From positions 985 to 64,984 of the forward strand of contig JBAXOG010000005.1 in the NCBI GenBank assembly GCA_037133395.1: a stretch of 64,000 nucleotides of DNA, in the 5' to 3' direction. Of this stretch, positions 1-64,000 are shown one piece after another. This DNA comes from a bacterium (lineage in GTDB: Bacteria > Verrucomicrobiota > Kiritimatiellia > RFP12 > UBA1067). Under the pieces are notes generated by a model, which did not search any database, had not been told where the DNA came from, and saw nothing but the letters and a program-made list of their open reading frames with translations. The position numbers and the translations under genes were made by a program. How positions within the stretch are numbered: the first letter of the stretch is position 1; each line of letters starts with the position of its first letter.

Positions 1-645
1 AGCGTATTCACGGTGAATCCGGCCGCGGGGACGACCTTATGCATTGCAAACGGCTCCACGACCACGGGTACTCTTAATCTCAACGGTGGCTTGCTGACGA
101 CCTCGCGCAACATCACATCAGGGGCTACGGCTTCGCCGGGGAATTCCATCATTAATTTCAACGGCGCCACACTCAAAGCGGGCGCGGCCTTCACGATGTC
201 TGGCCTGACCCGCGCCAACGTACGCAATGGCGGGGCGATCATCGACAGCACAGGCGGCACCGTCACCATGACCCAGGCATTACTGCACTCCGATATTACC
301 GACGATGCAGCCACGGATGGCGGCCTGACCAAGCTGGGCACGGGCACGCTGATCCTTTCAGGCACGAACACGTACACCGGCGCAACGGTCGCTCAGGCCG
401 GCGTCTTGGAACTGTCCCGGACGAACGCGCTCTCATCCGCCACGGCGCTGGATATCCGCTCAGGGGCTGAAGTCCGCTTGTCGTTCACCGGGACGAACGT
501 TGTCTATTCGCTCACGGTCAACGGCATCACCAAGTCGCGCGGCGTCTATGCCGCAGGCAGCGTGGCGGGGCTGACGGGGACAGCGGGGGCGTATCTGCAG
601 ACCCTGCAACCACCGCCGAGGGGCACGATGGTTCGGTTCTTTTGA
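1..645 (+). CDS. 3' part of a PATR-type (autotransporter-associated beta-strand repeat) surface protein; the 5' end lies outside the window
   Basis: Frame 1 is open from base 1 to TGA 643-645. It has G/T/A/N-rich repeats such as LTKLGTGTLILSGTNTYTGAT. Bases 364-645 are near-identical to 28442-28723. The protein ends PPPRGTMVRFF. Confidence 0.8.
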   Translation, partial: SVFTVNPAAGTTLCIANGSTTTGTLNLNGGLLTTSRNITSGATASPGNSIINFNGATLKAGAAFTMSGLTRANVRNGGAIIDSTGGTVTMTQALLHSDITDDAATDGGLTKLGTGTLILSGTNTYTGATVAQAGVLELSRTNALSSATALDIRSGAEVRLSFTGTNVVYSLTVNGITKSRGVYAAGSVAGLTGTAGAYLQTLQPPPRGTMVRFF

Positions 646-689
646 GAAAACATAATATGACGACAAAACTTCAACAACAGGAGGCAAGC

Positions 690-3536
690 ATGATAAGGCG
701 CACCATAGGACATTGTCTTGCGGGTATAACGTTTATTGCAGGGGTTGCATCTGTTGCAAGGGCAGATGCTCTGGATCAGGGCTTTGTTACGCCGCCTGCT
801 TCGAATCGTCCGGCGGTTTATGGCTGGATTTGGCAGTGGAAGTATCCCAAGGAAGTCCTCACGCGGGATCTGGAGGAGATGAAGGCTCAAGGGATTACCT
901 CTTGCCTGCTCTACTATAACTGCGGTTTGAGTGTAAATCGGAAGGGCCAGAAGGTCGAGTATGGTGAAACCGAGAACCGGATCGTCCCGACCGACGAATA
1001 CGATGGCCCCGGTGCGTCAACCGCGCCGGAAATGGGGCCTCCCAGCGCAAAACCTTGGAGCGCGCCATGGCTTGAAACGGTCAAGCACCTGGCGGCTGAA
1101 GCGGCGCGGCTGAAGATTGATCTCGGCGTGACCACTGGACCCGCAGGATGTTATCGGGAGACCCTGTCCGATGAATATGGTGCACAAAAGCTCGTGTATT
1201 CAGCCACGGCGGTCAAGGGCGGGGCTCGCGTTGAGATCGACCTGCCGCTTTCAGAAAAGGTGCTTTTGCAGAAGGGTAAGAAAAGCCCGCGGTTCTATCG
1301 CGACATCGCCGTGCTTGCCGTCCCAGCGCAGGGGACAATTGCACCGGAGTCGGTTGTCGATCTGACCGGAAAGATGGACGCGCGCGGCAAGCTGGCCTGG
1401 GACGCTCCTACCGGAGAATGGAGCGTGCTGCGGTTGGGCCATAGCACCACGGGTACCTGGGCCCTGGATCATTTGAGCGCCGAGGCCTTCGACCGCAGAT
1501 GGGAGCAAACCATACTGCCTCTGATCCGCGACATGAACGACGCCGAACGGGCCGGCCTGCGTTTCATCGAGTGCGACAGTTACGAGGGCGGGGCGGAAAC
1601 CTGGACCACCCGCTTCCCAGAGGAATTCCGCCAGCGACGCGGCTACGACATCATTCCATGGTTGCCAGTCCTGGCAGGGCGTGTGGTTGGTGACAAGGGC
1701 CAAAGCGCGAGGTTCGATCGCGACTATCGCCTCACCATCAGTGACCTGTTCGCCGACAATCACTACGCACGACACGCTGCTCGAGCCAAGGAATCGGGCC
1801 TTCAATTCTGTGCCGAGGCGGCCGGACCGTGGCAGAGTCAGACGGATGTGCTCAAGTCGATGGCCCGGTGCGACGTTGCCATGGGCGAGTTCTGGATGCC
1901 GGGCGGTCACCGGGGGACTGGCGATTCCCGCCGGTTCCTGTTGCGCGATGCCGCGGCGGCGGCCCACGGATACGGCAAGGGGGAGGTCTTTTGCGAGGCA
2001 TTTACCGGCGGCTTCGATGCCTGGCAGGAGTCGCCCTTCCGCATGAAACCGTGTGCCGATCAGGCTTATTGCGACGGATTGACCCGCCCCTGCATCCACG
2101 GCTACAGCCTTTCCCCGTGGACCGACGGGGAACCGGGAGTTGTCTACGCGGTTGGCGAGTATGTGAATCGCCACGTGACGTGGTGGAATCAGTCGCATGC
2201 GTTTTTTGATTATCTCGCCCGCTGTTCATTCATGTCGCGGCAAGGCGTCTTCGCCGCCGACGTAGCCGTGTTTACCGGCGAAAGCATCGGCATACAAATG
2301 CCGCGCAAGGAGTCATGGGATGCACTCATCCAGCCGAATTCCCGGGTCCGCGGTGCCCATGACTACGATCACGTGAATTCTGAAATCCTGCTGAAACGCA
2401 TGAATGTGTCTGATGGGCGGATTGTGCTTCCCGATGGCCTGGCCTACCGGCTGCTGGTTCTCGAAAAATGCGATGCGCTTTCTCTTCCCGTGTTGCGCAA
2501 GATGGCCGAGATGGTCGAAGCCGGCGCGACGATTTCCGGTCTTCCGCCGCGCGAACCGTTCGGGCACAAGGATGATCCCGCGGAGTTTGCTTCCCTGATT
2601 TCCCGGCTTTGGGGAGCGAAATCGTCCGAGAAATCAGGCGAGCATATGCTGGGCAAAGGGAAGGTGGTTTGGGGAACTCCCGTATTGCAGGTGCTTGCCG
2701 ACATGGGCGTCACACCCGATTTCGAGTGTCGTGGAGTCAGTCCAAAAGGTCGTATCGATTGGATTCACCGCAAGACAGCCGACGGCGACATTTACTATGT
2801 CGCAAGTCTCTGGCAGCCGGTGGAACAGATCGAATGCATGTTCCGCACCAGCGGCAAGGTGCCCGAACTGTGGGATCCGGTTACAGGAGTGATGCGGGAG
2901 GCCGGCAACTTCCGCATCGAAAACGGACGTACCATCGTGCCGCTTCGCCTGGATCCTTGCGGTTCGACCTTTGTGGTCTTCCGGAAACCGACCGGCCAGA
3001 CAAGCCGTAACGGCAAGAACTGGTATGATCACCGCCTCCTTCAGCAGATCGATGGTTCTTGGGCCGTCAGGTTTAATCCGGCCTGGTTTTATCCGAAACC
3101 ATCCGGGATTGAAGATGCTCGAATGGTTTTCGAGAAACTTGATGATTGGACCCGGCACAGCGAACCTGCTGTCAAATATTTCTCGGGACGAGCCGTTTAT
3201 GAAAAAGAGTTCAGTATTACGAATTTGCCTTCACAAGGGCGTGTCTTCCTGGACCTTGGCAGTGTCGGCACTCTTGCCGATGTGTGCGTCAACGGCCACG
3301 ATCTGGGCGTGCTCTGGACGCCTCCGTTCCGGGTCGATGTAACCGATGCCGTCAAGACCGGCGTCAACCATCTTGAAATCGGCGTCGTAAATTTATGGCC
3401 GAATCGGCTCACAGGCGACACCTTTTTGCCCGAAGCGCAGCGCCGAACACGTACCAACATGACTAAATACACTCAATCGAGCAAGTTGATCCCATCCGGT
3501 CTGCTCGGCTCAGTCCGGGTGATGGTTGGGGAATGA
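690..3536 (+). CDS. Secreted glycoside hydrolase, GH106-like (putative alpha-L-rhamnosidase type, with a GH2-like sugar-binding C-terminus)
   Basis: The ORF track gives 642..3536. I prefer ATG 690, which follows AGGAGG (679-684) after a 5-nt spacer and yields the signal peptide MIRRTIGHCLAGITFIAGVASVARA. Motifs include ECDSYEGG, EFWMPG and a C-terminal VNG..LG..W.PP...DVT...G.N.LEI.V.NLWPNRL.GD jelly-roll. It is a paralogue of 5515..8373. The family call is from memory of the Pfam Glyco_hydro_106 pattern. Confidence 0.6.
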   Translation: MIRRTIGHCLAGITFIAGVASVARADALDQGFVTPPASNRPAVYGWIWQWKYPKEVLTRDLEEMKAQGITSCLLYYNCGLSVNRKGQKVEYGETENRIVPTDEYDGPGASTAPEMGPPSAKPWSAPWLETVKHLAAEAARLKIDLGVTTGPAGCYRETLSDEYGAQKLVYSATAVKGGARVEIDLPLSEKVLLQKGKKSPRFYRDIAVLAVPAQGTIAPESVVDLTGKMDARGKLAWDAPTGEWSVLRLGHSTTGTWALDHLSAEAFDRRWEQTILPLIRDMNDAERAGLRFIECDSYEGGAETWTTRFPEEFRQRRGYDIIPWLPVLAGRVVGDKGQSARFDRDYRLTISDLFADNHYARHAARAKESGLQFCAEAAGPWQSQTDVLKSMARCDVAMGEFWMPGGHRGTGDSRRFLLRDAAAAAHGYGKGEVFCEAFTGGFDAWQESPFRMKPCADQAYCDGLTRPCIHGYSLSPWTDGEPGVVYAVGEYVNRHVTWWNQSHAFFDYLARCSFMSRQGVFAADVAVFTGESIGIQMPRKESWDALIQPNSRVRGAHDYDHVNSEILLKRMNVSDGRIVLPDGLAYRLLVLEKCDALSLPVLRKMAEMVEAGATISGLPPREPFGHKDDPAEFASLISRLWGAKSSEKSGEHMLGKGKVVWGTPVLQVLADMGVTPDFECRGVSPKGRIDWIHRKTADGDIYYVASLWQPVEQIECMFRTSGKVPELWDPVTGVMREAGNFRIENGRTIVPLRLDPCGSTFVVFRKPTGQTSRNGKNWYDHRLLQQIDGSWAVRFNPAWFYPKPSGIEDARMVFEKLDDWTRHSEPAVKYFSGRAVYEKEFSITNLPSQGRVFLDLGSVGTLADVCVNGHDLGVLWTPPFRVDVTDAVKTGVNHLEIGVVNLWPNRLTGDTFLPEAQRRTRTNMTKYTQSSKLIPSGLLGSVRVMVGE

Positions 3537-3573
3537 ACAACAAAGGAAAGACAAGAGATAAAACAAGTTGTTT

Positions 3574-3653
3574 CACCACGAAGAACACGAAGAGCACGAA
3601 GTTTGGTTGTTAAATCAATCAGCCTTCGTGGCCTTCGGGAACTTCGTGGTGAG
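3574..3653. repeat. Intergenic long-hairpin repeat, copy H1 (arms built from tandem 9-bp NCACGAAGA units)
   Basis: Left arm caccacgaagaacacgaagagcacgaag (3574-3601) pairs with right arm ccttcgtggccttcgggaacttcgtggtgag (3623-3653). It lies directly after the stop of the upstream gene. Related copies are at 28768, 39489 and 41405. Confidence 0.75.
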
Positions 3654-3679
3654 AATTCTGGATCAGGCAGGGAGTTACG

Positions 3680-5518
3680 ATGAAACACGCTTCAGTATAT
3701 TGGGCAGGCTGTCTGCTTCTGCTTGCCGCGGCCGGGACGGTCGCGCAAGGCAGGGATGGAGGAGACGTGCCGGAACGCACGATGGAGGCCTTGCGGGCAG
3801 TCATTGCAGAGGGTATTGCCTCGAAGTCGCCGCGCATTGTGATTCCGCCGGGCCTATACAGGGGGGGGCCACTCCCCTGTTCCGCCAACTCGTCAGCCAC
3901 CGGCCTCTCAGATAAGAATGTCCATCTGCTCCTCGCCAACCTCACCAATACCGTGCTTATCGCCGAGGGGGTCGACATGCTCTGCACGGATCCTACCCGA
4001 GCCATCACCCTCAGAAATTGCAAAAATGTCGAACTCCGGGGGCTTACGGTGGATTACGACCCGTTGCCCTTCACGCAAGGCGACATCGTGGAGGTAAACG
4101 GTTCGGAAGGTTGGCTGGATGTCAAGATCCATGCCGGGTATCCGGTCAGGGCGCAGGGGCGCATCGACATCGTCGACCGCCAGACGCGGTTTCGGCGCGA
4201 GAACATGCCGTTCATGTGGGGGAGCAAACCGGAACTGCGGAGCGGAGGGGTTGTGCGGATACACAACCGGTCAGCCGCCGGTTTCGCCAGGGCGGGGGAT
4301 ATGGCCTCGCTGTCAGGGAATATGCACTATGCGCTGGCCCACACCATCGGCATCGAGGCGTGTGACGGCGTGGTGCTGCGGAATGTCAGCGTCTATTCGT
4401 CTAACTGCATGGGGATCATCGCGGGCGGGGGAGAGGGCGGACACCAGTTTGTCGCATGCCGCGTGGTTCCCGGACCCCCTCCGAAAGGCGCCGTCGAGCC
4501 CCGCCTTCTGAGCACGAATGCCGATGCGATTCTGACGAAACGGATGCGGAAAGGCGTGCTCACGGAAGGCTGTGAGATCCGCGACGCTGGTGACGATTCA
4601 TGGAGCGTCACGTCCCCAAGTTTCGTGATCCTGAAAAAGGAGGGGAGGACGCTCTACCTCACGCCGTGGCAGACAGACTCACCCATCCCCGGCGATCACC
4701 TGTGCGCGTCGCTGGACACGCCCTTGCTGGCCGTCAAAACCGTCGCGGCCGTTTCCGCCACGAGCGTTGAACTTTCGGCGGCGATGCGGCAACAGGTGAC
4801 GAACGCCGCGTCAGAGCTCCGTCTCTCCCTGAAAGCAGGGTTCAAGAACGAGGGCATGCTCTGCAAGGTGGAGATGGAGCGGGACGTCCCCTGGGGTGAG
4901 GGAGCGTCCCTCTACTGTCCCGACCGACAGGGGAACGGCTTCATTTTCCGCAACAACAGGGTGCGCAGCTCCGGACGCATTCTCATTAAAGCCTCTGGAC
5001 TCGTCGAGGGGAACACCCTTGAGCGAATTAAGGCGATCGTCGTGCGTCCGGAGGTGCCGCGGCGTGCCGCCGCGGGCATCGCCGAGATCGTCATCCGCAA
5101 CAACACGATCATCGACGCCAATATGCAAACACCCTCTTCCGGACGCGTGCAGGCGGGCGCCGTTTGCGTGGCAGCGGAGGGCGAGAAGGGCCAGCCGCGG
5201 CCGGCCGGCATTTTCGGACGCGTGGTGATCGAGGGCAACACGATCCGGGGAGGCAATGGCGCGGCTGTCGTCGTCACCTCAGCCAAGGAGGTTCGGATCG
5301 CCAACAACCGTCTTGAGACTCCCCTGCACGTCGAGCCCAACGACAACGGAAGCGGCTATGGTGTGGACAACCATGCGCTTTATTGGTTCGCCACCTGCGG
5401 TAGTGTCTTCCTCGAAGGGAATACGGTGGTGAAGCCAGGTCCCTTCCTGAGCACCGAGGTCGGGCGGGGGCCGGGCGTCGCGCAGATCAGGGAAGCGCCG
5501 AAACGAGATCAGAAATGA
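3680..5518 (+). CDS. Secreted right-handed parallel beta-helix protein (putative glycan hydrolase or lyase; family unresolved)
   Basis: 612-aa ORF with an N-terminal signal-like segment (WAGCLLLLAAAGTVAQG). It carries the motif LRGLTVDYDPLPFTQGDIVEV and later repetitive N/G/V-rich turns (IRNNTI, IEGNTI, IANNRL). It is a paralogue of 29781..31535. Confidence 0.65.
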   Translation: MKHASVYWAGCLLLLAAAGTVAQGRDGGDVPERTMEALRAVIAEGIASKSPRIVIPPGLYRGGPLPCSANSSATGLSDKNVHLLLANLTNTVLIAEGVDMLCTDPTRAITLRNCKNVELRGLTVDYDPLPFTQGDIVEVNGSEGWLDVKIHAGYPVRAQGRIDIVDRQTRFRRENMPFMWGSKPELRSGGVVRIHNRSAAGFARAGDMASLSGNMHYALAHTIGIEACDGVVLRNVSVYSSNCMGIIAGGGEGGHQFVACRVVPGPPPKGAVEPRLLSTNADAILTKRMRKGVLTEGCEIRDAGDDSWSVTSPSFVILKKEGRTLYLTPWQTDSPIPGDHLCASLDTPLLAVKTVAAVSATSVELSAAMRQQVTNAASELRLSLKAGFKNEGMLCKVEMERDVPWGEGASLYCPDRQGNGFIFRNNRVRSSGRILIKASGLVEGNTLERIKAIVVRPEVPRRAAAGIAEIVIRNNTIIDANMQTPSSGRVQAGAVCVAAEGEKGQPRPAGIFGRVVIEGNTIRGGNGAAVVVTSAKEVRIANNRLETPLHVEPNDNGSGYGVDNHALYWFATCGSVFLEGNTVVKPGPFLSTEVGRGPGVAQIREAPKRDQK

Positions 5519-8373
5519 ACCTCTCGTACCCCACCTATATGAAACACAAAAACACAGTATGCCTGGGGGCCAAAATCCTCGGCATGTTAGCAATCCTCCA
5601 GACCGCGGCGCTGGCCTTGGGCGCCGATTCGCTTGAACGCGATTTCTTGAATCCACCTGCCATGCACCGCCCTGCCACCTTTGCCTTCATGCATACCACG
5701 GGAGGCCCCGTGGCCGACCAGGCCATTTGCCGGGATATTGAAGAGATGAAGAAGAAGGGGATTAGCTCGGTTCTCTTTTACTTCCCCTATTTTGCTGGTG
5801 GGACGCTGAGCAACAAAAAGCTGGTTTTTGGCGAGAGCGAAGATCAGGTGGTGTCCACGGAGGAGTACAAGGGTCCCGGGGCCATCAGCGAAACCTATCC
5901 GCCGACTCCGCGGGGCTGGAGCCCTGAATGGCGCAAAACGCTTCGGCTGGCTTCAAAAGAATGTGGGCGCCTCGGAGTGGAAATGGGGATAAGCATGGGG
6001 GGGGCCGGCTGTGAGAACTCCAATGGCTCCCCGACGAGCGCGCAAAAGAATTGGGTGGTTTCCTCCACTCGGGTGACCGGGACCACGGAGGTTGACCTCC
6101 CCTTGGCAAAGGAAGTTTTTGATGCCAAGGGCAAGGCGCTCCCTTATGTGGATACTTTCGTCCTTGCCCTGCCCGATTCCAAACAGACGTCCCCGGACAA
6201 AATCCAGGATCTCACGGGGAAGATGGACGCTAAAGGCCGCCTCAACTGGAATGCGCCAGCAGGCGATTGGGTTGTCCTTCGGTTTGGCTATGTGCAAGCA
6301 GGCCGCTATATCGATCACCTGAGTGCCGAGGCCCTTAACGAAAAATGGGACAACACAATGGCGGTTCTATTGGCGGAAATGTCTCCCGAGGAACGCAAAG
6401 GCCTTTCTTATGTGGAATGCGACAGCTACGAAGGCGGACCCCAAACGTGGACCCCGAAGTTGCCGGAGGAATTCCGCAACCGGCGTGGTTATGATCTCAA
6501 GCCGTGGCTGCCTGTGCTTGCAGGCAAGGTGGTGGGGTCGCCCCTTCAGAGCGCCTGCTTCAAACGGGATTACGAGCTAACCATTAGCGATCTTTATGCC
6601 TCCAATCATTACGCCCGCCATACGGCCCTGGCTAACGCCAACGGGCTAAATTTTTGCAGCGAAGCGGCAGGGCCGCATCAAGCCCAAACTGATGTGCTCA
6701 AAAGCCTCTCCCAGTGCCAAATCGCCATGGGCGAATTCTGGACTCCCGGAACCCACCGGGGAACGGGCGACGCCAGTCGGTTCCTGCTTCGCGATGCGGC
6801 GGCCGCGGCTCATGGGTATGGGAAGAGGGACGTGTTCTGCGAGGCGTTCACGGGAGGTCGGGATCCCTGGCAGGTCACCCCCTATCGCATGAAGCCGGCA
6901 GGTGATCAGGCATTTTGTGATGGGCTTACCCGGCCCTGCATTCACGGTTACAACATTTCCCCGTGGCCGGATTCCAAACCGGGATTAGCGTATTGGGCAG
7001 GGGTTTATTTCAATCGCCAGACGACTTGGTGGGATCAGGCCGCCGCTCCTTTCCTGGAGTATCTGGGGCGTTGCTCCGATCTCTTGAGCCAAGGGCTTTT
7101 TGTGGCTGATGTGGCCTACTACACGGGAGATGGCATTGGCCAACTGCTCCCATTCAAAGCCGCTTACAAGGACTTCCCCGGGGATCTCTACGATTACGAC
7201 CGGATGAACGCTGATATCCTGCTCACCCGGGTCGACGTCGCCAACGGCCGCTTGGTTCTTCCCGATGGGATGAGCTATCGCCTCCTGGTTCTTCAGGATA
7301 AAGTGCCCTTCCAGCTTGCGACCTTGAAGAAGTTCCGGGCTTTGATTGAGAAGGGGGCTGTCGTTTTGGGGAACCGACCCACGGAACCATTCGGGCTTTT
7401 GGACGATCCGGAATGCTTCCGCCTTGCCACGGATGAAATTTGGGGAACGGAACAGACTGGCGCCACGGGGTCTCGTGCCTTGGGCAAAGGGCGGATTATC
7501 TGGGGGAAATCCCTGCAGGAGGTCCTTGCTGCAGAAGCCGTTGAACCCGATATCGAGATCACGGGCAAAAGTGCGAAAGGGATCATCCGTTGGATTCACC
7601 GGCATCTGGAGGACGCGGAGATCTACTTCCTTTGCAGCCGCTGGGAACCGCTGGAGCATGTGGAGTGTTCCTTCCGGATTGCGGGCAAAGTTCCAGAAAT
7701 TTGGAATCCGCTGACCGGCAAGATCCAGGAAGCACATGCATTCCGGCAGGAAAAGAACCGCACGGTGGTGCCGCTGGAGTTTGAGCCTTATGGATCCACC
7801 TTCATCGTCTTCCGCAAACCCACCTCCGAAACGGCACGTTCAGGAAAAAACGGGTGGGAGTTCGAGTCCGTGCAGACTTTGAGTGGCCCGTGGACGGTGC
7901 AGTTCGACCCTGAGTGGTTCTATGCCTCTCATCCGGGGAAGCTGGCCACAACGCTGCAATTTGAGTACTTGAGCGACTGGACCAGCCACCCTCTTGAGGC
8001 AGTGAAGTTCTACAGCGGAACGGCGACTTATCGGAAAGAATTCATAGCACCACAAATCGAGGGGTCGCTCTATCTGGACTTGGGGGAGGTTTGGGATGTT
8101 GCCTGCGTGCGCTTGAATGGGACGTCGGTGGGAACGTGTTGGACAAAGCCGAATCGGCTGGAAATCACCCGGGCACTCAAATCCGGACAAAACGTGTTGG
8201 AAGTGGACGTGGTCAATCAATGGCCCAACCGTCTCATCGGCGACAGTTTTCTCCCCAAGGAACAACGCCGAACCCGCACTAACATCAAATACACACAAAC
8301 CGCGCACTTATATCCCTCCGGCCTGCTCGGCCCCGTCCAATTGCTGAGGATCCGGCCCCCGCAGGGGCCATGA
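5515..8373 (+). CDS. Secreted glycoside hydrolase, GH106-like; paralogue of 690..3536
   Basis: 952-aa ORF. ATG 5515 overlaps the upstream TGA as ATGA; ATG 5539 (MKHKNTV..) is an alternative start. It is collinear with 690..3536 (ECDSYEGG, EFWTPG, VVNQWPNRLIGD). Confidence 0.6.
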   Translation: MNLSYPTYMKHKNTVCLGAKILGMLAILQTAALALGADSLERDFLNPPAMHRPATFAFMHTTGGPVADQAICRDIEEMKKKGISSVLFYFPYFAGGTLSNKKLVFGESEDQVVSTEEYKGPGAISETYPPTPRGWSPEWRKTLRLASKECGRLGVEMGISMGGAGCENSNGSPTSAQKNWVVSSTRVTGTTEVDLPLAKEVFDAKGKALPYVDTFVLALPDSKQTSPDKIQDLTGKMDAKGRLNWNAPAGDWVVLRFGYVQAGRYIDHLSAEALNEKWDNTMAVLLAEMSPEERKGLSYVECDSYEGGPQTWTPKLPEEFRNRRGYDLKPWLPVLAGKVVGSPLQSACFKRDYELTISDLYASNHYARHTALANANGLNFCSEAAGPHQAQTDVLKSLSQCQIAMGEFWTPGTHRGTGDASRFLLRDAAAAAHGYGKRDVFCEAFTGGRDPWQVTPYRMKPAGDQAFCDGLTRPCIHGYNISPWPDSKPGLAYWAGVYFNRQTTWWDQAAAPFLEYLGRCSDLLSQGLFVADVAYYTGDGIGQLLPFKAAYKDFPGDLYDYDRMNADILLTRVDVANGRLVLPDGMSYRLLVLQDKVPFQLATLKKFRALIEKGAVVLGNRPTEPFGLLDDPECFRLATDEIWGTEQTGATGSRALGKGRIIWGKSLQEVLAAEAVEPDIEITGKSAKGIIRWIHRHLEDAEIYFLCSRWEPLEHVECSFRIAGKVPEIWNPLTGKIQEAHAFRQEKNRTVVPLEFEPYGSTFIVFRKPTSETARSGKNGWEFESVQTLSGPWTVQFDPEWFYASHPGKLATTLQFEYLSDWTSHPLEAVKFYSGTATYRKEFIAPQIEGSLYLDLGEVWDVACVRLNGTSVGTCWTKPNRLEITRALKSGQNVLEVDVVNQWPNRLIGDSFLPKEQRRTRTNIKYTQTAHLYPSGLLGPVQLLRIRPPQGP

Positions 8374-8421
8374 ACAGGATCGGGGACATTCCTTTCCCGC
8401 AGCACGGTGCCCCAGAAAATG

Positions 8422-8803
8422 GGTACAGGGGGACAGACAATGCTTACACCCCGTGAGCTTTGCGGGCTCTGTGAGAAAAAACGGCTACACATTTTCAGGA
8501 AACGCGCTTTTCGCAAAATAGCCGCCATTCTTGGGTGCCCCTTTGAAGACAATGCTTCCCTCCTCCGATAGTTCTTTCAGATAACGCTGTGTGGTACGAA
8601 GGCTGATGGCCAGATGTTTCGTTGCCGTGGGAGCATTGATGCCCTGATGGGTCTTGATCACATTCTGCAGGCTGGTTTTTATTGATTTTACACCGCCACG
8701 GATCCCTGCCTTTACACCGCCAAATAGGGATTTTACACCGCCATGTGCGTGGCGCGAAAAAGGGGGTTCTCCAAAGGGGTACAGGGGGACAGACAATGCT
8801 TAC
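8422..8803. repeat. Duplicated segment, copy A: 26-bp motif X, then a wHTH gene fragment, then motif X again
   Basis: ggtacagggggacagacaatgcttac occurs at 8422-8447 and again at 8778-8803. The sequence in between is near-identical to 10872-11150. Confidence 0.8.
8485..8796 (-). pseudogene. 3'-terminal fragment of a winged-helix (RecG-like/AlbA_2-associated C-terminal HTH type) regulator gene
   Basis: Only about 100 aa are present. They end ..KHLAISLRTTQRYLKELSEEGSIVFKGAPKNGGYFAK, the typical C-terminal wHTH of much longer proteins, preceded by GGVK tandem units. No N-terminal domain is present. A duplicate lies at 10909..11175. Confidence 0.5.
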
Positions 8804-8943
8804 CCTTTTTCCCCCTCGATTATCTATAATTGCTTTCACCCTCAAAGAGATGTTATTCTTTTAACTGCTTAAGCCATAGTGGGCGTTGTTAAGTCGTTTA
8901 GGACGTGAGACATTAACAGCAAATCGAAGGAGGAACGAAGATC

Positions 8944-9696
8944 GTGCGTAAGAAAACACTGCTAAAAGAAATCCTGCACACTCGGGGCCTTCCAGAACTG
9001 AAGGCGCGTTGCGCCTATTTTGATGTCGGATCTTTGCGGGCGTGGCTGAAGAAAGAACGCATCGCGTTTAATTGTGTCACTGTGAATCGATACATGACCG
9101 ACTTCGTGAAGGACGGTATCGTCTGGAGTGCCGGACGGGGCTGGTACAGCTTCATCCCGACCGCGATCCAACTCGATGCAGAACCGCTGACGGAGATGAA
9201 GAAAGACCTTCAGGAACGCTTCCCGCTCCTCGATTTCGCTTGCTGGTCCACGCAGCAGATCAACCCTTACATGCACCACATGCTGGGCAAGTTTGTGACC
9301 TTCGTGCTTGCTCCTGCTGATACCTTGACTTCGGTTTTTGACCACCTGCGCGAGCGCGACTATTCGGTTTATCTCAATCCGAATGAAAAGGAGGTAGCCA
9401 AGACCTTCAAAGTCGATTCCAAGACTGTCGTACTCCGTAAGCTCAATACCCTTCACGAGCCAGTCCAGGATCACCAACTCCGTCTCGAAATCTTGTTGGT
9501 CGACTTGAGTCAGGAGTCGGAACGGCTCTTCCTGATGGACAAGGCTGAGTACCAGCAAATGGCATCCCGCCTGATCATGTCAGGACGTATCGATCTGGCC
9601 TCCTTGGCCTCCTACGCGAAGGTTCTGGGAACCGACTTCAAAGACCTATTCCAAAACAGGGAATCAATTATCTCTTGTTTTTTGAAAAAAAAGTAG
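8944..9696 (+). CDS. Putative AbiEi-like antitoxin/regulator of a type IV toxin-antitoxin pair
   Basis: 250-aa ORF with a GTG start 9 nt after GAAGGAGGA. The N-terminus resembles a wHTH with ..DGIVWSAGRGWYSF (RGxY-type motif). It sits directly upstream of an AbiEii-type nucleotidyltransferase gene. Confidence 0.55.
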   Translation: MRKKTLLKEILHTRGLPELKARCAYFDVGSLRAWLKKERIAFNCVTVNRYMTDFVKDGIVWSAGRGWYSFIPTAIQLDAEPLTEMKKDLQERFPLLDFACWSTQQINPYMHHMLGKFVTFVLAPADTLTSVFDHLRERDYSVYLNPNEKEVAKTFKVDSKTVVLRKLNTLHEPVQDHQLRLEILLVDLSQESERLFLMDKAEYQQMASRLIMSGRIDLASLASYAKVLGTDFKDLFQNRESIISCFLKKK

Positions 9697-9734
9697 TTAA
9701 TTGATTTGTAGTTTTTAACTCTTTCGTAATTAGC

Positions 9735-10805
9735 ATGATACAACAACACTGTTTTGAAAAAACATGGATAGATTCCAAGCAATCCGAATTACGCTTGCGT
9801 GATCCGGGTCTATTGGAAAAGTGTATTTATGCATTGCAGTTGCTCGGCCTTTTGGCCGAATCAGGTATACCTTTTGTCTTTAAAGGCGGAACCTCCATGG
9901 TACTCCTCATGGCAAGCCTGAGGCGATTGTCCATCGACATCGATATTGTTTCCGAGTCACCTGAAGCTGTTGATATCGCATACCTAAGAAAGCTTTTCAA
10001 AAATTCTCGTTTTGTGCGCATTGAAGAAAATGACCGAGGCGACCATCGCCTACCACACCGGCGTCACTTCAAATTCTTCTATAACTCGGTTTGCTCGAGC
10101 ATCGACAACTACGTCATGTTGGATGTTCTCCAAGAGCGGAATCTCTATCCCGCCACCCGGCGCTGTGCGATTCGCGCATCCTTCATCGAGACGGAAAGGG
10201 ATGTCGCGGTCACGTTGCCCACCGTTGACGCCCTTCTGGCCGACAAACTCACCGCGTTCGCACCCAACACAGTCGGTGTGAGATTGACCCCCGACAGCAA
10301 CATGCAGGTGATCAAGCAGGTGGTGGATGTTGGGGAACTCTTCACAAAGACCGCCGACCTGACACTGATCCGCCGAGCCTACGCTGTCATCTGCGCTGCC
10401 GAGATCGGATATCGCGGTGGGGCATTCACCAGTGACCAAGCACTCAATGACACCATACAAACCGCGCTTCAAATATCCGAGATCAGGCTTAGGCCGCAAG
10501 ACCAGACGACTGCATTGATTGATGCCGCTCGGAAGCGGTTAGAAAATCATCTTATTGGTCCTGCGCTTGACATAGACGATCTTAAGGTGGCGGCCGCGCG
10601 CGCCGCCGGCATTGCCGCGTTGATTCAAACCCCCAATTCTCCACTGTCACTCGACGATTTTCGCTATAATCCCGCACGAGTCATGGAACTCCAATCACTC
10701 AGGATCACCCGGTATCCACGGCTGAACCGATTGAAAGCCACCAATCCAGAAGCATTCTTCTATTGGCACAAGGTTGACACGTTGCTGAGACAACCCCCTG
10801 CCTAA
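9735..10805 (+). CDS. Nucleotidyltransferase, AbiEii/AbiGii toxin family
   Basis: 356-aa ORF with FVFKGGTSMVLLMASLRRLSIDIDIV (GG..... S.D.D nucleotidyltransferase signature of the family). It is paired with the upstream AbiEi-like gene. Confidence 0.7.
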   Translation: MIQQHCFEKTWIDSKQSELRLRDPGLLEKCIYALQLLGLLAESGIPFVFKGGTSMVLLMASLRRLSIDIDIVSESPEAVDIAYLRKLFKNSRFVRIEENDRGDHRLPHRRHFKFFYNSVCSSIDNYVMLDVLQERNLYPATRRCAIRASFIETERDVAVTLPTVDALLADKLTAFAPNTVGVRLTPDSNMQVIKQVVDVGELFTKTADLTLIRRAYAVICAAEIGYRGGAFTSDQALNDTIQTALQISEIRLRPQDQTTALIDAARKRLENHLIGPALDIDDLKVAAARAAGIAALIQTPNSPLSLDDFRYNPARVMELQSLRITRYPRLNRLKATNPEAFFYWHKVDTLLRQPPA

Positions 10806-10845
10806 ACCCCGCCGGTATCAAGAGTCCCGAATATAAGATTTACTT

Positions 10846-11178
10846 GGTACAGAGGGATGGACAATGCTTACACCCCGTGAGCTTTGCGGGCTCTGTGAGA
10901 AAAAACGGCTACACATTTTCAGGAAACGCGCTTTTCGCAAAATAGCCGCCATTCTTGGGTGCCCCTTTGAAGACAATGCTTCCCTCCTCCGATAGTTCTT
11001 TCAGATAACGCTGTGTGGTACGAAGGCTGATGGCCAGATGTTTCGTTGCCGTGGGAGCATTGATGCCCTGATGGGTCTTGATCACATTCTGCAGGCTGGT
11101 CTTTATTGATTTTACACCGCCATGTGCGTGGCGCGAAAAAGGGGTTTCTCCAAAGAGCCGCAACAGCTTCTTCATTTT
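10846..11178. repeat. Duplicated segment, copy B: motif X variant plus the wHTH gene fragment
   Basis: ggtacagagggatggacaatgcttac (10846-10871) is followed by sequence near-identical to 8448-8775, but with one rather than three tttacaccgcca units. Confidence 0.8.
10909..11175 (-). pseudogene. Second copy of the wHTH fragment (88-aa ORF; may be expressed as a small stand-alone HTH protein)
   Basis: Same C-terminal wHTH sequence as 8485..8796. It has its own ATG (MKKLLRLFGE..) but lacks any upstream domain of the parent family. Confidence 0.45.
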
Positions 11179-11238
11179 TTTAATATCTGATTAACGAATT
11201 CATGTCCCCTTGTCCGCTTCGCGCTATCCACGCTCGAC

Positions 11239-11289
11239 TTTACGTAAAGCCAGAAACCCGTTGACTTTTTTCTGCTGGTTTGCTTAAGT
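11239..11289 (+). promoter_or_regulatory. Conserved PATR-gene promoter block P1: palindrome, 12 nt, -35, 17 nt, -10
   Basis: TTTACGTAAA at 11239-11248, TTGACT at 11261-11266, TTAAGT at 11284-11289. The same layout occurs at 25721, 35744 and 16149. Confidence 0.65.
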
Positions 11290-11343
11290 GAGAAATGTGT
11301 AGGGGACTGGTGTGCCTTGATAAAACAGAAAGGGTTTATGGTT

Positions 11344-14300
11344 ATGAACACAATGAAGACGATCAAAAGTCGGGTTTTTCAACTGGCGGTTGGGTGTGCC
11401 GTGGCTTTAATGGCACCCCTGAACTCATTCGGTGCGGACGGGACATGGACAAACTTGGCAGGTGGCGTCTGGGGCACATCGGGCAACTGGTTGTCGGGCA
11501 CGGTTGCAGACGGAACAAATGCGGTCGCGGACTTCAGCACGCTGAATATCACCGCCAATGCGTTTGTCAACAACGACGCTGCGCGCACGGTTGGCACGCT
11601 CCGCTTCGGCGACACGACGCCGGGTAATGACTGGACGCTGACGAATTCGACGCTGACGCTGGCCGTGAGTTCAGGAACTCCGACCATCACCGTGACCAAT
11701 CAAACTGCGACGATCAGTTCCATTCTGCTGGGAACGCAGGGATTCACCAAGAACGGTTCAGGCACACTCCAACTCAGTGGAAGAAATACGGTCTCGGGCG
11801 ATATCATTGTCAATCAAGGGATGCTCATCAATACGTTTGGAGGGCTGCGCGACACAACGGGCAGTGTCATCGTCTCGCCGGGCGCAACGCTGTATGTGAC
11901 GTCCGGGTGGGGCGCGAATGACGGCCGGTATGAGATGACGAATTCCATCACCCTCTCCGGAACGGGGACTGGCGGCTTTGGCGCGTTGCATGGACAGGCA
12001 AACTTCACGTGCACCGGCCCCATCACCTTGTTGACCGATTCAAAAATCTCGCATGATTGGAACAACTTTTCTCTGAACGGTAAAATCACCGGAACAGATA
12101 AGAATCTGATTCTGAGTGCTGCAAATGCACCCTCTCAGCCGGGGCTCTCGGTTAACGGCTCGATGTCGTTGGGAAGCGGTGCGCTCTCAGTGATCGGGGC
12201 CGGATATGTGATGTTGAACGCATCCAACAGTTTCAGCGGCGGAACCACTGTCAGCATCGGCAGCGCGGGAGCGCTGAAAATCGGGTATATCAACGCACTC
12301 GGCACCGGCGGGTTGACCGTCAATAGCGGTGTCGTTGATCTGAACACGAAGAGCGTTTCTGTCGCCTCATTCAGCGGTGCTGGCGGCATTATCACGGATA
12401 CTGGAGCAACGGGCACGACCACGCTGACCGTGACCCAGGCTGTGGCGACCACCTATTCCGGCGTGATCTCAAACGGTGCCAGCCGTGTGCTGGCGCTGAC
12501 ACTGCAAGGGCCAGGTGCTTTAGCGCTCTCCGGATTTAACACCTACAGCGGCGCAACCGCAGTTGCTGCCGGCAAACTGATCGGTGTCACGGGCGGAGCC
12601 TGTTCCAACAGTGTGGTGACGGTGGCGAACGGTGCCACAAACGGAGTATGGGTCACGGCTTACAATGGTCAGTGGAGATGCGCCGGGCTCGTTCACAGCA
12701 CAGGGACAACGACGCTGGATATAGACTTCAGCACGATTCCACCGAGTGGGTCGATCGCTCCGCTGCGTGTTGACGGCAATCTCACGTTCAACGGCACCGT
12801 CGGCTTTGTGATCCGCAACGGCATCTGGATCAACACCGGCACCTACCCTTTAGTTAGTTATTCGGGTACGTTGTCGGGGGTCGTTCCCTCTGTCGCAACG
12901 GCTCTGCCTCCCGGCGTAACCGCTACGTTGGTTAATAACACGATCGACAAGCGCATCGAGCTGGCCGTCACAGCCGTGCCGGTCTTTGTTCCCTCTTCCG
13001 TTAGCGCATGGACTAATCTGGTCAGCGCAAATGCAAGCGGTTCGTGGGGAACCGCCGCCAATTGGTCAAACGGCATTCCTTACGGCGTGGATGCGGTTGC
13101 AGACTTCACAACGCTCAATATCGGAGCCAACTCGACGATCACAAACGAGGTGCCACGCTCGGTCGGTGCATTGAGTTTCTGCGATGCGGTTCCGTCCAGT
13201 CATATCTGGTATCTCGACGGAGGCACCAATAAGCATCTGACGCTTGCCACGACCGCCAGCGTGCCGCAGATTACCGTGTCGAACGTTCAGGCGATCGTGG
13301 GCGGACTCTCCGGGACGCAGGGCTTTGTGAAGAACGGTAACGGTGTCCTGGCCCTTTATGGAAAATCCTACAGCAACAGCATCACCGGGCCGATCTTTGT
13401 CAATGCCGGTTTGCTGGCAACCGTTAACGGCCAGGCGTTTCAAGGTATCACCGGCAATGTCTTTGTGGCGCCGGGCGCAAGTTTCGAGGCCAACTGCGCG
13501 ATCGACGGCACCACGCTTGCCAATAACTTTTATCTCAGCGGTATGGGCGGCACACCGAACGGGTATGTCGGCAATGCGGCGACGCCCGACGGAACCTACA
13601 ACTATGATCCGTCCCCTTTCGGCGCGTTGGAGCTGCACGGCAATGTTATCCTCAGCGGCACCATTGCGTTGAATGCCGATTCCAAAATCACGCATGGATA
13701 TAATCTTGCTACGCTTAACGGGCGCGTTGCTGCGGATATGCCCGGAAAGAACTTGGAACTGGCGATTACCATTGACGGGCAGTATCCCATTTATGTCAAC
13801 GGCAGCGTGGGCCTCGGCACAGGAACGCTGACGGTCAACAGTGTGCAGAATGGCGGCTCCGCCGACGGGTGCGCGGTTGCGCTCAATGCTGCAAACACCT
13901 ACAGCGGCGGAACCGTGCTGACCAACTACGCCATTTTGCGGCTGGGCAATGTCGGTGCGCTTGGGAGCGGGGGGTTGACGCTCTACCCGAACAGCAAACT
14001 GAACCTGAACACGTATAATGTCACGGTGGGCGGGTTGAGCGGCACCGGCGGCATCATTACGGATACCGGAGCGGCGGGCACGACCACGCTGACCGTGACC
14101 CAGACTGTGGCGACCACCTATTCCGGCGTAATCAGCAACGGCGCGAACCGCGTGCTCGCACTGGTGAAAACAGGCAGCGGTCTCCTGACGCTTTCGGCCA
14201 CGAACACGTACACGGGCGCGACAACGGTCTCGAACGGCACGCTGGCTGTCAGCGGTGCGCTTTCGTCAAGCGGTGTGACGGTCTGCACGGGCGCAGTTTT

Positions 14301-14631
14301 TGCCGCTGGCAGTACGGGCGTTGTGGCCCGCGCAACACTGGGCGGCACGCTGACGTTCCAGAACAGCAGCGCGCTGCTGGTGGATGTGGCGCCGCCCTTG
14401 GCGGATGCGGTTGAGGCCGCCGGAAACGTGGTGATCGGTACCGGGGTCGAGGTGCGGCTCAGCGGCAACCAGGAGAAATCCGGAAGCTGGGAAATCATCA
14501 AGACCACCGGCGGCACGGTCTCTGGCGACCCGGTTCTCATCAATGGTCTGCACGGGGCGAGGCTGTCCCGGACTGCCACAGCCATCTGGCTGACTATTCC
14601 GCCTAAGGGCACGTTGATCCGGATATTCTGA
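11344..14631 (+). CDS. PATR-type (autotransporter-associated beta-strand repeat) surface protein with an internally duplicated two-module structure
   Basis: The ORF track gives 11317..14631. The conserved start ATGAACACAATGAAG is at 11344. It has a signal peptide and then GTWTNLAGGVWGTSGNW. TLTLSG.NTY.G.T units recur. It ends LTIPPKGTLIRIF. Confidence 0.8.
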   Translation: MNTMKTIKSRVFQLAVGCAVALMAPLNSFGADGTWTNLAGGVWGTSGNWLSGTVADGTNAVADFSTLNITANAFVNNDAARTVGTLRFGDTTPGNDWTLTNSTLTLAVSSGTPTITVTNQTATISSILLGTQGFTKNGSGTLQLSGRNTVSGDIIVNQGMLINTFGGLRDTTGSVIVSPGATLYVTSGWGANDGRYEMTNSITLSGTGTGGFGALHGQANFTCTGPITLLTDSKISHDWNNFSLNGKITGTDKNLILSAANAPSQPGLSVNGSMSLGSGALSVIGAGYVMLNASNSFSGGTTVSIGSAGALKIGYINALGTGGLTVNSGVVDLNTKSVSVASFSGAGGIITDTGATGTTTLTVTQAVATTYSGVISNGASRVLALTLQGPGALALSGFNTYSGATAVAAGKLIGVTGGACSNSVVTVANGATNGVWVTAYNGQWRCAGLVHSTGTTTLDIDFSTIPPSGSIAPLRVDGNLTFNGTVGFVIRNGIWINTGTYPLVSYSGTLSGVVPSVATALPPGVTATLVNNTIDKRIELAVTAVPVFVPSSVSAWTNLVSANASGSWGTAANWSNGIPYGVDAVADFTTLNIGANSTITNEVPRSVGALSFCDAVPSSHIWYLDGGTNKHLTLATTASVPQITVSNVQAIVGGLSGTQGFVKNGNGVLALYGKSYSNSITGPIFVNAGLLATVNGQAFQGITGNVFVAPGASFEANCAIDGTTLANNFYLSGMGGTPNGYVGNAATPDGTYNYDPSPFGALELHGNVILSGTIALNADSKITHGYNLATLNGRVAADMPGKNLELAITIDGQYPIYVNGSVGLGTGTLTVNSVQNGGSADGCAVALNAANTYSGGTVLTNYAILRLGNVGALGSGGLTLYPNSKLNLNTYNVTVGGLSGTGGIITDTGAAGTTTLTVTQTVATTYSGVISNGANRVLALVKTGSGLLTLSATNTYTGATTVSNGTLAVSGALSSSGVTVCTGAVFAAGSTGVVARATLGGTLTFQNSSALLVDVAPPLADAVEAAGNVVIGTGVEVRLSGNQEKSGSWEIIKTTGGTVSGDPVLINGLHGARLSRTATAIWLTIPPKGTLIRIF

Positions 14632-15049
14632 GTCAGTGTTTTTTTACCACGAAACACATCCTCCTACGCGAATACGCTACGGCGGACAGGCGAAATACAC
14701 GAAAAGGGATGAGAGAATTTAGCTGCGGATTGCGCGGATTAACCCGGTTTTTGAAGGGGGCTTCTTGTATAATCCAGCTGCTTAATTAACACGTTGACCT
14801 TTTTTATGGCGCGATATGGCGAAATGCGCCATAATGTATACTTTACCTTAAAGCATACGAAAAAAAGAACTTGAAGTTGTGCTTCAAGCTGTGACTTGTT
14901 TCCTGGAGTCCGCCTCTATTGATCAACTCACGGACTTGTTGAAACAGGCTTTTGCACATAAGCGGGTGTCCCAGGGGCTTTGAGGTATTCTCCAGAGGCT
15001 GAGGGTCGTGATGCACACGAGGCGGAAATGACACGGACCCGCAAAAATT

Positions 15050-16147
15050 ATGAACCCCAAAAAAACAGTAATCAGTTTGAGGCATATCGCTGAGCGCGTC
15101 GGTGTGTCGCGAATGACAGTCTCACAGGCGTTGCGCGATGACGGGCGGATCTCCTCGACAACGCGTGAACGGGTACGTGCGGTTGCCCGTGAGTTGGGGT
15201 TTGAACCCAATCCACATCTCAGCACGCTGATGGCGGAAACCGCACGTACGCGACATGGCGTATCCGGCGAAGTATTGGCTTTTATGACAAGTGAACCTAC
15301 GCGCGATGGTTGGAAGCGGTATGCAAGCGGTATCTTTGAAGCCAGCGAACGACGCGCCGTCGAGTACGGGTTTCGTCTTGAGCCTTGGTGGATCGCTGAC
15401 CCAGACATGACGCCTGCTCGTGTCAACCAGATCATCAAGTCCCGTGGAATTCGGGGGATGATCATTCCCAATGTCAGTCATCAATTCTTTGCGGATCGGG
15501 GTGGGACATTACCGATCGAATGGGAAAGGTTTTGTGTGGTGGAGATTGGGGGCAGCTTGCGGAAACCCGCTATCCATCACGTTCAGCATGATCATCAATC
15601 CGGCTTGTTTATGGCGCTCGAGAGGTTGGAAGCGCACGGTTATCGTCGGATAGGGCTGTGTTTGAGGTCCGAGGATGATCAAAGGACACATCATCGCTGG
15701 TCGGGGGCTTATGTGATCTGGCGGAGAATGAGGGGCTATGAGACGAAACTGCAGCCGCTGATCGCAGAGGAATATGAGCCTATGGCAGTACGCCGGTGGA
15801 TCCGAAAGAACCGCTTGGAGGCCGTGATCAGTCCTGGAGTCCTTCCGTTACAGGAGTGGGGACTGAGTGTGCCGGAAAAACTTGGGTTTGCTTCGCTTGA
15901 CTTGTGGGGGAAGGGTGCGATGTCCGTGGCAGGGATTGATCAGCAAAGGGTTGAGCTTGCAGCAGCAGCAGTGGATATGCTGATGACACTTCTGTGGCGC
16001 AATCAGAGAGGGGTTCCAGAACAGCCGATGAGCTTGATCATTCCCGGACGTTGGGTGGAGGGAGAAACCGTCCGCCAACGAAGAAGCATACACTTGAAAC
16101 CTATTGCCATCGAGGACGAGCAACTCGTCTGGGCTGACCGCCTTTAG
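15050..16147 (+). CDS. LacI/GalR-family transcriptional regulator
   Basis: The N-terminal HTH is ISLRHIAERVGVSRMTVSQALRDDGRISSTTRERVRAVARELGFEPNP, followed by a periplasmic-binding-protein-like sugar-sensor domain of typical length (365 aa). Confidence 0.85.
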   Translation: MNPKKTVISLRHIAERVGVSRMTVSQALRDDGRISSTTRERVRAVARELGFEPNPHLSTLMAETARTRHGVSGEVLAFMTSEPTRDGWKRYASGIFEASERRAVEYGFRLEPWWIADPDMTPARVNQIIKSRGIRGMIIPNVSHQFFADRGGTLPIEWERFCVVEIGGSLRKPAIHHVQHDHQSGLFMALERLEAHGYRRIGLCLRSEDDQRTHHRWSGAYVIWRRMRGYETKLQPLIAEEYEPMAVRRWIRKNRLEAVISPGVLPLQEWGLSVPEKLGFASLDLWGKGAMSVAGIDQQRVELAAAAVDMLMTLLWRNQRGVPEQPMSLIIPGRWVEGETVRQRRSIHLKPIAIEDEQLVWADRL

Positions 16148-16148
16148 G

Positions 16149-16198
16149 TTTACGTAAGAAAAGGTCGCAGTTGTAACCAAATGAAGCTGCTGTATAAT
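16149..16198 (+). promoter_or_regulatory. PATR-gene promoter block P4 (diverged copy with the same spacing)
   Basis: TTTACGTAAG at 16149-16158, a 12-nt gap, TTGTAA at 16171-16176, a 16-nt spacer, TATAAT at 16193-16198. Confidence 0.6.
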
Positions 16199-16271
16199 GC
16201 TAGATATTAAAAGTGATTTCAGGTTCTGCGTCAAGCGTCTTTGCCTGAGGGGATAAGTGAAAGGAGTCAGA

Positions 16272-18080
16272 ATGATGAAGACAATAAAAACGATCAGATG
16301 TGTAGTCCCTCGTATGGCTGTTTTGATTGCGAGTGCATCTATGTTGGTTATCCCTTCGTTTGGCGAGAATGGAACATGGACCAACTTGGCAGGCGGCGCA
16401 TGGAGCACGTCTGGCAACTGGACCAATGGCACGCCAGCCCAGTATGGCAGCGTCAGTACAATCCTCAATTTTAACGTCGCTGGAACCTACACCTCCAGCA
16501 ACAACTGGACGGGGACCTTCACCAACAATAGCCTGGCTTTCGGAGCCGGAACGGTGACGCTTGCGGGCGGCACCCTTGCTTTCATGAACAACGACGTCGT
16601 GATGCCGGTGGTGACGAACTATGGCGCGACGGTGACGATCAAGAACCCCCTGCTACTGGCCACAAACACCACTTTCGCCGGGGCAAACAATACAACGGCA
16701 TCAGGCGTGATCAGCGGCAGTGGCGGCATTATCCAGGCCGGGAGCGGAACCCTTACCCTCTCGGGCGCAAACACCTTTACCGGCGGAACGACGATCAACA
16801 GTGGAGGCACTCTGGCTGCCTCTGTTGCCGGTGCCTTGGGTACGGCATTCTCGGGGCCATTGGTTGTCAACGGGACGCTGAACCTGACGGCGGGCGGCAC
16901 GACGGCCTATACCTTTTCAAATTCGATTAGCGGCAACGGCACGATCAATGTGACGGTCAGTACATCTGCTCAGGCTGTTACCTTTAGTAGCAATCCCACA
17001 TGGACCAATTTTGCAGGCACTCTCAACATTGGCGTAAACCAGCCGGCAGGTTCGGGTCGTGCGACTATCTATGCTGACTTGCCTTCTGGCGCCACGGTCA
17101 ATGTCACCACAAATAGTGGGTTGCTAGTGGGGGGGTTTACCACATGTTCCGCCGCTGTCAACCTCTACGGCGGGACGGGTAATAATGGTTTCCAATTTTA
17201 CTTTGCTTCGGCAACTTGCTCGGGGCCTATTACACTTTATGCTGATACGACGTTTGGCGGACTGAATGGGACATCAACAATTTCAGGCAACATTGGGGAT
17301 GGGGGCCGTTCGTGCGGTATAACGAAAGGGGTTTGTGGTGGAAACGTAATTCTATCCGGTGTCAACACGTATTCTGGCGATACGCGATGCGTCGGTGGCA
17401 CTGGGTGGTTCAGTGTCCGCAACGCCCTGGCGCTCCAGAATAGCACGGTGGACATGAATGCATCGGATGCCGGGTCGATTGGCTTCTCTCAGAATTCGAC
17501 CTTGGGCGGACTCAAAGGGTCGCGCGATTTAGACATGAGTAACAGAACGCTGAAGATTGGAAATAACAATAAGGATACGTCCTATAGCGGCGTCTTGACG
17601 AATGGTGCCGTGATCAAGATCGGCTCGGGCGCGTTGACGCTCTCTGGCACGAACACGTACACGGGCGCAACAACAGTCTCGAACGGCATTCTGGCTGTCA
17701 GTGGCGTTCTATCGTCAAGCGGTGTGACGGTCTGCACGGGCGCAGTCTTTGCCGCTGGCAGTACGGGCGTTGTCGGCCGCGCAACGCTGGGCGGCACGCT
17801 GACATTCCAGAACAACAGCGCGCTGCTGGTGGACGTGGCCCCGCCTTTAGCGGATGCGGTTGAGGCCGCCGGAAACGTGGTGATCGGCACCGGGGTCGAG
17901 GTACGGCTCAGCGGCAACCAGCAGAAATCCGGAAGCTGGGAAATCATCAAAACCACCAGCGGCACAATCACTGGCGACCCGGTTCTCATCAACGGTTTGA
18001 ACGGTGCAAAGCTGACCCGGACAGCCACAGCCATCGTGCTGACCATCCCGCCCAGGGGCACGATGGTCCAGATATTCTAA
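16272..18080 (+). CDS. PATR-type surface protein
   Basis: The ORF track gives 16257..18080. ATG 16272 follows AAGGAG (16261-16266) after 5 nt. The protein starts MMKTIKTIR.. and carries GTWTNLAGGAWSTSGNW. The last 432 nt are near-identical to 14200-14631. It ends LTIPPRGTMVQIF. Confidence 0.8.
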   Translation: MMKTIKTIRCVVPRMAVLIASASMLVIPSFGENGTWTNLAGGAWSTSGNWTNGTPAQYGSVSTILNFNVAGTYTSSNNWTGTFTNNSLAFGAGTVTLAGGTLAFMNNDVVMPVVTNYGATVTIKNPLLLATNTTFAGANNTTASGVISGSGGIIQAGSGTLTLSGANTFTGGTTINSGGTLAASVAGALGTAFSGPLVVNGTLNLTAGGTTAYTFSNSISGNGTINVTVSTSAQAVTFSSNPTWTNFAGTLNIGVNQPAGSGRATIYADLPSGATVNVTTNSGLLVGGFTTCSAAVNLYGGTGNNGFQFYFASATCSGPITLYADTTFGGLNGTSTISGNIGDGGRSCGITKGVCGGNVILSGVNTYSGDTRCVGGTGWFSVRNALALQNSTVDMNASDAGSIGFSQNSTLGGLKGSRDLDMSNRTLKIGNNNKDTSYSGVLTNGAVIKIGSGALTLSGTNTYTGATTVSNGILAVSGVLSSSGVTVCTGAVFAAGSTGVVGRATLGGTLTFQNNSALLVDVAPPLADAVEAAGNVVIGTGVEVRLSGNQQKSGSWEIIKTTSGTITGDPVLINGLNGAKLTRTATAIVLTIPPRGTMVQIF

Positions 18081-18135
18081 GCCAGGAAGAAGTGGAAGAC
18101 GAAAGAGTTTTTTAACCGTAAAGAGCGCAAAGAAA

Positions 18136-19965
18136 ATGAAGGCAACAACTATGAAACACACCCTCACCCTCCTCACTACCCTGCTGCTTGCGCCGTTGGC
18201 CGCGCTGCACGCCGCTGCTGTAAAGCCCAACGTCGTCATCGTTCTTGTCGATGACATGGGCTATGGCGATGTCGCTGCCCATGGCAATCCGGTGATTCGG
18301 ACGCCCCAGCTCGACCGGCTCCGCAACGAGTCTGTGCGCCTGACGGACTTCCACGTCGATCCGACCTGCTCCCCCACCCGCGCCGCGTTGATGACCGGGA
18401 AATATTCCCATCACGTCAAGGTGTGGTCCACCATTGCCGGCGGCAATCATCTCCGCGCAAATGAACTGACCATGGCCGATGCCTTCCGCGCGAACGGGTA
18501 CCGCACGGGCATGTTCGGCAAGTGGCATCTCGGCTCGAACCTGCCCTACCGGCCGATCGACCGTGGTTTCGACGAGTGGCTTGGCGAGGGGGACGGCGGT
18601 GTCGGCACCACCGACGATTATTTCTTCAACGACCGCGTCAACGATCGTTTCATCCACAACGGAGAACGCGATAAGCCGATGAAAGGTTGGGCGGAAGAGG
18701 TATTCTTCAACTCCGCGATCGATTTCATCCGCAGCAGCAAGAAAGTAAAGAAACCGTTCTTCATCTACCTCCCCACGTATGCGGTCCATCATCCGGTCAC
18801 CCTCCCTGATCCCTCATGGGCGGATGATTACAAAAAGAAGGTCGATCCCGGAATGGCGTTCTTCTTCGCGGCGATCGAGAAAATCGACGCCCAGATCGGC
18901 AGGCTGCGTGCCACGCTTGCCGAAGAGGGGCTCGACCGCGATACGATCCTGATCTTCATGACCGACAATGGAGGAACAGGCGGAGTGAAGCTCTTCAACG
19001 CCGGCATGAAAGGCAGAAAGGGAAGTGTCTACGATGGCGGCCACCGGGTACCCTGTTTCATTCATTGGCCCGCAGGCGGGCTGCGGCAGGGTGCGGACAT
19101 CACCTCGCTCAACGCAAACTTCGACGTGCTTCCCACGTTGGTCGATCTCTGCGGACTCAAGCTTCCCCGGAATGTGGATTTCGACGGACGGAGTTTCCGC
19201 GCGCAGTTGCTAGATGCCAAGGCGAAAGCTCCCGAACGCACGCTGTTCGTCGAGCTACAGCGGCGCATGACGTCGGAAAAGTGGCGTAACGCGGTGGGCA
19301 TGACTTCGCGCTGGCGGCTAATTGATAACAAGCAGCTCTATGACATCAAGGCGGACCCGGGACAGACGAACAACGTGATTGCCGCGCACCCGGATGTCGT
19401 CGCAGCCATCTGCCAAGAGTTCGAGTCTTATTGGACAAAGGTCACACCGGGAGATCGCGACCGAGTGGAATTCATTGTTGGCGACAACCGCCAAACGGAA
19501 ACATTCCTTTCTTCCTCGGACTGGTATATCGCGGCTCCACCATGGAATCACGCTGAGATCGCCGATGGCATCATTGCGTCGGGCGACTGGATAATCCGCG
19601 CAGCAAGTGCCGGGACCTATCGTTTCGAAGTTCGCCGCTGGCCGCGCGAGGCTGATGCCGAACTCGCCGGAGTGCCCGCGATTCACAAGACCGAAGACTC
19701 GTGGGCCTTCCACGGGCCGAACCACGATTTGCTATATGGCAATGCCCGAGGAACAAGTTTCAAGAAGCTCCCCGTGGCATCGGTCCGCCTGACGGTGGGC
19801 GAGAAAACCCAAACCCTTGCCGCCGCCGCGGGCGCCAAGGAAGGCTCGTTTGATTTTCAACTGACGACCGACCGCAGCTTCCCCGTCAAAGCCGAACTTC
19901 TGGACCCTTCAGGCAAAGTGATCACCGGCGGCTACTACGTCTATTGCCGTAAAAAGGAACCGTAA
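18136..19965 (+). CDS. Secreted S1-family (Cys-type) arylsulfatase
   Basis: Signal peptide, then PNVVIVLVDDMGYGDV and the formylglycine motif CSPTRAALMTGKY (Cys codon 18367-18369), followed by GKWHLG and FMTDNGG. There is a C-terminal extension of about 170 aa. Confidence 0.9.
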   Translation: MKATTMKHTLTLLTTLLLAPLAALHAAAVKPNVVIVLVDDMGYGDVAAHGNPVIRTPQLDRLRNESVRLTDFHVDPTCSPTRAALMTGKYSHHVKVWSTIAGGNHLRANELTMADAFRANGYRTGMFGKWHLGSNLPYRPIDRGFDEWLGEGDGGVGTTDDYFFNDRVNDRFIHNGERDKPMKGWAEEVFFNSAIDFIRSSKKVKKPFFIYLPTYAVHHPVTLPDPSWADDYKKKVDPGMAFFFAAIEKIDAQIGRLRATLAEEGLDRDTILIFMTDNGGTGGVKLFNAGMKGRKGSVYDGGHRVPCFIHWPAGGLRQGADITSLNANFDVLPTLVDLCGLKLPRNVDFDGRSFRAQLLDAKAKAPERTLFVELQRRMTSEKWRNAVGMTSRWRLIDNKQLYDIKADPGQTNNVIAAHPDVVAAICQEFESYWTKVTPGDRDRVEFIVGDNRQTETFLSSSDWYIAAPPWNHAEIADGIIASGDWIIRAASAGTYRFEVRRWPREADAELAGVPAIHKTEDSWAFHGPNHDLLYGNARGTSFKKLPVASVRLTVGEKTQTLAAAAGAKEGSFDFQLTTDRSFPVKAELLDPSGKVITGGYYVYCRKKEP

Positions 19966-19968
19966 AAC

Positions 19969-22200
19969 ATGATGAACAAACTTACATTCAATTTGATCCT
20001 GCTGTTGGCCACCGCCACCACCTTCGCCGCCGCCCCGGGAGGGTTGAAACTCTGGTATGATAAACCGGCCCAGAAATGGGAGTCCGAAGCCCTTCCGCTG
20101 GGCAACGGCCGTTTGGGCTGCATGGTCTTTGGCGGCGTGCCCAAGGAACAGATCCAATTCAACGAGGACTCCCTCTGGATTGGTGACGAGCAAAACACCG
20201 GCTCTTATCAAGCTTTTGGTGATCTTTTTCTGGAGTTCAACCATTCGGAGGTTAGCAACTACAGGCGCGAGAGTGATATCTCCCGGGCAGTCCACACAGT
20301 CTCCTACACCAGTGGGGGTGTGAATTATCGGCGCGAATACTTCGCAAGCCATCCCGCAGGCGTCATGGTGTTCCGGTTTATGGCGGACAAACCCGGCGCC
20401 CTCACCGGTTCGATCACCCTTGCCGACGCTCACAAGGGGGTTGTCATCGCGGCAGGCAAGGGATTGACGATCAAAGGCAACCTTTCCGGCTACCCCGAGA
20501 ATCTCCCCAAGAACCGTAAAAGGTTTGGCATCATCCTTGATTACGAGGCACAGGCGATCGTGAACAACGAGGGCGGCACCCTCGAGGCCAGGGAGGGCAA
20601 GCTGGTGTTCAAAGAGGTTGATACCCTGACGATCTATCTCGATGCCGGCACCGATTACCTTGCCGACCGAAGCCGGAAATGGCGGGGCACGCATCCGCAC
20701 GAGGCAATTGTGGGGCGGCTGGAGAAAGCATGTGCCACCCCGTATGGTAAGTTGCTGGCCGAGCATGTCAGCGATTACCAATCGCTCTTCAACCGCTTCA
20801 GCCTCAACCTTGGGTGTAGCGAGCGGAAATCGGTCGAGCTACCCACCAACAAGCGACTGGACGCATACCGGGGAGCCGAGTTCGCAAACCCAGAGGGCAA
20901 GGAACGTTGGAAATTCCAAACGGAGAAGGCCACCGGGGTGCCCGACCCCGAGTTGGAGCAACTTTTGGTGCAATATGCCAGGTACCTGATGATCAGCTGC
21001 TCACGTCCGGGTGACATGCCGGCAAACCTTCAAGGGATCTGGAACAACAGCAACACCCCGATGTGGGATTGCGATTACCACAGCGACATTAACATCGAGA
21101 TGGACTACTGGTTCGTGCAGCCCGCCAACATCGCGGAATGCTTCCTCCCGTTTGCCGAGTGGCTCAACAGCCACATTCCCGTCCGGCGTGAAGCCACCCA
21201 GAAGGAATTCGGTGTTTCGCGCGGATGGATGAACCGCAACGGAAGCGGAGTGTTCGGCGGCGGCAGCTACCATTGGGTGGCCGGTGACTCAGCATGGCTG
21301 GTGCAGAACATCTGGGACCACTACGCATTCAATCAAGACCGCAAATACCTGGAAACCCGGGCTTACCCGATGCTCAAGGAGCTGTGCGAGTTCTGGGAGG
21401 ATTTTCTGATAAAGCGACCCGACGGCACGCTGGTGAGCCCCAAGAGCTGGTCGCCCGAGCATGGCCCGATGGCGGAAGGTAACTCCTACGAGCAGCAGTT
21501 GGTTTACGATCTCTTCACTAATTTCATCGAAGCCTCCGAGGCGCTCGGCGTTGACGAGAGCTTCCGGGCGAAGGTCGGGCAAATGCGAGCCCGCCTGATG
21601 GGGCCGAAAATAGGAAAATGGGGCCAACTTCAGGAGTGGGCCGAGGACATCGACGACCCCAAGGACCAGCACCGGCATCTCGCACATCTGATTGCGGTGC
21701 ATCCCGGCCGACAGATCTCGCCCCTGACCACACCGGAGCTAGCCAAGGCTGCTGCGGTCTCCCTCAACGCCCGGGGCGATCGCGCCAACGGCTGGAGCCG
21801 GGCCTGGAAGATCTGCATGTGGGCCCGTTTGCACGATGGCGACCGCGCCTACAAGTTGCTGCAGTCCGTTGGCATGGCGGCCACTCTTCCCAACCTCTTC
21901 GATACCTGCCCGCCCTTTAATATCGATGGCAACTTTGGCTATGCCGCAGGGGTTTGTGACATGCTCCTCCAGAGCCAACTCAAGGACGAGCACGGCAATT
22001 ACATTCTCCATTTTCTGCCGGCGCTGCCAAAGGCGTGGCCCACTGGCTCAGTCAAGGGCCTCCGGGCTCGCGGCGGCTACACGGTCGATATGGAGTGGAA
22101 GGGAGGGAAGGTGAGCAATTACCACATCAGTTCCCCGGATGGACGTCCCGCCAGGGTGCGTATCGACGGACAGCTCAAGACCGTCGATACAAAACCATAA
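19969..22200 (+). CDS. Glycoside hydrolase family 95 (alpha-L-fucosidase/galactosidase type)
   Basis: The N-terminus LWYDKPAQKWESEALPLGNGRLGCMVFGGVPKEQIQFNEDSLW is the characteristic GH95 opening. The length is 743 aa. The start is 3 nt after the sulfatase stop. Confidence 0.85.
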   Translation: MMNKLTFNLILLLATATTFAAAPGGLKLWYDKPAQKWESEALPLGNGRLGCMVFGGVPKEQIQFNEDSLWIGDEQNTGSYQAFGDLFLEFNHSEVSNYRRESDISRAVHTVSYTSGGVNYRREYFASHPAGVMVFRFMADKPGALTGSITLADAHKGVVIAAGKGLTIKGNLSGYPENLPKNRKRFGIILDYEAQAIVNNEGGTLEAREGKLVFKEVDTLTIYLDAGTDYLADRSRKWRGTHPHEAIVGRLEKACATPYGKLLAEHVSDYQSLFNRFSLNLGCSERKSVELPTNKRLDAYRGAEFANPEGKERWKFQTEKATGVPDPELEQLLVQYARYLMISCSRPGDMPANLQGIWNNSNTPMWDCDYHSDINIEMDYWFVQPANIAECFLPFAEWLNSHIPVRREATQKEFGVSRGWMNRNGSGVFGGGSYHWVAGDSAWLVQNIWDHYAFNQDRKYLETRAYPMLKELCEFWEDFLIKRPDGTLVSPKSWSPEHGPMAEGNSYEQQLVYDLFTNFIEASEALGVDESFRAKVGQMRARLMGPKIGKWGQLQEWAEDIDDPKDQHRHLAHLIAVHPGRQISPLTTPELAKAAAVSLNARGDRANGWSRAWKICMWARLHDGDRAYKLLQSVGMAATLPNLFDTCPPFNIDGNFGYAAGVCDMLLQSQLKDEHGNYILHFLPALPKAWPTGSVKGLRARGGYTVDMEWKGGKVSNYHISSPDGRPARVRIDGQLKTVDTKP

Positions 22201-22250
22201 AGACCATTTCATCTTCGATTTTTATATGAGTGTCGTATAAGGAGTCAATA

Positions 22251-24263
22251 GTGAGACGAAGAACCGCTCTGTTTGTGCTGATGACCGTTGTCCTAGGGTT
22301 GCAGTCCCTTGCCGTTGATGGGCTGAAAGTGGCATTCCTCTTCACCGACCACATGGTCTTGCAGCGCGAAATGCCTGTTCCAGTCTGGGGTTGGGCAGAT
22401 CCTGGCGTGAAGGTCACGGTTGAGTTCGCTGGTCAAACGAAAACCGCCTTAGCCGATGCGAGCGGTAAGTGGTCCGTCAAACTGGATGCAATGTTCGCGA
22501 GCGCTGTACCAAGCATATTGAAAATCTCCCGAACCCCGAACCCTGACCCGTCCGCTGGAGGCGTATCCGCGAAGGTGGAACCCTTAATCATCACCGACGT
22601 CCTCGTCGGTGACGTCTGGCTCTGTTCCGGCCAGTCGAACATGAAGATGGAGGTTTGGGGTTGCGCCCAAGCGGAAGAGGAAATTGCCAATGGCCGCTAT
22701 CCGGAAATCCGGCTTTTCACGGTGGCGCCTTATTCAGCGCTGACCCCGACCAATGCGGTGGTTGGGGCGTGGGAACCCTGCTCGACTCAGACGGTTGGAA
22801 AATTCCCCGCCGTAGCCTATTTCTTTGGCCGCGAGCTGCACAAGGAACTCAAGATTCCCATCGGCCTGCTGCACAGTGCCGTGGGCGCGACTGCGGCGGA
22901 AGCGTGGACCCGTCTGGAGGCGCTTAAGACCATCCCTGCACTTGCAGAACGGGCTGAGGCGGAAATCTCACAGATCAAGTCACAGGAGAACGACAACAAG
23001 CGGTTCGTCACTGACCGCACCGCCTGGGAAAAGAAGTACAGCGTGGAGCCTCCGCCCGTCGCCGAGGCAGCTCGCAACTGGGCCGATCCTGAACTGAAGA
23101 CTGACGACTGGTCATCGACAACCAATCCCAACCAGTGGGTACAGCTTGGCACCAAGTCGGGCGGCGTGTTCTGGGTACGCAGGGATGTCACCCTTCCAGA
23201 ATCTGCAGCCGGCAAACCGTTCTTCCTTGGCCTCAAATGGTTAAGCGAGCAGTACGACACCACATTCTTCAACGGTGTTGAGGTCGGCCGCGCCAGCGAC
23301 AAGGCCCCAGATTTCTACAACCAGGCCCGACACTACAAGGTCCCCGGCAAACTCGTGAAGGCCGGACGGAACGTCATTGCCATGCGAATCGTTTCCGCCA
23401 CCAAACTGCGGGTGGGCAATATGCTGGGTTTGCCTGTGGCAGACCAGGCAGCCGTTGGTAACAAGTGGCTGATGAAAACAGAAAGCACCTTTCCTGCTCT
23501 GCCGCCAGAGGCGCTCAAGTCACGCCCGAAGCCGAACACTATTCCATTCCGCTCCGTCTCGGCATCCCTTTACAACGGCATGATCGCCCCGCTTATACCC
23601 TTCGCATTCAAGGGCGCGATCTGGTACCAGGGCGAGAGCAATGCGGGCCGCGCGGGCGAGTATCGGAAGCTGCTGTCGCTGATGATCCGCGACTGGCGCG
23701 CGCAGTGGGGCCGGTCCTTCCCGTTCATCATCCAGCAACTCGTGAACAACGGTGCGCCTGCAAAAGATTCCAATGAGACCGGGAACTGGCCGTTGGTACG
23801 CGAGGCGCAGATGCAAGTCGCCGACGCGTTGCCAAGCTGCGGCGTCGCCATCGGCATAGAACTCGGCAGCGCCGTGACGATTCATCCGCCAAACAAACAA
23901 GATGTCGGCAAACGTCTCGCGCTCGTTGCGCTGGAGAAAACTTACGGACAGAAGATCGAGTCGAGTGGCCCGCGCTTTGACTCGATGAAGGTTGAGGGCA
24001 GCGCCATCCGCGTGACATTCACGCATGCCGCCGGTTTGATCGCGAACGGAGGCCCGCTCAAGAATTTTTCCATCGCCGGCGCCAATAGAATGTTCTTCTG
24101 GGCTGACGCGAAAATCGCTGATGGCGCAGTCATCGTGAGCAGTCCCCAGGTGCCTCAGCCGGTGGCGGTACGATACGCCTGGGCTGACAACCCTGAAGGA
24201 TGTGCCCTCTTCAATCAATCCGGCCTGCCGGCTGCCCCTTTCCGCACCGACGACTGGAAATAA
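22251..24263 (+). CDS. Sialate-O-acetylesterase-like SGNH carbohydrate esterase
   Basis: The ORF track gives 22230..24263. GTG 22251 follows AAGGAG after 6 nt. Motifs include FTDHMVLQR..PV.VWGWA, the SGNH block CSGQSNM and WYQGESN. It is a paralogue of the N-terminal two-thirds of 48209..51205. Confidence 0.8.
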   Translation: MRRRTALFVLMTVVLGLQSLAVDGLKVAFLFTDHMVLQREMPVPVWGWADPGVKVTVEFAGQTKTALADASGKWSVKLDAMFASAVPSILKISRTPNPDPSAGGVSAKVEPLIITDVLVGDVWLCSGQSNMKMEVWGCAQAEEEIANGRYPEIRLFTVAPYSALTPTNAVVGAWEPCSTQTVGKFPAVAYFFGRELHKELKIPIGLLHSAVGATAAEAWTRLEALKTIPALAERAEAEISQIKSQENDNKRFVTDRTAWEKKYSVEPPPVAEAARNWADPELKTDDWSSTTNPNQWVQLGTKSGGVFWVRRDVTLPESAAGKPFFLGLKWLSEQYDTTFFNGVEVGRASDKAPDFYNQARHYKVPGKLVKAGRNVIAMRIVSATKLRVGNMLGLPVADQAAVGNKWLMKTESTFPALPPEALKSRPKPNTIPFRSVSASLYNGMIAPLIPFAFKGAIWYQGESNAGRAGEYRKLLSLMIRDWRAQWGRSFPFIIQQLVNNGAPAKDSNETGNWPLVREAQMQVADALPSCGVAIGIELGSAVTIHPPNKQDVGKRLALVALEKTYGQKIESSGPRFDSMKVEGSAIRVTFTHAAGLIANGGPLKNFSIAGANRMFFWADAKIADGAVIVSSPQVPQPVAVRYAWADNPEGCALFNQSGLPAAPFRTDDWK

Positions 24264-24331
24264 CGCCAGTAGCTATAACGCGAGTTCGGCGTGCTTAATG
24301 AAACAAACAATCATGATACACAGGGGTTTTG

Positions 24332-24478
24332 AGTAGCGGGCAAAGCCCGCATGAGGAGGAGCTGACAGGGAAGCGAATCGTGAAATGCTGGGCGGAGGCG
24401 GTCGTTGCGATAGGTGTTTTGTCCGTTCCTTTTTTATCAGCGATTTTCCCTCGGATTTGAGCGCTTTTAAAATGCGCC
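24332..24478 (+). repeat. Dead copy 1 of the 5' end (hairpin, SD and signal-peptide region) of the beta-helix lipoprotein gene, plus a shared junction of roughly 36 bp
   Basis: Near-identical to 28842-28986, and to 29750-29866 as far as atcagcg. The gene's start codon reads ACA here. The extension cgattttccctcggatttgagcgcttttaaaatgcgcc is shared only with copy 2. Confidence 0.8.
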
Positions 24479-24565
24479 TGTGGGATGCTAGGGTTCGAAA
24501 CTCCACACGTTCCTCTTAAAAATTATGGTTGTACTCACGCACAAGTGTGATACTATTTACTGGCA

Positions 24566-24853
24566 ATGAAGGTTATGACAAATGATTGGAGCAACGACAC
24601 CATCCCTTATATCTGTTGGGATCGCGAGTGGACAGTTGCGGATATACGTGAGAGACTGCATTCCGAGCAGGGAGTAGAGCGACACCGGCTCATGGCGTGG
24701 CTGATGCGAGAGCTGAAGACCCCCGAGGTGTGGTATTTTTTGACTCCCACTGAAATCAAAGAGGAGTTTGACCAGATTAGTCGCTGGCTGGGACCAGCAA
24801 GACCTTTATGGAAATATCTTTTAAGGATTTGGCATGAACTGGGAAAAATCTAA
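24566..24853 (+). CDS. Small protein, putative cognate antitoxin of the downstream nucleotidyltransferase (family unassigned)
   Basis: 95-aa ORF that overlaps the downstream AbiEii-like gene by 20 nt. Its composition is AT-richer than the flanks. No motif was recognised. Confidence 0.4.
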   Translation: MKVMTNDWSNDTIPYICWDREWTVADIRERLHSEQGVERHRLMAWLMRELKTPEVWYFLTPTEIKEEFDQISRWLGPARPLWKYLLRIWHELGKI

Positions 24854-25490
24854 AGCGATAACACCTCTAAAAAGGGAGTTCCTCAAGGCCTTCTTTTCGC
24901 GGGAAAAAAGGTTTTTTCTTACAGGGGGGAGTGCTCTCGGCCTATTTTATCTTGAACATCGTTTCTCTTACGATCTGGATCTCTTTTCGAAGGAACATGT
25001 TGACTGGCTAGAAATTGATGGCGTTGTGCGGCTTTGTTCACGGGAGGTGGGAGCAAGTGTGCAACTGTTGAGGGATGCCCCGACGTTCAGGCGCTATTGC
25101 CTCGAAACGGAAGGAGGCAAAGAGATTGTTGACATCGTTGTGGATATCAGCCCCCAAGTAGATCAGAAAAAACAATGGATTGACAATATCCAGGTTGATA
25201 CCCTTCGCGAAATTATGCTTAACAAGATAACGACATTGATAAGTCGCTGCGAAGTTAAAGATATCGTTGACCTTTATTTTTTAGAGCAGGAAGGATTTGT
25301 CATTGAGGAGTGTTTCGAAGATGCGCAATTGAAGGATGGCGGTCTTGACCCTTCAATGATCTCTCTTATTCTGGATTCTTTACGAATTACAGAGTTGCCG
25401 GGCTATATGATTAAGCCGTTAACGATCACCGATTTGCGTGATTATGTTACTCGTTTGAAAAATCGTATGGCACTGCTGGCTTTGCCGTAG
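24834..25490 (+). CDS. Nucleotidyltransferase, AbiEii/AbiGii-like toxin family (short form)
   Basis: FFLTGGSALGLFYLEHRFSYDLDLFS matches the GG....(S/T).D.D signature. 218 aa. Confidence 0.6.
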   Translation: MNWEKSKAITPLKREFLKAFFSREKRFFLTGGSALGLFYLEHRFSYDLDLFSKEHVDWLEIDGVVRLCSREVGASVQLLRDAPTFRRYCLETEGGKEIVDIVVDISPQVDQKKQWIDNIQVDTLREIMLNKITTLISRCEVKDIVDLYFLEQEGFVIEECFEDAQLKDGGLDPSMISLILDSLRITELPGYMIKPLTITDLRDYVTRLKNRMALLALP

Positions 25491-25720
25491 CATTTTGCGA
25501 AGCGAATACGCTTGTTCCTTATTGAAAATTCAAAATTCAAAATTCGACGTTCAATGTTCGATGTTGGATATTCGACCTGTCCGCCGTAGGCATCGCGAAG
25601 GTGGATGTTCGTATTAATTCGTGTTTGTTCTCGCCATTCTGATGCTAAGAAATTGCCAGTTTCGAGTTTCAATTCTCCGCATTCCCTCTTTCTTTTCGCC
25701 CTTCGTCTCGCGTCTGTAAC

Positions 25721-25771
25721 TTTACGTAAAGCCAGAAACCCGTTGACTATTTTCCGACGATTTGATTAAGT
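25721..25771 (+). promoter_or_regulatory. Conserved PATR-gene promoter block P2
   Basis: TTTACGTAAA at 25721-25730, a 12-nt gap (gccagaaacccg), TTGACT at 25743-25748, a 17-nt spacer of different sequence, TTAAGT at 25766-25771. Confidence 0.65.
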
Positions 25772-25825
25772 GAGGCATGTGTAGGGGACTGGTGTGCCTT
25801 GATAGGGCGAAAGGGGTTTAGGGTT

Positions 25826-34500: not shown

Positions 34501-35536
34501 CAAGTTGTACGCCAATACCATGGATAATCCAGAGACCTATCCGACCCCCGAGCCGCAGCCGGTCGCCTTTGTCAAACCTGCTCCTGCCACGCCTCGTCAT
34601 GCGCCTGTAGCGACTGCTGACGGCTGGCCGTTCGACGCGGCAGAAGCCCAACGCCGTCAATCCGCAGCCGGTCTGCCGAAGGAACTGCAACTCGCGTGCG
34701 GCACGAACAGTAACGTGAAACTGGACTTTGTGCTGATCCCGGCCGGCGACTTCGTGCTCGGCAATGCCACTGGTGTCGACGACGAGTATCCGCCGACACG
34801 TGTTCGCATCGAGAAGCCCTTCTACATGTCGCGCAAGGAAATTTCTAACGCCCAGTTCCGCGAATTCGACGTCGCGCACGACAGCCGCACGATCGACACC
34901 TACACCAAGGATCATACCGGGCCCGGTCCATCGATGAACAACGCGGAGCAGCCTGCTGTGCGCGTAAGTTGGCAGGAAGCCATGGCGTTTTGCGATTGGT
35001 TTGGCCGTACCGCTGGTCAGCGGTGCGCATTGCCGACCGAGGCGCAATGGGAGTATGCTTGCCGCGCCGGCACCGCAACGCCGCTCTGGTTCGGCGACCT
35101 TGCCGCCAACTTCGGTCAGTATGCCAACCTCGCAGACAAGAGCCTCCGAAACGGTCTGCGTACCGTCAGGCCGTGGATTCCGGCTATTGAAACCGTCGAT
35201 GATGGCGCGACGATCACCCAAAACGTGGCCGCCTACCAGCCAAACCCGTGGGGTCTATACAGTATGCACGGCAACGTCGCTGAATGGACGCGTTCGCTTT
35301 TCAAGCCTTATCCATATCGTGACGACGATGGCCGTAACGCCACCACGGCGAAAAGCGTTGGCCAACGCGTTGTGCGCGGCGGCTCGTTTTGGGACCGCCC
35401 GTACCGTGCCACCTCGTCAGCTCGGCGCAACTACGAACCTTGGCAGCGGGTCTTCGATGTCGGGTTCCGCGTCATCATTGACCCCGACACCGCAATCAAG
35501 GTGGCCAGCGTCAGCAACCGCGCGGACGCGCACTAG
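31532..35536 (+). CDS. Giant secreted multidomain protein: PA14-like module, helical region, PD40/TolB-like beta-propeller, two CxxCH haem-c motifs and a C-terminal FGE-sulfatase-fold domain lacking the catalytic Cys pair
   Basis: The ORF track gives 31490..35536. ATG 31532 overlaps the upstream TGA as ATGA. Signal peptide MKTMLISILSLSAMLSTA. PA14-like GFGSDDGIEVWLNGKKI...LLVKIFNIGGSCGFYF. YLPDGKIMF and NPDGTG propeller motifs. CVGCH at 34010-34024 and 34160-34174. FGE fold: RVSWQEAMAFCDW, LPTEAQWEYACRAGT, HGNVAEWT, VVRGGSF. Confidence 0.7.
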   Translation: MKQGVTMKTMLISILSLSAMLSTAKPTAGEANFYVKKDSWTATMLATRDRYQTLADAAPLRAGPWSSTAALKAKSFGDALFPEQGVNLDSKDEKGNPVWRQHAEWVDGVAQPLSASGSSSTYLFRVITAKMAATVTAGFGSDDGIEVWLNGKKIHSVDAPRGVSSGQDKVALALEAGENRLLVKIFNIGGSCGFYFNLELAPPEDVWPQLAKDYPVQAAWLKRDTDGRLTAWLGGRNSVDNEKALISRPLAALGQPGVLHQEMAKLEQGGVSAKDSRWLDLYFRACQVRAVKEDAARFNTDALRRAIEDLSRTYPGQYTRGPEFLKRLEACKKKNEDVRLAADCGEMTDLKLLNDMLALQREALLANPLMNFERLLLVKRDSLGLPQNWQGNTSISRNGYDNEIVVLSPAHPGGKLTTLFKPQGKEFVGDVDLNFDGTRMLFSMPTKDAWQVWEIKADGSGLRQLTPDISKIDNYDACYLPDGKIMFNSTMNIHGVPCVGGGDKVGNLCRMDADGKNVRMLCFEQDQDWYPRVLSDGRVMYTRWEYSDLPHYHSRLLMSMNPDGTGQLSLYGSNSYWPNSIFYARQIPDAPSKIIAVISGHHGVRRMGELVLFDLARGRTEANGAVQRIPGYGKKVEPVIADGLVQGSWPKFLHPYPLSDKYFIVSCKPTPESRWGIYLVDVFDNMLCLAEEAGYELFEPIPLRARVKPAAIPDRVRPEMKEGTVILSDVYAGPGLKGVQHGTVKALRVYSFHFGYWGVGGHANIGVDGSWDGRRIIGTVPVYKDGSANFKVPANTPIAIQPLNERGEAVALMRSWFVVMPGENASCVGCHESVNSSPLIKPNLAMRRAPSAITPWNGPERPFSFRREVQPVLDKSCVGCHDGSKAGCPDLRGNRKGDRNFDASYLALMPFVRRPGPESDFHVLSPMDYHVSTSELFQMLRKGHHNVALDVDAWSRLTTWADLNVPCHGTWGEHRGSPMGAPEALRNEYRKLYANTMDNPETYPTPEPQPVAFVKPAPATPRHAPVATADGWPFDAAEAQRRQSAAGLPKELQLACGTNSNVKLDFVLIPAGDFVLGNATGVDDEYPPTRVRIEKPFYMSRKEISNAQFREFDVAHDSRTIDTYTKDHTGPGPSMNNAEQPAVRVSWQEAMAFCDWFGRTAGQRCALPTEAQWEYACRAGTATPLWFGDLAANFGQYANLADKSLRNGLRTVRPWIPAIETVDDGATITQNVAAYQPNPWGLYSMHGNVAEWTRSLFKPYPYRDDDGRNATTAKSVGQRVVRGGSFWDRPYRATSSARRNYEPWQRVFDVGFRVIIDPDTAIKVASVSNRADAH

Positions 35537-35743
35537 AGCATTTAACTTAATGTATGGCCTTACGCAGAAACGCAGTGATTATTCTGACAGGCTGACACGC
35601 ATATGGAGGGCACGGTTACACCCGTGCCGCGGTCGGGGTGTACCCCGGCCCTTGTCCTCTCTTGTATCACTGCAAGTCCCAAGTCCAAAGTCCTCGTTCG
35701 GGCTATGCAATGCAAAAAATCCCGAATTGCACGCACGCTCGAC

Positions 35744-35794
35744 TTTACGTAAAGCCAGAAACCCGTTGACTTTTTTCTGCTGGTTTGCTTAAGT
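35744..35794 (+). promoter_or_regulatory. Conserved PATR-gene promoter block P3
   Basis: TTTACGTAAA at 35744-35753, a 12-nt gap, TTGACT at 35766-35771, a 17-nt spacer identical to P1, TTAAGT at 35789-35794. Confidence 0.65.
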
Positions 35795-35848
35795 GAGAGA
35801 TGCGAAGGGATTGTGTGTCTCTGGGAAAAAAGAAAGGGGTTTAAGATT

Positions 35849-38800
35849 ATGAACTCAATGAAGAAGAGGTTATACAGAACAGCGGGACAGATGCTGGTCG
35901 CTCTGTTATGGGTGTTGGCACCTGTGGCTTTTGCTGGTAATGCCCCCTGGAGTGGCGGCGCTAATAACAACTGGACGGATGCAGGCAACTGGGTGGGCGG
36001 AGCCTATCCCGGCGCGACCAGCGGCACCACCAACCCGGACATCGCATCGTTCACGAATAACCCATCCAACAAGGCTCCGGCATTCAATGTCGCCAATATC
36101 AACCTTGGCGGTTTTACCTTCGATATCGGCGCAGGCGCGTTCACGCTCGGCACCACCGGCGGCAATGCTGTCCTCCTCTCCAGCGGCGGGAGCATCACCG
36201 TCAACAGCGGTGACACGGCCGCCCAGATCGTCAACGCCCCGCTTGTCATCCAGAATGCCTCGGGCGGCAGTTCTGGGGTGTACACGAATCTGAATAATTC
36301 TGCCACCTCTGCAACCCTTACCTTGGGCGGTAGCATCAAAGGAATGGCGACGACAGGCAACACTACCGCGCTCACCATCGGCGGGCTCAGTGTTGGAGCG
36401 AACACGGTTTCCGGCATCATCAGCGACGGCACCGCTGGCGGCGCCGTGTCGCTGACCAAGGTCGGCAGCGGAATATGGGTCCTGTCGGGTATCAACACTT
36501 ACACTGGGGCGACCGTGGCCAATGGCGGGGTTGTGTTTACTCCGATGCCTGGCTCTGTTAGTGGCATTCCGCAGGTTATCGGCACGCTGCAAATCACCGG
36601 CACGATGACCAATACGAGCAGTGTTTCGATTGCCAACGGGGGCACGCTCATTGACGGCAGTTCCACTGCCGCCAGCAATAACAACGTCACCAATCGCATC
36701 AACCCGGCGGCCACGCTGACGATGGGCGGTTCCAGTGGCGGCGGCACATTCACGCTGGCCGCCCCGGCTGCAGGTAGCACGCACAGCCAGACATTGGCAG
36801 GGCTTTCGATCGGCGCGGGTGGGAATACCATCAATGCCAGCGCCGCCACTGGTACGAACAAACTCTCCTTCAGCGGCGCGAGCGGCAGCGTTTACAGCCG
36901 CAGCACGGGCGGCACGGTTACTTTTGCCACCACCAATACGGCGGGGTTCAACGTCAGCTTCGCCAACACGCCGACGGGTGCCGGTGTCTCGGGCACCTCC
37001 GCTCCGCTCCTCATCGGCGCGATCCTCGGCGGTACCATCTGGGGTGGCACCGACTTTGTCGCTGCCAATTCCGGCACCGTGGCTGCGCCTACTTATGACA
37101 CTACGCTGACCGCAGACAAGAACGTGAACGTGACTGGCAACCTTTCGGGTGGCCCCCTCTCGGTCAACAGCCTGCGTTTGGCCGACACCACGAGCCGCAC
37201 CGTGATCCTTACGGGCACCAACACCATTGCCAGCGGCGGCATCCTGCTTCCGAGTACGGTGACGGCCGACAGCGTAAACCATACCATCACCGGCGGCTAT
37301 CTCACCAGCGGCACGGGCGACCTCTGGATCTATGCCGCCTCAGGAAATCAGGGTGCCTCCCCCCGCAGCGGTGGAGCTAACGGTAATCCGCGGGGGGCTT
37401 ACTATGCCATGACCATTGCGTCACCGATCATTGACAACGGAACGACTCCGGTGTCGCTCACGATCGGCGGCAGCGGCTACTCGCAGGTTCATATTATCAG
37501 CAACAACACCTACACGGGCGGCACCTATCTGGATAACGGGATGCTGGCCATCGATTCGGACAGTGCCTTTGGAGCCTCCAGCGGCGCGGTTACCGTAACG
37601 AGCGGAGCAAATAATTACCTTCGTCTGAACAACGCCATCACCAACAGCCGCAACTTCGTCATCAACTCCGGCGCCGTCCTCAACGTTGGAGGACCTACTC
37701 TGACCCTGAACGGTTCGCTCACCGGCGGCGGCAATCTGATGTTGGGGTTCTATGGCAGCACCGGTGTCGGTCTGATTTTGAACAATGACGAGAACGGTTT
37801 CACGGGAACCTACACGGTTGGCTCTGCCCTTAGGGCCAACGAGGGCGTCGGGCTTTCAGCCAATGCGAACCTTGACCTGGCGTCTGATGGAGGAAACGCC
37901 CAATCATACGGTTGTGGCACCCTCCAAACCTCGGCCAATGTCACTCGCTCGCTCGGTACCGGTCCTGGCCAAGTGCAGTTCACCACCGGTCAAGGCGCTG
38001 TTGGCGGCGGGTTCTCGGCGGTCGGCGGCCCTGTGACGGTGAGTCTGGGCGGGCTCGGCACGCCCGCAACCCTCACCTACGGATCCGGTGCGTTCGGCCT
38101 TGGGAATGCCGTAAGTTCTAGCCTTGTCCTTCAAGACCCCACCGCCAATAACACGTTGATCTGGGCCAATCCGATCGCCAACAACGGCAATATGGTGTGG
38201 GTCAACCAAGCCGCGCCCACTGCAGGCACCAACACGGTTGCGACCATGACCGGCGTCCTCAGTGGTACGGGTGGTATGACCAAAGAAGGGCTCGGTCTTC
38301 TCATTCTCTCTGGCACGAACACCTATACAGGCCAGACTCGGATCCTGAAGGGTACTCTCAGTGTCGCATCGCTCGGCTCGGTGAACGGAGCCACGAGCAA
38401 TCTCGGTCAGCCGTCTTCGGCGACCAACGGTACGATTGTCCTGGGTGGGAATGGCGGATATGGGGCTAATGCTGTTGCGTTGACCTATACCGGTTCAGGT
38501 GAAACCACGGATCGGATTCTCGAAATCGCCACCACGATTGGCAAGATCACACTGGAACAGGCCGGAACCGGGTTGTTGAAATTCGCAAGTCCCATCGTCG
38601 TGTCCGCTGTGGGTGATGCGGGTAAGACGCTTATCCTGCAGGGCTCGACCTCCGGCACAGGCGAGCTATCCGGTGGTGTGATCGATGGAACAAATCTCTC
38701 GACTGTTGCGGCGGCTGCGCTTGGTGCGGACCGGCTGGCCATAATCGCACCCGCCGATGTGAATTACGGCCAGTTGCGCGTCGGCAACAGGGTCAGCGGT

Positions 38801-39400
38801 AAGGGGATCGCGCCGGGAACCTATTTGACAGCCATTCCTGGTAATAGTACAACCGGAGTGCTGAGCCAAGCCACCACCGAGGCGCTGACCAATGGCCAGC
38901 AGGTGGTCTTCACAGGCTTTACGACGGTCACGAAGACCGGGACCAACCTCTGGAATGTTCTTGGCGCGAACACCTATTCAGGCATCACCACGGTCAGCAA
39001 TGGCGTGCTCGGTCTTTCGGGTAACCTCGGCAGCAACATCATCGTCAAAGGCGGTGCGAAACTTTCGGCGGGCGCCGCGGGCGGCGTGGGGACGCTCTCT
39101 ACCGCCGGTCTGATGACCTTCGAAACCAACAGCCGTCTCCTGGTGGATGTGGCATCGGCTACCGCGGATACGATCACCGCGGTCGGTAATGTCACGCTCA
39201 CAGGAACAGTCACGCTGGAAGTCAGCGGCGATCAACTACGAGGCGGAAGTTGGAAAGTGCTGGAGTCCACGGGCGGCACCATCACGGGCAGTTTCGTCCT
39301 CTCCGGCGCCCGGAGCGGATCGAAGCTCACGACGAGCGCCAACAGCAAGGAGATCTGGCTGACTATTCCGCCTAAGGGCACGATGATCCGGATATTCTGA
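35849..39400 (+). CDS. PATR-type surface protein
   Basis: The ORF track gives 35813..39400. The conserved start ATGAACTCAATGAAG is at 35849. It has a signal peptide and NNWTDAGNWVGGAYPG, with repeated LILSGTNTYTG units. It ends LTIPPKGTMIRIF. Confidence 0.8.
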   Translation: MNSMKKRLYRTAGQMLVALLWVLAPVAFAGNAPWSGGANNNWTDAGNWVGGAYPGATSGTTNPDIASFTNNPSNKAPAFNVANINLGGFTFDIGAGAFTLGTTGGNAVLLSSGGSITVNSGDTAAQIVNAPLVIQNASGGSSGVYTNLNNSATSATLTLGGSIKGMATTGNTTALTIGGLSVGANTVSGIISDGTAGGAVSLTKVGSGIWVLSGINTYTGATVANGGVVFTPMPGSVSGIPQVIGTLQITGTMTNTSSVSIANGGTLIDGSSTAASNNNVTNRINPAATLTMGGSSGGGTFTLAAPAAGSTHSQTLAGLSIGAGGNTINASAATGTNKLSFSGASGSVYSRSTGGTVTFATTNTAGFNVSFANTPTGAGVSGTSAPLLIGAILGGTIWGGTDFVAANSGTVAAPTYDTTLTADKNVNVTGNLSGGPLSVNSLRLADTTSRTVILTGTNTIASGGILLPSTVTADSVNHTITGGYLTSGTGDLWIYAASGNQGASPRSGGANGNPRGAYYAMTIASPIIDNGTTPVSLTIGGSGYSQVHIISNNTYTGGTYLDNGMLAIDSDSAFGASSGAVTVTSGANNYLRLNNAITNSRNFVINSGAVLNVGGPTLTLNGSLTGGGNLMLGFYGSTGVGLILNNDENGFTGTYTVGSALRANEGVGLSANANLDLASDGGNAQSYGCGTLQTSANVTRSLGTGPGQVQFTTGQGAVGGGFSAVGGPVTVSLGGLGTPATLTYGSGAFGLGNAVSSSLVLQDPTANNTLIWANPIANNGNMVWVNQAAPTAGTNTVATMTGVLSGTGGMTKEGLGLLILSGTNTYTGQTRILKGTLSVASLGSVNGATSNLGQPSSATNGTIVLGGNGGYGANAVALTYTGSGETTDRILEIATTIGKITLEQAGTGLLKFASPIVVSAVGDAGKTLILQGSTSGTGELSGGVIDGTNLSTVAAAALGADRLAIIAPADVNYGQLRVGNRVSGKGIAPGTYLTAIPGNSTTGVLSQATTEALTNGQQVVFTGFTTVTKTGTNLWNVLGANTYSGITTVSNGVLGLSGNLGSNIIVKGGAKLSAGAAGGVGTLSTAGLMTFETNSRLLVDVASATADTITAVGNVTLTGTVTLEVSGDQLRGGSWKVLESTGGTITGSFVLSGARSGSKLTTSANSKEIWLTIPPKGTMIRIF

Positions 39401-39488
39401 GCCAGAGTTTTTTTACCACGGAATACACGAAACTTCACGAAAGTGGATGAGAGAATTTAGCTACGGATTTTGAGGGGGAGAAGAGATT

Positions 39489-39569
39489 AACCACGAAGAA
39501 CACGAAGAGCACGAAGAAAATAGAAGTTGGATGAGTTAAACCTTTGTGTCCTTCGTGATCTTCGTGGTG
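39489..39569. repeat. Hairpin repeat, copy H3 (three-unit arms)
   Basis: aaccacgaagaacacgaagagcacgaag (39489-39516) pairs with ctttgtgtccttcgtgatcttcgtggtg (39542-39569). Confidence 0.75.
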
Positions 39570-39607
39570 AAAAATTTGGGTAGTGGGCAAAGCCCACATG
39601 AGGGGGA

Positions 39608-41374
39608 GTGATGGAAAATCGATGTATGAAGTATTGGGCAATCGTTGCTGTATGCATTCCGTGTTTGTGCGTGGATGCTGCTGACGTGAAGGTGATACGC
39701 GTGGCGGATTATGGCGCGATCAGTAATGACGGGCTGGATGACACGCCTGCGGTGCAGGCTGCGCTGAAGGCGTGCGCTGGTGCGCCGTCACGGCTCGTGT
39801 TCGGTCCTGGCCAGTATGATTTTTATCCTGACCGCGCGCCGGAGCGTTATCTCTTCGTCAGCAACAATGATGAGGGGCTTAAGCGCATCGCCTTTCCGCT
39901 GGGAAACTCCGAAAGTATTGAGATCGACGGCCAGGGCGCGCTCTTCATGTTCCGGGGTTGGATCACGCCGTTCGCGCTAGACCACGCCAAGAACATCACG
40001 CTGAAGAATTTCTCGATGGACTGGACGCGTACCTTCCATAGCGAAGGCAAGATCCTGGAGGTCAATACCAACGGGCTCACGGTCAGTTTCTCCGAAGCAT
40101 TTCCGTATGCAGTCCGCAACGGTATCCTTGTCTTTACGGACGGGAAGAAGAGTCAGGAGCAGCAGACCACAGTTAAAGGCTCAGAACTCACCTACCCTTA
40201 TGGCAGTATGCTGGAGTTCGATGCGCAGAAGCGTGAGACCGCCTACATGGCCCGTGATTACTGGGTGAAGGGCGGGGTGATGGCACAGGACCTCGGTCAG
40301 CACAAGGTCCGCATCATACTGCCGAAACTGACGGGGACGGTCGGCAATATCCTGGTCTTCGGTCCGAGTCACCGCGACTGTCCGGGCATCGTGATCAGTG
40401 ACAGCGCCAACGTGACAGTGAACCACGTGAACCTCTATCATTGCGGTGGCATGGGTGTGATTGCTCAACGCAGTCGTGACATTACCGTAGACCATGTGCA
40501 AGTCACGCCCGCGCCGGGCAGCGGCCGGGTCGTCAGCATCACGGCTGACGCCACGCACTTTGTGAACTGCTCTGGAAAAATTATTTTGAGCAACTCTCTC
40601 TTCGAGAACCAGAAGGACGACGCGACCAATGTTCACGGCATCTATGCCCGCATGGCGCGTCTGCTTGCACCGGATTTGATCGAGGTGCAACTGCTCCATC
40701 CGCAACAGCAAGGGTTCGATTTCATCGTGCCCGGAGGTAAACTCGAGCTGGTGCATGGTCCGAGCCTGGTCACCTACGGCGAGGCAATCGTCAAAACAGT
40801 CGAGCGGGTGAACAAAGAGTTTACGCGCGTCACGCTGACCCAGCCGTTGCCGGCTGAAAGTATCGTCGGCGACGTGGTGGCGAGCACAGATGGTTATCCT
40901 GAGACCTGGATTCACCACTGCGTGATCCGCAATAACCGCGCCCGCGGCATCTTGCTCGGCTCCCGCGCAAAGATGGTGATCGAAGAAAATGTTTTTCACA
41001 CACCCGGCGCAGCGATCCTGCTGGAGGGCGATGGACGTTTCTGGTACGAGCAGGCTGGCGTGCGCGATTTGGTGATCCGTAAGAACACGTTTGATAACTG
41101 CAACTTCGGCGTGTGGGGCAAGGCGACCATCGAGGTTGGCGCAGGCATTGAGAAAACGTGCCGGGCGACCAGCCGCTACAACCGCAACGTCGTGATCGAA
41201 GATAATCTGTTTCGTACTTTTGGCAGCGGTTCGCTGGTGCAGATGTATTCGGTGGACGGCTTGACGATTCGTAGCAATCGCGTTGAAAAGACTGGGGCGT
41301 ATCCGGCCAAGGCGGGCGCGAATGACAAGCGGTTTGACATTGTGGAGAGCGACAACGTATCGATCAGCGAGTAG
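39608..41374 (+). CDS. Secreted right-handed beta-helix glycosidase, possibly GH110-like (alpha-1,3-galactosidase type)
   Basis: 588 aa; ATG 39611 is the likely true start. N-terminal VIRVADYGAISNDGLDDTPAVQAALKAC (pectate-lyase-3-type opening), then YLFVSNNDEGLKRIAFPL...IEIDGQGALFMFRGWITPF...NITLKNFSMDW and NQKDDATNVHG. The GH110 call rests on remembered family patterns only. Confidence 0.55.
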   Translation: MMENRCMKYWAIVAVCIPCLCVDAADVKVIRVADYGAISNDGLDDTPAVQAALKACAGAPSRLVFGPGQYDFYPDRAPERYLFVSNNDEGLKRIAFPLGNSESIEIDGQGALFMFRGWITPFALDHAKNITLKNFSMDWTRTFHSEGKILEVNTNGLTVSFSEAFPYAVRNGILVFTDGKKSQEQQTTVKGSELTYPYGSMLEFDAQKRETAYMARDYWVKGGVMAQDLGQHKVRIILPKLTGTVGNILVFGPSHRDCPGIVISDSANVTVNHVNLYHCGGMGVIAQRSRDITVDHVQVTPAPGSGRVVSITADATHFVNCSGKIILSNSLFENQKDDATNVHGIYARMARLLAPDLIEVQLLHPQQQGFDFIVPGGKLELVHGPSLVTYGEAIVKTVERVNKEFTRVTLTQPLPAESIVGDVVASTDGYPETWIHHCVIRNNRARGILLGSRAKMVIEENVFHTPGAAILLEGDGRFWYEQAGVRDLVIRKNTFDNCNFGVWGKATIEVGAGIEKTCRATSRYNRNVVIEDNLFRTFGSGSLVQMYSVDGLTIRSNRVEKTGAYPAKAGANDKRFDIVESDNVSISE

Positions 41375-41404
41375 ATCGAGGTGGATTGGGGAGGGGGAGA
41401 TTTT

Positions 41405-41471
41405 AACCACAGAGAACGCAAAGAACTCAAAGAAAGAAATTGATCTTTGTGATCCTTGTGTTCTTTGTGGT
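41405..41471. repeat. Hairpin repeat, copy H4 (CACAAAG variant with compensatory changes in both arms)
   Basis: aaccacagagaacgcaaagaactcaaag (41405-41432) pairs with ctttgtgatccttgtgttctttgtggt (41445-41471). Its 3' 53 bp are repeated at 41783-41835. Confidence 0.7.
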
Positions 41472-41602
41472 AAATTCTATCTGCGCTGTGAACGGTTTCG
41501 GGTTGATGTATTAACCGCAACCAGCCTTCGCCAAACGGCTTCCACCTTTGCTAAAGCTACGGCGGATAAAACGGCGGTCAGGAAGAACGGGAAGAACAGG
41601 GT

Positions 41603-41778
41603 GCATCTGAGATTCATTGGCCTGTTAACTGGGCAGATAAGCTGGGCGTATAGGCGTCCTCGCCTGTACACTGGTCCGGTAGCTGCCGGACCAGTCATAG
41701 ACACCACGCTTCTGCCTTCGCCAAGGCTACGGCGCGGCAGGCGCCTATACGCCCAGGGTTGCAACGAATCTCAGATGC
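41603..41778. repeat. Palindromic element E1, about 175 bp (MITE- or REP-like, or a structured RNA)
   Basis: The termini gcatctgagattc / gaatctcagatgc are inverted. The inner arms ctgggcgtataggcg..cgcctg / caggcgcctatacgcccag pair. A central nested hairpin is ctggtccgg-tagctg-ccggaccag. A second copy is at 59188-59365. Confidence 0.65.
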
Positions 41779-41879
41779 GCCCCAAAGAACTCATAAAAAG
41801 AAATTGATCTTTGTGATCCTTGTGTTCTTTGTGGTGAATAATTTTTAATAGGGATTGATAATTGAATCGGGGGGATCAG

Positions 41880-44102
41880 ATGAGGATTGCAGTTGTTTTT
41901 ATTTTGATGGGGAGTTGTATATTGGGTCATGCGGAGACGGTGCCGCGCATTACAGACGTTACGCCGATGGACCGCTGGATGGATCTGACATGGGCTTATG
42001 AGGGGAATCCCGTCGGCGGCTTCGCTGTGGCGGTGTCGAAGAATGGACATGACTTTGAAATGACTGAGCATGTTGGACCGGAGGCGCGTTCGGCGTCCGT
42101 ATTTGTCGAAAAGCGGTTCTCCGCTTTTCTGGGCATGGGCACTAAACTCTTTCTGCGTGTCGCAGTAGTGGATGCCGCTGGCAAGCCAGGTCAATGGTCG
42201 GAAACTGTTTCGGCTCAGCCGGCGAAGACGCGGGACATCGAGGCGGAACTCCGCAGGAAGTTCGATTATCCCGTGGAGGGGCGACCTTACAGCGCGGACG
42301 ATCCGGCCTATACCGTGGTGTACACGGAGCAGCAGAAGCAAAGTCAGCGTGCCTCAGCCCGGACCATGATCACGCAACTGCAACAGGCGGCGAAGTCATC
42401 CACAGTGCCGCACCAGTTTACCATTCCGCCGGGCATTTACCGCGTGGGGGTGGGGGAAATAGACCTGAAGGGCGTGAGCGATTTCTCGATCCACGCCCCC
42501 GGAGTGGAGATCATCGTTGATGCTGCCTCCAAGGGCGCGGCCTTTGTTTTCAATGCCTGTACCAACATCACGTTGACAGGACGTCCTGTTGGAACGGGTG
42601 GCAAGGAGGGTTCCTACCTGACCGTCGATTCCGAGCAGTTGCCGATGTCTGTAGCACGCATTCTGGCGGTTGATGTGCCACAGCGAATAATTGATGTTGA
42701 GATTCTACCGGGTTATTCTACGGAGGTCCCGGAGCGGGAACGCATGTTGGCCTACGATCCAGCAGGCCACATGCTCAATATCCAGCAGATGGGGTGGCGC
42801 GGCGTGAAACCTTTGGGCGATCGGCGTTTTCGGCTGACCAGTCCGTCGCTCCGTCACCCCGGTTGTGAGAAGACGGTTTTCAAGATAGGCAATTTACTGG
42901 CCTTGCACATCAATGCGGAAGATGGCCGGGCCAATCATTCGGTCTATGCCAATCAGGGCTGTCGCAATATGACGTTCGAGTCCATCCGGGTCTACAGCGG
43001 GGGCGGCTGCCCGGGTGATCAGGGAACAGCCGGCAATACGGTTTACCGCGACTGGCGTCTGTGGACGCGTCCGGGGACCAGTCGGCTCCCTGTTGCCACC
43101 GGACTGGGGCAGTTTTCCAAGAACGGGGGCATCTTCGTGTTCGAGGATTGCGAATTTGGCCCGCATTTGGATGACGGTATTAACCTGCTCTCCGGAATGT
43201 CGATCGCTGGAAGACAAAACAGCGCCACAGAGATTGTGGTCACAAGCGGGCGGCCGCCGACCCCCGGCTCGACACTCACCTTTTACGAGTACACCAACTG
43301 GGTTAGTCTTGGCGAGGCGAAGGTTGTTTCATCGGAGCGCCTGTCTGACACGAACGTGTTGGTAGAAGTCAATGCCTTTGTTCTTGCGAATAAAACCAGA
43401 ACAAAAAACTATCACGATTACCGGACGGTGTTGGACCGGCCCGTGAAGCTGACGCCCTTTGCTATGATTGTCCATTCGGATTACCGCGCCGATTCGATCG
43501 TGGTGCGCGGTTGTCTCTTCCGCGACCAGCTCGCACAGATCATGCTGTTGCAGGGGGCGAAGAGCGGCTTGATCGAAAACAATCTGTTATTGCGCAGCAC
43601 GGGTGCTGGCATCAGTCCGCAATTTTCGCAGTACTGGTGGGAGGGGCCGATGCCGTCAAACTTCATGATCAGGAACAATGTGATCCGGGATAATCCAGTG
43701 GCGGCGGCGGTGACCGGTTTTGCGGGCAACGCGTCGATTGCGATTTACGCTGGCACGAAGTACCCGTCCAATGCGCGGTTGATGCGTGGTTTCCGTGTCG
43801 AGGGCAACACGATCATCAATCCGTCGGTCTACGGGATCTGCATACGGAATGCGGAGGATGTTTCGATCCGGTATAACCGCATCATCAATCCTGGTGCGCA
43901 GGCTGTGGAAGGACTGTATAATGGTCGTCCGATTGCCGAGCTCTACGCCGCCATCTGTCTGGATGCGGTGAGTCGCGCCGTCGTGAGTGACAATGAAATT
44001 ATTTTTCGCAATACGCGATGCCAACGCGCAGTTTTGATGGAATCGAACTGCGATCCCGCAACTGTTCGGATCGAACGTAACAGAGAAAGGAGGACACCAT
44101 AA
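41880..44102 (+). CDS. Secreted protein with an FN3-like N-terminal domain and a right-handed beta-helix
   Basis: The ORF track gives 41862 (TTG). ATG 41880 gives MRIAVVFILMGSCILGHA. The Ig/FN3-like stretch is MDLTWAYEGNPVGGFAVAVSKNG...LRVAVVDAAGKPGQWS. Beta-helix turns follow (IENNLL, IRNNVI, VEGNTI, IRYNRI, VSDNEI). Confidence 0.6.
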   Translation: MRIAVVFILMGSCILGHAETVPRITDVTPMDRWMDLTWAYEGNPVGGFAVAVSKNGHDFEMTEHVGPEARSASVFVEKRFSAFLGMGTKLFLRVAVVDAAGKPGQWSETVSAQPAKTRDIEAELRRKFDYPVEGRPYSADDPAYTVVYTEQQKQSQRASARTMITQLQQAAKSSTVPHQFTIPPGIYRVGVGEIDLKGVSDFSIHAPGVEIIVDAASKGAAFVFNACTNITLTGRPVGTGGKEGSYLTVDSEQLPMSVARILAVDVPQRIIDVEILPGYSTEVPERERMLAYDPAGHMLNIQQMGWRGVKPLGDRRFRLTSPSLRHPGCEKTVFKIGNLLALHINAEDGRANHSVYANQGCRNMTFESIRVYSGGGCPGDQGTAGNTVYRDWRLWTRPGTSRLPVATGLGQFSKNGGIFVFEDCEFGPHLDDGINLLSGMSIAGRQNSATEIVVTSGRPPTPGSTLTFYEYTNWVSLGEAKVVSSERLSDTNVLVEVNAFVLANKTRTKNYHDYRTVLDRPVKLTPFAMIVHSDYRADSIVVRGCLFRDQLAQIMLLQGAKSGLIENNLLLRSTGAGISPQFSQYWWEGPMPSNFMIRNNVIRDNPVAAAVTGFAGNASIAIYAGTKYPSNARLMRGFRVEGNTIINPSVYGICIRNAEDVSIRYNRIINPGAQAVEGLYNGRPIAELYAAICLDAVSRAVVSDNEIIFRNTRCQRAVLMESNCDPATVRIERNRERRTP

Positions 44103-47100
44103 AAACCAAACTCACCATTCTCGCCACCCTCCTGCTGGCATCAAGCACCCTTCTCGCTGCCCAAGACACGACGGATGACGACAGAATGTTGCGCTGGGCT
44201 GACGATCTGCTGTCCGCCAAAAGGGAATTGTTGCGGCAGGCCGGCGAAGCCTACACCTTCAAGCCCGTGAGCACGCTGACGATCAAGCTCGGGCAAGAGT
44301 CCCAAAGCATAAGCGTGGATGTCTCCGGCATCGACGATCTCGTGCTCCAGACGGACGCGAAGGGCAAGATGGAGCGGCTGCCCGTGGTCATCGGCGACCC
44401 GGTGCTCACGGGATTGGATGGAAAGCGCATCTCCTTGTCGTCATTGACGCCGTCCAACGCGAAGCTTCTGACTGGCCGATTTTCAACCGACAAGGATTTG
44501 TCCGGAAAGCCGTTGTCGGTCAAGGGCAAGACGTACGCGGCCGGCGTCCAGTTCAGGACGGATATTGATGTGGTGTTCAAGCTGGACGGGAAGTTCAAGA
44601 TGCTGGACCTGCAAGCCGGAGCCGATGTGTTCAAAAACAAGAGCAACGTGCCTGTGAAGCTTAAATTCAACGACAGGTTCCGTCAAGACGCTGAGCAAAG
44701 ACTCGACAAGATCACCGAGGTCTATCCAGAATTGGCGACGGTCACCTCGGGCCTTGGGATGGAATGGCTCTTCGACAAAAGCACGGCGAGGGAACTGTCG
44801 TTTCTGGACACGATGTTCAAACAGTTGCAAGAATCTGGGAAGCCATTCTCGGATAAGGTTGATAAACTGGCTCAGGCACCAGACAGCAAAGCCATCCTCG
44901 CCCAGATAGCCGAGCTTCACTCGTTCTCGAATGCGTTCAAGCTCCGCAAGATGCAACTTGACCTGGTGAACCCGGAGGCCTTGGGGAGGGCGTTGATGGA
45001 TTTGGCGAAGGAGCATCCCGGCACGTTTCCGGATCTGGCAAGACTTGAGGCCGAGGTTAAGGCGATGCCCGCCAGTATCGCTGCCTTGAAACAGGATTTC
45101 ACCGCGCAGAGCGCCAACGCCATCGCCGACTATGAGAAGATTTATGGCCTTCAGCGTGAGATATTGCTGCGCAACCCAGTCCTTGATTTCGACAAGATAC
45201 TGCTGATAAAACGCCTTGTGCGTCCCGTTCAAACGGTACAGGGAAGTCTGGGGCTCCCCGTGAACTACATGGGCACGTCGGACGTTCCCGGTACCGGCTG
45301 GGACAATCAGATCGCCACGCTTGAGTACAGGAAAAAGGACGCGGAGCCTGCCTGCATATTCAAACCCGCCAAAACAGAATTCATCTGCGACATGAATCTG
45401 CATTTCGACGCCGACCGCATGCTCCTGTCGATGCCCAACGAGAAAAAGATATGGCAGGTCTTCGAACTGAAAACAGACGGCACCGGCTTGAGGCAGGTCA
45501 TCTCCGATATTGGCAACGACAACGACATCCACAACTATGACGCCTGCTATCTTCCCAACGGTAAAATCATATACACGTCCACGGCGCCTATGGTCTCCGT
45601 GCCCTGCCTTGGAGGCGGTTCCAAAGTCGCCAATATCTTTCTCTTCAACCCGACGGACAATTCGCGGCGTCAACTTTGCTTCGACCAGGAGCACAACTGG
45701 TGCCCACGCGTGATGAACGACGGGCGAGTCCTCTACCTGCGCTGGGAATACTCCGACCTTCCTCACTCCAACAGCCGCCGCCTTTTCACGATGAATCCGG
45801 ATGGCACCGGGCAGTTGGCGTATTACGGAAGCAACTCCTACTGGCCGAACGGGGTTTTCTTCGCCAAGCCAATCCCAAACCATCCGACGAAGGTTGTCGG
45901 CATCGTCACCGGGCATCACGGTTCGCCACGTATGGGCGAGATGGTTATCTTCGATCCTGCCAAGGGCACGGCCGAGGCCGACGGCGTCGTGCAGCGCATC
46001 CCCGGCTTTGGCAAGAAGGTAGAGCCGGTGGTGGCTGACGCGTTGGTGGACAGGTCATGGCCCAAATTCCTCCATCCTTACCCCCTCAGCGACAAGTATT
46101 TTCTCGTCTCCTGCAAACCGACCCCCGACGCCCAGTGGGGCGTGTACCTTGTGGACATATTTGACAACCTGCTGCCCCTCAAGGAAATTCCAGGGCAAGC
46201 CCTCTTCGAGCCGGTCCCGTTGAGGAAACAGAGCGTGCCTCCGGTGATCAGCGAACGTGTCGATCTGAAACGCGACGACGCAGTCGTCTATATCCAGAAC
46301 ATCTATTATGGCCCTGGGCTCAAGGGCATCCCCAAAGGCACGGTGAAGTCACTGCGCATCCTGAGCTACACCTTCAGCTATCATGGCACAGGCGGACTTC
46401 ATGGCGTGCTGGGCATCGATGGCCCATGGGATATCAAGCGCGTGCTGGGCGTCGTTCCGGTCTATGAGGATGGCTCGGCGAGCTTCAGGATACCGGCGAA
46501 CCGCCCGGTAGCCTTGCAACCTCTTGATAAGGACGGCAAGGCCCTGCAGATCATGCGTAGCTGGTTCGTCGGCATGCCGGGCGAGACCGTCTCCTGCGTC
46601 GGCTGCCATGAGAACCGCAACGACACGCCGATGCCGAACGCCAGCGTGGCATCGACCCAGACGCCCATGGATTTAAGCACGTGGCGTGAGGACAAGACGT
46701 ATGGCTTCAGTTTCGCCAACGAGATCCAACCCGTGCTAGACAAGTATTGCATCGGCTGTCATGACGGCTCCAAGCAGGCCAAAGGCGGAATAGATCTCCG
46801 AGGGGATGTGATGATAAAGGATTATTCATCGAAGCACCCGGGCAACGGATCATACATCGAAGGTATCGCCGGTAAATTCTCGGTCGCCTATGCGGATCTC
46901 TACTCGTTTGTGCGTGGTTCCGGAATCGAAAGCGATATGCGTCTGTTAACGCCGATGGAGTTCCACGCGGATTCCACGGCCTTGATACAGATGCTCCGAA
47001 AAGGACACAACAATGTCACGCTGGACAAGGCATCCATGGAGAAGCTGATCACATGGATAGATGTCAATCGCCCATACCATGGCACATGGTCGGGCGTGGT

Positions 47101-48154
47101 CGGCGACACGGCTGTCCAAAAAGAAGGACGGCGCGCTGAACTGCGCAAACGCTATGCCAATGTCGACGAGAACCACGAAGAGAAGCCCAAGGCCGGGGAG
47201 AGACAGCACATTGTCATGCCTGGGAAACGCAACGAGCCGGACAAGACCGTCCCCTCCCTGCAAGGCTGGCCGCTGGCCGCCGACGCCGCTCGGGCGGAGC
47301 AGGCCGAACTTGGAGGGACAAGCAAGGAAGTCGATCTTGGCGACGGCATCAAGATGGTCTTCCGCAAAATCCCAGCGGGCTCCTTTGTGATGGGTTCCAA
47401 CGCTGGACATCGGGATGAATTGCCGCTGACGGTCGTAAGGATCGAGAAGACATTCTGGATCGGCGAAGCAGAGGTCAGCAACAGGCAATATGTCCAGTTC
47501 GATGCCACGCATGACAGCCGTCGCGAGGACAGGCATGGCTACCAGTTCGGGCAGCTCTGCTACCAGGCCAACGAGCCGGACCAGCCCGCCGTCCGCGTTG
47601 CATGGCGTGAGGCCAAGGCCTTTTGCGCCTGGTTGTCCAATAAAGCAAGTGTCAGGGCCGTCCTGCCAAGCGAGGCCCAATGGGAATACGCCTGCCGCGC
47701 AGGTTCGGCGACGCCCTTCTCTTTCGGTGCGGTCGATGCCGATTACACAAAGCACGCCAATCTGGGTGACCAGCGACTGGCGGAGTTCGCTTGCGACCCG
47801 TACAGATACAGGGTGCCCATACCAAACTCGTCACGGTATGACGCCTATATCCCGAGGGATGACCGTTTCAACGATGGCGGCTTCATCTCAGAGCCGGTCA
47901 AGAAATATCAGCCCAACCCATGGGGCTTGTACGACATGCATGGCAATGTCTGGGAGTGGACACGCTCCGCGTACAGGCCTTATCCATACAAAGCAGAGGA
48001 CGGCAGGGAGTCGGACACCATCGGGGCGGAACGCGTCGCACGCGGCGGCTCATGGTTTGACAGACCCAAAATCGCCACGGCGAGTTATCGTCTGCCGTAT
48101 TGCGACTACCAGAGGGTCTACAACGTCGGATTCCGGGTCGTCCTGGAGGAGTGA
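44099..48154 (+). CDS. Paralogue of the giant protein: NPCBM-like module, helical region, beta-propeller, two CxxCH motifs and a Cys-less FGE-fold domain
   Basis: The ORF track gives 44186..48154 (first ATG). The upstream in-frame sequence IKTKLTILATLLLASSTLLAAQD is a typical signal peptide, preceded by AAGGAGG (44087-44093). The only candidate start is ATA 44099, so the start is uncertain. NPCBM-like LSVKGKTYAAGVQFRTDIDVVFKLDGKFKMLDLQAGADV. CVGCH at 46595-46609 and CIGCH at 46748-46762. FGE fold: RVAWREAKAFCAW, LPSEAQWEYACRAGS, HGNVWEWT, VARGGSW. Confidence 0.65.
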   Translation: MKTKLTILATLLLASSTLLAAQDTTDDDRMLRWADDLLSAKRELLRQAGEAYTFKPVSTLTIKLGQESQSISVDVSGIDDLVLQTDAKGKMERLPVVIGDPVLTGLDGKRISLSSLTPSNAKLLTGRFSTDKDLSGKPLSVKGKTYAAGVQFRTDIDVVFKLDGKFKMLDLQAGADVFKNKSNVPVKLKFNDRFRQDAEQRLDKITEVYPELATVTSGLGMEWLFDKSTARELSFLDTMFKQLQESGKPFSDKVDKLAQAPDSKAILAQIAELHSFSNAFKLRKMQLDLVNPEALGRALMDLAKEHPGTFPDLARLEAEVKAMPASIAALKQDFTAQSANAIADYEKIYGLQREILLRNPVLDFDKILLIKRLVRPVQTVQGSLGLPVNYMGTSDVPGTGWDNQIATLEYRKKDAEPACIFKPAKTEFICDMNLHFDADRMLLSMPNEKKIWQVFELKTDGTGLRQVISDIGNDNDIHNYDACYLPNGKIIYTSTAPMVSVPCLGGGSKVANIFLFNPTDNSRRQLCFDQEHNWCPRVMNDGRVLYLRWEYSDLPHSNSRRLFTMNPDGTGQLAYYGSNSYWPNGVFFAKPIPNHPTKVVGIVTGHHGSPRMGEMVIFDPAKGTAEADGVVQRIPGFGKKVEPVVADALVDRSWPKFLHPYPLSDKYFLVSCKPTPDAQWGVYLVDIFDNLLPLKEIPGQALFEPVPLRKQSVPPVISERVDLKRDDAVVYIQNIYYGPGLKGIPKGTVKSLRILSYTFSYHGTGGLHGVLGIDGPWDIKRVLGVVPVYEDGSASFRIPANRPVALQPLDKDGKALQIMRSWFVGMPGETVSCVGCHENRNDTPMPNASVASTQTPMDLSTWREDKTYGFSFANEIQPVLDKYCIGCHDGSKQAKGGIDLRGDVMIKDYSSKHPGNGSYIEGIAGKFSVAYADLYSFVRGSGIESDMRLLTPMEFHADSTALIQMLRKGHNNVTLDKASMEKLITWIDVNRPYHGTWSGVVGDTAVQKEGRRAELRKRYANVDENHEEKPKAGERQHIVMPGKRNEPDKTVPSLQGWPLAADAARAEQAELGGTSKEVDLGDGIKMVFRKIPAGSFVMGSNAGHRDELPLTVVRIEKTFWIGEAEVSNRQYVQFDATHDSRREDRHGYQFGQLCYQANEPDQPAVRVAWREAKAFCAWLSNKASVRAVLPSEAQWEYACRAGSATPFSFGAVDADYTKHANLGDQRLAEFACDPYRYRVPIPNSSRYDAYIPRDDRFNDGGFISEPVKKYQPNPWGLYDMHGNVWEWTRSAYRPYPYKAEDGRESDTIGAERVARGGSWFDRPKIATASYRLPYCDYQRVYNVGFRVVLEE

Positions 48155-48208
48155 GTTGTCAATAAACGACGGAACAGAACTTAAAGCACAGACAGGAATA
48201 CACAATCC

Positions 48209-51205
48209 ATGAAACATACAGTAGCAGGCATCGCATCTCTTCTCCTCGCCAGCTTGGTGGCGCAGGCTGAAGCCGACTTGAAGGTTTCTTCTCTTTTTAC
48301 AGACCACATGATCCTGCAGCGGGACAAGCCGGTGCCGGTGTGGGGCTGGGCTGATCCGAACGAAAAGGTCACGGTGGAGTTCGGCGGGCAAACGAAGACA
48401 GCCATCTCTGATGCCACTGGCAAATGGCTCGTCAAGCTCGACGCGATGCCCGCAAGTGAGAAGCCTGGTGTTCTCTCCGTCTCTGTTTCCAATCCCAACT
48501 CTAAAATCCAAAATCTAAAATGTTCTGACATCCTCGTCGGCGACGTGTGGTTGGCTTCGGGGCAGTCGAACATGGGCTTTGGCGTGAAGGGCTCACTGAA
48601 TGGGGAACAAGAAATCGCCGCCGCACATTATCCGACCATCCGGCTCTTCAGCGTGGCGCAGTGCCCCACGCTGACACCGACGAATGGGGTCAAGGGCGCG
48701 TGGCAGCCCTGTTCCCCGCAGACGGTGGGTGAATTCTCAGGTGTTGCGTACTTCTTCGGACGCGAGTTGCACAAGGAATTGAAAATACCGATTGGACTGC
48801 TTCATAGTTCTGTCGGAGGCACGCCGGCGGAAGCATGGACACGGCTGGAAGCGATGGCACCCATCCCCGGACTGGGCGAGCGGGCGCAGAAAGAGATTGC
48901 TCAGATCTTGGCGCAGCCAGAAGACAACAAACGTTTTCCCGGGGAACGAGATGCGTGGGAACGCAAGTACGGCGTCCAGCCGCCACCGATTTCTGAAGCC
49001 GCGCGCAATTGGGCTGATCCTGCGCTCGACACCCGCGATTGGAAACAGGTCACACTGCCTGGACGATGGCAGAATCTGGGTTTCAAGACAGGCGGGGTGT
49101 TCTGGTTGCGCAAGGAGATTCTCATTCCCGAGGAACTCGCGGGCAAAGCATCCTGGGTCTCCTTCAACTGGGTCAGCGAGCAATATGACACTGCGTTTGT
49201 CAACGGCGTGGAAGTCGGCCATGCCAATGACAAGGCCCCGGGCTTTTATAATGTACAGCGCGGCTATCCTGTGCCTGGGAAACTGATGAAGGCCGGGCGT
49301 AACGTGGTCGCCTTCCGGGTCGTTTCAGCTACGGAGAATGCTGGGGTTCATCAATGGGGACGGGGGGTTTTCCCCTTTGTCGGACTGAAGAACGTGGATG
49401 ACCAGTGGCTATTGAAGGTCGAATCCACCTTCCCGCGCCTGCCGCCGGAAGCATTGAAGTCCCGCCCGAAACCCAATGACATTGCTTCCCGCAGTGTCAG
49501 TTCAGCGCTCTACAACGGGATGATCGTTCCGTTGATCCCGTTTGCCATCAAGGGAGCGATCTGGTATCAGGGCGAGAGCAATGCGGGGCGTGCGCCGGAG
49601 TACCGCCAACTGCTTACGGCGTTGATCGGAGATTGGCGTGCGCAATGGGGACAGGGTGACTTCCCGTTCCATATCGTGCAGTTGGCCAATTACTATACGG
49701 ATCCAAAAGAACCCGCTGAGAGCGGCGTGGCGGCTGTCCGTGAAGTCCAATTGTACGTTTCAACAACAGTGACCAACTGCGGTTTGGCGGTCGCCATTGA
49801 TCTTGGCGAAGAGGGCATCCATCCCAAAAATAAGCAGGATGTCGGCAAGCGTCTGGCGCTCGTTGCGATGGAAAAGACCTACGGCCAGAAAATCGAATCC
49901 AGTGGCCCGCGCTTCGAATCCATGAAGATCGAAGGCAACTCCATCCGGATAAAGTTCAGCCACGCTGAAGGACTGAACGCGAAAGGCGGCCCGTTGCAAC
50001 GTTTTGCTATTGCTGATGCAAGCAAGAAATTCGTTTGGGCTGAGGCGAAGATCGACGGTGATACCGTATTAGTTAGCAGTCCCCAGATTACGACACCCGT
50101 GGCCGTACGTTATGCCTGGGGCAACAATCCCGAAGGATGTAATCTCTACAACGCCGTAGGCCTGCCCGCCTCCCCGTTCCGCACCGATGAACGACCGATT
50201 TCAGTGGATTCGGGAAAACCTTTAGCGATACCCGCTTTGGCCGAGAAGACACGGACTCCCCCGATGTATTTTGGCGATGCGACACGGTTGGGTCGTCCGT
50301 TCGCCAAAGACCCGAGCGTCATCCGTTTCGGCGGGCGTTACCTCATGTATTATTCCATCACCGCATGGGCGAAGGAGCTCGCGCCGACCAATGCTCCGCG
50401 CGGCTGGGCCATCGGCATCGCTGAAAGCCGCGACCTAGTGAACTGGAAGAAGATCGGTGAGATTCTCCCGGAGCAGGTGTGCGAGAAGAACGGCATCGTC
50501 AATGGTCGCATCATTTTGCTCGATGGTAAGCTTCATCTCTTTTACAACTCGTATGGCAACGGAGCCAAGGACGCACTCTGCCATGCCACGAGTGAGGATG
50601 GCCTCCACTTCACCCGCAATCCCACCAACCCGATCTGGCACCCCGTCGGCGACTGGAACAACGGTCGTGCGATCGACGTAGACGTGGTCGAGTGGGGCGG
50701 CCAGCTCATCATGTATTACGCCACGCGTGATCCCAAAGGAAAGATTCAGATGCTGCACGCCATTGCCGCGCCGCGCAAATCAGGGTTCAACCGCGACGAT
50801 TGGAAATCGCTTTGCGAGGGTCCGGTATTGAAGCCGGAGTTGCCGTGGGAAAAGACCTGCATCGAAGCGCCGTCGGTGATCAAGCGCAGCGACACCCTCT
50901 ATCTCTTTTACGGCGGCGGCTACAACAACGCCCCGCAGCAAATCGGTTGTGCCACGAGTAAGGACGGTATCCACTTCCAGCGGCTCTTCATTGACAAGCC
51001 GCTGCTGCCCAATGGCGCGCCTGGTACATGGAACTCCTCCGAGTCCGGCCATCCCGGGATGTTCGAGGACGACGACGGTCAGCTCTACATGTTTTACCAA
51101 GCGAATAACGACCAAGGCCGGACGTGGTTCCTGTCCTGGGTGAAAATCGGTTGGGATGGCGATAAGCCGTGCGTGATCGAATCACAGAAGGTCAAAAATC
51201 CATGA
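48209..51205 (+). CDS. Fusion enzyme: SGNH sialate-O-acetylesterase-like domain plus a C-terminal GH43-superfamily five-bladed beta-propeller-like domain
   Basis: The N-terminal ~660 aa are collinear with 22251..24263 (ASGQSNM, WYQGESN). The C-terminal ~330 aa carry KDPSVIRFGGRYLMYYS, IAESRDLVNWKK, HATSEDGLHF, IEAPSVIKRSDTLYLFYGG and ATSKDGIHFQR, which are furanosidase-clan blade motifs. Confidence 0.65.
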   Translation: MKHTVAGIASLLLASLVAQAEADLKVSSLFTDHMILQRDKPVPVWGWADPNEKVTVEFGGQTKTAISDATGKWLVKLDAMPASEKPGVLSVSVSNPNSKIQNLKCSDILVGDVWLASGQSNMGFGVKGSLNGEQEIAAAHYPTIRLFSVAQCPTLTPTNGVKGAWQPCSPQTVGEFSGVAYFFGRELHKELKIPIGLLHSSVGGTPAEAWTRLEAMAPIPGLGERAQKEIAQILAQPEDNKRFPGERDAWERKYGVQPPPISEAARNWADPALDTRDWKQVTLPGRWQNLGFKTGGVFWLRKEILIPEELAGKASWVSFNWVSEQYDTAFVNGVEVGHANDKAPGFYNVQRGYPVPGKLMKAGRNVVAFRVVSATENAGVHQWGRGVFPFVGLKNVDDQWLLKVESTFPRLPPEALKSRPKPNDIASRSVSSALYNGMIVPLIPFAIKGAIWYQGESNAGRAPEYRQLLTALIGDWRAQWGQGDFPFHIVQLANYYTDPKEPAESGVAAVREVQLYVSTTVTNCGLAVAIDLGEEGIHPKNKQDVGKRLALVAMEKTYGQKIESSGPRFESMKIEGNSIRIKFSHAEGLNAKGGPLQRFAIADASKKFVWAEAKIDGDTVLVSSPQITTPVAVRYAWGNNPEGCNLYNAVGLPASPFRTDERPISVDSGKPLAIPALAEKTRTPPMYFGDATRLGRPFAKDPSVIRFGGRYLMYYSITAWAKELAPTNAPRGWAIGIAESRDLVNWKKIGEILPEQVCEKNGIVNGRIILLDGKLHLFYNSYGNGAKDALCHATSEDGLHFTRNPTNPIWHPVGDWNNGRAIDVDVVEWGGQLIMYYATRDPKGKIQMLHAIAAPRKSGFNRDDWKSLCEGPVLKPELPWEKTCIEAPSVIKRSDTLYLFYGGGYNNAPQQIGCATSKDGIHFQRLFIDKPLLPNGAPGTWNSSESGHPGMFEDDDGQLYMFYQANNDQGRTWFLSWVKIGWDGDKPCVIESQKVKNP

Positions 51206-53772
51206 AATCTTTACGACACCACTCACGCGTCTGCGTCCTGATCTCGCTCACCGCTCTGCTGTTGGCTCCGCTGGCCGTCCATGCGGCAGACCCGGCATCG
51301 GCAAACGACCGCGCTAATGTACTAACACGTAGAGTTGAGACAAAGGCCGAGCCGTTTGATCTGCGGGAGGTGCAGCTCCTGGAGGGACCCTTCAAGCATG
51401 CCCAGGATGTCACGCGCCAACTGCTTCTGAAGATGGACGTGGATCGGATGTTGTATCCGTTTCGCCGTGAGGCGAAACTCCCTTCGCCAGTGAAGGGGCC
51501 TGACGAGTTGAAATTTGATCACACGGGTCACGTGGCCGGCCACTATCTGTCCGCTTGCGCCATGATCATTCGCAACACGGGAGATGTTGAGCTCAAGAAG
51601 AAGGCCGATGGTGTGGTCGCTGTGCTTGCGGAATGCCAGGCAAAAATGGGTAACGGTTACCTCGGCGGCTTTCCTGAAAAATCCATTCTTCATCTTGAGG
51701 GGTTGATTAAAGATCCCCCGGTCAATGCAAATGTCCCCTGGTATTGTCTCCACAAGATCTATGCCGGCCTGCTCGACATGGCTGTGCTGGCCGAGAATCA
51801 GCAAGCATTTGATGTGTTGAAAAAAGCGATTGATTGGGTTGATAAAAATACCAACCAGCTCTCGGATGAGAAAATGCAGGGGATGTTGGGCACCGAACAT
51901 GGTGCGATGAACGAGTTGCTGGCCAATCTCTATGCGGCGACAGGTGATGCAAAACACTTCCGCCTTGCGCAACGTTTTAATCACAAGAAGCTGCTCGATC
52001 CGTTTGTTAAGGGTGAAGATCCACTGGATGGGTATCACGCCAACACCCAGATACCCAAATTTGTCGGCGCGGCCAGGGAATATGAACTGGGTGGCGAAGT
52101 GGATCTTGGAACCGCAGCAGTCCATTTCTGGAATGCTGTCATTGCGGACCGCACATACGTAACTGGGGGCAACAGTTATTATGAGCTTTTCTCACCCAAG
52201 GGTTATTTGTCTCACTTCCTCGGGGAGAGGACCACCGAGAGCTGCAATGTTTACAACATGTTGAAATTGACGCGGACTCTTTTCTGTACGGATCCAAAAG
52301 CCGTTTATGCCGACTACTATGAGCGGGCGTTGCTCAACCACATTTTATCCACGCGTGATCCCGAAACAGGAGGTCAACTCTATTATCAGCTCCTGCAAAG
52401 CGGCAACACCAAAGGGTTGCCCAACGGGTGGGTCACGGGGTGGCGCTTTATTTTCAACGAAGGGCCGAATGCCAAGCTTTATGGACACGAATCCCAGTGC
52501 TGTCAGGGCTCCGGCCTGGAAAGCAACGCGAAGTATGCTGACAGCATTTATTTTCACAACGGAGTGAAGGAACTGTATGTCAACCTGTTCATTCCATCAG
52601 TCCTGAATTGGAAAAGTAACGGGCTGACCCTACGGCAGGAAACCAAATATCCGGAGCAAGGATCGACCAAGCTGCTCTTTGCCTGTCAAAAGCCCGTGTC
52701 GTTGAACGTGAAGATCCGCCATCCGGGGTGGGCGACGAAAGGGTTTGAGATCCTGATTAACGGGAAGAAACAGGAAATCACAAGCACCCCGGGCAGCACT
52801 GTGCAGATTGAGCGGACGTGGGCGGACGGGGATCGTGTGGACGTGATGATGCCCATGAGTTTGCGCATGGAAGGGTTCAAGGACGACCCTAGGCGCATTG
52901 CGCTCATGTATGGTCCGATGGTCATGGCTGGTGTCACCGAACAGGGCAACCCCTTCTCGGTGATTGAATCTAAGGACGATAGCTTTCTTGAGACGCTCAA
53001 ACCCATCGACGGCAAGCCGCTGCACTTTGAGGGGCCGGCCAGCATTTTTCGTACATCACCCCTCTGCGTATCCGACAAGCCCGTCGTCTTCCGTCCGCTC
53101 TATTCGAATTTCACTGAGCCCTATGCGATATTCTGGGACATCGTGACGCCGGCCAGTTTTGAAAAAATGGCTACGCAAGTCCGCGCCGAAATTAAGCTCC
53201 AGAAAGAATGCGAAACGCGCACCGTGGATATGGTCCAATGTGGACGCGGCAAGGAGATGTTCACGTTCCAAACGATGTTGCTCGCCAACAAGGACTGGAT
53301 GGTTCGATCCATGCCACAGATCAGCGAAGGGAAACACGGGCTCAAGACCCCGGAAGTCCCTGTCAAATCGCCCAAAGGTCGTTCCTCCAGCTATGTCCAG
53401 TTCCTCGCACACAAGATGTTCTTCAACCTTCCCGGACACTTCCGTTCACTGGAGGCCGGGGATTGGTGCTCGTATCAGATGCAGGTGCTTCCTCAACAAG
53501 AACAGCAACTGGATGTGCGCCTTTGGAAAGCACCCTTGCGCGACCTCGGAGCATGGGCACAGAAACAGGGGAAACTGGAGATCGTGGTCGAGGGCCGCGG
53601 GTTGACGACTTGTGAAGTCGAGCGCCTTCCCTGTGGGCAGTTTTCCACCCTTGCCTGCCCGCTTCCGCCTGATCTGTTGGGCGACAAGAAAAAAATCGAA
53701 GTGCTGCTGCGCGTCCCGGCCGATTCCTCGCCGGTCTATGGCATCTACGAATGCCGCATCCTGACGAAATAG
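51202..53772 (+). CDS. Glycoside hydrolase family 127/146 (DUF1680; beta-L-arabinofuranosidase type)
   Basis: The ORF track gives 51169..53772. ATG 51202 overlaps the upstream TGA as ATGA and gives the signal peptide MKSLRHHSRVCVLISLTALLLAPLAVHA. Motifs: VQLLEGPFKHAQD...MLYPFR, TESCNVYNMLKL and QCCQGSG, which is the Glu/Cys-Cys-Cys metal-site pattern of GH127. Confidence 0.75.
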   Translation: MKSLRHHSRVCVLISLTALLLAPLAVHAADPASANDRANVLTRRVETKAEPFDLREVQLLEGPFKHAQDVTRQLLLKMDVDRMLYPFRREAKLPSPVKGPDELKFDHTGHVAGHYLSACAMIIRNTGDVELKKKADGVVAVLAECQAKMGNGYLGGFPEKSILHLEGLIKDPPVNANVPWYCLHKIYAGLLDMAVLAENQQAFDVLKKAIDWVDKNTNQLSDEKMQGMLGTEHGAMNELLANLYAATGDAKHFRLAQRFNHKKLLDPFVKGEDPLDGYHANTQIPKFVGAAREYELGGEVDLGTAAVHFWNAVIADRTYVTGGNSYYELFSPKGYLSHFLGERTTESCNVYNMLKLTRTLFCTDPKAVYADYYERALLNHILSTRDPETGGQLYYQLLQSGNTKGLPNGWVTGWRFIFNEGPNAKLYGHESQCCQGSGLESNAKYADSIYFHNGVKELYVNLFIPSVLNWKSNGLTLRQETKYPEQGSTKLLFACQKPVSLNVKIRHPGWATKGFEILINGKKQEITSTPGSTVQIERTWADGDRVDVMMPMSLRMEGFKDDPRRIALMYGPMVMAGVTEQGNPFSVIESKDDSFLETLKPIDGKPLHFEGPASIFRTSPLCVSDKPVVFRPLYSNFTEPYAIFWDIVTPASFEKMATQVRAEIKLQKECETRTVDMVQCGRGKEMFTFQTMLLANKDWMVRSMPQISEGKHGLKTPEVPVKSPKGRSSSYVQFLAHKMFFNLPGHFRSLEAGDWCSYQMQVLPQQEQQLDVRLWKAPLRDLGAWAQKQGKLEIVVEGRGLTTCEVERLPCGQFSTLACPLPPDLLGDKKKIEVLLRVPADSSPVYGIYECRILTK

Positions 53773-53824
53773 GTAACAACGTTGAAAAGCGCGAATCGTA
53801 TAAATGAAAAATAGGGAATGACTC

Positions 53825-56245
53825 ATGAGAAAAACAAATAGAATTAGTAGAATGACCGGACGTGCGTTATCTGTTTTTTGTCTTTTTGGTTTGGGCGCGG
53901 TCGCTGAAAACGCTCCGTCCGCTTTCCTTATGCCGAGCCGCATGACCTCTGTCCCGGCGGGACAGGTTCATGAGTTGGGCGGCTTTATCGGGGAGCGATA
54001 TCGACTCAACACCGAAGCGCGCCTGCTCGGGGACCTCGGCTTTGAATACGAGAAGTTTTTGCGCATGGTCGAAGAGAAGAAGACCGCGCAATGGTGTTTT
54101 GTCGGCGAGCATCCGGGTAAGTGGCTGGAGGCGGCCATCTGGTCATCACAGGCCACGGGCAATGCCGCGCTGCGTGCCAAGGCCGAGGAGACATTGCGCC
54201 GCATGATCGCGGCACAGGAACCCGACGGATATCTGGGTATCATGGCGACCTCGCTGCGCACGCCGGCGCAGCCGTTGCGCGGCATGGATCCCTACGAGCA
54301 GTATTTCACATTGCACGCGCTGATCACCGCGTACGAGGCCTGGGGTAGCAAGCCGGCATTGGAAGCGGCCAAGAAACTCGCGGACTATTACGTCAACACC
54401 GTCGGACCGGGGAAAGTCGAGTTCTGGCCCAAGCATGAGGATCGATCCAATGGCTGCGGAACGATCGCCGGTCATGCGGCTCACCAGTGTCTTGAAGGGA
54501 CGCTCTTCATTGATCCGATGATGCGGCTCTACCAGGCCACGGGCGAGAAGCGGTATCTGGAGTGGACTCAATGGGTGGTTGCCAACATCAACCGCTGGGG
54601 TAAGATGAATGATCCCAAGCTCAACGTGTTCGACGATCTCGACCTCGTGGCTGACGGCAAGAAGACCATTGGCGCGGTGAAGGGCTGGTCCCACAGCCAC
54701 ACGTGGCACATGAATTTTTTGGGGATGCTCAGGCTTTATCAAGCGACCGGCGATGCTACGCTGTTGCGCAAAGTCGAAGGCGCCATGCGGGATATCATGA
54801 GCCGGCAGGTTTTTGCGACAGGCGCGGTGAGTGTGCATGAGTGTTACCAAACGGATCAACTCCTGCCAAACGGTTCGGCGGTTGCAGAAACCTGCGCCAG
54901 CATGTCGTGGCTGGAGCTTAATCAATACCTGCTCGAAATGACGGCTAACCCAGTTTATGCGGATACGATCGAAAAGGTGATGTTTAATCATCTGCCTGCG
55001 GCACAGGCGAGTGATGGAGGAGGCTTCGGTTATCACACCGCACTCGTGGGAACCAAGGTACGCCAGATGGGCGGACAAACGTGCTGTCAAGGCAGTGGTC
55101 ATCGTGCGACCGCTGAGTTGGTACGTTTCTTCTATGCCACGGACAAGGAGGGTCTCTATGTCAATCAGTTCGTTCCTTCAACAGTCCGTCTTAAATTAGC
55201 GACGGGCACGGGGGTGACGCTCAAGCAGGCGACAGGGTATCCGAACGATGAAACGATCCGGATCGACGTGACACCCGAAAAAGCCGAGCGCTTTGCACTG
55301 CGCGTTCGACTGCCGAGTTGGTGTGAAAAACCGGTTTTGACGGTCAACGGCAAGCCGGTGTCTGATCTGAAACCCGGTTCCTATTGCGCGCTGAAACGAG
55401 AATGGAAGGCGGGCGACGTGGTGGAACTTCGTTTACCGATGACCCCGTACTGGCTGAAGGGCGAGTATAACAACAGCGGGTTGGTCTGTTTGAAACGCGG
55501 ACCGCTGGTCTACATGGTTGATGGGATCTGGGTTGAGGGTGGGCTGCGGGACTTGCGGTCGATGGAAGCCGTTGCCGTCGATATCTGTGCGGCACCTGTT
55601 GTGGAAGCGCTTCCTGCGGGGTTTATGGGGCCGGCCTTGGCCGTACCTGTCCGGATCGTGGACCAACCGGCCAAGGTTGTGAAGATGGTGCCTTTTGCCA
55701 ATGCCGGTCGCTGGTATATTGACGAGGCCGACAAGGAAAAACGTCCGGATCGGAATTTGTATGGCGCATGGTTGGCTCCTGTTGGCAGTGAACGTAACGC
55801 CGCGGCAGTCAGCTTAGAGGTGGCACGCCGCGTAGAACTTCCGAACGTCATTGATCGGACGGGGCCTTCGTTCAAAGATGAGGCGCACAACCCGCAGAAC
55901 GGTAAGGAAAAGCCATCGGGGTGGTCGCATCTCGGGTATCGGACCCGGCACAGCGGCGACTGGTTCAGTTGGGATCTGAAGGTCCTGCCTGATGTGCCCA
56001 TCACCCTGCGCGTGGGTTGCTCCGGCGGTGAGTTCGGTATTAAAAAGTTTTCGTTTGATGTGCTGGTGGACGGGCAGAAGGTCGGAGAGATGAAGGTTCC
56101 AGCACCGGAAGGTCGCGTAGATGGCGTCTTTGCTTTGCCTGCGGAACTCACAAAGGGCAAGGACAAGGTCACGGTGCGCTTCCAAGCCCACCCGGGTAAA
56201 CAGGCTGGACGTGTCTTCGATCTCCTCACCATCAAAGGGAAATAA
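53825..56245 (+). CDS. Second GH127/146-like (DUF1680) glycoside hydrolase
   Basis: 806 aa with a signal peptide. Motifs: GEHPGKWLEAAIW, AETCASMSWLELNQYLL and TCCQGSGHRA. Confidence 0.65.
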   Translation: MRKTNRISRMTGRALSVFCLFGLGAVAENAPSAFLMPSRMTSVPAGQVHELGGFIGERYRLNTEARLLGDLGFEYEKFLRMVEEKKTAQWCFVGEHPGKWLEAAIWSSQATGNAALRAKAEETLRRMIAAQEPDGYLGIMATSLRTPAQPLRGMDPYEQYFTLHALITAYEAWGSKPALEAAKKLADYYVNTVGPGKVEFWPKHEDRSNGCGTIAGHAAHQCLEGTLFIDPMMRLYQATGEKRYLEWTQWVVANINRWGKMNDPKLNVFDDLDLVADGKKTIGAVKGWSHSHTWHMNFLGMLRLYQATGDATLLRKVEGAMRDIMSRQVFATGAVSVHECYQTDQLLPNGSAVAETCASMSWLELNQYLLEMTANPVYADTIEKVMFNHLPAAQASDGGGFGYHTALVGTKVRQMGGQTCCQGSGHRATAELVRFFYATDKEGLYVNQFVPSTVRLKLATGTGVTLKQATGYPNDETIRIDVTPEKAERFALRVRLPSWCEKPVLTVNGKPVSDLKPGSYCALKREWKAGDVVELRLPMTPYWLKGEYNNSGLVCLKRGPLVYMVDGIWVEGGLRDLRSMEAVAVDICAAPVVEALPAGFMGPALAVPVRIVDQPAKVVKMVPFANAGRWYIDEADKEKRPDRNLYGAWLAPVGSERNAAAVSLEVARRVELPNVIDRTGPSFKDEAHNPQNGKEKPSGWSHLGYRTRHSGDWFSWDLKVLPDVPITLRVGCSGGEFGIKKFSFDVLVDGQKVGEMKVPAPEGRVDGVFALPAELTKGKDKVTVRFQAHPGKQAGRVFDLLTIKGK

Positions 56246-56246
56246 C

Positions 56247-56337
56247 GAAAGATCGGTGCCTTTTTGCAAGTGAAGGCATGAAAGATCGATGCCTTTTTGC
56301 AGTTTAAATAGTAAAAGATCGGTTGCTTTTTGCAGTT
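56247..56337. repeat. Three direct repeats of about 24 bp (period about 33 bp) upstream of the ATPase gene
   Basis: gaaagatcggtgcctttttgcaag (56247-56270), gaaagatcgatgcctttttgcagt (56280-56303), aaaagatcggttgctttttgcagt (56313-56336). Confidence 0.7.
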
Positions 56338-56391
56338 TTATGTGTTACGGTGATGGTGTTTTAGCAAACCAAAATCCGTACAGGGGAGTTT

Positions 56392-57711
56392 ATGAAAAGG
56401 GTTGTAACACAAAGACTTAAGGCGTGGAAAGAAGGGCTAAACCGTAAGCCACTTGTTCTCAGCGGAGCACGACAGGTCGGGAAGACCTGGTTGATGAAGG
56501 CGTTTGGGAAAGAAGCGTTCACGAATGTTGCCTATATCAACTTTGATGGAAATCCACGGATGCAACAGTTGTTTTCCTTGGATTACAGCATTCCGCGTCT
56601 GTTGAGTGGCCTGCAGGCGGAGTCCGCTACCGTGATCGAGCCCGGCAAAACGCTGATCATTTTTGATGAGATCCAAACGAATCCCGCAGCCTTGACATCG
56701 CTCAAATATTTTTGCGAGGAGGCGCCTGACTATGCGATCATTGCGGCTGGTTCCTTGCTTGGGGTCTCTCTTCAACAGGGGACGGGTTTTCCTGTTGGAA
56801 AGGTGGATACGCTCGACCTTTGCCCGATGAGTTTCACCGAGTTTCTTGAGGCGCTTGGAGAAACCCAGCTTGTCGAGATGCTGAACAGCCGGGATTGGGC
56901 ACTCATCTCCGCGTTCAAGAGCAAATATATCGATTGGCTCCGCAATTACTATTTTGTGGGTGGCATGCCTGAAGCCGTTGCCATATTCAGGGAGCGGCGG
57001 TCATACAAAGAGGTACGGCTTATGCAACAGCGTCTTCTCCGGGACTACGAAAGGGACTTTGCAAAACACGCTCCAAAGGAAATGGTTCCTCGTTTAAGCA
57101 TGTTGTGGAACTCTATTCCAGCACAACTTGCGAAGGAGAACAAGAAATTCTTCTATGGCATGGTTCGGGTCAGCGCACGCGCTAAAGATTTTAAGACCGC
57201 CCTGCAATGGCTGATTGGGGCGGGGTTAATTTCTAAGGTCGACCATGTATCGAAACCGAACATCCCGCTTTCTGCTTATGCCGAATCCTCTTTTAAACTC
57301 TTTACGCTGGATGTCGGATTGCTCACGGCTCAATGCCGGTTGGACGTAAAGACCTTACTTGAAGGGAATGCGATTTTTACGGAATTCAAAGGCGCGTTGA
57401 CCGAACAGTATGTGCAGCAGCAACTGAGGGCTGAGTGTGACATCCTTCCGAACTACTGGTCGGCATCCAGTGGAAATGCAGAGGTCGATTTTCTCTTTCA
57501 GGAAGGGAACGATATTTTTCCTGTTGAAGTCAAAGCCGAAGAAAACCTTCGGGCGAAGAGCCTGAAAATATATGTCCAGAACTTCTCGCCAAAAACGGCT
57601 TTTCGTACCTCCATGTCGGATTATCGTAAAGAAGCATGGCTCGTCAATCTCCCGCTTTATGCCATCGGACAGATTCAAAAAGAGTGCGAAGGGAAAATAA
57701 ATGAAGGATAA
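56392..57711 (+). CDS. AAA-family ATPase with a DUF4143-type C-terminal domain (AAA_14/DUF4143 architecture)
   Basis: Walker A SGARQVGKTWLM, Walker B-like LIIFDEIQ, 439 aa, and AT-richer than the neighbouring hydrolase genes. Confidence 0.7.
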   Translation: MKRVVTQRLKAWKEGLNRKPLVLSGARQVGKTWLMKAFGKEAFTNVAYINFDGNPRMQQLFSLDYSIPRLLSGLQAESATVIEPGKTLIIFDEIQTNPAALTSLKYFCEEAPDYAIIAAGSLLGVSLQQGTGFPVGKVDTLDLCPMSFTEFLEALGETQLVEMLNSRDWALISAFKSKYIDWLRNYYFVGGMPEAVAIFRERRSYKEVRLMQQRLLRDYERDFAKHAPKEMVPRLSMLWNSIPAQLAKENKKFFYGMVRVSARAKDFKTALQWLIGAGLISKVDHVSKPNIPLSAYAESSFKLFTLDVGLLTAQCRLDVKTLLEGNAIFTEFKGALTEQYVQQQLRAECDILPNYWSASSGNAEVDFLFQEGNDIFPVEVKAEENLRAKSLKIYVQNFSPKTAFRTSMSDYRKEAWLVNLPLYAIGQIQKECEGKINEG

Positions 57712-57715
57712 AAGA

Positions 57716-59176
57716 ATGACTAAGAAATATCGGGTGATAGCACTTGTGATGGTTGCGGGATTTTTGGCTAACGCTGAAACGGCTGTTCATGGCAGGAGGT
57801 CCCAGTTTGCAGTACCCGTACTGACGGGCGACTATGCTGATCCGTCGATTGTGAAGGTCGAGGGGACGTATTATATGACGCATAGTTCGTTTCGGTATGC
57901 GCCGGGGCTGCTGATTTGGAAATCAACGGATCTGCTGAACTGGACGCCGGTGACGTACGCGCTTCAGCAGTATCATGGCGATGTGTGGGCGCCCGATCTA
58001 GTTCATCACAACGGAAAATTTTATATTTACTACCCCAATAATTTCGGGAAGTTTGTGGTCATGGCGGACACGATTGAAGGGCCGTGGAGCAAGCCCGTAA
58101 AGATCGAATGCCATGGTATTGATCCGGGACATGTGGTCGGTCCGGATGGCAAACGTTATCTGCATACCTCCGATGGATATGTGATGCCGTTGACGGACGA
58201 CGGCCTTGCGTCGGCAGGCAAGCAGGAAAAGGTCTATGACGGATGGAAATATCCAGAAGCATGGAGCACTGAGAATTTTTGCTTGGAATCTCCGAAACTG
58301 ATTTTCAAAGACGGCACATATCACCTCTTCTGCGCGCAGGGCGGGACGGCCGGGCCGTCCACGAGCCACATGGTAGTCCATGCGCGGTCAAAGACGCCCA
58401 CAGGGCCCTGGGAAAACTCGCCCTATAATCCGTTGGTGCGCACAACGAGCCGAGAAGAAAAATGGTGGTCCCAAGGGCATGGAACAGTATTTGAAGGCGA
58501 CAAGGGATCGTGGTGGATGGTGTATCACGCCTATAATCGCGATAACTTACCGCTGGGTCGGCATACTTTGTTGGCGCAAATGGAATGGACGTCGGATGGC
58601 TGGTTGAAATATGCGAGTAAGTCAGAGCCTGTCCGCACAGAAACACCTGTAGCCATCTCCGATGATTTCTCAAGCAAGACACTGGGGATGCACTGGCAAT
58701 TTTGGGATGCTTATGAGCCAGAGCGTGTCACGCTTGAGAATGCATCGCTCACGCTGAAGGGCAAAGGTAAGGCTGCGGGCGAGTCCTCTCCCTTGTGTGT
58801 AATGGCACGGCAAAGCCGATATGAAGTGACTGTGGATGTTGAAATTGATGGGAATGCACAGGCCGGACTCCTGTTGTTTTATAACGCGAAACAATACGTG
58901 GGTGTTGCCATTGACGGCAAAAAAGTCCTTGCCGGCGAACACGGGGAGTTGCGTGTTCTGCGCGAGCCCGCAGAACGGCGTATGCGCTTGAAGATCGTCA
59001 ACGACTTCAACGATGTGACCTTCTTTGTGAACGGCAAGAAAGTCTACAACGGAATCTATGTCGGCGGTTACTCAACGCACACCTTTGGTGGATTCCTTGC
59101 GTTACGTCCTGCGATTTATTGTTCAGGGGAAGGCCGCGCCATTTTCCGCGCGTTCAAGGTTGCGCCCTTAAAATAA
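57716..59176 (+). CDS. Glycoside hydrolase family 43 (beta-xylosidase/alpha-L-arabinofuranosidase type) with a C-terminal concanavalin-like domain
   Basis: The ORF track gives 57701..59176. ATG 57716 gives the signal peptide MTKKYRVIALVMVAGFLANA. Motifs: DYADPSIVKVEGTYYMTHSSF, STDLLNWTPV, VWAPDLVHHNGKFYIYY and LESPKLIFKDGTYHLF. Confidence 0.8.
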   Translation: MTKKYRVIALVMVAGFLANAETAVHGRRSQFAVPVLTGDYADPSIVKVEGTYYMTHSSFRYAPGLLIWKSTDLLNWTPVTYALQQYHGDVWAPDLVHHNGKFYIYYPNNFGKFVVMADTIEGPWSKPVKIECHGIDPGHVVGPDGKRYLHTSDGYVMPLTDDGLASAGKQEKVYDGWKYPEAWSTENFCLESPKLIFKDGTYHLFCAQGGTAGPSTSHMVVHARSKTPTGPWENSPYNPLVRTTSREEKWWSQGHGTVFEGDKGSWWMVYHAYNRDNLPLGRHTLLAQMEWTSDGWLKYASKSEPVRTETPVAISDDFSSKTLGMHWQFWDAYEPERVTLENASLTLKGKGKAAGESSPLCVMARQSRYEVTVDVEIDGNAQAGLLLFYNAKQYVGVAIDGKKVLAGEHGELRVLREPAERRMRLKIVNDFNDVTFFVNGKKVYNGIYVGGYSTHTFGGFLALRPAIYCSGEGRAIFRAFKVAPLK

Positions 59177-59187
59177 AGAAACGGTGG

Positions 59188-59365
59188 AGCATCTGTGATT
59201 CATTGACCTGTTGACTGGGGCAGATAGGCTGGGCGAATAGGCGTCCCCGCCTGTTCTCTGATCCGGCAACTGCCGGAGCGGTTCCCGAACTAGCCATTTA
59301 TCCCCGGCCACTGTACAGGCGGGGACGCCTATACGCCCAGGGGTTGCAACAATTTGTAATCATAA
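59188..59365. repeat. Palindromic element E2 (second copy of the E1 family)
   Basis: gagcatctgtgattcattgacctgttgactggg...ctgggcgaataggcgtccccgcctgt ... acaggcggggacgcctatacgcccagg, with a nested tccggca-ac-tgccgga hairpin. It starts 12 nt after the GH43 stop. Confidence 0.65.
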
Positions 59366-59474
59366 CCGAAATGCACCTATTGGAATGTTTTTATCGTTTG
59401 ATTTTTAAGCAAAGTATATTATTATAATCATCGTTTTTTGTTGCATCAGTAAAATTACAAAAGGAGAATGAAGA

Positions 59475-60437
59475 ATGATATCACGTCGTCTGTTCATGAA
59501 TACCACTGTGGCAGCGGTATGTGCGGTTAATTGTATGCTGAACACTCAGGCAGCCGATGAGTATGCCCTCACGCCGGAGTGGCAGGCGGCGATGGAGAAG
59601 ATCGCCCCGAGTAAAGCTATGTGCGCTCCGAAAAAAGAGCGAACCGTACTGGTATTCTCTTTGATTACTGGATTTGATCATAAGGTAGCCCCCAAAACGG
59701 CTGCGATCGTGAAGATGCTGGGAACCAAGACAGGCGCCTGGAAGGTTGTTGAGAGCAATGACATCGAACAATTCATGCCCGAAACCCTGAAAGCTTATGA
59801 TGCGGTGGTTCTGAACAACAACTGTCCCACTGGCAAAGATCGTGATATCTTTCGCGATGTCCTGATTAATCTGGTGGATAAATATGGAGCAAAATATAAA
59901 GAGCTACCCCTTGCTGAACGCGAGGCAAAGGCCAAGGCGCTTCTGATCTCCTTGTTAAACTATGTGGAAAATGGCGGGGGCCTGATTGCTCTGCACGGCG
60001 CAATCGCCAACTTCAACAGCGATGAACGCTTCAGTGCGTTGCTGGGAGGCAGCTTTGATTTTCATCCGGCAGCACAGGAGGTCACACTGAATCCAGTTGA
60101 TGCGAGTCATCCCTTGACGAAATGCTTTGAAGGAAAATCGTTTATTCACAAGGATGAGCCTTATCTCTTTACCCGAGCTTATACAAAGATGAATTTTAAG
60201 CCTCTGCTTGAGATGGATATGGCTAAGATTAAGACGGATAAGCGGCTTGCTAAATTGCCACCGATGAAACGGTATACCGCCTGGATTAAACGTCAGGGCA
60301 AAGGCCATGTTTTTTACTGCTCTCCCTCGCATTTCCCGGCGAGCTATGATCAGCCGGCCCTGTTGCAGTTTCTGCTCGGCGGCATTCAGTACGCTCTGGG
60401 CGATCTCGATTGCGACGACGCGCCTATCACGAAGTAA
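59475..60437 (+). CDS. ThuA-domain protein (class-I glutamine-amidotransferase-like fold), secreted
   Basis: 320 aa. Motifs: VLVFSLITGFDHKVAP, LKAYDAVVLNN, GGGLIALHGA, FHPAAQEVTLNPVDASHPLTKCF and HKDEPY, matching ThuA-family patterns from memory. Confidence 0.55.
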   Translation: MISRRLFMNTTVAAVCAVNCMLNTQAADEYALTPEWQAAMEKIAPSKAMCAPKKERTVLVFSLITGFDHKVAPKTAAIVKMLGTKTGAWKVVESNDIEQFMPETLKAYDAVVLNNNCPTGKDRDIFRDVLINLVDKYGAKYKELPLAEREAKAKALLISLLNYVENGGGLIALHGAIANFNSDERFSALLGGSFDFHPAAQEVTLNPVDASHPLTKCFEGKSFIHKDEPYLFTRAYTKMNFKPLLEMDMAKIKTDKRLAKLPPMKRYTAWIKRQGKGHVFYCSPSHFPASYDQPALLQFLLGGIQYALGDLDCDDAPITK

Positions 60438-60573
60438 TGAGTCACCGAGCATCCATGAAGAGAAAGCGTGACCTTGTGAGCTGAGGGCCTTAACATGGTT
60501 TTTTCGTCCTTGTAATCCCCTTACTGCTGTCGTATACTTCTTGAAATCTATTCTAAAAAAAGGGTTTGCATCT

Positions 60574-62925
60574 ATGTTTATGCTACAACGTGGGTTATGT
60601 TTGGTCGTTCTATTTGTGGTTGGAACGGCTTTTGGCGAAACGGTCAAAAAAGTGACGGTACGTGCGTTAGATAAATTTGGTACTGATGCCACGGACGTGT
60701 TGCAATATTGTAGCGTGAAAGAAGGTGATTCGTGTTCTCAGGAAGAGCTGACCAAGGGGCTCTCGAAAGATGTGCGGACGCTTTTGGATACCGAGCGCTT
60801 TGAAGATGTGAGCGCAGAGGTGGAAACCGGTTTCTCGGACGGCATTCATGTTATTTATTCCGTTAAGCGTCGTTATCGCTTCCAGGAACCCATTTCGATC
60901 CGTGGAAACGACTATATGAGCGAAAGCAAGGTCCGGAAGTATGCTGAGTTGAAAAACGGCGATCCCATCGATGAACAAATCTTGGCCTCGAAAGTCAGTA
61001 AAATCCGCGACGAATATATCAAGCGCTATTATCGGAATATCAAGGTCAGTGTGGTGATGGAGCCGATGACAAACAGTGTGGGTTCTGCTCAAGTCACTCT
61101 GATTATCAATGAAGGCGCACGCGAGAAGATACACGCTTTTAAGTTTCTCGATAACCCGTCGATTGACGCGGAAGAGCTGCGTTATTCCTTCGGTGACCTG
61201 CCGTGGTATGATCCGCGTGGATGGTTCAGTGAAAACATTGTGACGGAACAGGCACTGGAAGATGCCCGCCAGCAGGCCGAAGACGTGTATCAGAACAAGG
61301 GATTCTTAGATGCAACGGTCGCCTCACCGGTGTCGAAAAAAGTGGGCGATGAAAAAGTCGATATGATTTTTAAGGTGACGGAAGGCGATTCCTATACGAC
61401 GGAATCCACGGCCATTCGCGGCGTGAAGCTCTTCCCGGAAAACGATGTGCTGGCAGGTTCCCGTATGAAGAAGGATATGGTCTGCGGACGTCAAGCCGTG
61501 AACGACGCAGCAAAGGATATCCAGGACTATTATGGTTCACGCGGGTATGTGGATACTGTGGTGCGCCCGTTAATCGATCCTGTGCCCGGTCGCCCAGGTC
61601 GTGCGATGATTACGTTTGAGGTGCACGAAGGGCAGCTTGCGTATATTCGTAATGTGGTGATTCGCGGCAACAACGAAACCAAGGACAAAGTGATCCGTCG
61701 CGAAGTCCTCGTCAGTCCGGGTGAAATCTTGAATGAGGTCCGCGCAGAGCGTAGTGAAGCGCGTCTGAAAAATTTGGGTTATTTCTCGGAAGTGCGTCAC
61801 TATAACGAAAAGACCGATGACCCCGGCAAGCGCGATCTGGTGTATGAAGTGAAGGAACAGCGTACCGGCAACTTCATGGTGGGGCTGGGTATTTCGACGG
61901 TGGACAGTATCTTCGGATATGGCGAAATTTCGCAGAGCAACTTCGACATTTTAAACTGGCCGAATTTCAAGGGTGCCGGACAAAAGGCTCGCATGGGTGT
62001 TGAGTATGGTCCGCGTCGTCAAACAGCGGAAGCTTCTTGGACCGAACCTTGGCTCTTCAATCGTCCGTTGGCGCTCACCGTTGAAATGTATCGCCGGATG
62101 CGCTGGTTTGACCAGTATGATGAAACGCGCACAGGTGCAAATGTTGGCCTCTCCTATCCGGTGCTGGTGGGCCGTCTGGGGTTCCGTTATACCCTCGAAC
62201 AAGTGGAAATGGATGATGTGAAGAACGGCGAATGGTTTAATGATCCGAACGTCCTTCATGCGCCTGGTACGGGTAAGAATTTTTGGAAGGATCAGGAGAA
62301 TGAGTACAGCGGCAATCTTAATAGCATCGGCCGTATCTATTGGTCAACCGATACGCGTGACCAGGCCTTTGTTCCGACCCGCGGGTATCAGTCCATGATT
62401 TTTGGCGATCTCTCGGAAGGGTTTCTCGGAGAAAACGAGTTTTATCGCGTCGGGCTTTCACATCGCCACTGGTTTGCCATGCCGTGGTGGAAGCATGTGC
62501 TGAGTTTGCGTGGCCGTGCTGAAACCGTGGATGCTTATAGCGGTGAACTGCCGGTCTACGAGAGTCTTTTCCTGGGCGGTCCGCGCACGATTCGCGGCGT
62601 AGAATATCGTGGCATGGGCCCAAAAATCTTTGCTGACAACAGCGACCATTATTCGACGACCGGCGGTAAGTCGCTCATTATGGCCACGGCGGAATATACG
62701 ATCCCGGTATTCAAAGCTGTTCGGCTGGCGGTCTTTACGGATGCAGGTTCTTTGGGAGATGATGCGTTTGGTAAGGGCATGAACGGTGTGTGTGTTGCCG
62801 CAGGTGTGGGCTTACGCATTGATATTCCCGGCTTCCCGATTCGCTTCGACTTGGCCAAGCCCTTTATTACGGATGATGACTACACGAATGAAGAGATCTT
62901 CTCGTTCTCAATTGGTTTTGAATAA
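60574..62925 (+). CDS. bamA: Outer-membrane protein assembly factor BamA (Omp85 family)
   Basis: The ORF track gives 60541 (TTG). ATG 60574 gives MFMLQRGLCLVVLFVVGTAFG. It has repeated POTRA-like units (e.g. I.I.GN......VIRRE....G...N) and a C-terminal barrel with LFLGGPRTIRG, ending FSFSIGFE. It is followed by ompH/skp and lpxD, the canonical arrangement. Confidence 0.85.
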   Translation: MFMLQRGLCLVVLFVVGTAFGETVKKVTVRALDKFGTDATDVLQYCSVKEGDSCSQEELTKGLSKDVRTLLDTERFEDVSAEVETGFSDGIHVIYSVKRRYRFQEPISIRGNDYMSESKVRKYAELKNGDPIDEQILASKVSKIRDEYIKRYYRNIKVSVVMEPMTNSVGSAQVTLIINEGAREKIHAFKFLDNPSIDAEELRYSFGDLPWYDPRGWFSENIVTEQALEDARQQAEDVYQNKGFLDATVASPVSKKVGDEKVDMIFKVTEGDSYTTESTAIRGVKLFPENDVLAGSRMKKDMVCGRQAVNDAAKDIQDYYGSRGYVDTVVRPLIDPVPGRPGRAMITFEVHEGQLAYIRNVVIRGNNETKDKVIRREVLVSPGEILNEVRAERSEARLKNLGYFSEVRHYNEKTDDPGKRDLVYEVKEQRTGNFMVGLGISTVDSIFGYGEISQSNFDILNWPNFKGAGQKARMGVEYGPRRQTAEASWTEPWLFNRPLALTVEMYRRMRWFDQYDETRTGANVGLSYPVLVGRLGFRYTLEQVEMDDVKNGEWFNDPNVLHAPGTGKNFWKDQENEYSGNLNSIGRIYWSTDTRDQAFVPTRGYQSMIFGDLSEGFLGENEFYRVGLSHRHWFAMPWWKHVLSLRGRAETVDAYSGELPVYESLFLGGPRTIRGVEYRGMGPKIFADNSDHYSTTGGKSLIMATAEYTIPVFKAVRLAVFTDAGSLGDDAFGKGMNGVCVAAGVGLRIDIPGFPIRFDLAKPFITDDDYTNEEIFSFSIGFE

Positions 62926-62971
62926 TGGATGTTCGCAAACAGCTTAAGGTGGCTGTTGCAGAAAGGTTACA

Positions 62972-63568
62972 ATGAAGGTTACTCGTTTGATGATCGCGGT
63001 CATGTTGACCGCCATGATGGGATTCGCACAGGAAAAGATTGTTGTTGTTAATATGATTGATTTAATTCGATATCATCCGAATCGTGAACGCGATCGCAAG
63101 TTGATGACGGATACAGAAAAGGAATATCAGGAGAAGTTGGATAAGCGCCGCGAGCGGTTCGAGCAACTTCGTGACGAATTTGAACGCGTCGCCAAGGAGG
63201 CGCGTAATCCCGCGTTGAGCGATAAGGCGCGTTCTGAAGCTGAAACCAAAGCGCTGAAGCAGCGTGATGTGGTTTCGGAAGCTGAACGCGATCTGCGCCA
63301 AGAGGCTCAGAAGCTTCAACGCGAACTCGCAGATCTGGATACCCGTCTGTTGCGTCAGGTCACGGGCGAAATCCGGGAGACCATTACGAAGTATGCCAAG
63401 GACACAAAGAGTACGCTTGTGATGGACGCTTCAACGCTGGCCTATTCGGATCCGAAGATGGATGTGACCGACGATGTGCTCAAACGGATGGGTATTGACC
63501 CAAAGGTCCGCAAGGAAGCTAAGGAAGAGGCCGAAAAGAAGGCAGCAGCGGCCACATCCAAAAAGTAA
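62972..63568 (+). CDS. OmpH/Skp-family periplasmic chaperone
   Basis: 198 aa with a signal peptide and a long K/E/R/Q-rich coiled-coil region. It sits between bamA and lpxD. Confidence 0.7.
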   Translation: MKVTRLMIAVMLTAMMGFAQEKIVVVNMIDLIRYHPNRERDRKLMTDTEKEYQEKLDKRRERFEQLRDEFERVAKEARNPALSDKARSEAETKALKQRDVVSEAERDLRQEAQKLQRELADLDTRLLRQVTGEIRETITKYAKDTKSTLVMDASTLAYSDPKMDVTDDVLKRMGIDPKVRKEAKEEAEKKAAAATSKK

Positions 63569-63572
63569 CCTC

Positions 63573-64000
63573 ATGATCATGCGTGCACAAGACCTTGCTG
63601 ATAAACTGTCGGGACAACTCGCGGGCGACGGATCTGTTGAGATCGTCTCGATGTCCAGTCTGAGCGAAGCTCGCACAGGCGATATTAGCTTCTTTACGGA
63701 TTCAAAGTATGGTAAACAGCTCGCCGCCACAAAGGCGAGTTGTGTCTTGGTGGCGCGCGATTGGGCAGGGGAGTGTCCTGCAGCGGCTATTATCCGCGTG
63801 GAGAGTCCCAATGCGGCATTTGCTCAAGTGGGTGCTTGGTATGCTCCGTCACCTGTTGTGCGCAAGCCAGGCGTACATCCTACAGCGATCATCGGCGAAC
63901 AGGTTCAGCTCGGCCAGGACGTGCACGTGGGCGCCTATACGGTCATTGAGGATCATACGACCATTGGTGATCACTGCGTCATTGAAGCGCAGGTTTTTAT
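63573..64000 (+). CDS. lpxD: UDP-3-O-acylglucosamine N-acyltransferase LpxD, 5' part (runs off the window)
   Basis: Not in the ORF track because no stop is reached. ATG 63573 gives MIMRAQDLADKLSGQLAGDGSVEIVSMSSLSEARTGDISFFTDSKYGKQLAATKASCVLV..., then GVHPTAIIGEQVQLGQDVHVGAYTVIEDHTTIGDHCVI (start of the hexapeptide repeat). Synteny with bamA and skp supports the call. Confidence 0.8.
   Translation, partial: MIMRAQDLADKLSGQLAGDGSVEIVSMSSLSEARTGDISFFTDSKYGKQLAATKASCVLVARDWAGECPAAAIIRVESPNAAFAQVGAWYAPSPVVRKPGVHPTAIIGEQVQLGQDVHVGAYTVIEDHTTIGDHCVIEAQVF

Follow-up and report, generated by a model that had tools for sequence, protein, structure and literature searches.

A short palindrome as putative operator of a distinct LacI-family subfamily at PATR-led glycan-degradation units of a Kiritimatiellia bacterium

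Regulators of the LacI/GalR family such as PurR, GalR/GalS, CcpA (acting at cre) and RbsR are local sugar regulators composed of a helix-turn-helix (HTH) domain, an effector domain and a hinge with a characteristic leucine. Cra and CcpA have activating sites that lie upstream of the -35 element, and GalR bound at OE (-60.5) influences the gal promoters by way of the alpha subunit of RNA polymerase. Kiritimatiellota and Verrucomicrobiota play a major part in the degradation of sulfated and complex polysaccharides; to our knowledge almost nothing is known about how their enzyme clusters are switched on.

A survey of the LacI family found an even palindrome with a central CG in 1173 of 1303 motifs, which are normally 16-22 nt long, and more than 75% of the sites within 30-140 nt upstream of start codons (PMC4052901). 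The phyla of the PVC group, the hosts of the regulators described below, lie outside this survey. For GntR of E. coli the consensus operator is ATGTTACCCGTAACAT (PMC10450161).

The stretch of DNA analysed here (64,000 nt of contig JBAXOG010000005.1 from assembly GCA_037133395.1, from now on called the window) carries an array of glycan-degradation genes on the same strand, encoding GH106 rhamnosidases, a sulfatase, GH95, SASA esterases, GLAA-B/beta-helix proteins, FGE-sulfatase/HZS_alpha, GH43 and GH127. Each of four complete PATR-repeat secreted proteins (PATR for autotransporter-type beta-strand repeat) opens a unit; the array further comprises a single LacI-family gene and two AbiEii toxin-antitoxin remnants (Table 1). 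The genes of the longest of these units, the one behind promoter P3, may be co-transcribed, judging from their same-strand order and the short gaps between them.

Table 1. Coordinates of the palindromes, predicted promoters and genes in the window
Feature	Position	Strand	Remarks
P1 palindrome TTTACGTAAA	11239-11248	.	105 nt upstream of PATR ATG at 11344; same block in L218, L219, L222
P1 12-nt gap gccagaaacccg	between palindrome and -35		common to P1, P2, P3
P1 -35-like hexamer TTGACT	11261-11266	+	12 nt after palindrome; invariant in 7 block copies
P1 extended -10 TGcTTAAGT	11281-11289 (TTAAGT 11284-11289)	+	17-nt spacer from -35
PATR (autotransporter-type beta-strand repeat) secreted protein, first gene after P1	11344-14631	+	Pfam PF12951 E=7e-21; TIGR02601; start as called in L001
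LacI-family regulator, candidate palindrome binder	15050-16147	+	PF00356, PF13377, translation, alignment
P4 operator variant TTTACGTAAG (putative)	16149-16158	.	123 nt upstream of PATR ATG at 16272
P4 12-nt gap aaaaggtcgcag	between palindrome and -35
P4 core promoter TTGTAA-16-TATAAT	16171-16198 (-35 16171-16176, -10 16193-16198)	+	10/12 consensus matches
P4 unit: PATR protein, sulfatase, GH95, SASA-type esterase	16272-24263	+
P2 palindrome TTTACGTAAA	25721-25730	.
P2 core promoter TTGACT-17-(TGa)TTAAGT	25743-25771	+	-35 25743-25748, -10 25766-25771
PATR protein after P2	25826-28723	+	Pfam
P3 palindrome TTTACGTAAA	35744-35753	.
P3 core promoter TTGACT-17-(TGc)TTAAGT	35766-35794	+	-35 35766-35771, -10 35789-35794
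P3 unit: PATR, GLAA-B/beta-helix proteins, FGE-sulfatase/HZS_alpha, SASA-GH43, two GH127	35849-56245	+

The palindrome TTTACGTAAA is found exactly in P1, P2 and P3 and as the variant TTTACGTAAG in P4, and a search of all 64 kb with up to one mismatch returned no match beyond these four. In shuffled windows the mean number of such matches was 0.67, and four were reached in 1 of 100 shuffles. Judged by sequence comparison, the positions of the sites exceed chance: all four lie upstream of PATR ATGs (at a distance of 105 nt in P1-P3 and of 123 nt in P4), and diverged relatives carry the palindrome in the corresponding place. In P4 the palindrome begins 2 nt after the stop codon of the LacI gene (TAG, 16145-16147). 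The initial annotation had described the palindromes, the 12-nt gap, the hexamers and the 17- or 16-nt spacers, all of which proved right to the base.

The hexamers behind the gap are predicted to form sigma-70-type promoters, a prediction supported by the finding that hexamers 16 or 17 nt apart are kept while the spacer varies. TTAAGT is a poor -10 (3 of 6 consensus positions, no A at position 2) and was missed by a consensus promoter scan. In each of the seven copies of the P1-P3 block found in the window and in related contigs, TG-n stands before it and makes it an extended -10; TTGACT and TG-n-TTAAGT are invariant across the seven, and 8 of the 17 spacer positions vary. Orthologues of the P4 type read TTGnnT-16-nAnAAT. 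Counted from these predicted promoters, with starts unmapped, the centre of the operator would sit at about -52.5, upstream of the -35.

Other readings of the elements in the window were rejected. The palindrome is not the -35 of P1-P4, there being no -10 16-18 nt downstream of it, a layout that does exist at other homologues. An ECF-sigma-type promoter using the GAAAC in the 12-nt gap would need a CGTC-like -10, and none is suitably spaced; nor do P4-type promoters conserve the gap. As an intrinsic terminator of the LacI gene the 10-bp AT-rich palindrome leaves no loop, and a scan found no terminator on the + strand near 16149.

P1, P2 and P3 are each a copy of the same direct repeat of 158 nt (87% and 72% identity), which spans the 5' UTR and reaches the codons for the signal peptide, and the PATR genes also have their last approximately 300 nt at the 3' end in common. 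On this evidence the PATR genes are a recombining family, mosaics with common 5' and 3' ends, and the similarity of P1-P3 is the result of duplication or gene conversion. As had been noted before, P2 has an altered spacer with hexamers and palindrome retained: it differs from P1 at 6 of the 17 spacer positions, the 28 nt that comprise palindrome, gap and -35 being identical. Since P1-P3 are copies of a repeat, P4 is the only independent data point within the window; there 9 of the 10 palindrome bases are kept and 4 of the 12 gap bases. The earlier argument that the sites reflect selection rather than recent duplication is borne out by conservation across lineages, and not by P2 or P3. A known RNA element was sought in the conserved leader: Rfam had no family at threshold anywhere in the window, and a small hairpin in the 5' UTR (-1.07 kcal/mol) had 0 compensatory pairs and no covariation support.

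The LacI-family protein of the window contains the HTH domain PF00356 (E=2.7e-15, residues 10-54), with matches to LacI-family HTH domains in the PDB, and the effector domain PF13377, a weak match (E=1.7e-9, 38.4 bits versus a cut-off of 26.5). The periplasmic-binding-protein-like effector domain is strongly diverged, NCBIfam and PDB alignments covering the HTH only. In NCBIfam the HTH is matched best by GntR, UriR and IdnR, with scores far below the equivalog cut-offs (46 versus 400 bits). The recognition helix reads VSRMTVSQALR and the hinge PNPHLSTLMAE; aligned by eye, hinge FEPNPHLSTLMAE corresponds to YIPNRVAQQLAG of LacI, the hinge leucine being equivalent to LacI L56.

Members of the subfamily share the recognition helix V-S-[R/K]-M-T-V-S-[L/Q/M]-A-L-R and the hinge P-N-P-x-L-S-x-L-M-A-E, with P-N-P-x-[LI]-[SG]-x-[LV]-M as its conserved part, and they have a conserved C-terminal tail, P-x-G-I-E-N-E-x-L. 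The identical protein was found in metagenome contigs only. The closest homologue with a taxonomic name (55% identity) is from a Kiritimatiellae MAG and remoter ones are from Verrucomicrobiota, which makes the bacterium itself a probable member of the PVC group; by the origin of its sequences the subfamily is centred on the PVC group of phyla, in bacteria of the Kiritimatiellota/Verrucomicrobiota type.

We compared the window with contigs encoding LacI homologues of falling identity. The exact palindrome lies 1-72 nt past the LacI stop codon in L198, L199, L201 and L214 (57-67% identity) and also in L204 (50%). In L198 (66%), L199 (66%) and L201 (57%) it occurs once in 10-17 kb, 72, 1 and 45 nt, respectively, after the stop codon, and is followed by 12 unrelated bases, then by TTGCGT, TTTTCT or TTGAGT, and 16-17 nt further on by a -10-like hexamer. 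In L204 the site is 25 nt after the stop codon, upstream of a sulfatase gene, and a one-mismatch copy precedes a GLAA-B gene. In L205 (50%), TTTACGTAAG precedes a GLAA-B-LacI pair, CTTACGTAAG stands between the genes for LacI and GH106, and ATTACGTAAG precedes GH43, each of the three 12 nt before a TT(G)-type hexamer. The G variant of P4, with AGG as left flank, was found in L205 (8064) and in L215 (4333).

At lower identity, L210 (40%) contains three T[T/A]TACGTAGA sites, all intergenic, and in Ruficoccus sp. ZRK36 (35%) the region before the LacI gene contains ATTACGTAAA and TATACGTAAG. The palindrome is kept beside LacI homologues from 83% down to approximately 31% identity, with diverging flanks, and 12 nt still separate it from a TTG hexamer where the sequence of the gap is unrelated and the downstream genes differ (PATR, sulfatase, GLAA-B, GH106). 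In loci with gene calls, 14 of 14 sites are intergenic. By a cruder measure, based on stop-free stretches of at least 200 codons, the sites are depleted (38 of 76), but this test is too permissive at 57% GC, where such stretches cover 89% of the bases, and the usable figure is the one from gene calls.

Among the 76 unique sites, selected for the presence of ACGT, positions 0-2 and 7-9 outside the ACGT are conserved to 88-97%. Symmetrised flanks have weak R-T / A-Y preferences out to approximately 14 bp, strong conservation being limited to 10 bp. An extended palindrome of 16-20 bp was rejected, the flanks being non-complementary except for C…G in the P1-P3 block. A search for variant palindromes near distant LacI homologues without the site yielded nothing recurrent.

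For a test of enrichment, 80 loci (793 kb) from JGI metagenomes were retrieved by LacI protein similarity alone, with an alignment of helix-sharing homologues as query. They contain 43 exact copies of TTTACGTAAA, in 27 of the 80 loci; the runner-up among all 1024 ten-base palindromes has 9 copies, and 19 composition-matched palindromes have 0-4 each. Within 300 nt of the ends of a LacI gene lie 31 of the 43 copies, and in many homologues the site is 19-75 nt before the LacI ATG. About half of the loci are without a site in the retrieved DNA, which counts against the operator reading. Searched over genome contigs, TTTACGTAAA-N12-TTGAC gave at least 120 matches; those listed are almost all single chance matches in unrelated taxa, and the source genome is not among the matches listed. 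In viral contigs the same pattern gave 71 matches, single and at background level.

The site appears to shift with the protein. L211 and L212 encode a LacI with the recognition helix VSRIT[V/A]SMALR instead of VS[R/K]MTVS[L/Q]ALR and carry, downstream of the LacI gene, TGTACGTACA, which differs from TTTACGTAAA by a change at the same symmetric position of both half-sites. In L207 and L208 (39% identity; P0034, helix VSVATVS) neither locus has a site. This covariation of site and helix looks like co-evolution of a protein with its site, in few independent cases.

We consider it highly probable that TTTACGTAAA, tolerated as YTTACGTAAR, is the operator of this distinct LacI subfamily. The initial annotation had postulated a dimeric-regulator site under selection and had left the adjacent LacI as an open candidate. 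The first proposal agrees with the conservation of the palindrome beside LacI homologues, its enrichment and its covariation with the recognition helix, and the same comparative evidence speaks for the second, binding being predicted. It had also taken the site to be shared by the PATR-led units, which holds for the four units of the window. A specificity for PATR does not hold, for in relatives the sites precede genes of many other types: sulfatase, GLAA-B beta-helix, GH106, GH43, SASA esterase, MFS transporter, metallophosphoesterase, PEP-CTERM and LacI itself.

A dimer of the regulator would bind the palindrome, each HTH reading one TTTAC half-site, and, like other members of the LacI family, would insert the leucines of its hinge helices at the central CpG. 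The four putative operators, 12 nt upstream of the -35, would thus sit on promoters predicted to drive the PATR-led glycan-degradation units. As is the default in the family, the regulator without sugar effector would bind and hold transcription down, until a breakdown product of the target polysaccharide would release it. This full reading, an operator at which the subfamily represses the PATR-led units until a sugar effector releases it, is probable in our judgement, activation or dual control is a lesser possibility, and little likelihood falls to all other readings together.

Repression is favoured because it is the default of the family, because the palindrome overlaps the -10 or -35 at LacI promoters, because the core promoters are good, and because the promoter of L213 is retained without an intact site. 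In distant homologues, the promoter directly before the LacI ATG takes its -10 (TAAAAT or TAAAGT) or its -35 (TTTACG) from the palindrome; in several of them, the palindrome being located within the predicted promoter of the regulator itself, this is the layout of autorepression. In L213 the promoter TTGTGT-16-GATAAT is still there and the palindrome has decayed to TTTACATACA. For simple steric repression, a lone operator centred near -52.5 and thus beyond the -35 would be unusually placed. If the protein is a repressor, the most plausible route would be occlusion of an UP-like contact of the alpha subunit or a contact like that of GalR at OE.

The strict 12-nt spacing and a second class at 22 nt look more like contact with RNA polymerase: the offsets of TTG from the site peak at +12/13 and at +22, one helical turn apart. 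The +22 class comes largely from a few groups of related sequences, counted more than once, so that the periodicity is weakly supported. The same LacI protein at the same operator could thus be an activator or dual regulator touching the alpha C-terminal domain or sigma region 4 of RNA polymerase from a fixed place, one to two turns of the helix upstream of the -35, a reading that we regard as possible rather than probable. It would account for the gap of 12 nt being kept across unrelated gap sequences and different downstream genes as well as for the two offset classes, and it has Cra, CcpA and GalR at OE as precedents; with one site per promoter, looping is unavailable. It fits less well with core promoters that look self-sufficient (10 of 12 consensus positions in P4, TTGACT plus an extended -10 in P1-P3), with L213, where the promoter has outlived the site, and with the repressor layout at the LacI gene's own promoters, and most LacI-family proteins are repressors (PMC4052901).

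An entirely different, global regulator encoded outside the window, with LacI genes nearby only since both belong to glycan-utilisation loci, is improbable. In its favour, the strongly conserved core falls short of the usual length of a LacI operator and is common to several operons and several LacI paralogues, and in L209 and L228 an AraC-type gene adjoins LacI. However, nearly three quarters of the exact copies in the retrieved loci (31/43) lie at most 300 nt from LacI, many of them shortly before its ATG, the linkage persists to approximately 31% identity across differing gene neighbourhoods, no other regulator gene recurs across the loci, and the motif shifts with the LacI helix (L211/L212) and is absent beside the VSVATVS-type homologue. 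It is more improbable still that no regulator is involved and the AT-rich palindrome is an intrinsic, UP-element-like contact of the alpha subunit at about -57 to -48. Position and AT-richness fit a distal UP subsite and the spacing to the -35 is fixed, but what is invariant is the ACGT centre and the exact palindrome rather than AT-richness in general, the 10-mer also occurs over the -10, over the -35 and directly after stop codons, and its enrichment is tied to LacI genes. Hardly credible at all is a functionless site, shared by descent of the four PATR 5' regions from one duplicated block. P1-P3 are indeed copies of the 158-nt repeat in genes that are mosaics with common ends. P4, however, has preserved its palindrome and lost most of its gap sequence, the exact palindrome stands in orthologous and non-orthologous promoters of many lineages amid unrelated flanks, and no other palindrome comes near its 43 copies (at most 9).

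As a putative LacI-family operator, the palindrome agrees in several respects with the LacI/GalR systems. TTTAC|GTAAA is an even palindrome with a central CG, the regulator has HTH, effector domain and hinge leucine, the operator lies beside the regulator gene, with autoregulatory sites in many homologues and carbohydrate-utilisation genes as targets, and the sites of the window, 105-123 nt before the start codons, are inside the range of 30-140 nt. They differ in the half-site, TTTAC here versus the common (T)GnAAnC (usual core AANCGNTT), in the length of strong conservation, 10 bp here versus 16-22, and in the residues equivalent to LacI 17, 18 and 22, which are R/K, M and L/Q in the subfamily. 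That the half-site departs from the usual consensus had been correctly pointed out in the initial annotation; central CpG and hinge leucine are present nonetheless.

The GntR/IdnR branch of E. coli gives the best HTH matches, has TTAC/GTAA half-sites and presumably shares the K-M dipeptide of the recognition helix. Its half-sites are 2 bp wider apart (GTTAC-CC-GTAAC versus TTTAC-GTAAA) and its targets differ. With GalR at OE, Cra and CcpA the window has in common a single dimer site upstream of the -35, at a position consistent with helix-face dependence, the promoters here being predicted. The PUL regulators of Bacteroidota (SusR, hybrid two-component systems, ECF sigma/anti-sigma) are likewise locus-linked sensors of glycan clusters headed by a surface protein, an analogy in function only: protein family, mechanism and phylum differ, and the lead gene here encodes a PATR-repeat secreted protein rather than SusC/SusD.

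A LacI-family regulator with its putative operator at carbohydrate genes is a known kind of system without a new principle. In the literature searched, nothing relevant to bacteria was found on TTTACGTAAA, on TTACGTAA together with LacI or on LacI in Kiritimatiellota, and the subfamily, its short and sharply conserved operator, its spread in the PVC group and its link to PATR clusters appear to be new in the searchable literature. They extend a well-known regulator family into phyla where it was uncharted. A genome scan for YTTACGTAAR beside promoters should delimit regulons, group enzymes that act on the same substrate and nominate PATR surface proteins as co-regulated partners of these enzymes. 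The pair of regulator and compact (10 bp), highly conserved operator might serve as an orthogonal part in synthetic circuits.

Which LacI protein would serve which promoter can be asked from the contigs that share the P1-P3 block, ACTTTACGTAAAGCCAGAAACCCGTTGACT-17-TGnTTAAGTGAG. The block recurs in L218 (two copies), L219 and L222, and in each of these a copy immediately follows the gene of a LacI paralogue with 52-53% identity to the window LacI. The window LacI is therefore not the sole candidate binder for P1-P3, which may answer to this paralogue, to the window LacI, to both or to whichever of them is present. P4 probably belongs to the window LacI: the flank AGG…A is found at sites beside window-type orthologues, in P4, L198, L205, L214 and L215. 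The paralogues of L218, L219 and L220 and the window LacI have near-identical recognition helices and appear to share one core motif, which counts against the explanation preferred here; through the common core the paralogues may cross-talk.

A doubtful but far-reaching extension is that one PVC genome holds a set of paralogous LacI sensors with a common 10-bp core, acting from a fixed position approximately 52 (or 62) bp upstream of the start site by contact with RNA polymerase and not by blocking it. If true, many PATR-led glycan loci would be on a shared, combinatorial switch, a logic of PUL regulation unlike that of Bacteroidota and unlike LacI systems with one repressor for one operon. 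The gene after the block in L219 encodes a PATR protein. L219 comes from the same metagenome project as a contig bearing the LacI of the window.

The 12-nt gap GCCAGAAACCCG between the palindrome TTTACGTAAA, proposed operator of the LacI subfamily, and the -35 element is near-invariant in all seven block-type promoters (those within the 158-nt repeat that extends into the signal peptide), which come from at least three contigs (the window and the LacI-homologue or -paralogue loci L218, L219 and L222). Within these promoters it varies less than the spacer between -35 and -10 does, and AGAAACC is also present in the gap of a further such locus, L212. The conserved gap could be the site of a second factor or a polymerase contact. 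The orthologous LacI-PATR intergenic region of L213 (~2090-2150 of that contig) still has the 12-nt gap and its promoter, TTGTGT-16-GATAAT, but the palindrome is degraded to TTTACATACA, with the CG centre lost.

The block copies also share a 5′ UTR, which includes a small hairpin, AGGG(G/A)-N7-(C/T)CCT, with a weak consensus fold (-1.07 kcal/mol). No compensatory changes in the hairpin were found among the block copies, and the conserved 5′ UTR had no match in Rfam.

Locus L228, whose LacI is 40% identical to that of the window, contains six exact palindromes within 10 kb (13449-20378 of that contig), preceding metallophosphoesterase, PEP-CTERM and unannotated genes; the regulons of the subfamily therefore extend beyond CAZymes. 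An AraC-type gene is convergent to the LacI gene both there and in Ruficoccus (L209). Past the usual family core, the proteins aligned for the subfamily conserve a C-terminal tail, P-x-G-I-E-N-E-x-L, which reads IAIEDEQL in the window. Among the listed matches of the pattern scan (palindrome-N12-TTGAC), paired palindromes 11-32 nt apart were seen in L086 (545/577), L133 (482/493), L178 (575/607) and L180 (6877/6905). The genomes with such pairs among these matches are unrelated and include Oscillospiraceae and Bathyarchaeota; the pairs could represent repeats or regulatory sites of an unrelated kind.

The PATR genes of the window are mosaics with a common 5′ block, common 3′ ends and differing middles. 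Also common is the stop-codon region followed by TTTTTTTACCACG. This layout is that of a surface-protein family undergoing recombination. Of three copies of a 150-nt repeat, the third forms the 5′ end of a beta-helix gene; the other two, situated in apparently gene-free gaps, are probably what is left of gene 5′ ends.

Close upstream of P1, a DUF6577 and AbiEii toxin-antitoxin pair is flanked by a 277-nt direct repeat (99% identical), an arrangement suggestive of a cassette that was inserted or duplicated. Shortly upstream of P2 lies another AbiEii gene.

Coordinates of the features in the window
Feature	Positions	Remark
12-nt gap	11249-11260, 25731-25742, 35754-35765	P1, P2, P3
5′ UTR	11290-11343	equivalents 3′ of P2 and P3
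LacI C-terminus	16072-16147	
277-nt repeat	8422-8698, 10846-11122	
DUF6577 + AbiEii	8944-10805	
Second AbiEii gene	24834-25490	
PATR 3′ ends (~300 nt)	14186-14485 / 17635-17934; 319-618 / 28397-28696	87-92% alike
PATR stop-codon region	14584-14658 / 39353-39427	93%
150-nt repeat	24329-24478, 28836-28985, 29745-29894	96% and 72%
Gene-free gaps	24264-24833, 28724-29744	
Beta-helix gene	29745-31535	
1348-aa protein	31490-35536	
1322-aa protein	44186-48154	

In each of the two very large proteins a middle domain resembling hydrazine synthase alpha (PF18582) is joined to an FGE-sulfatase domain at the C-terminus, an architecture that is out of the ordinary and sits here inside the glycan loci; one of them additionally has an NPCBM domain.

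Follow-up and report, generated by a model that had tools for sequence, protein, structure and literature searches.

The 64-kb window (the whole stretch of DNA analysed) contains, twice in the same order, a gene for a PATR protein, one or two genes for β-helix proteins and a gene for a giant protein, which raises the question whether these three components work together. An earlier note had proposed that they form one functional unit. The gene coordinates and domain calls given there are all correct, and in both sets the genes are tightly packed on a single strand. The locus as a whole is probably a SusC/D-less island of PATR-led, reshuffled glycan-degrading units, in which the three components together are an arrangement peculiar to one lineage rather than a fixed machine; relatives carry different enzyme genes downstream of their PATR genes, which argues for this reading.

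The two sets are part of one large carbohydrate-degradation island of a Verrucomicrobia-like (PVC) bacterium, a 60-kb run of carbohydrate-enzyme genes on one strand. The large + strand ORFs include GH106 (two), GH95, sulfatase, SASA (two), GH127 (two), GH43 (two), LacI, ThuA and BamA genes; no SusC/SusD pair is present among the large ORFs of the window, in line with the earlier description of a SusC/D-free locus. The island is a series of units, apparently operons, each with an exported PATR repeat protein encoded first. Five PATR genes lead five such units, and the two "modules" of the earlier note correspond to units 4 and 5, the only two of the five with a giant. The genes of the second module up to giant2 at 48154 are as described, but its unit continues into a SASA esterase/GH43 fusion gene and two GH127 genes (48209..56245, + strand). 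A 61% paralogue of this fusion, SASA1, lies at 22230-24263, and a further unit, led by a PATR gene ending at 645, contains the β-helix gene bh0, which is flanked by two GH106 genes and preceded by a long hairpin at 3571-3654 (hairpin and gene, 3571..5518, + strand).

Verrucomicrobiota and Planctomycetota have carbohydrate-enzyme gene clusters without SusC/D (PUL-like loci), which the island resembles in its dense one-strand arrangement of glycoside hydrolases, esterases, a sulfatase and a local regulator. It differs from these in that a PATR protein and a common upstream block head its units, two of which hold a giant; in the literature no description was found of PATR-led units with a common upstream block, nor of such units with a hydrazine-synthase-α-like giant. 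With the SusC/SusD polysaccharide utilisation loci of Bacteroidota the island shares the co-localisation and probable co-regulation of enzymes that act on one complex glycan, and a non-catalytic exported protein encoded first in each unit. Unlike those loci, it contains no TonB-dependent transporter or SusD-like gene, and its lead gene encodes a β-strand repeat protein.

PATR1 (25826..28723, + strand; Pfam PATR, E 3.4e-17) is an exported protein with passenger-associated-transport repeats. PATR2 (35849..39400, + strand), which also matches Pfam PATR, shows 46% identity to PATR1 over about 650 residues, and its gene shares a 3′ end of 93% DNA identity with that of PATR0. In their PATR repeats and signal peptides the window proteins resemble the passengers of type V autotransporters. 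In contrast to these, they lack a detected C-terminal translocator barrel (no autotransporter barrel was detected in PATR1) and end in a short conserved motif, PP[KR]GT[ML][IV][RQ][IF][FL], which is present in all four complete PATR proteins and reads PPRGTMIRFL in PATR1.

The block upstream of PATR1 (25719..25825, + strand) looks like an operator plus a putative promoter, with the 12-bp palindrome CTTTACGTAAAG at 25720-25731, followed by TTGACT, a 17-nt spacer and TTAAGT. A corresponding block (35742..35848, + strand; palindrome at 35743-35754) precedes PATR2, and the two promoter blocks are 78% identical (25719-25844 versus 35742-35867). Both modules thus open with the same block, as had been noted, but the block is not confined to them. 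A third copy, 87% identical to that of PATR1 over 158 nt, precedes PATR0 (copy and gene, 11237..14631, + strand), and it therefore belongs to PATR genes generally; a diverged copy lies 5′ of the PATR gene at 16257. Of the five PATR genes, at least three have the block; the exact palindrome occurs in the window only at 11238, 25720 and 35743, and the palindrome block is also found upstream of PATR genes in the relatives L086, L087 and L090. A LacI-family regulator encoded at 15050..16147 (+ strand) is a candidate binder of this common palindrome, and it could place the PATR-led units under common control in a single regulon. The palindrome is located upstream of the putative -35 element, an unusual place for a repressor, and this position counts against the operator reading.

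All four β-helix proteins of the window (bh0-bh3) have the GH110 fold, but bh2 alone belongs to GH110 proper. The bh2 protein (39608..41374, + strand; likely start ATG 39611) matches Beta_helix and the GLAA-B barrels I and II, and aligns with the GH110 structure 7jw4 with an E-value of 1.9e-161. It keeps the residue mutated in the D344N structure, and the catalytic Asp is conserved; with both barrel domains present it is a clear member of the GH110 α-1,3-galactosidases (PDB entries 7jw4, 9beh, 9i4f and 8pvs) and, judged by its sequence, an α-galactosidase-type enzyme. The bh1 protein (29781..31535, + strand; Beta_helix match) is a lipoprotein with the lipobox FISGC and is predicted to be a distant GH110 relative. 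By sequence its match to GH110 reaches only E 0.002, but in a structural search with its model (pLDDT 93) all of the top 15 matches are GH110 proteins (E 2e-27, TM 0.64-0.68). Its invariant ADA.H and GDD motifs correspond to the ADA.H and DD motifs of the α-1,3-galactosidases. The bh3 protein (41880..44102, + strand; Beta_helix match) is divergent, with 23% identity to bh1, and bh0 shows 28% identity to bh1; bh1 and bh2 give no BLAST hit to each other, despite their common leader. Unlike bh2, the proteins bh0, bh1 and bh3 share only 14-17% identity with solved GH110 enzymes, which is under sequence-level recognition.

The similarity of the two modules is made up of paralogous PATR genes, four GH110-fold genes, two anciently diverged giants and short intergenic elements that have stayed almost identical within this genome. 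It is not due to chance, since the non-coding elements are far more similar than the coding paralogues, which share 46-47% amino-acid identity. A long hairpin of CACGAAGA repeats and their complement follows PATR1 (28768..28828, + strand; -37.4 kcal/mol for a 121-nt stretch, z -4.3), and a second CACGAAGA-repeat hairpin precedes bh2 (39490..39568, + strand; -47.2 kcal/mol, z -5.95). The PATR 3′ flanks with these hairpins are about 91-93% identical (28731-28826 versus 39449-39566), so that the sharing of this element by the two PATR genes holds, but a long hairpin precedes every β-helix gene and marks these genes rather than the PATR 3′ ends. In addition to the site before bh0, one lies before bh3 (41775-41839), and the 3′ part of the hairpin after bh2 (41406..41471, + strand; z -8.2) is directly repeated with 95% identity at 41783-41839; overall the z-scores range from -4 to -8. 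The 5′ UTR hairpin and leader described for the first β-helix gene of each module are indeed shared: 29719-29777 (bh1) matches 39550-39608 (bh2), with one compensatory stem change, GCGGGC/GCCCGC to GTGGGC/GCCCAC. The small GC hairpin of the bh1 leader (29752..29766, + strand), just upstream of the Shine-Dalgarno site, recurs at 28843-28857 and 39583-39597. The first of these recurrences is within a pseudo-leader (28836..28985, + strand), in which the leader hairpin, the Shine-Dalgarno site and the signal-peptide codons of bh1 are repeated with ATG changed to ACG, and which is 96% identical to 24329-24478. Between PATR1 and bh1 lies, as reported, a DUF4160/DUF2442 two-gene cassette (28989..29610, + strand; genes 29090-29326 and 29310-29597), of which a 93% identical copy occurs at another position in the relatives L087/L088. 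The long inter-cistron hairpins may adjust the amounts of PATR and enzyme mRNA relative to each other, and may also supply homology for recombination, by which genes would be reshuffled and toxin-antitoxin cassettes admitted.

How the three components are distributed among relatives was analysed by a neighbourhood search (tblastn with all PATR and β-helix proteins of the window, flanks up to 10 kb). At 80 species-level loci with a giant homologue, neither a PATR nor a β-helix neighbour was found (0/80), in a scan based on our own ORF calls and BLAST that very divergent β-helix proteins could escape. The earlier note had named a lack of co-localisation above chance in other genomes as refuting its functional unit, and on that standard the unit is refuted. 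Neither Beta_helix nor PATR is among the Pfam families matched by at least two of the 69 genes immediately upstream of giants. The loci L002 and L082-L084 contain a giant without PATR or β-helix genes, and orthologues of giant1 (73-87% identical) adjoin GH106, GH127 with a GDSL esterase, a 3-keto-disaccharide hydrolase, or Dak1/Dak2/DeoC. In other genomes giants often adjoin genes for carbohydrate enzymes or for sugar catabolism; since carbohydrate enzymes abound in PVC genomes, their presence beside giants may be partly due to chance. The other components likewise occur separately: L087 has PATR-GH110-bh1 with the giant absent, L089 has a bh1 orthologue without PATR or giant, and L090 has PATR, a bh3 orthologue and a SASA esterase with no giant between them. 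Only in close relatives is the arrangement preserved, as in L086, which is syntenic with the window (PATR, β-helix, bh1, giant). Moreover, giant1 and giant2 are about as distant from each other as from Planctomycetota homologues, so that the block was not recently duplicated as a whole.

The best surviving alternative to a reshuffled island is a narrower coupling within this lineage, in which a GH110-like enzyme frees or exposes a sugar that the giant oxidises or modifies, with translational coupling keeping the two in step. Stop/start overlaps of 4 nt are present at both junctions, ATGA at 31532-31535 (bh1/giant1) and ATAA at 44099-44102 (bh3/giant2); the β-helix-to-giant junction with its overlap is kept, as ATGA, in the close relatives L086 and L092, both proteins are exported, and giants carry carbohydrate-binding modules. 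Outside this lineage, however, giants are almost never preceded by a β-helix gene, bh1 and bh3 orthologues occur without an adjoining giant, and the upstream partner is bh1 in one module and bh3 in the other, at the low identity given above. Such a coupling is unlikely. Still less probable is the proposal of the earlier note, a dedicated three-component glycan capture-and-processing system and distinct SusC/D alternative. The recurrence of the order in the window, the common regulatory DNA, the overlaps, and the conservation of the order in L086 and of the β-helix-giant pair in L092 are consistent with it, but linkage of the three components is confined to a few close relatives, each component has close orthologues that occur without the other two, the two modules carry non-orthologous β-helix genes, the other three PATR-led units have no giant, and the common DNA blocks also occur outside the two modules.

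The most interesting part of the reshuffled island is the giant haem protein. Giant1 (31532..35536, + strand; HZS_alpha and FGE-sulfatase Pfam matches) consists of a signal peptide, an N-terminal β-sandwich, a helical linker, a hydrazine-synthase-α-like core with two CxxCH motifs, and an FGE-fold domain. Giant2 (44099..48154, + strand), with the same two Pfam matches and a further one to NPCBM, likewise has a signal peptide, followed by NPCBM, the hydrazine-synthase-α-like core and the FGE-fold domain. The two CxxCH motifs are invariant across the giant family, which is large, spans several phyla and is related to the hydrazine synthase α subunit. The model of the core (pLDDT 80, pTM 0.82) matches the whole hydrazine synthase α chain (PDB entry 5c2v, chain A; E 9.5e-26, TM 0.60), including the propeller, the middle domain and the two c-type haem motifs, and thereby resembles the HzsA-related homologues of PMC12758564. 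In contrast to hydrazine synthase α, giants add an N-terminal carbohydrate-binding module, which differs among homologues (NPCBM, F5/8 type C, Laminin_G_3 or CBM_6), and a C-terminal FGE-fold domain. These 250 C-terminal residues share the fold and the RGGS and HGNxxEW motifs with PvdO (5hha), PorK/GldK (9mzu) and formylglycine-generating enzyme (2aft), but among solved structures it is PvdO and PorK, rather than FGE, that come closest. Unlike FGE, the domain forms part of a di-haem fusion protein and has no catalytic cysteine pair: both positions align to non-cysteines (relative to the human FGE sequence), and no conserved cysteine is present there across the giant family.

The full-length match to hydrazine synthase α would also fit a role in nitrogen-oxide or hydroxylamine chemistry, with the location in a carbohydrate island incidental. 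As in hydrazine synthase, some family members have an adjoining partner, a fused propeller/di-haem gene resembling the β-γ subunits that follows about 9-12 of 77 giant homologues, in agreement with the trend in PMC12758564. In hydrazine synthase the haem ligand is a Tyr (His587, Tyr591; PMC12758564), whereas the equivalent position in giants, 4 residues after the first CxxCH, is a near-invariant Asn, as assigned by residue counting and not by alignment to hydrazine synthase. The same paper concludes that HzsA-related homologues outside anammox bacteria lack key residues. The carbohydrate-binding modules fused at the giant N-terminus, the carbohydrate-enzyme context and the absence of a β-γ-like gene from the window also make this chemistry very improbable. 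Least probable of all is a function in sulfatase maturation, in which the FGE-fold domain would install formylglycine in exported sulfatases, with electrons from the two haems: the FGE-sulfatase match is strong (Pfam, E 3.4e-46) and sulfatase genes lie at 18136-19965 and beside the orthologue P0004, but the catalytic cysteines are replaced, the nearest solved structures are not FGE, and most giant loci have no adjoining sulfatase.

With the FGE cysteines absent and a haem pocket unlike that of hydrazine synthase, no known chemistry can be transferred to the giant; from its domains it appears to be an exported, glycan-directed redox enzyme. In the reshuffled island it would hold the glycan through its exchangeable N-terminal module and perform or relay a haem-dependent redox step on a sugar-derived substrate. 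The GH110-type enzymes would remove α-linked galactose-type residues from a branched glycan that is acetylated and possibly sulfated, and GH106, GH95, GH127 and GH43 enzymes, esterases and the sulfatase would act beside them.

The earlier note had both giants starting on the preceding stop codon. Both overlaps exist, but ATG 31550 is a possible start of giant1 in place of 31532. For giant2 the signal-peptide codons run from ATA 44099, which AAGGAGG precedes by 5 nt, and the first canonical start codon (44186) lies downstream of these codons. The 96%-identical orthologue in L092 has ATGA at this junction, which indicates that the window carries a G>A change from ATG to ATA.

Across the window the + strand genes form one long run in the ORF map, and five PATR genes, rather than two, each head a gene run within it. 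The first unit comprises a PATR gene inside which the window opens (13-645), a GH106 gene, the beta-helix gene bh0 and a second GH106 gene. PATR0 (11317-14631) and a LacI-family gene make up the second unit, and a short PATR gene (16257-18080), a sulfatase, GH95 and an esterase make up the third. The fourth unit consists of PATR1 (25826-28723), the beta-helix gene bh1 (29781-31535) and giant1 (31532-35536), and the fifth of PATR2 (35849-39400), the GH110 gene bh2 (39608-41374), the beta-helix gene bh3 (41880-44102), giant2 (44099-48154), an esterase/GH43 gene and two GH127 genes. Pfam assigns to the window two GH106, one GH95, one sulfatase, two SASA-type esterase, two GH127 and two GH43 enzymes, as well as the LacI-family regulator, ThuA and BamA. 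Acting together, the enzymes would strip a branched glycan, acetylated and possibly sulfated, in which galactose, rhamnose, fucose and arabinose are abundant. The locus belongs to an already known type, the PVC carbohydrate-enzyme cluster.

The earlier note had described two repeats of one functional module, PATR1/bh1/giant1 and PATR2/bh2/bh3/giant2, in a locus free of SusC/D. Its domain assignments are confirmed by Pfam, with PATR repeats in PATR1 and PATR2, right-handed beta-helices in bh1, bh2 and bh3, and an HZS_alpha middle domain plus an FGE-sulfatase domain in the giants; the DUF4160/DUF2442 pair of module 1 is present at 29090-29597. The description as SusC/D-free also holds: Bacteroidota-type polysaccharide utilisation loci have adjacent SusC-like and SusD-like genes, whereas neither a SusC-like TonB-dependent transporter nor a SusD-like gene was detected when 27 long ORFs of the + strand, spread over the window, were scanned with Pfam. 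The two SASA-type esterases, one closing the third unit (22230-24263) and the other coming after giant2 and fused to GH43 (48209-51205), are 61% identical. Between GH127 and GH43 the enzyme run is broken by an AAA_14/DUF4143 ATPase gene (56392-57711), probably a further insertion into the island.

The upstream blocks of PATR1 and PATR2 (25719-25844 and 35742-35867) are 78% identical, so that a common putative promoter block does open both modules. It is not module-specific, however: the exact palindrome CTTTACGTAAAG has three copies in the 64 kb (11238, 25720 and 35743), all of them 5' of PATR genes, and the palindrome block recurs in diverged form ahead of a fourth PATR gene. The PATR1 block is nearer to the PATR0 block (87%) than to the PATR2 block, and the upstream block also precedes PATR genes in related contigs. 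An exact-match metagenome scan for the block returned two loci only, both close relatives, and is therefore unsuited as a regulon survey; a consensus promoter/terminator scan, in which counts were not above those in shuffled sequence, was left unused. The shared palindrome and the LacI-family gene (15050-16147, + strand) are both present in the window, and we infer that the LacI-family protein is a candidate binder of the palindrome, through which it would control the PATR-led units.

Homologues of the giants occur in at least 589 stretches of species-representative genomes, and the best 80 loci were examined together with as much as 10 kb of DNA on either side. All PATR and beta-helix proteins encoded in the window were used in tblastn, and none of these 80 species-level loci gave a match to either family, which places an upper bound of roughly 4% on such co-localisation. 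Beta_helix and PATR are not among the Pfam families shared by two or more of 69 immediate upstream neighbours of giants, nor does either recur in Pfam matches of the 77 immediate downstream neighbours. Among homologous loci from other genomes and metagenomes (L-numbers), only L086, from a close relative (89% to bh1) and syntenic with the window, keeps the three-part set. Locus L087 (90% to bh1) contains a PATR gene, a GH110 gene (89% to bh2) and bh1, then housekeeping genes, the giant being absent. In L089 (81% to bh1), bh1 adjoins an IS66 element and GH30, and the giant (an 87% orthologue) is found in the same genome on another contig. L090, from which GH110 and the giant are both absent, carries a PATR gene with the promoter block, a bh3 orthologue (69%) and an esterase. 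Orthologues of giant1 are placed after GH106 (87%), close to 3-keto-disaccharide hydrolase and sulfatase genes (83%), in the order GH106, GH127, giant, GDSL esterase (82%), or in the order other HZS_alpha protein, giant, Dak1, Dak2, DeoC (73%). Since the parts reassort among relatives, the three-part set is a lineage-specific arrangement, and the proposal of a new three-component system of PATR, beta-helix and giant proteins is unsupported. Co-localisation in other genomes was the check that the earlier note itself had named.

Both gene sets of the twice-repeated module, and the DNA that they share, are real: the non-coding blocks are 78-96% identical, against 46-47% for the paralogous proteins, and the shared DNA is thus not due to chance. 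An origin of the two modules as one duplicated block was rejected. The bh1 and bh2 proteins give no BLAST match to each other despite their common leader, and the closest paralogue of bh1 is bh0, with 28% identity. The giants, 47% identical to one another, stand as far apart as either does from homologues of other phyla, such as the Planctomycetota proteins (46-54% identity). The PATR genes, finally, are mosaics. PATR1 is nearest to PATR0 in its promoter and N-terminus, but its 3' end is nearest to the PATR gene at 13-645, with 87% DNA identity (319-618 versus 28397-28696), a sign that the PATR paralogues have undergone gene conversion or are mosaic; the 3' ends of PATR2 and PATR0 share 93% DNA identity. 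The organisation that we regard as probable is an island that lacks SusC/D and consists of PATR-led units sharing an upstream block, with a gene content that reassorts between relatives. The three-part glycan system gives way to a testable model in which the enzyme operons of a PVC bacterium are headed by PATR genes, share their regulation and recombine. The giant family is what most merits further study.

Both giants carry a signal for export and two c-type haem-binding motifs and are related to hydrazine synthase alpha. The two CxxCH motifs are invariant among 16 aligned family members. The Pfam HZS_alpha match has an E-value of 3.5e-32, and a structure model of the core only (residues 330-1040; pLDDT 80, pTM 0.82) aligns in Foldseek with the entire alpha chain of hydrazine synthase (5c2v_A, E 9.5e-26, TM 0.60), with TolB-type propellers ranking far below. 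The likeness of the core comprises the propeller, the middle domain and the two c-type haem sites. PvdO, PorK and FGE are the closest matches of the C-terminal domain (Pfam FGE-sulfatase, E 3.4e-46 and 5e-44; PDB profile match to FGE, E 4e-24). In human FGE the copper-binding catalytic cysteine pair lies in GGSxxCHxSYCxRYR, a segment that aligns to GGSF-WDRP--YRA in the giant. Whereas FGE has this pair, the FGE-fold domain of the giants does not, and no cysteine is conserved at the catalytic positions, whether 16 or 48 family members are compared.

At the N-terminus, giant2 additionally contains an NPCBM domain (Pfam), and among giant2 homologues this module varies between NPCBM, F5/8 type C, Laminin_G_3 and CBM_6, which is the strongest hint that the giant family acts on glycans. 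The best Pfam match for the N-terminal domain of giant1 is unconvincing (RhaB_D2, E 0.025); by analogy with giant2 and other homologues it may be a carbohydrate-binding module. The family is large: the 90% database yields 1412 clusters at a threshold of E <= 1e-10, and for the core the 50% library yields 6494 at E <= 0.001. Its hosts include Verrucomicrobiota, Kiritimatiellota, Planctomycetota, Hydrogenedentota, Lentisphaerota and others.

The giant genes start on the stop codons of the preceding beta-helix genes, as described before, and the ATGA and ATAA junctions were both found. No canonical start codon precedes the signal peptide of giant2, which is encoded from an ATA at 44099 with AAGGAGG 5 bases upstream. 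The 96% identical orthologue in L092 has ATGA at 1666-1669, matching window positions 44099-44102, so the window has either undergone one G>A substitution or been misread in sequencing at this site; the G>A also converts the bh3 stop codon from TGA to TAA. The ATA is either a rare non-canonical start, the mark of a weakened gene or a sequencing error.

In hydrazine synthase, haem alpha-I is ligated by Tyr591, four residues past the CxxCH histidine (PMC12758564). At its first CxxCH motif the giant family reads C-V-G-C-H-E-x-x-N, so that, by residue count from the motif rather than by alignment to hydrazine synthase, a near-invariant Asn takes the place of this tyrosine. Hydrazine synthase also has partner beta and gamma genes in its cluster, whereas no homologue of a beta-gamma-like partner gene is present in the window. 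In other genomes, the recurrent partner of the giants is a fused propeller/di-haem protein that resembles the hydrazine synthase beta-gamma subunits (9-12 of about 77 loci). Its gene, peroxidase-like and with two CxxCH motifs, lies directly 3' of about one in seven giant homologues, for example at L011:10269-12137 and in L019, L006 and L022. Dak1/Dak2/DeoC genes and SASA esterases recur near giants less often. Dak1, Dak2 and DeoC/LacD aldolase genes are found in about 9-10 of 76 loci (for example L084 9443-12097, L024 8818-9819 and L022 7577-8212) and hint at a link with the catabolism of a small sugar product; SASA esterases adjoin giants in L046, L063, L026 and L058.

A recent study on how the anammox enzymes arose reports that hydrazine synthase alpha homologues from beyond the anammox bacteria miss key residues and that none has a known function (PMC12758564). 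Literature searches found nothing relevant on a hydrazine-synthase/FGE fusion and no paper in which hydrazine synthase and FGE are named together; of the papers found, PMC12758564 alone concerns the giants. The giants might hold the glycan and carry out or relay a redox reaction, a specific role that we put forward tentatively. More speculative still is the joint proposal that they represent a large class of haem redox enzymes, so far undescribed, that are exported and directed at glycans, combining a hydrazine-synthase-alpha-like di-haem core, carbohydrate-binding modules that can be exchanged and an FGE-fold domain without the cysteines, and providing an oxidative step in complex-glycan breakdown in PVC bacteria and their neighbours. 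If true, this would constitute a new "auxiliary activity" type for carbohydrate degradation and the first function for non-anammox relatives of hydrazine synthase. The carbohydrate-binding modules and carbohydrate-enzyme loci give an experimental handle, with glycans as ligands or substrates, and cultured hosts exist, such as Halosquirtibacter xylanolyticus.

The beta-helix proteins are putative enzymes of the GH110 fold. Full-length similarity of bh2 to the GH110 structure 7jw4 (E 1.9e-161), together with GLAA-B barrel I and II Pfam matches above the cut-offs, marks it as a true GH110, and the residue that differs between 7jw4 and its D344N mutant 7jwf aligns to an Asp in bh2. At the sequence level the GH110 match of bh1, and by extension of bh0 and bh3, is weak (phmmer E 0.002 and 0.027, no barrel Pfam matches). 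The bh1 model (pLDDT 93) has GH110 proteins as all of its top 15 structural matches (E 2e-27, TM 0.64-0.68) and predicts a GH110 fold; the motifs ADA.H and GDD, invariant in the bh1 family, correspond to TADATHF and QKDDATN of GH110.

The PATR proteins have signal peptides, and a possible role for them is surface capture. Type V autotransporters have a C-terminal translocator barrel, whereas no such beta-barrel was found in the PATR proteins, whose sole Pfam and NCBIfam matches are the PATR repeats. All four complete proteins end in the motif PP[KR]GT[ML][IV][RQ][IF][FL], with an aromatic or hydrophobic last residue (14584-14631, 18033-18080, 28680-28723 and 39353-39400). The motif matched no library family and may be a sorting or outer-membrane signal. 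Literature searches returned nothing relevant on PATR proteins in glycan loci.

The 3' flanks of PATR1 and PATR2 with their hairpin are 91-93% identical. The long hairpin, formed by CACGAAGA repeats plus their complement, is located at 3571-3654 (before bh0), 28768-28828, 39490-39568 (before bh2) and 41406-41471, with a partial copy before bh3, and has folding z-scores of -4 to -8. It is present in both modules, as claimed, but tracks the beta-helix genes instead of the PATR 3' ends. A small hairpin leader occurs at 28810-28868, 29719-29777 and 39550-39608, the last two copies being the leader common to bh1 and bh2. The leader and hairpin elements are poorly conserved in related loci, and are thus kept alike inside this genome rather than deeply conserved. 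For a regulatory-RNA role there is one compensatory change in favour, and wider covariation support is absent. The intercistronic hairpins would adjust mRNA levels and supply homology for recombination.

The bh1 leader, with hairpin, Shine-Dalgarno site and signal-peptide codons, is present three times (24329-24478, 28836-28985 and 29745-29894). The two extra copies, 96% identical to each other and with ATG changed to ACG, each lie directly 5' of a toxin-antitoxin-type cassette (24566-25490 and 28989-29610), which suggests that the cassettes entered through recombination at repeated leaders. The latter, the DUF4160/DUF2442 cassette, is 93% identical to 3252-3874 of a related metagenome contig (L087/L088), where it has a YDG/MBG_2 gene on one side and a PATR gene on the other; from this differing position it is mobile or was inserted repeatedly. 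A DUF6577/AbiEii toxin-antitoxin-type cassette (8944-10805), between the second GH106 gene and PATR0, is bracketed by direct repeats of about 330 nt (8422-8776 and 10846-11155; 98-99% identity) that look like duplicated local intergenic DNA. An integron-like origin of these cassettes was considered, and no integrase or attC-like evidence was found. Between GH43 and ThuA lies an inverted repeat of 26 nt with 96% complementary arms 60 nt apart (59229-59340); its part GGCGCCTATACGCCCAG recurs 5' of bh3 (41740-41760), with a related stretch in L090, and the repeat may be a small repeated intergenic element.
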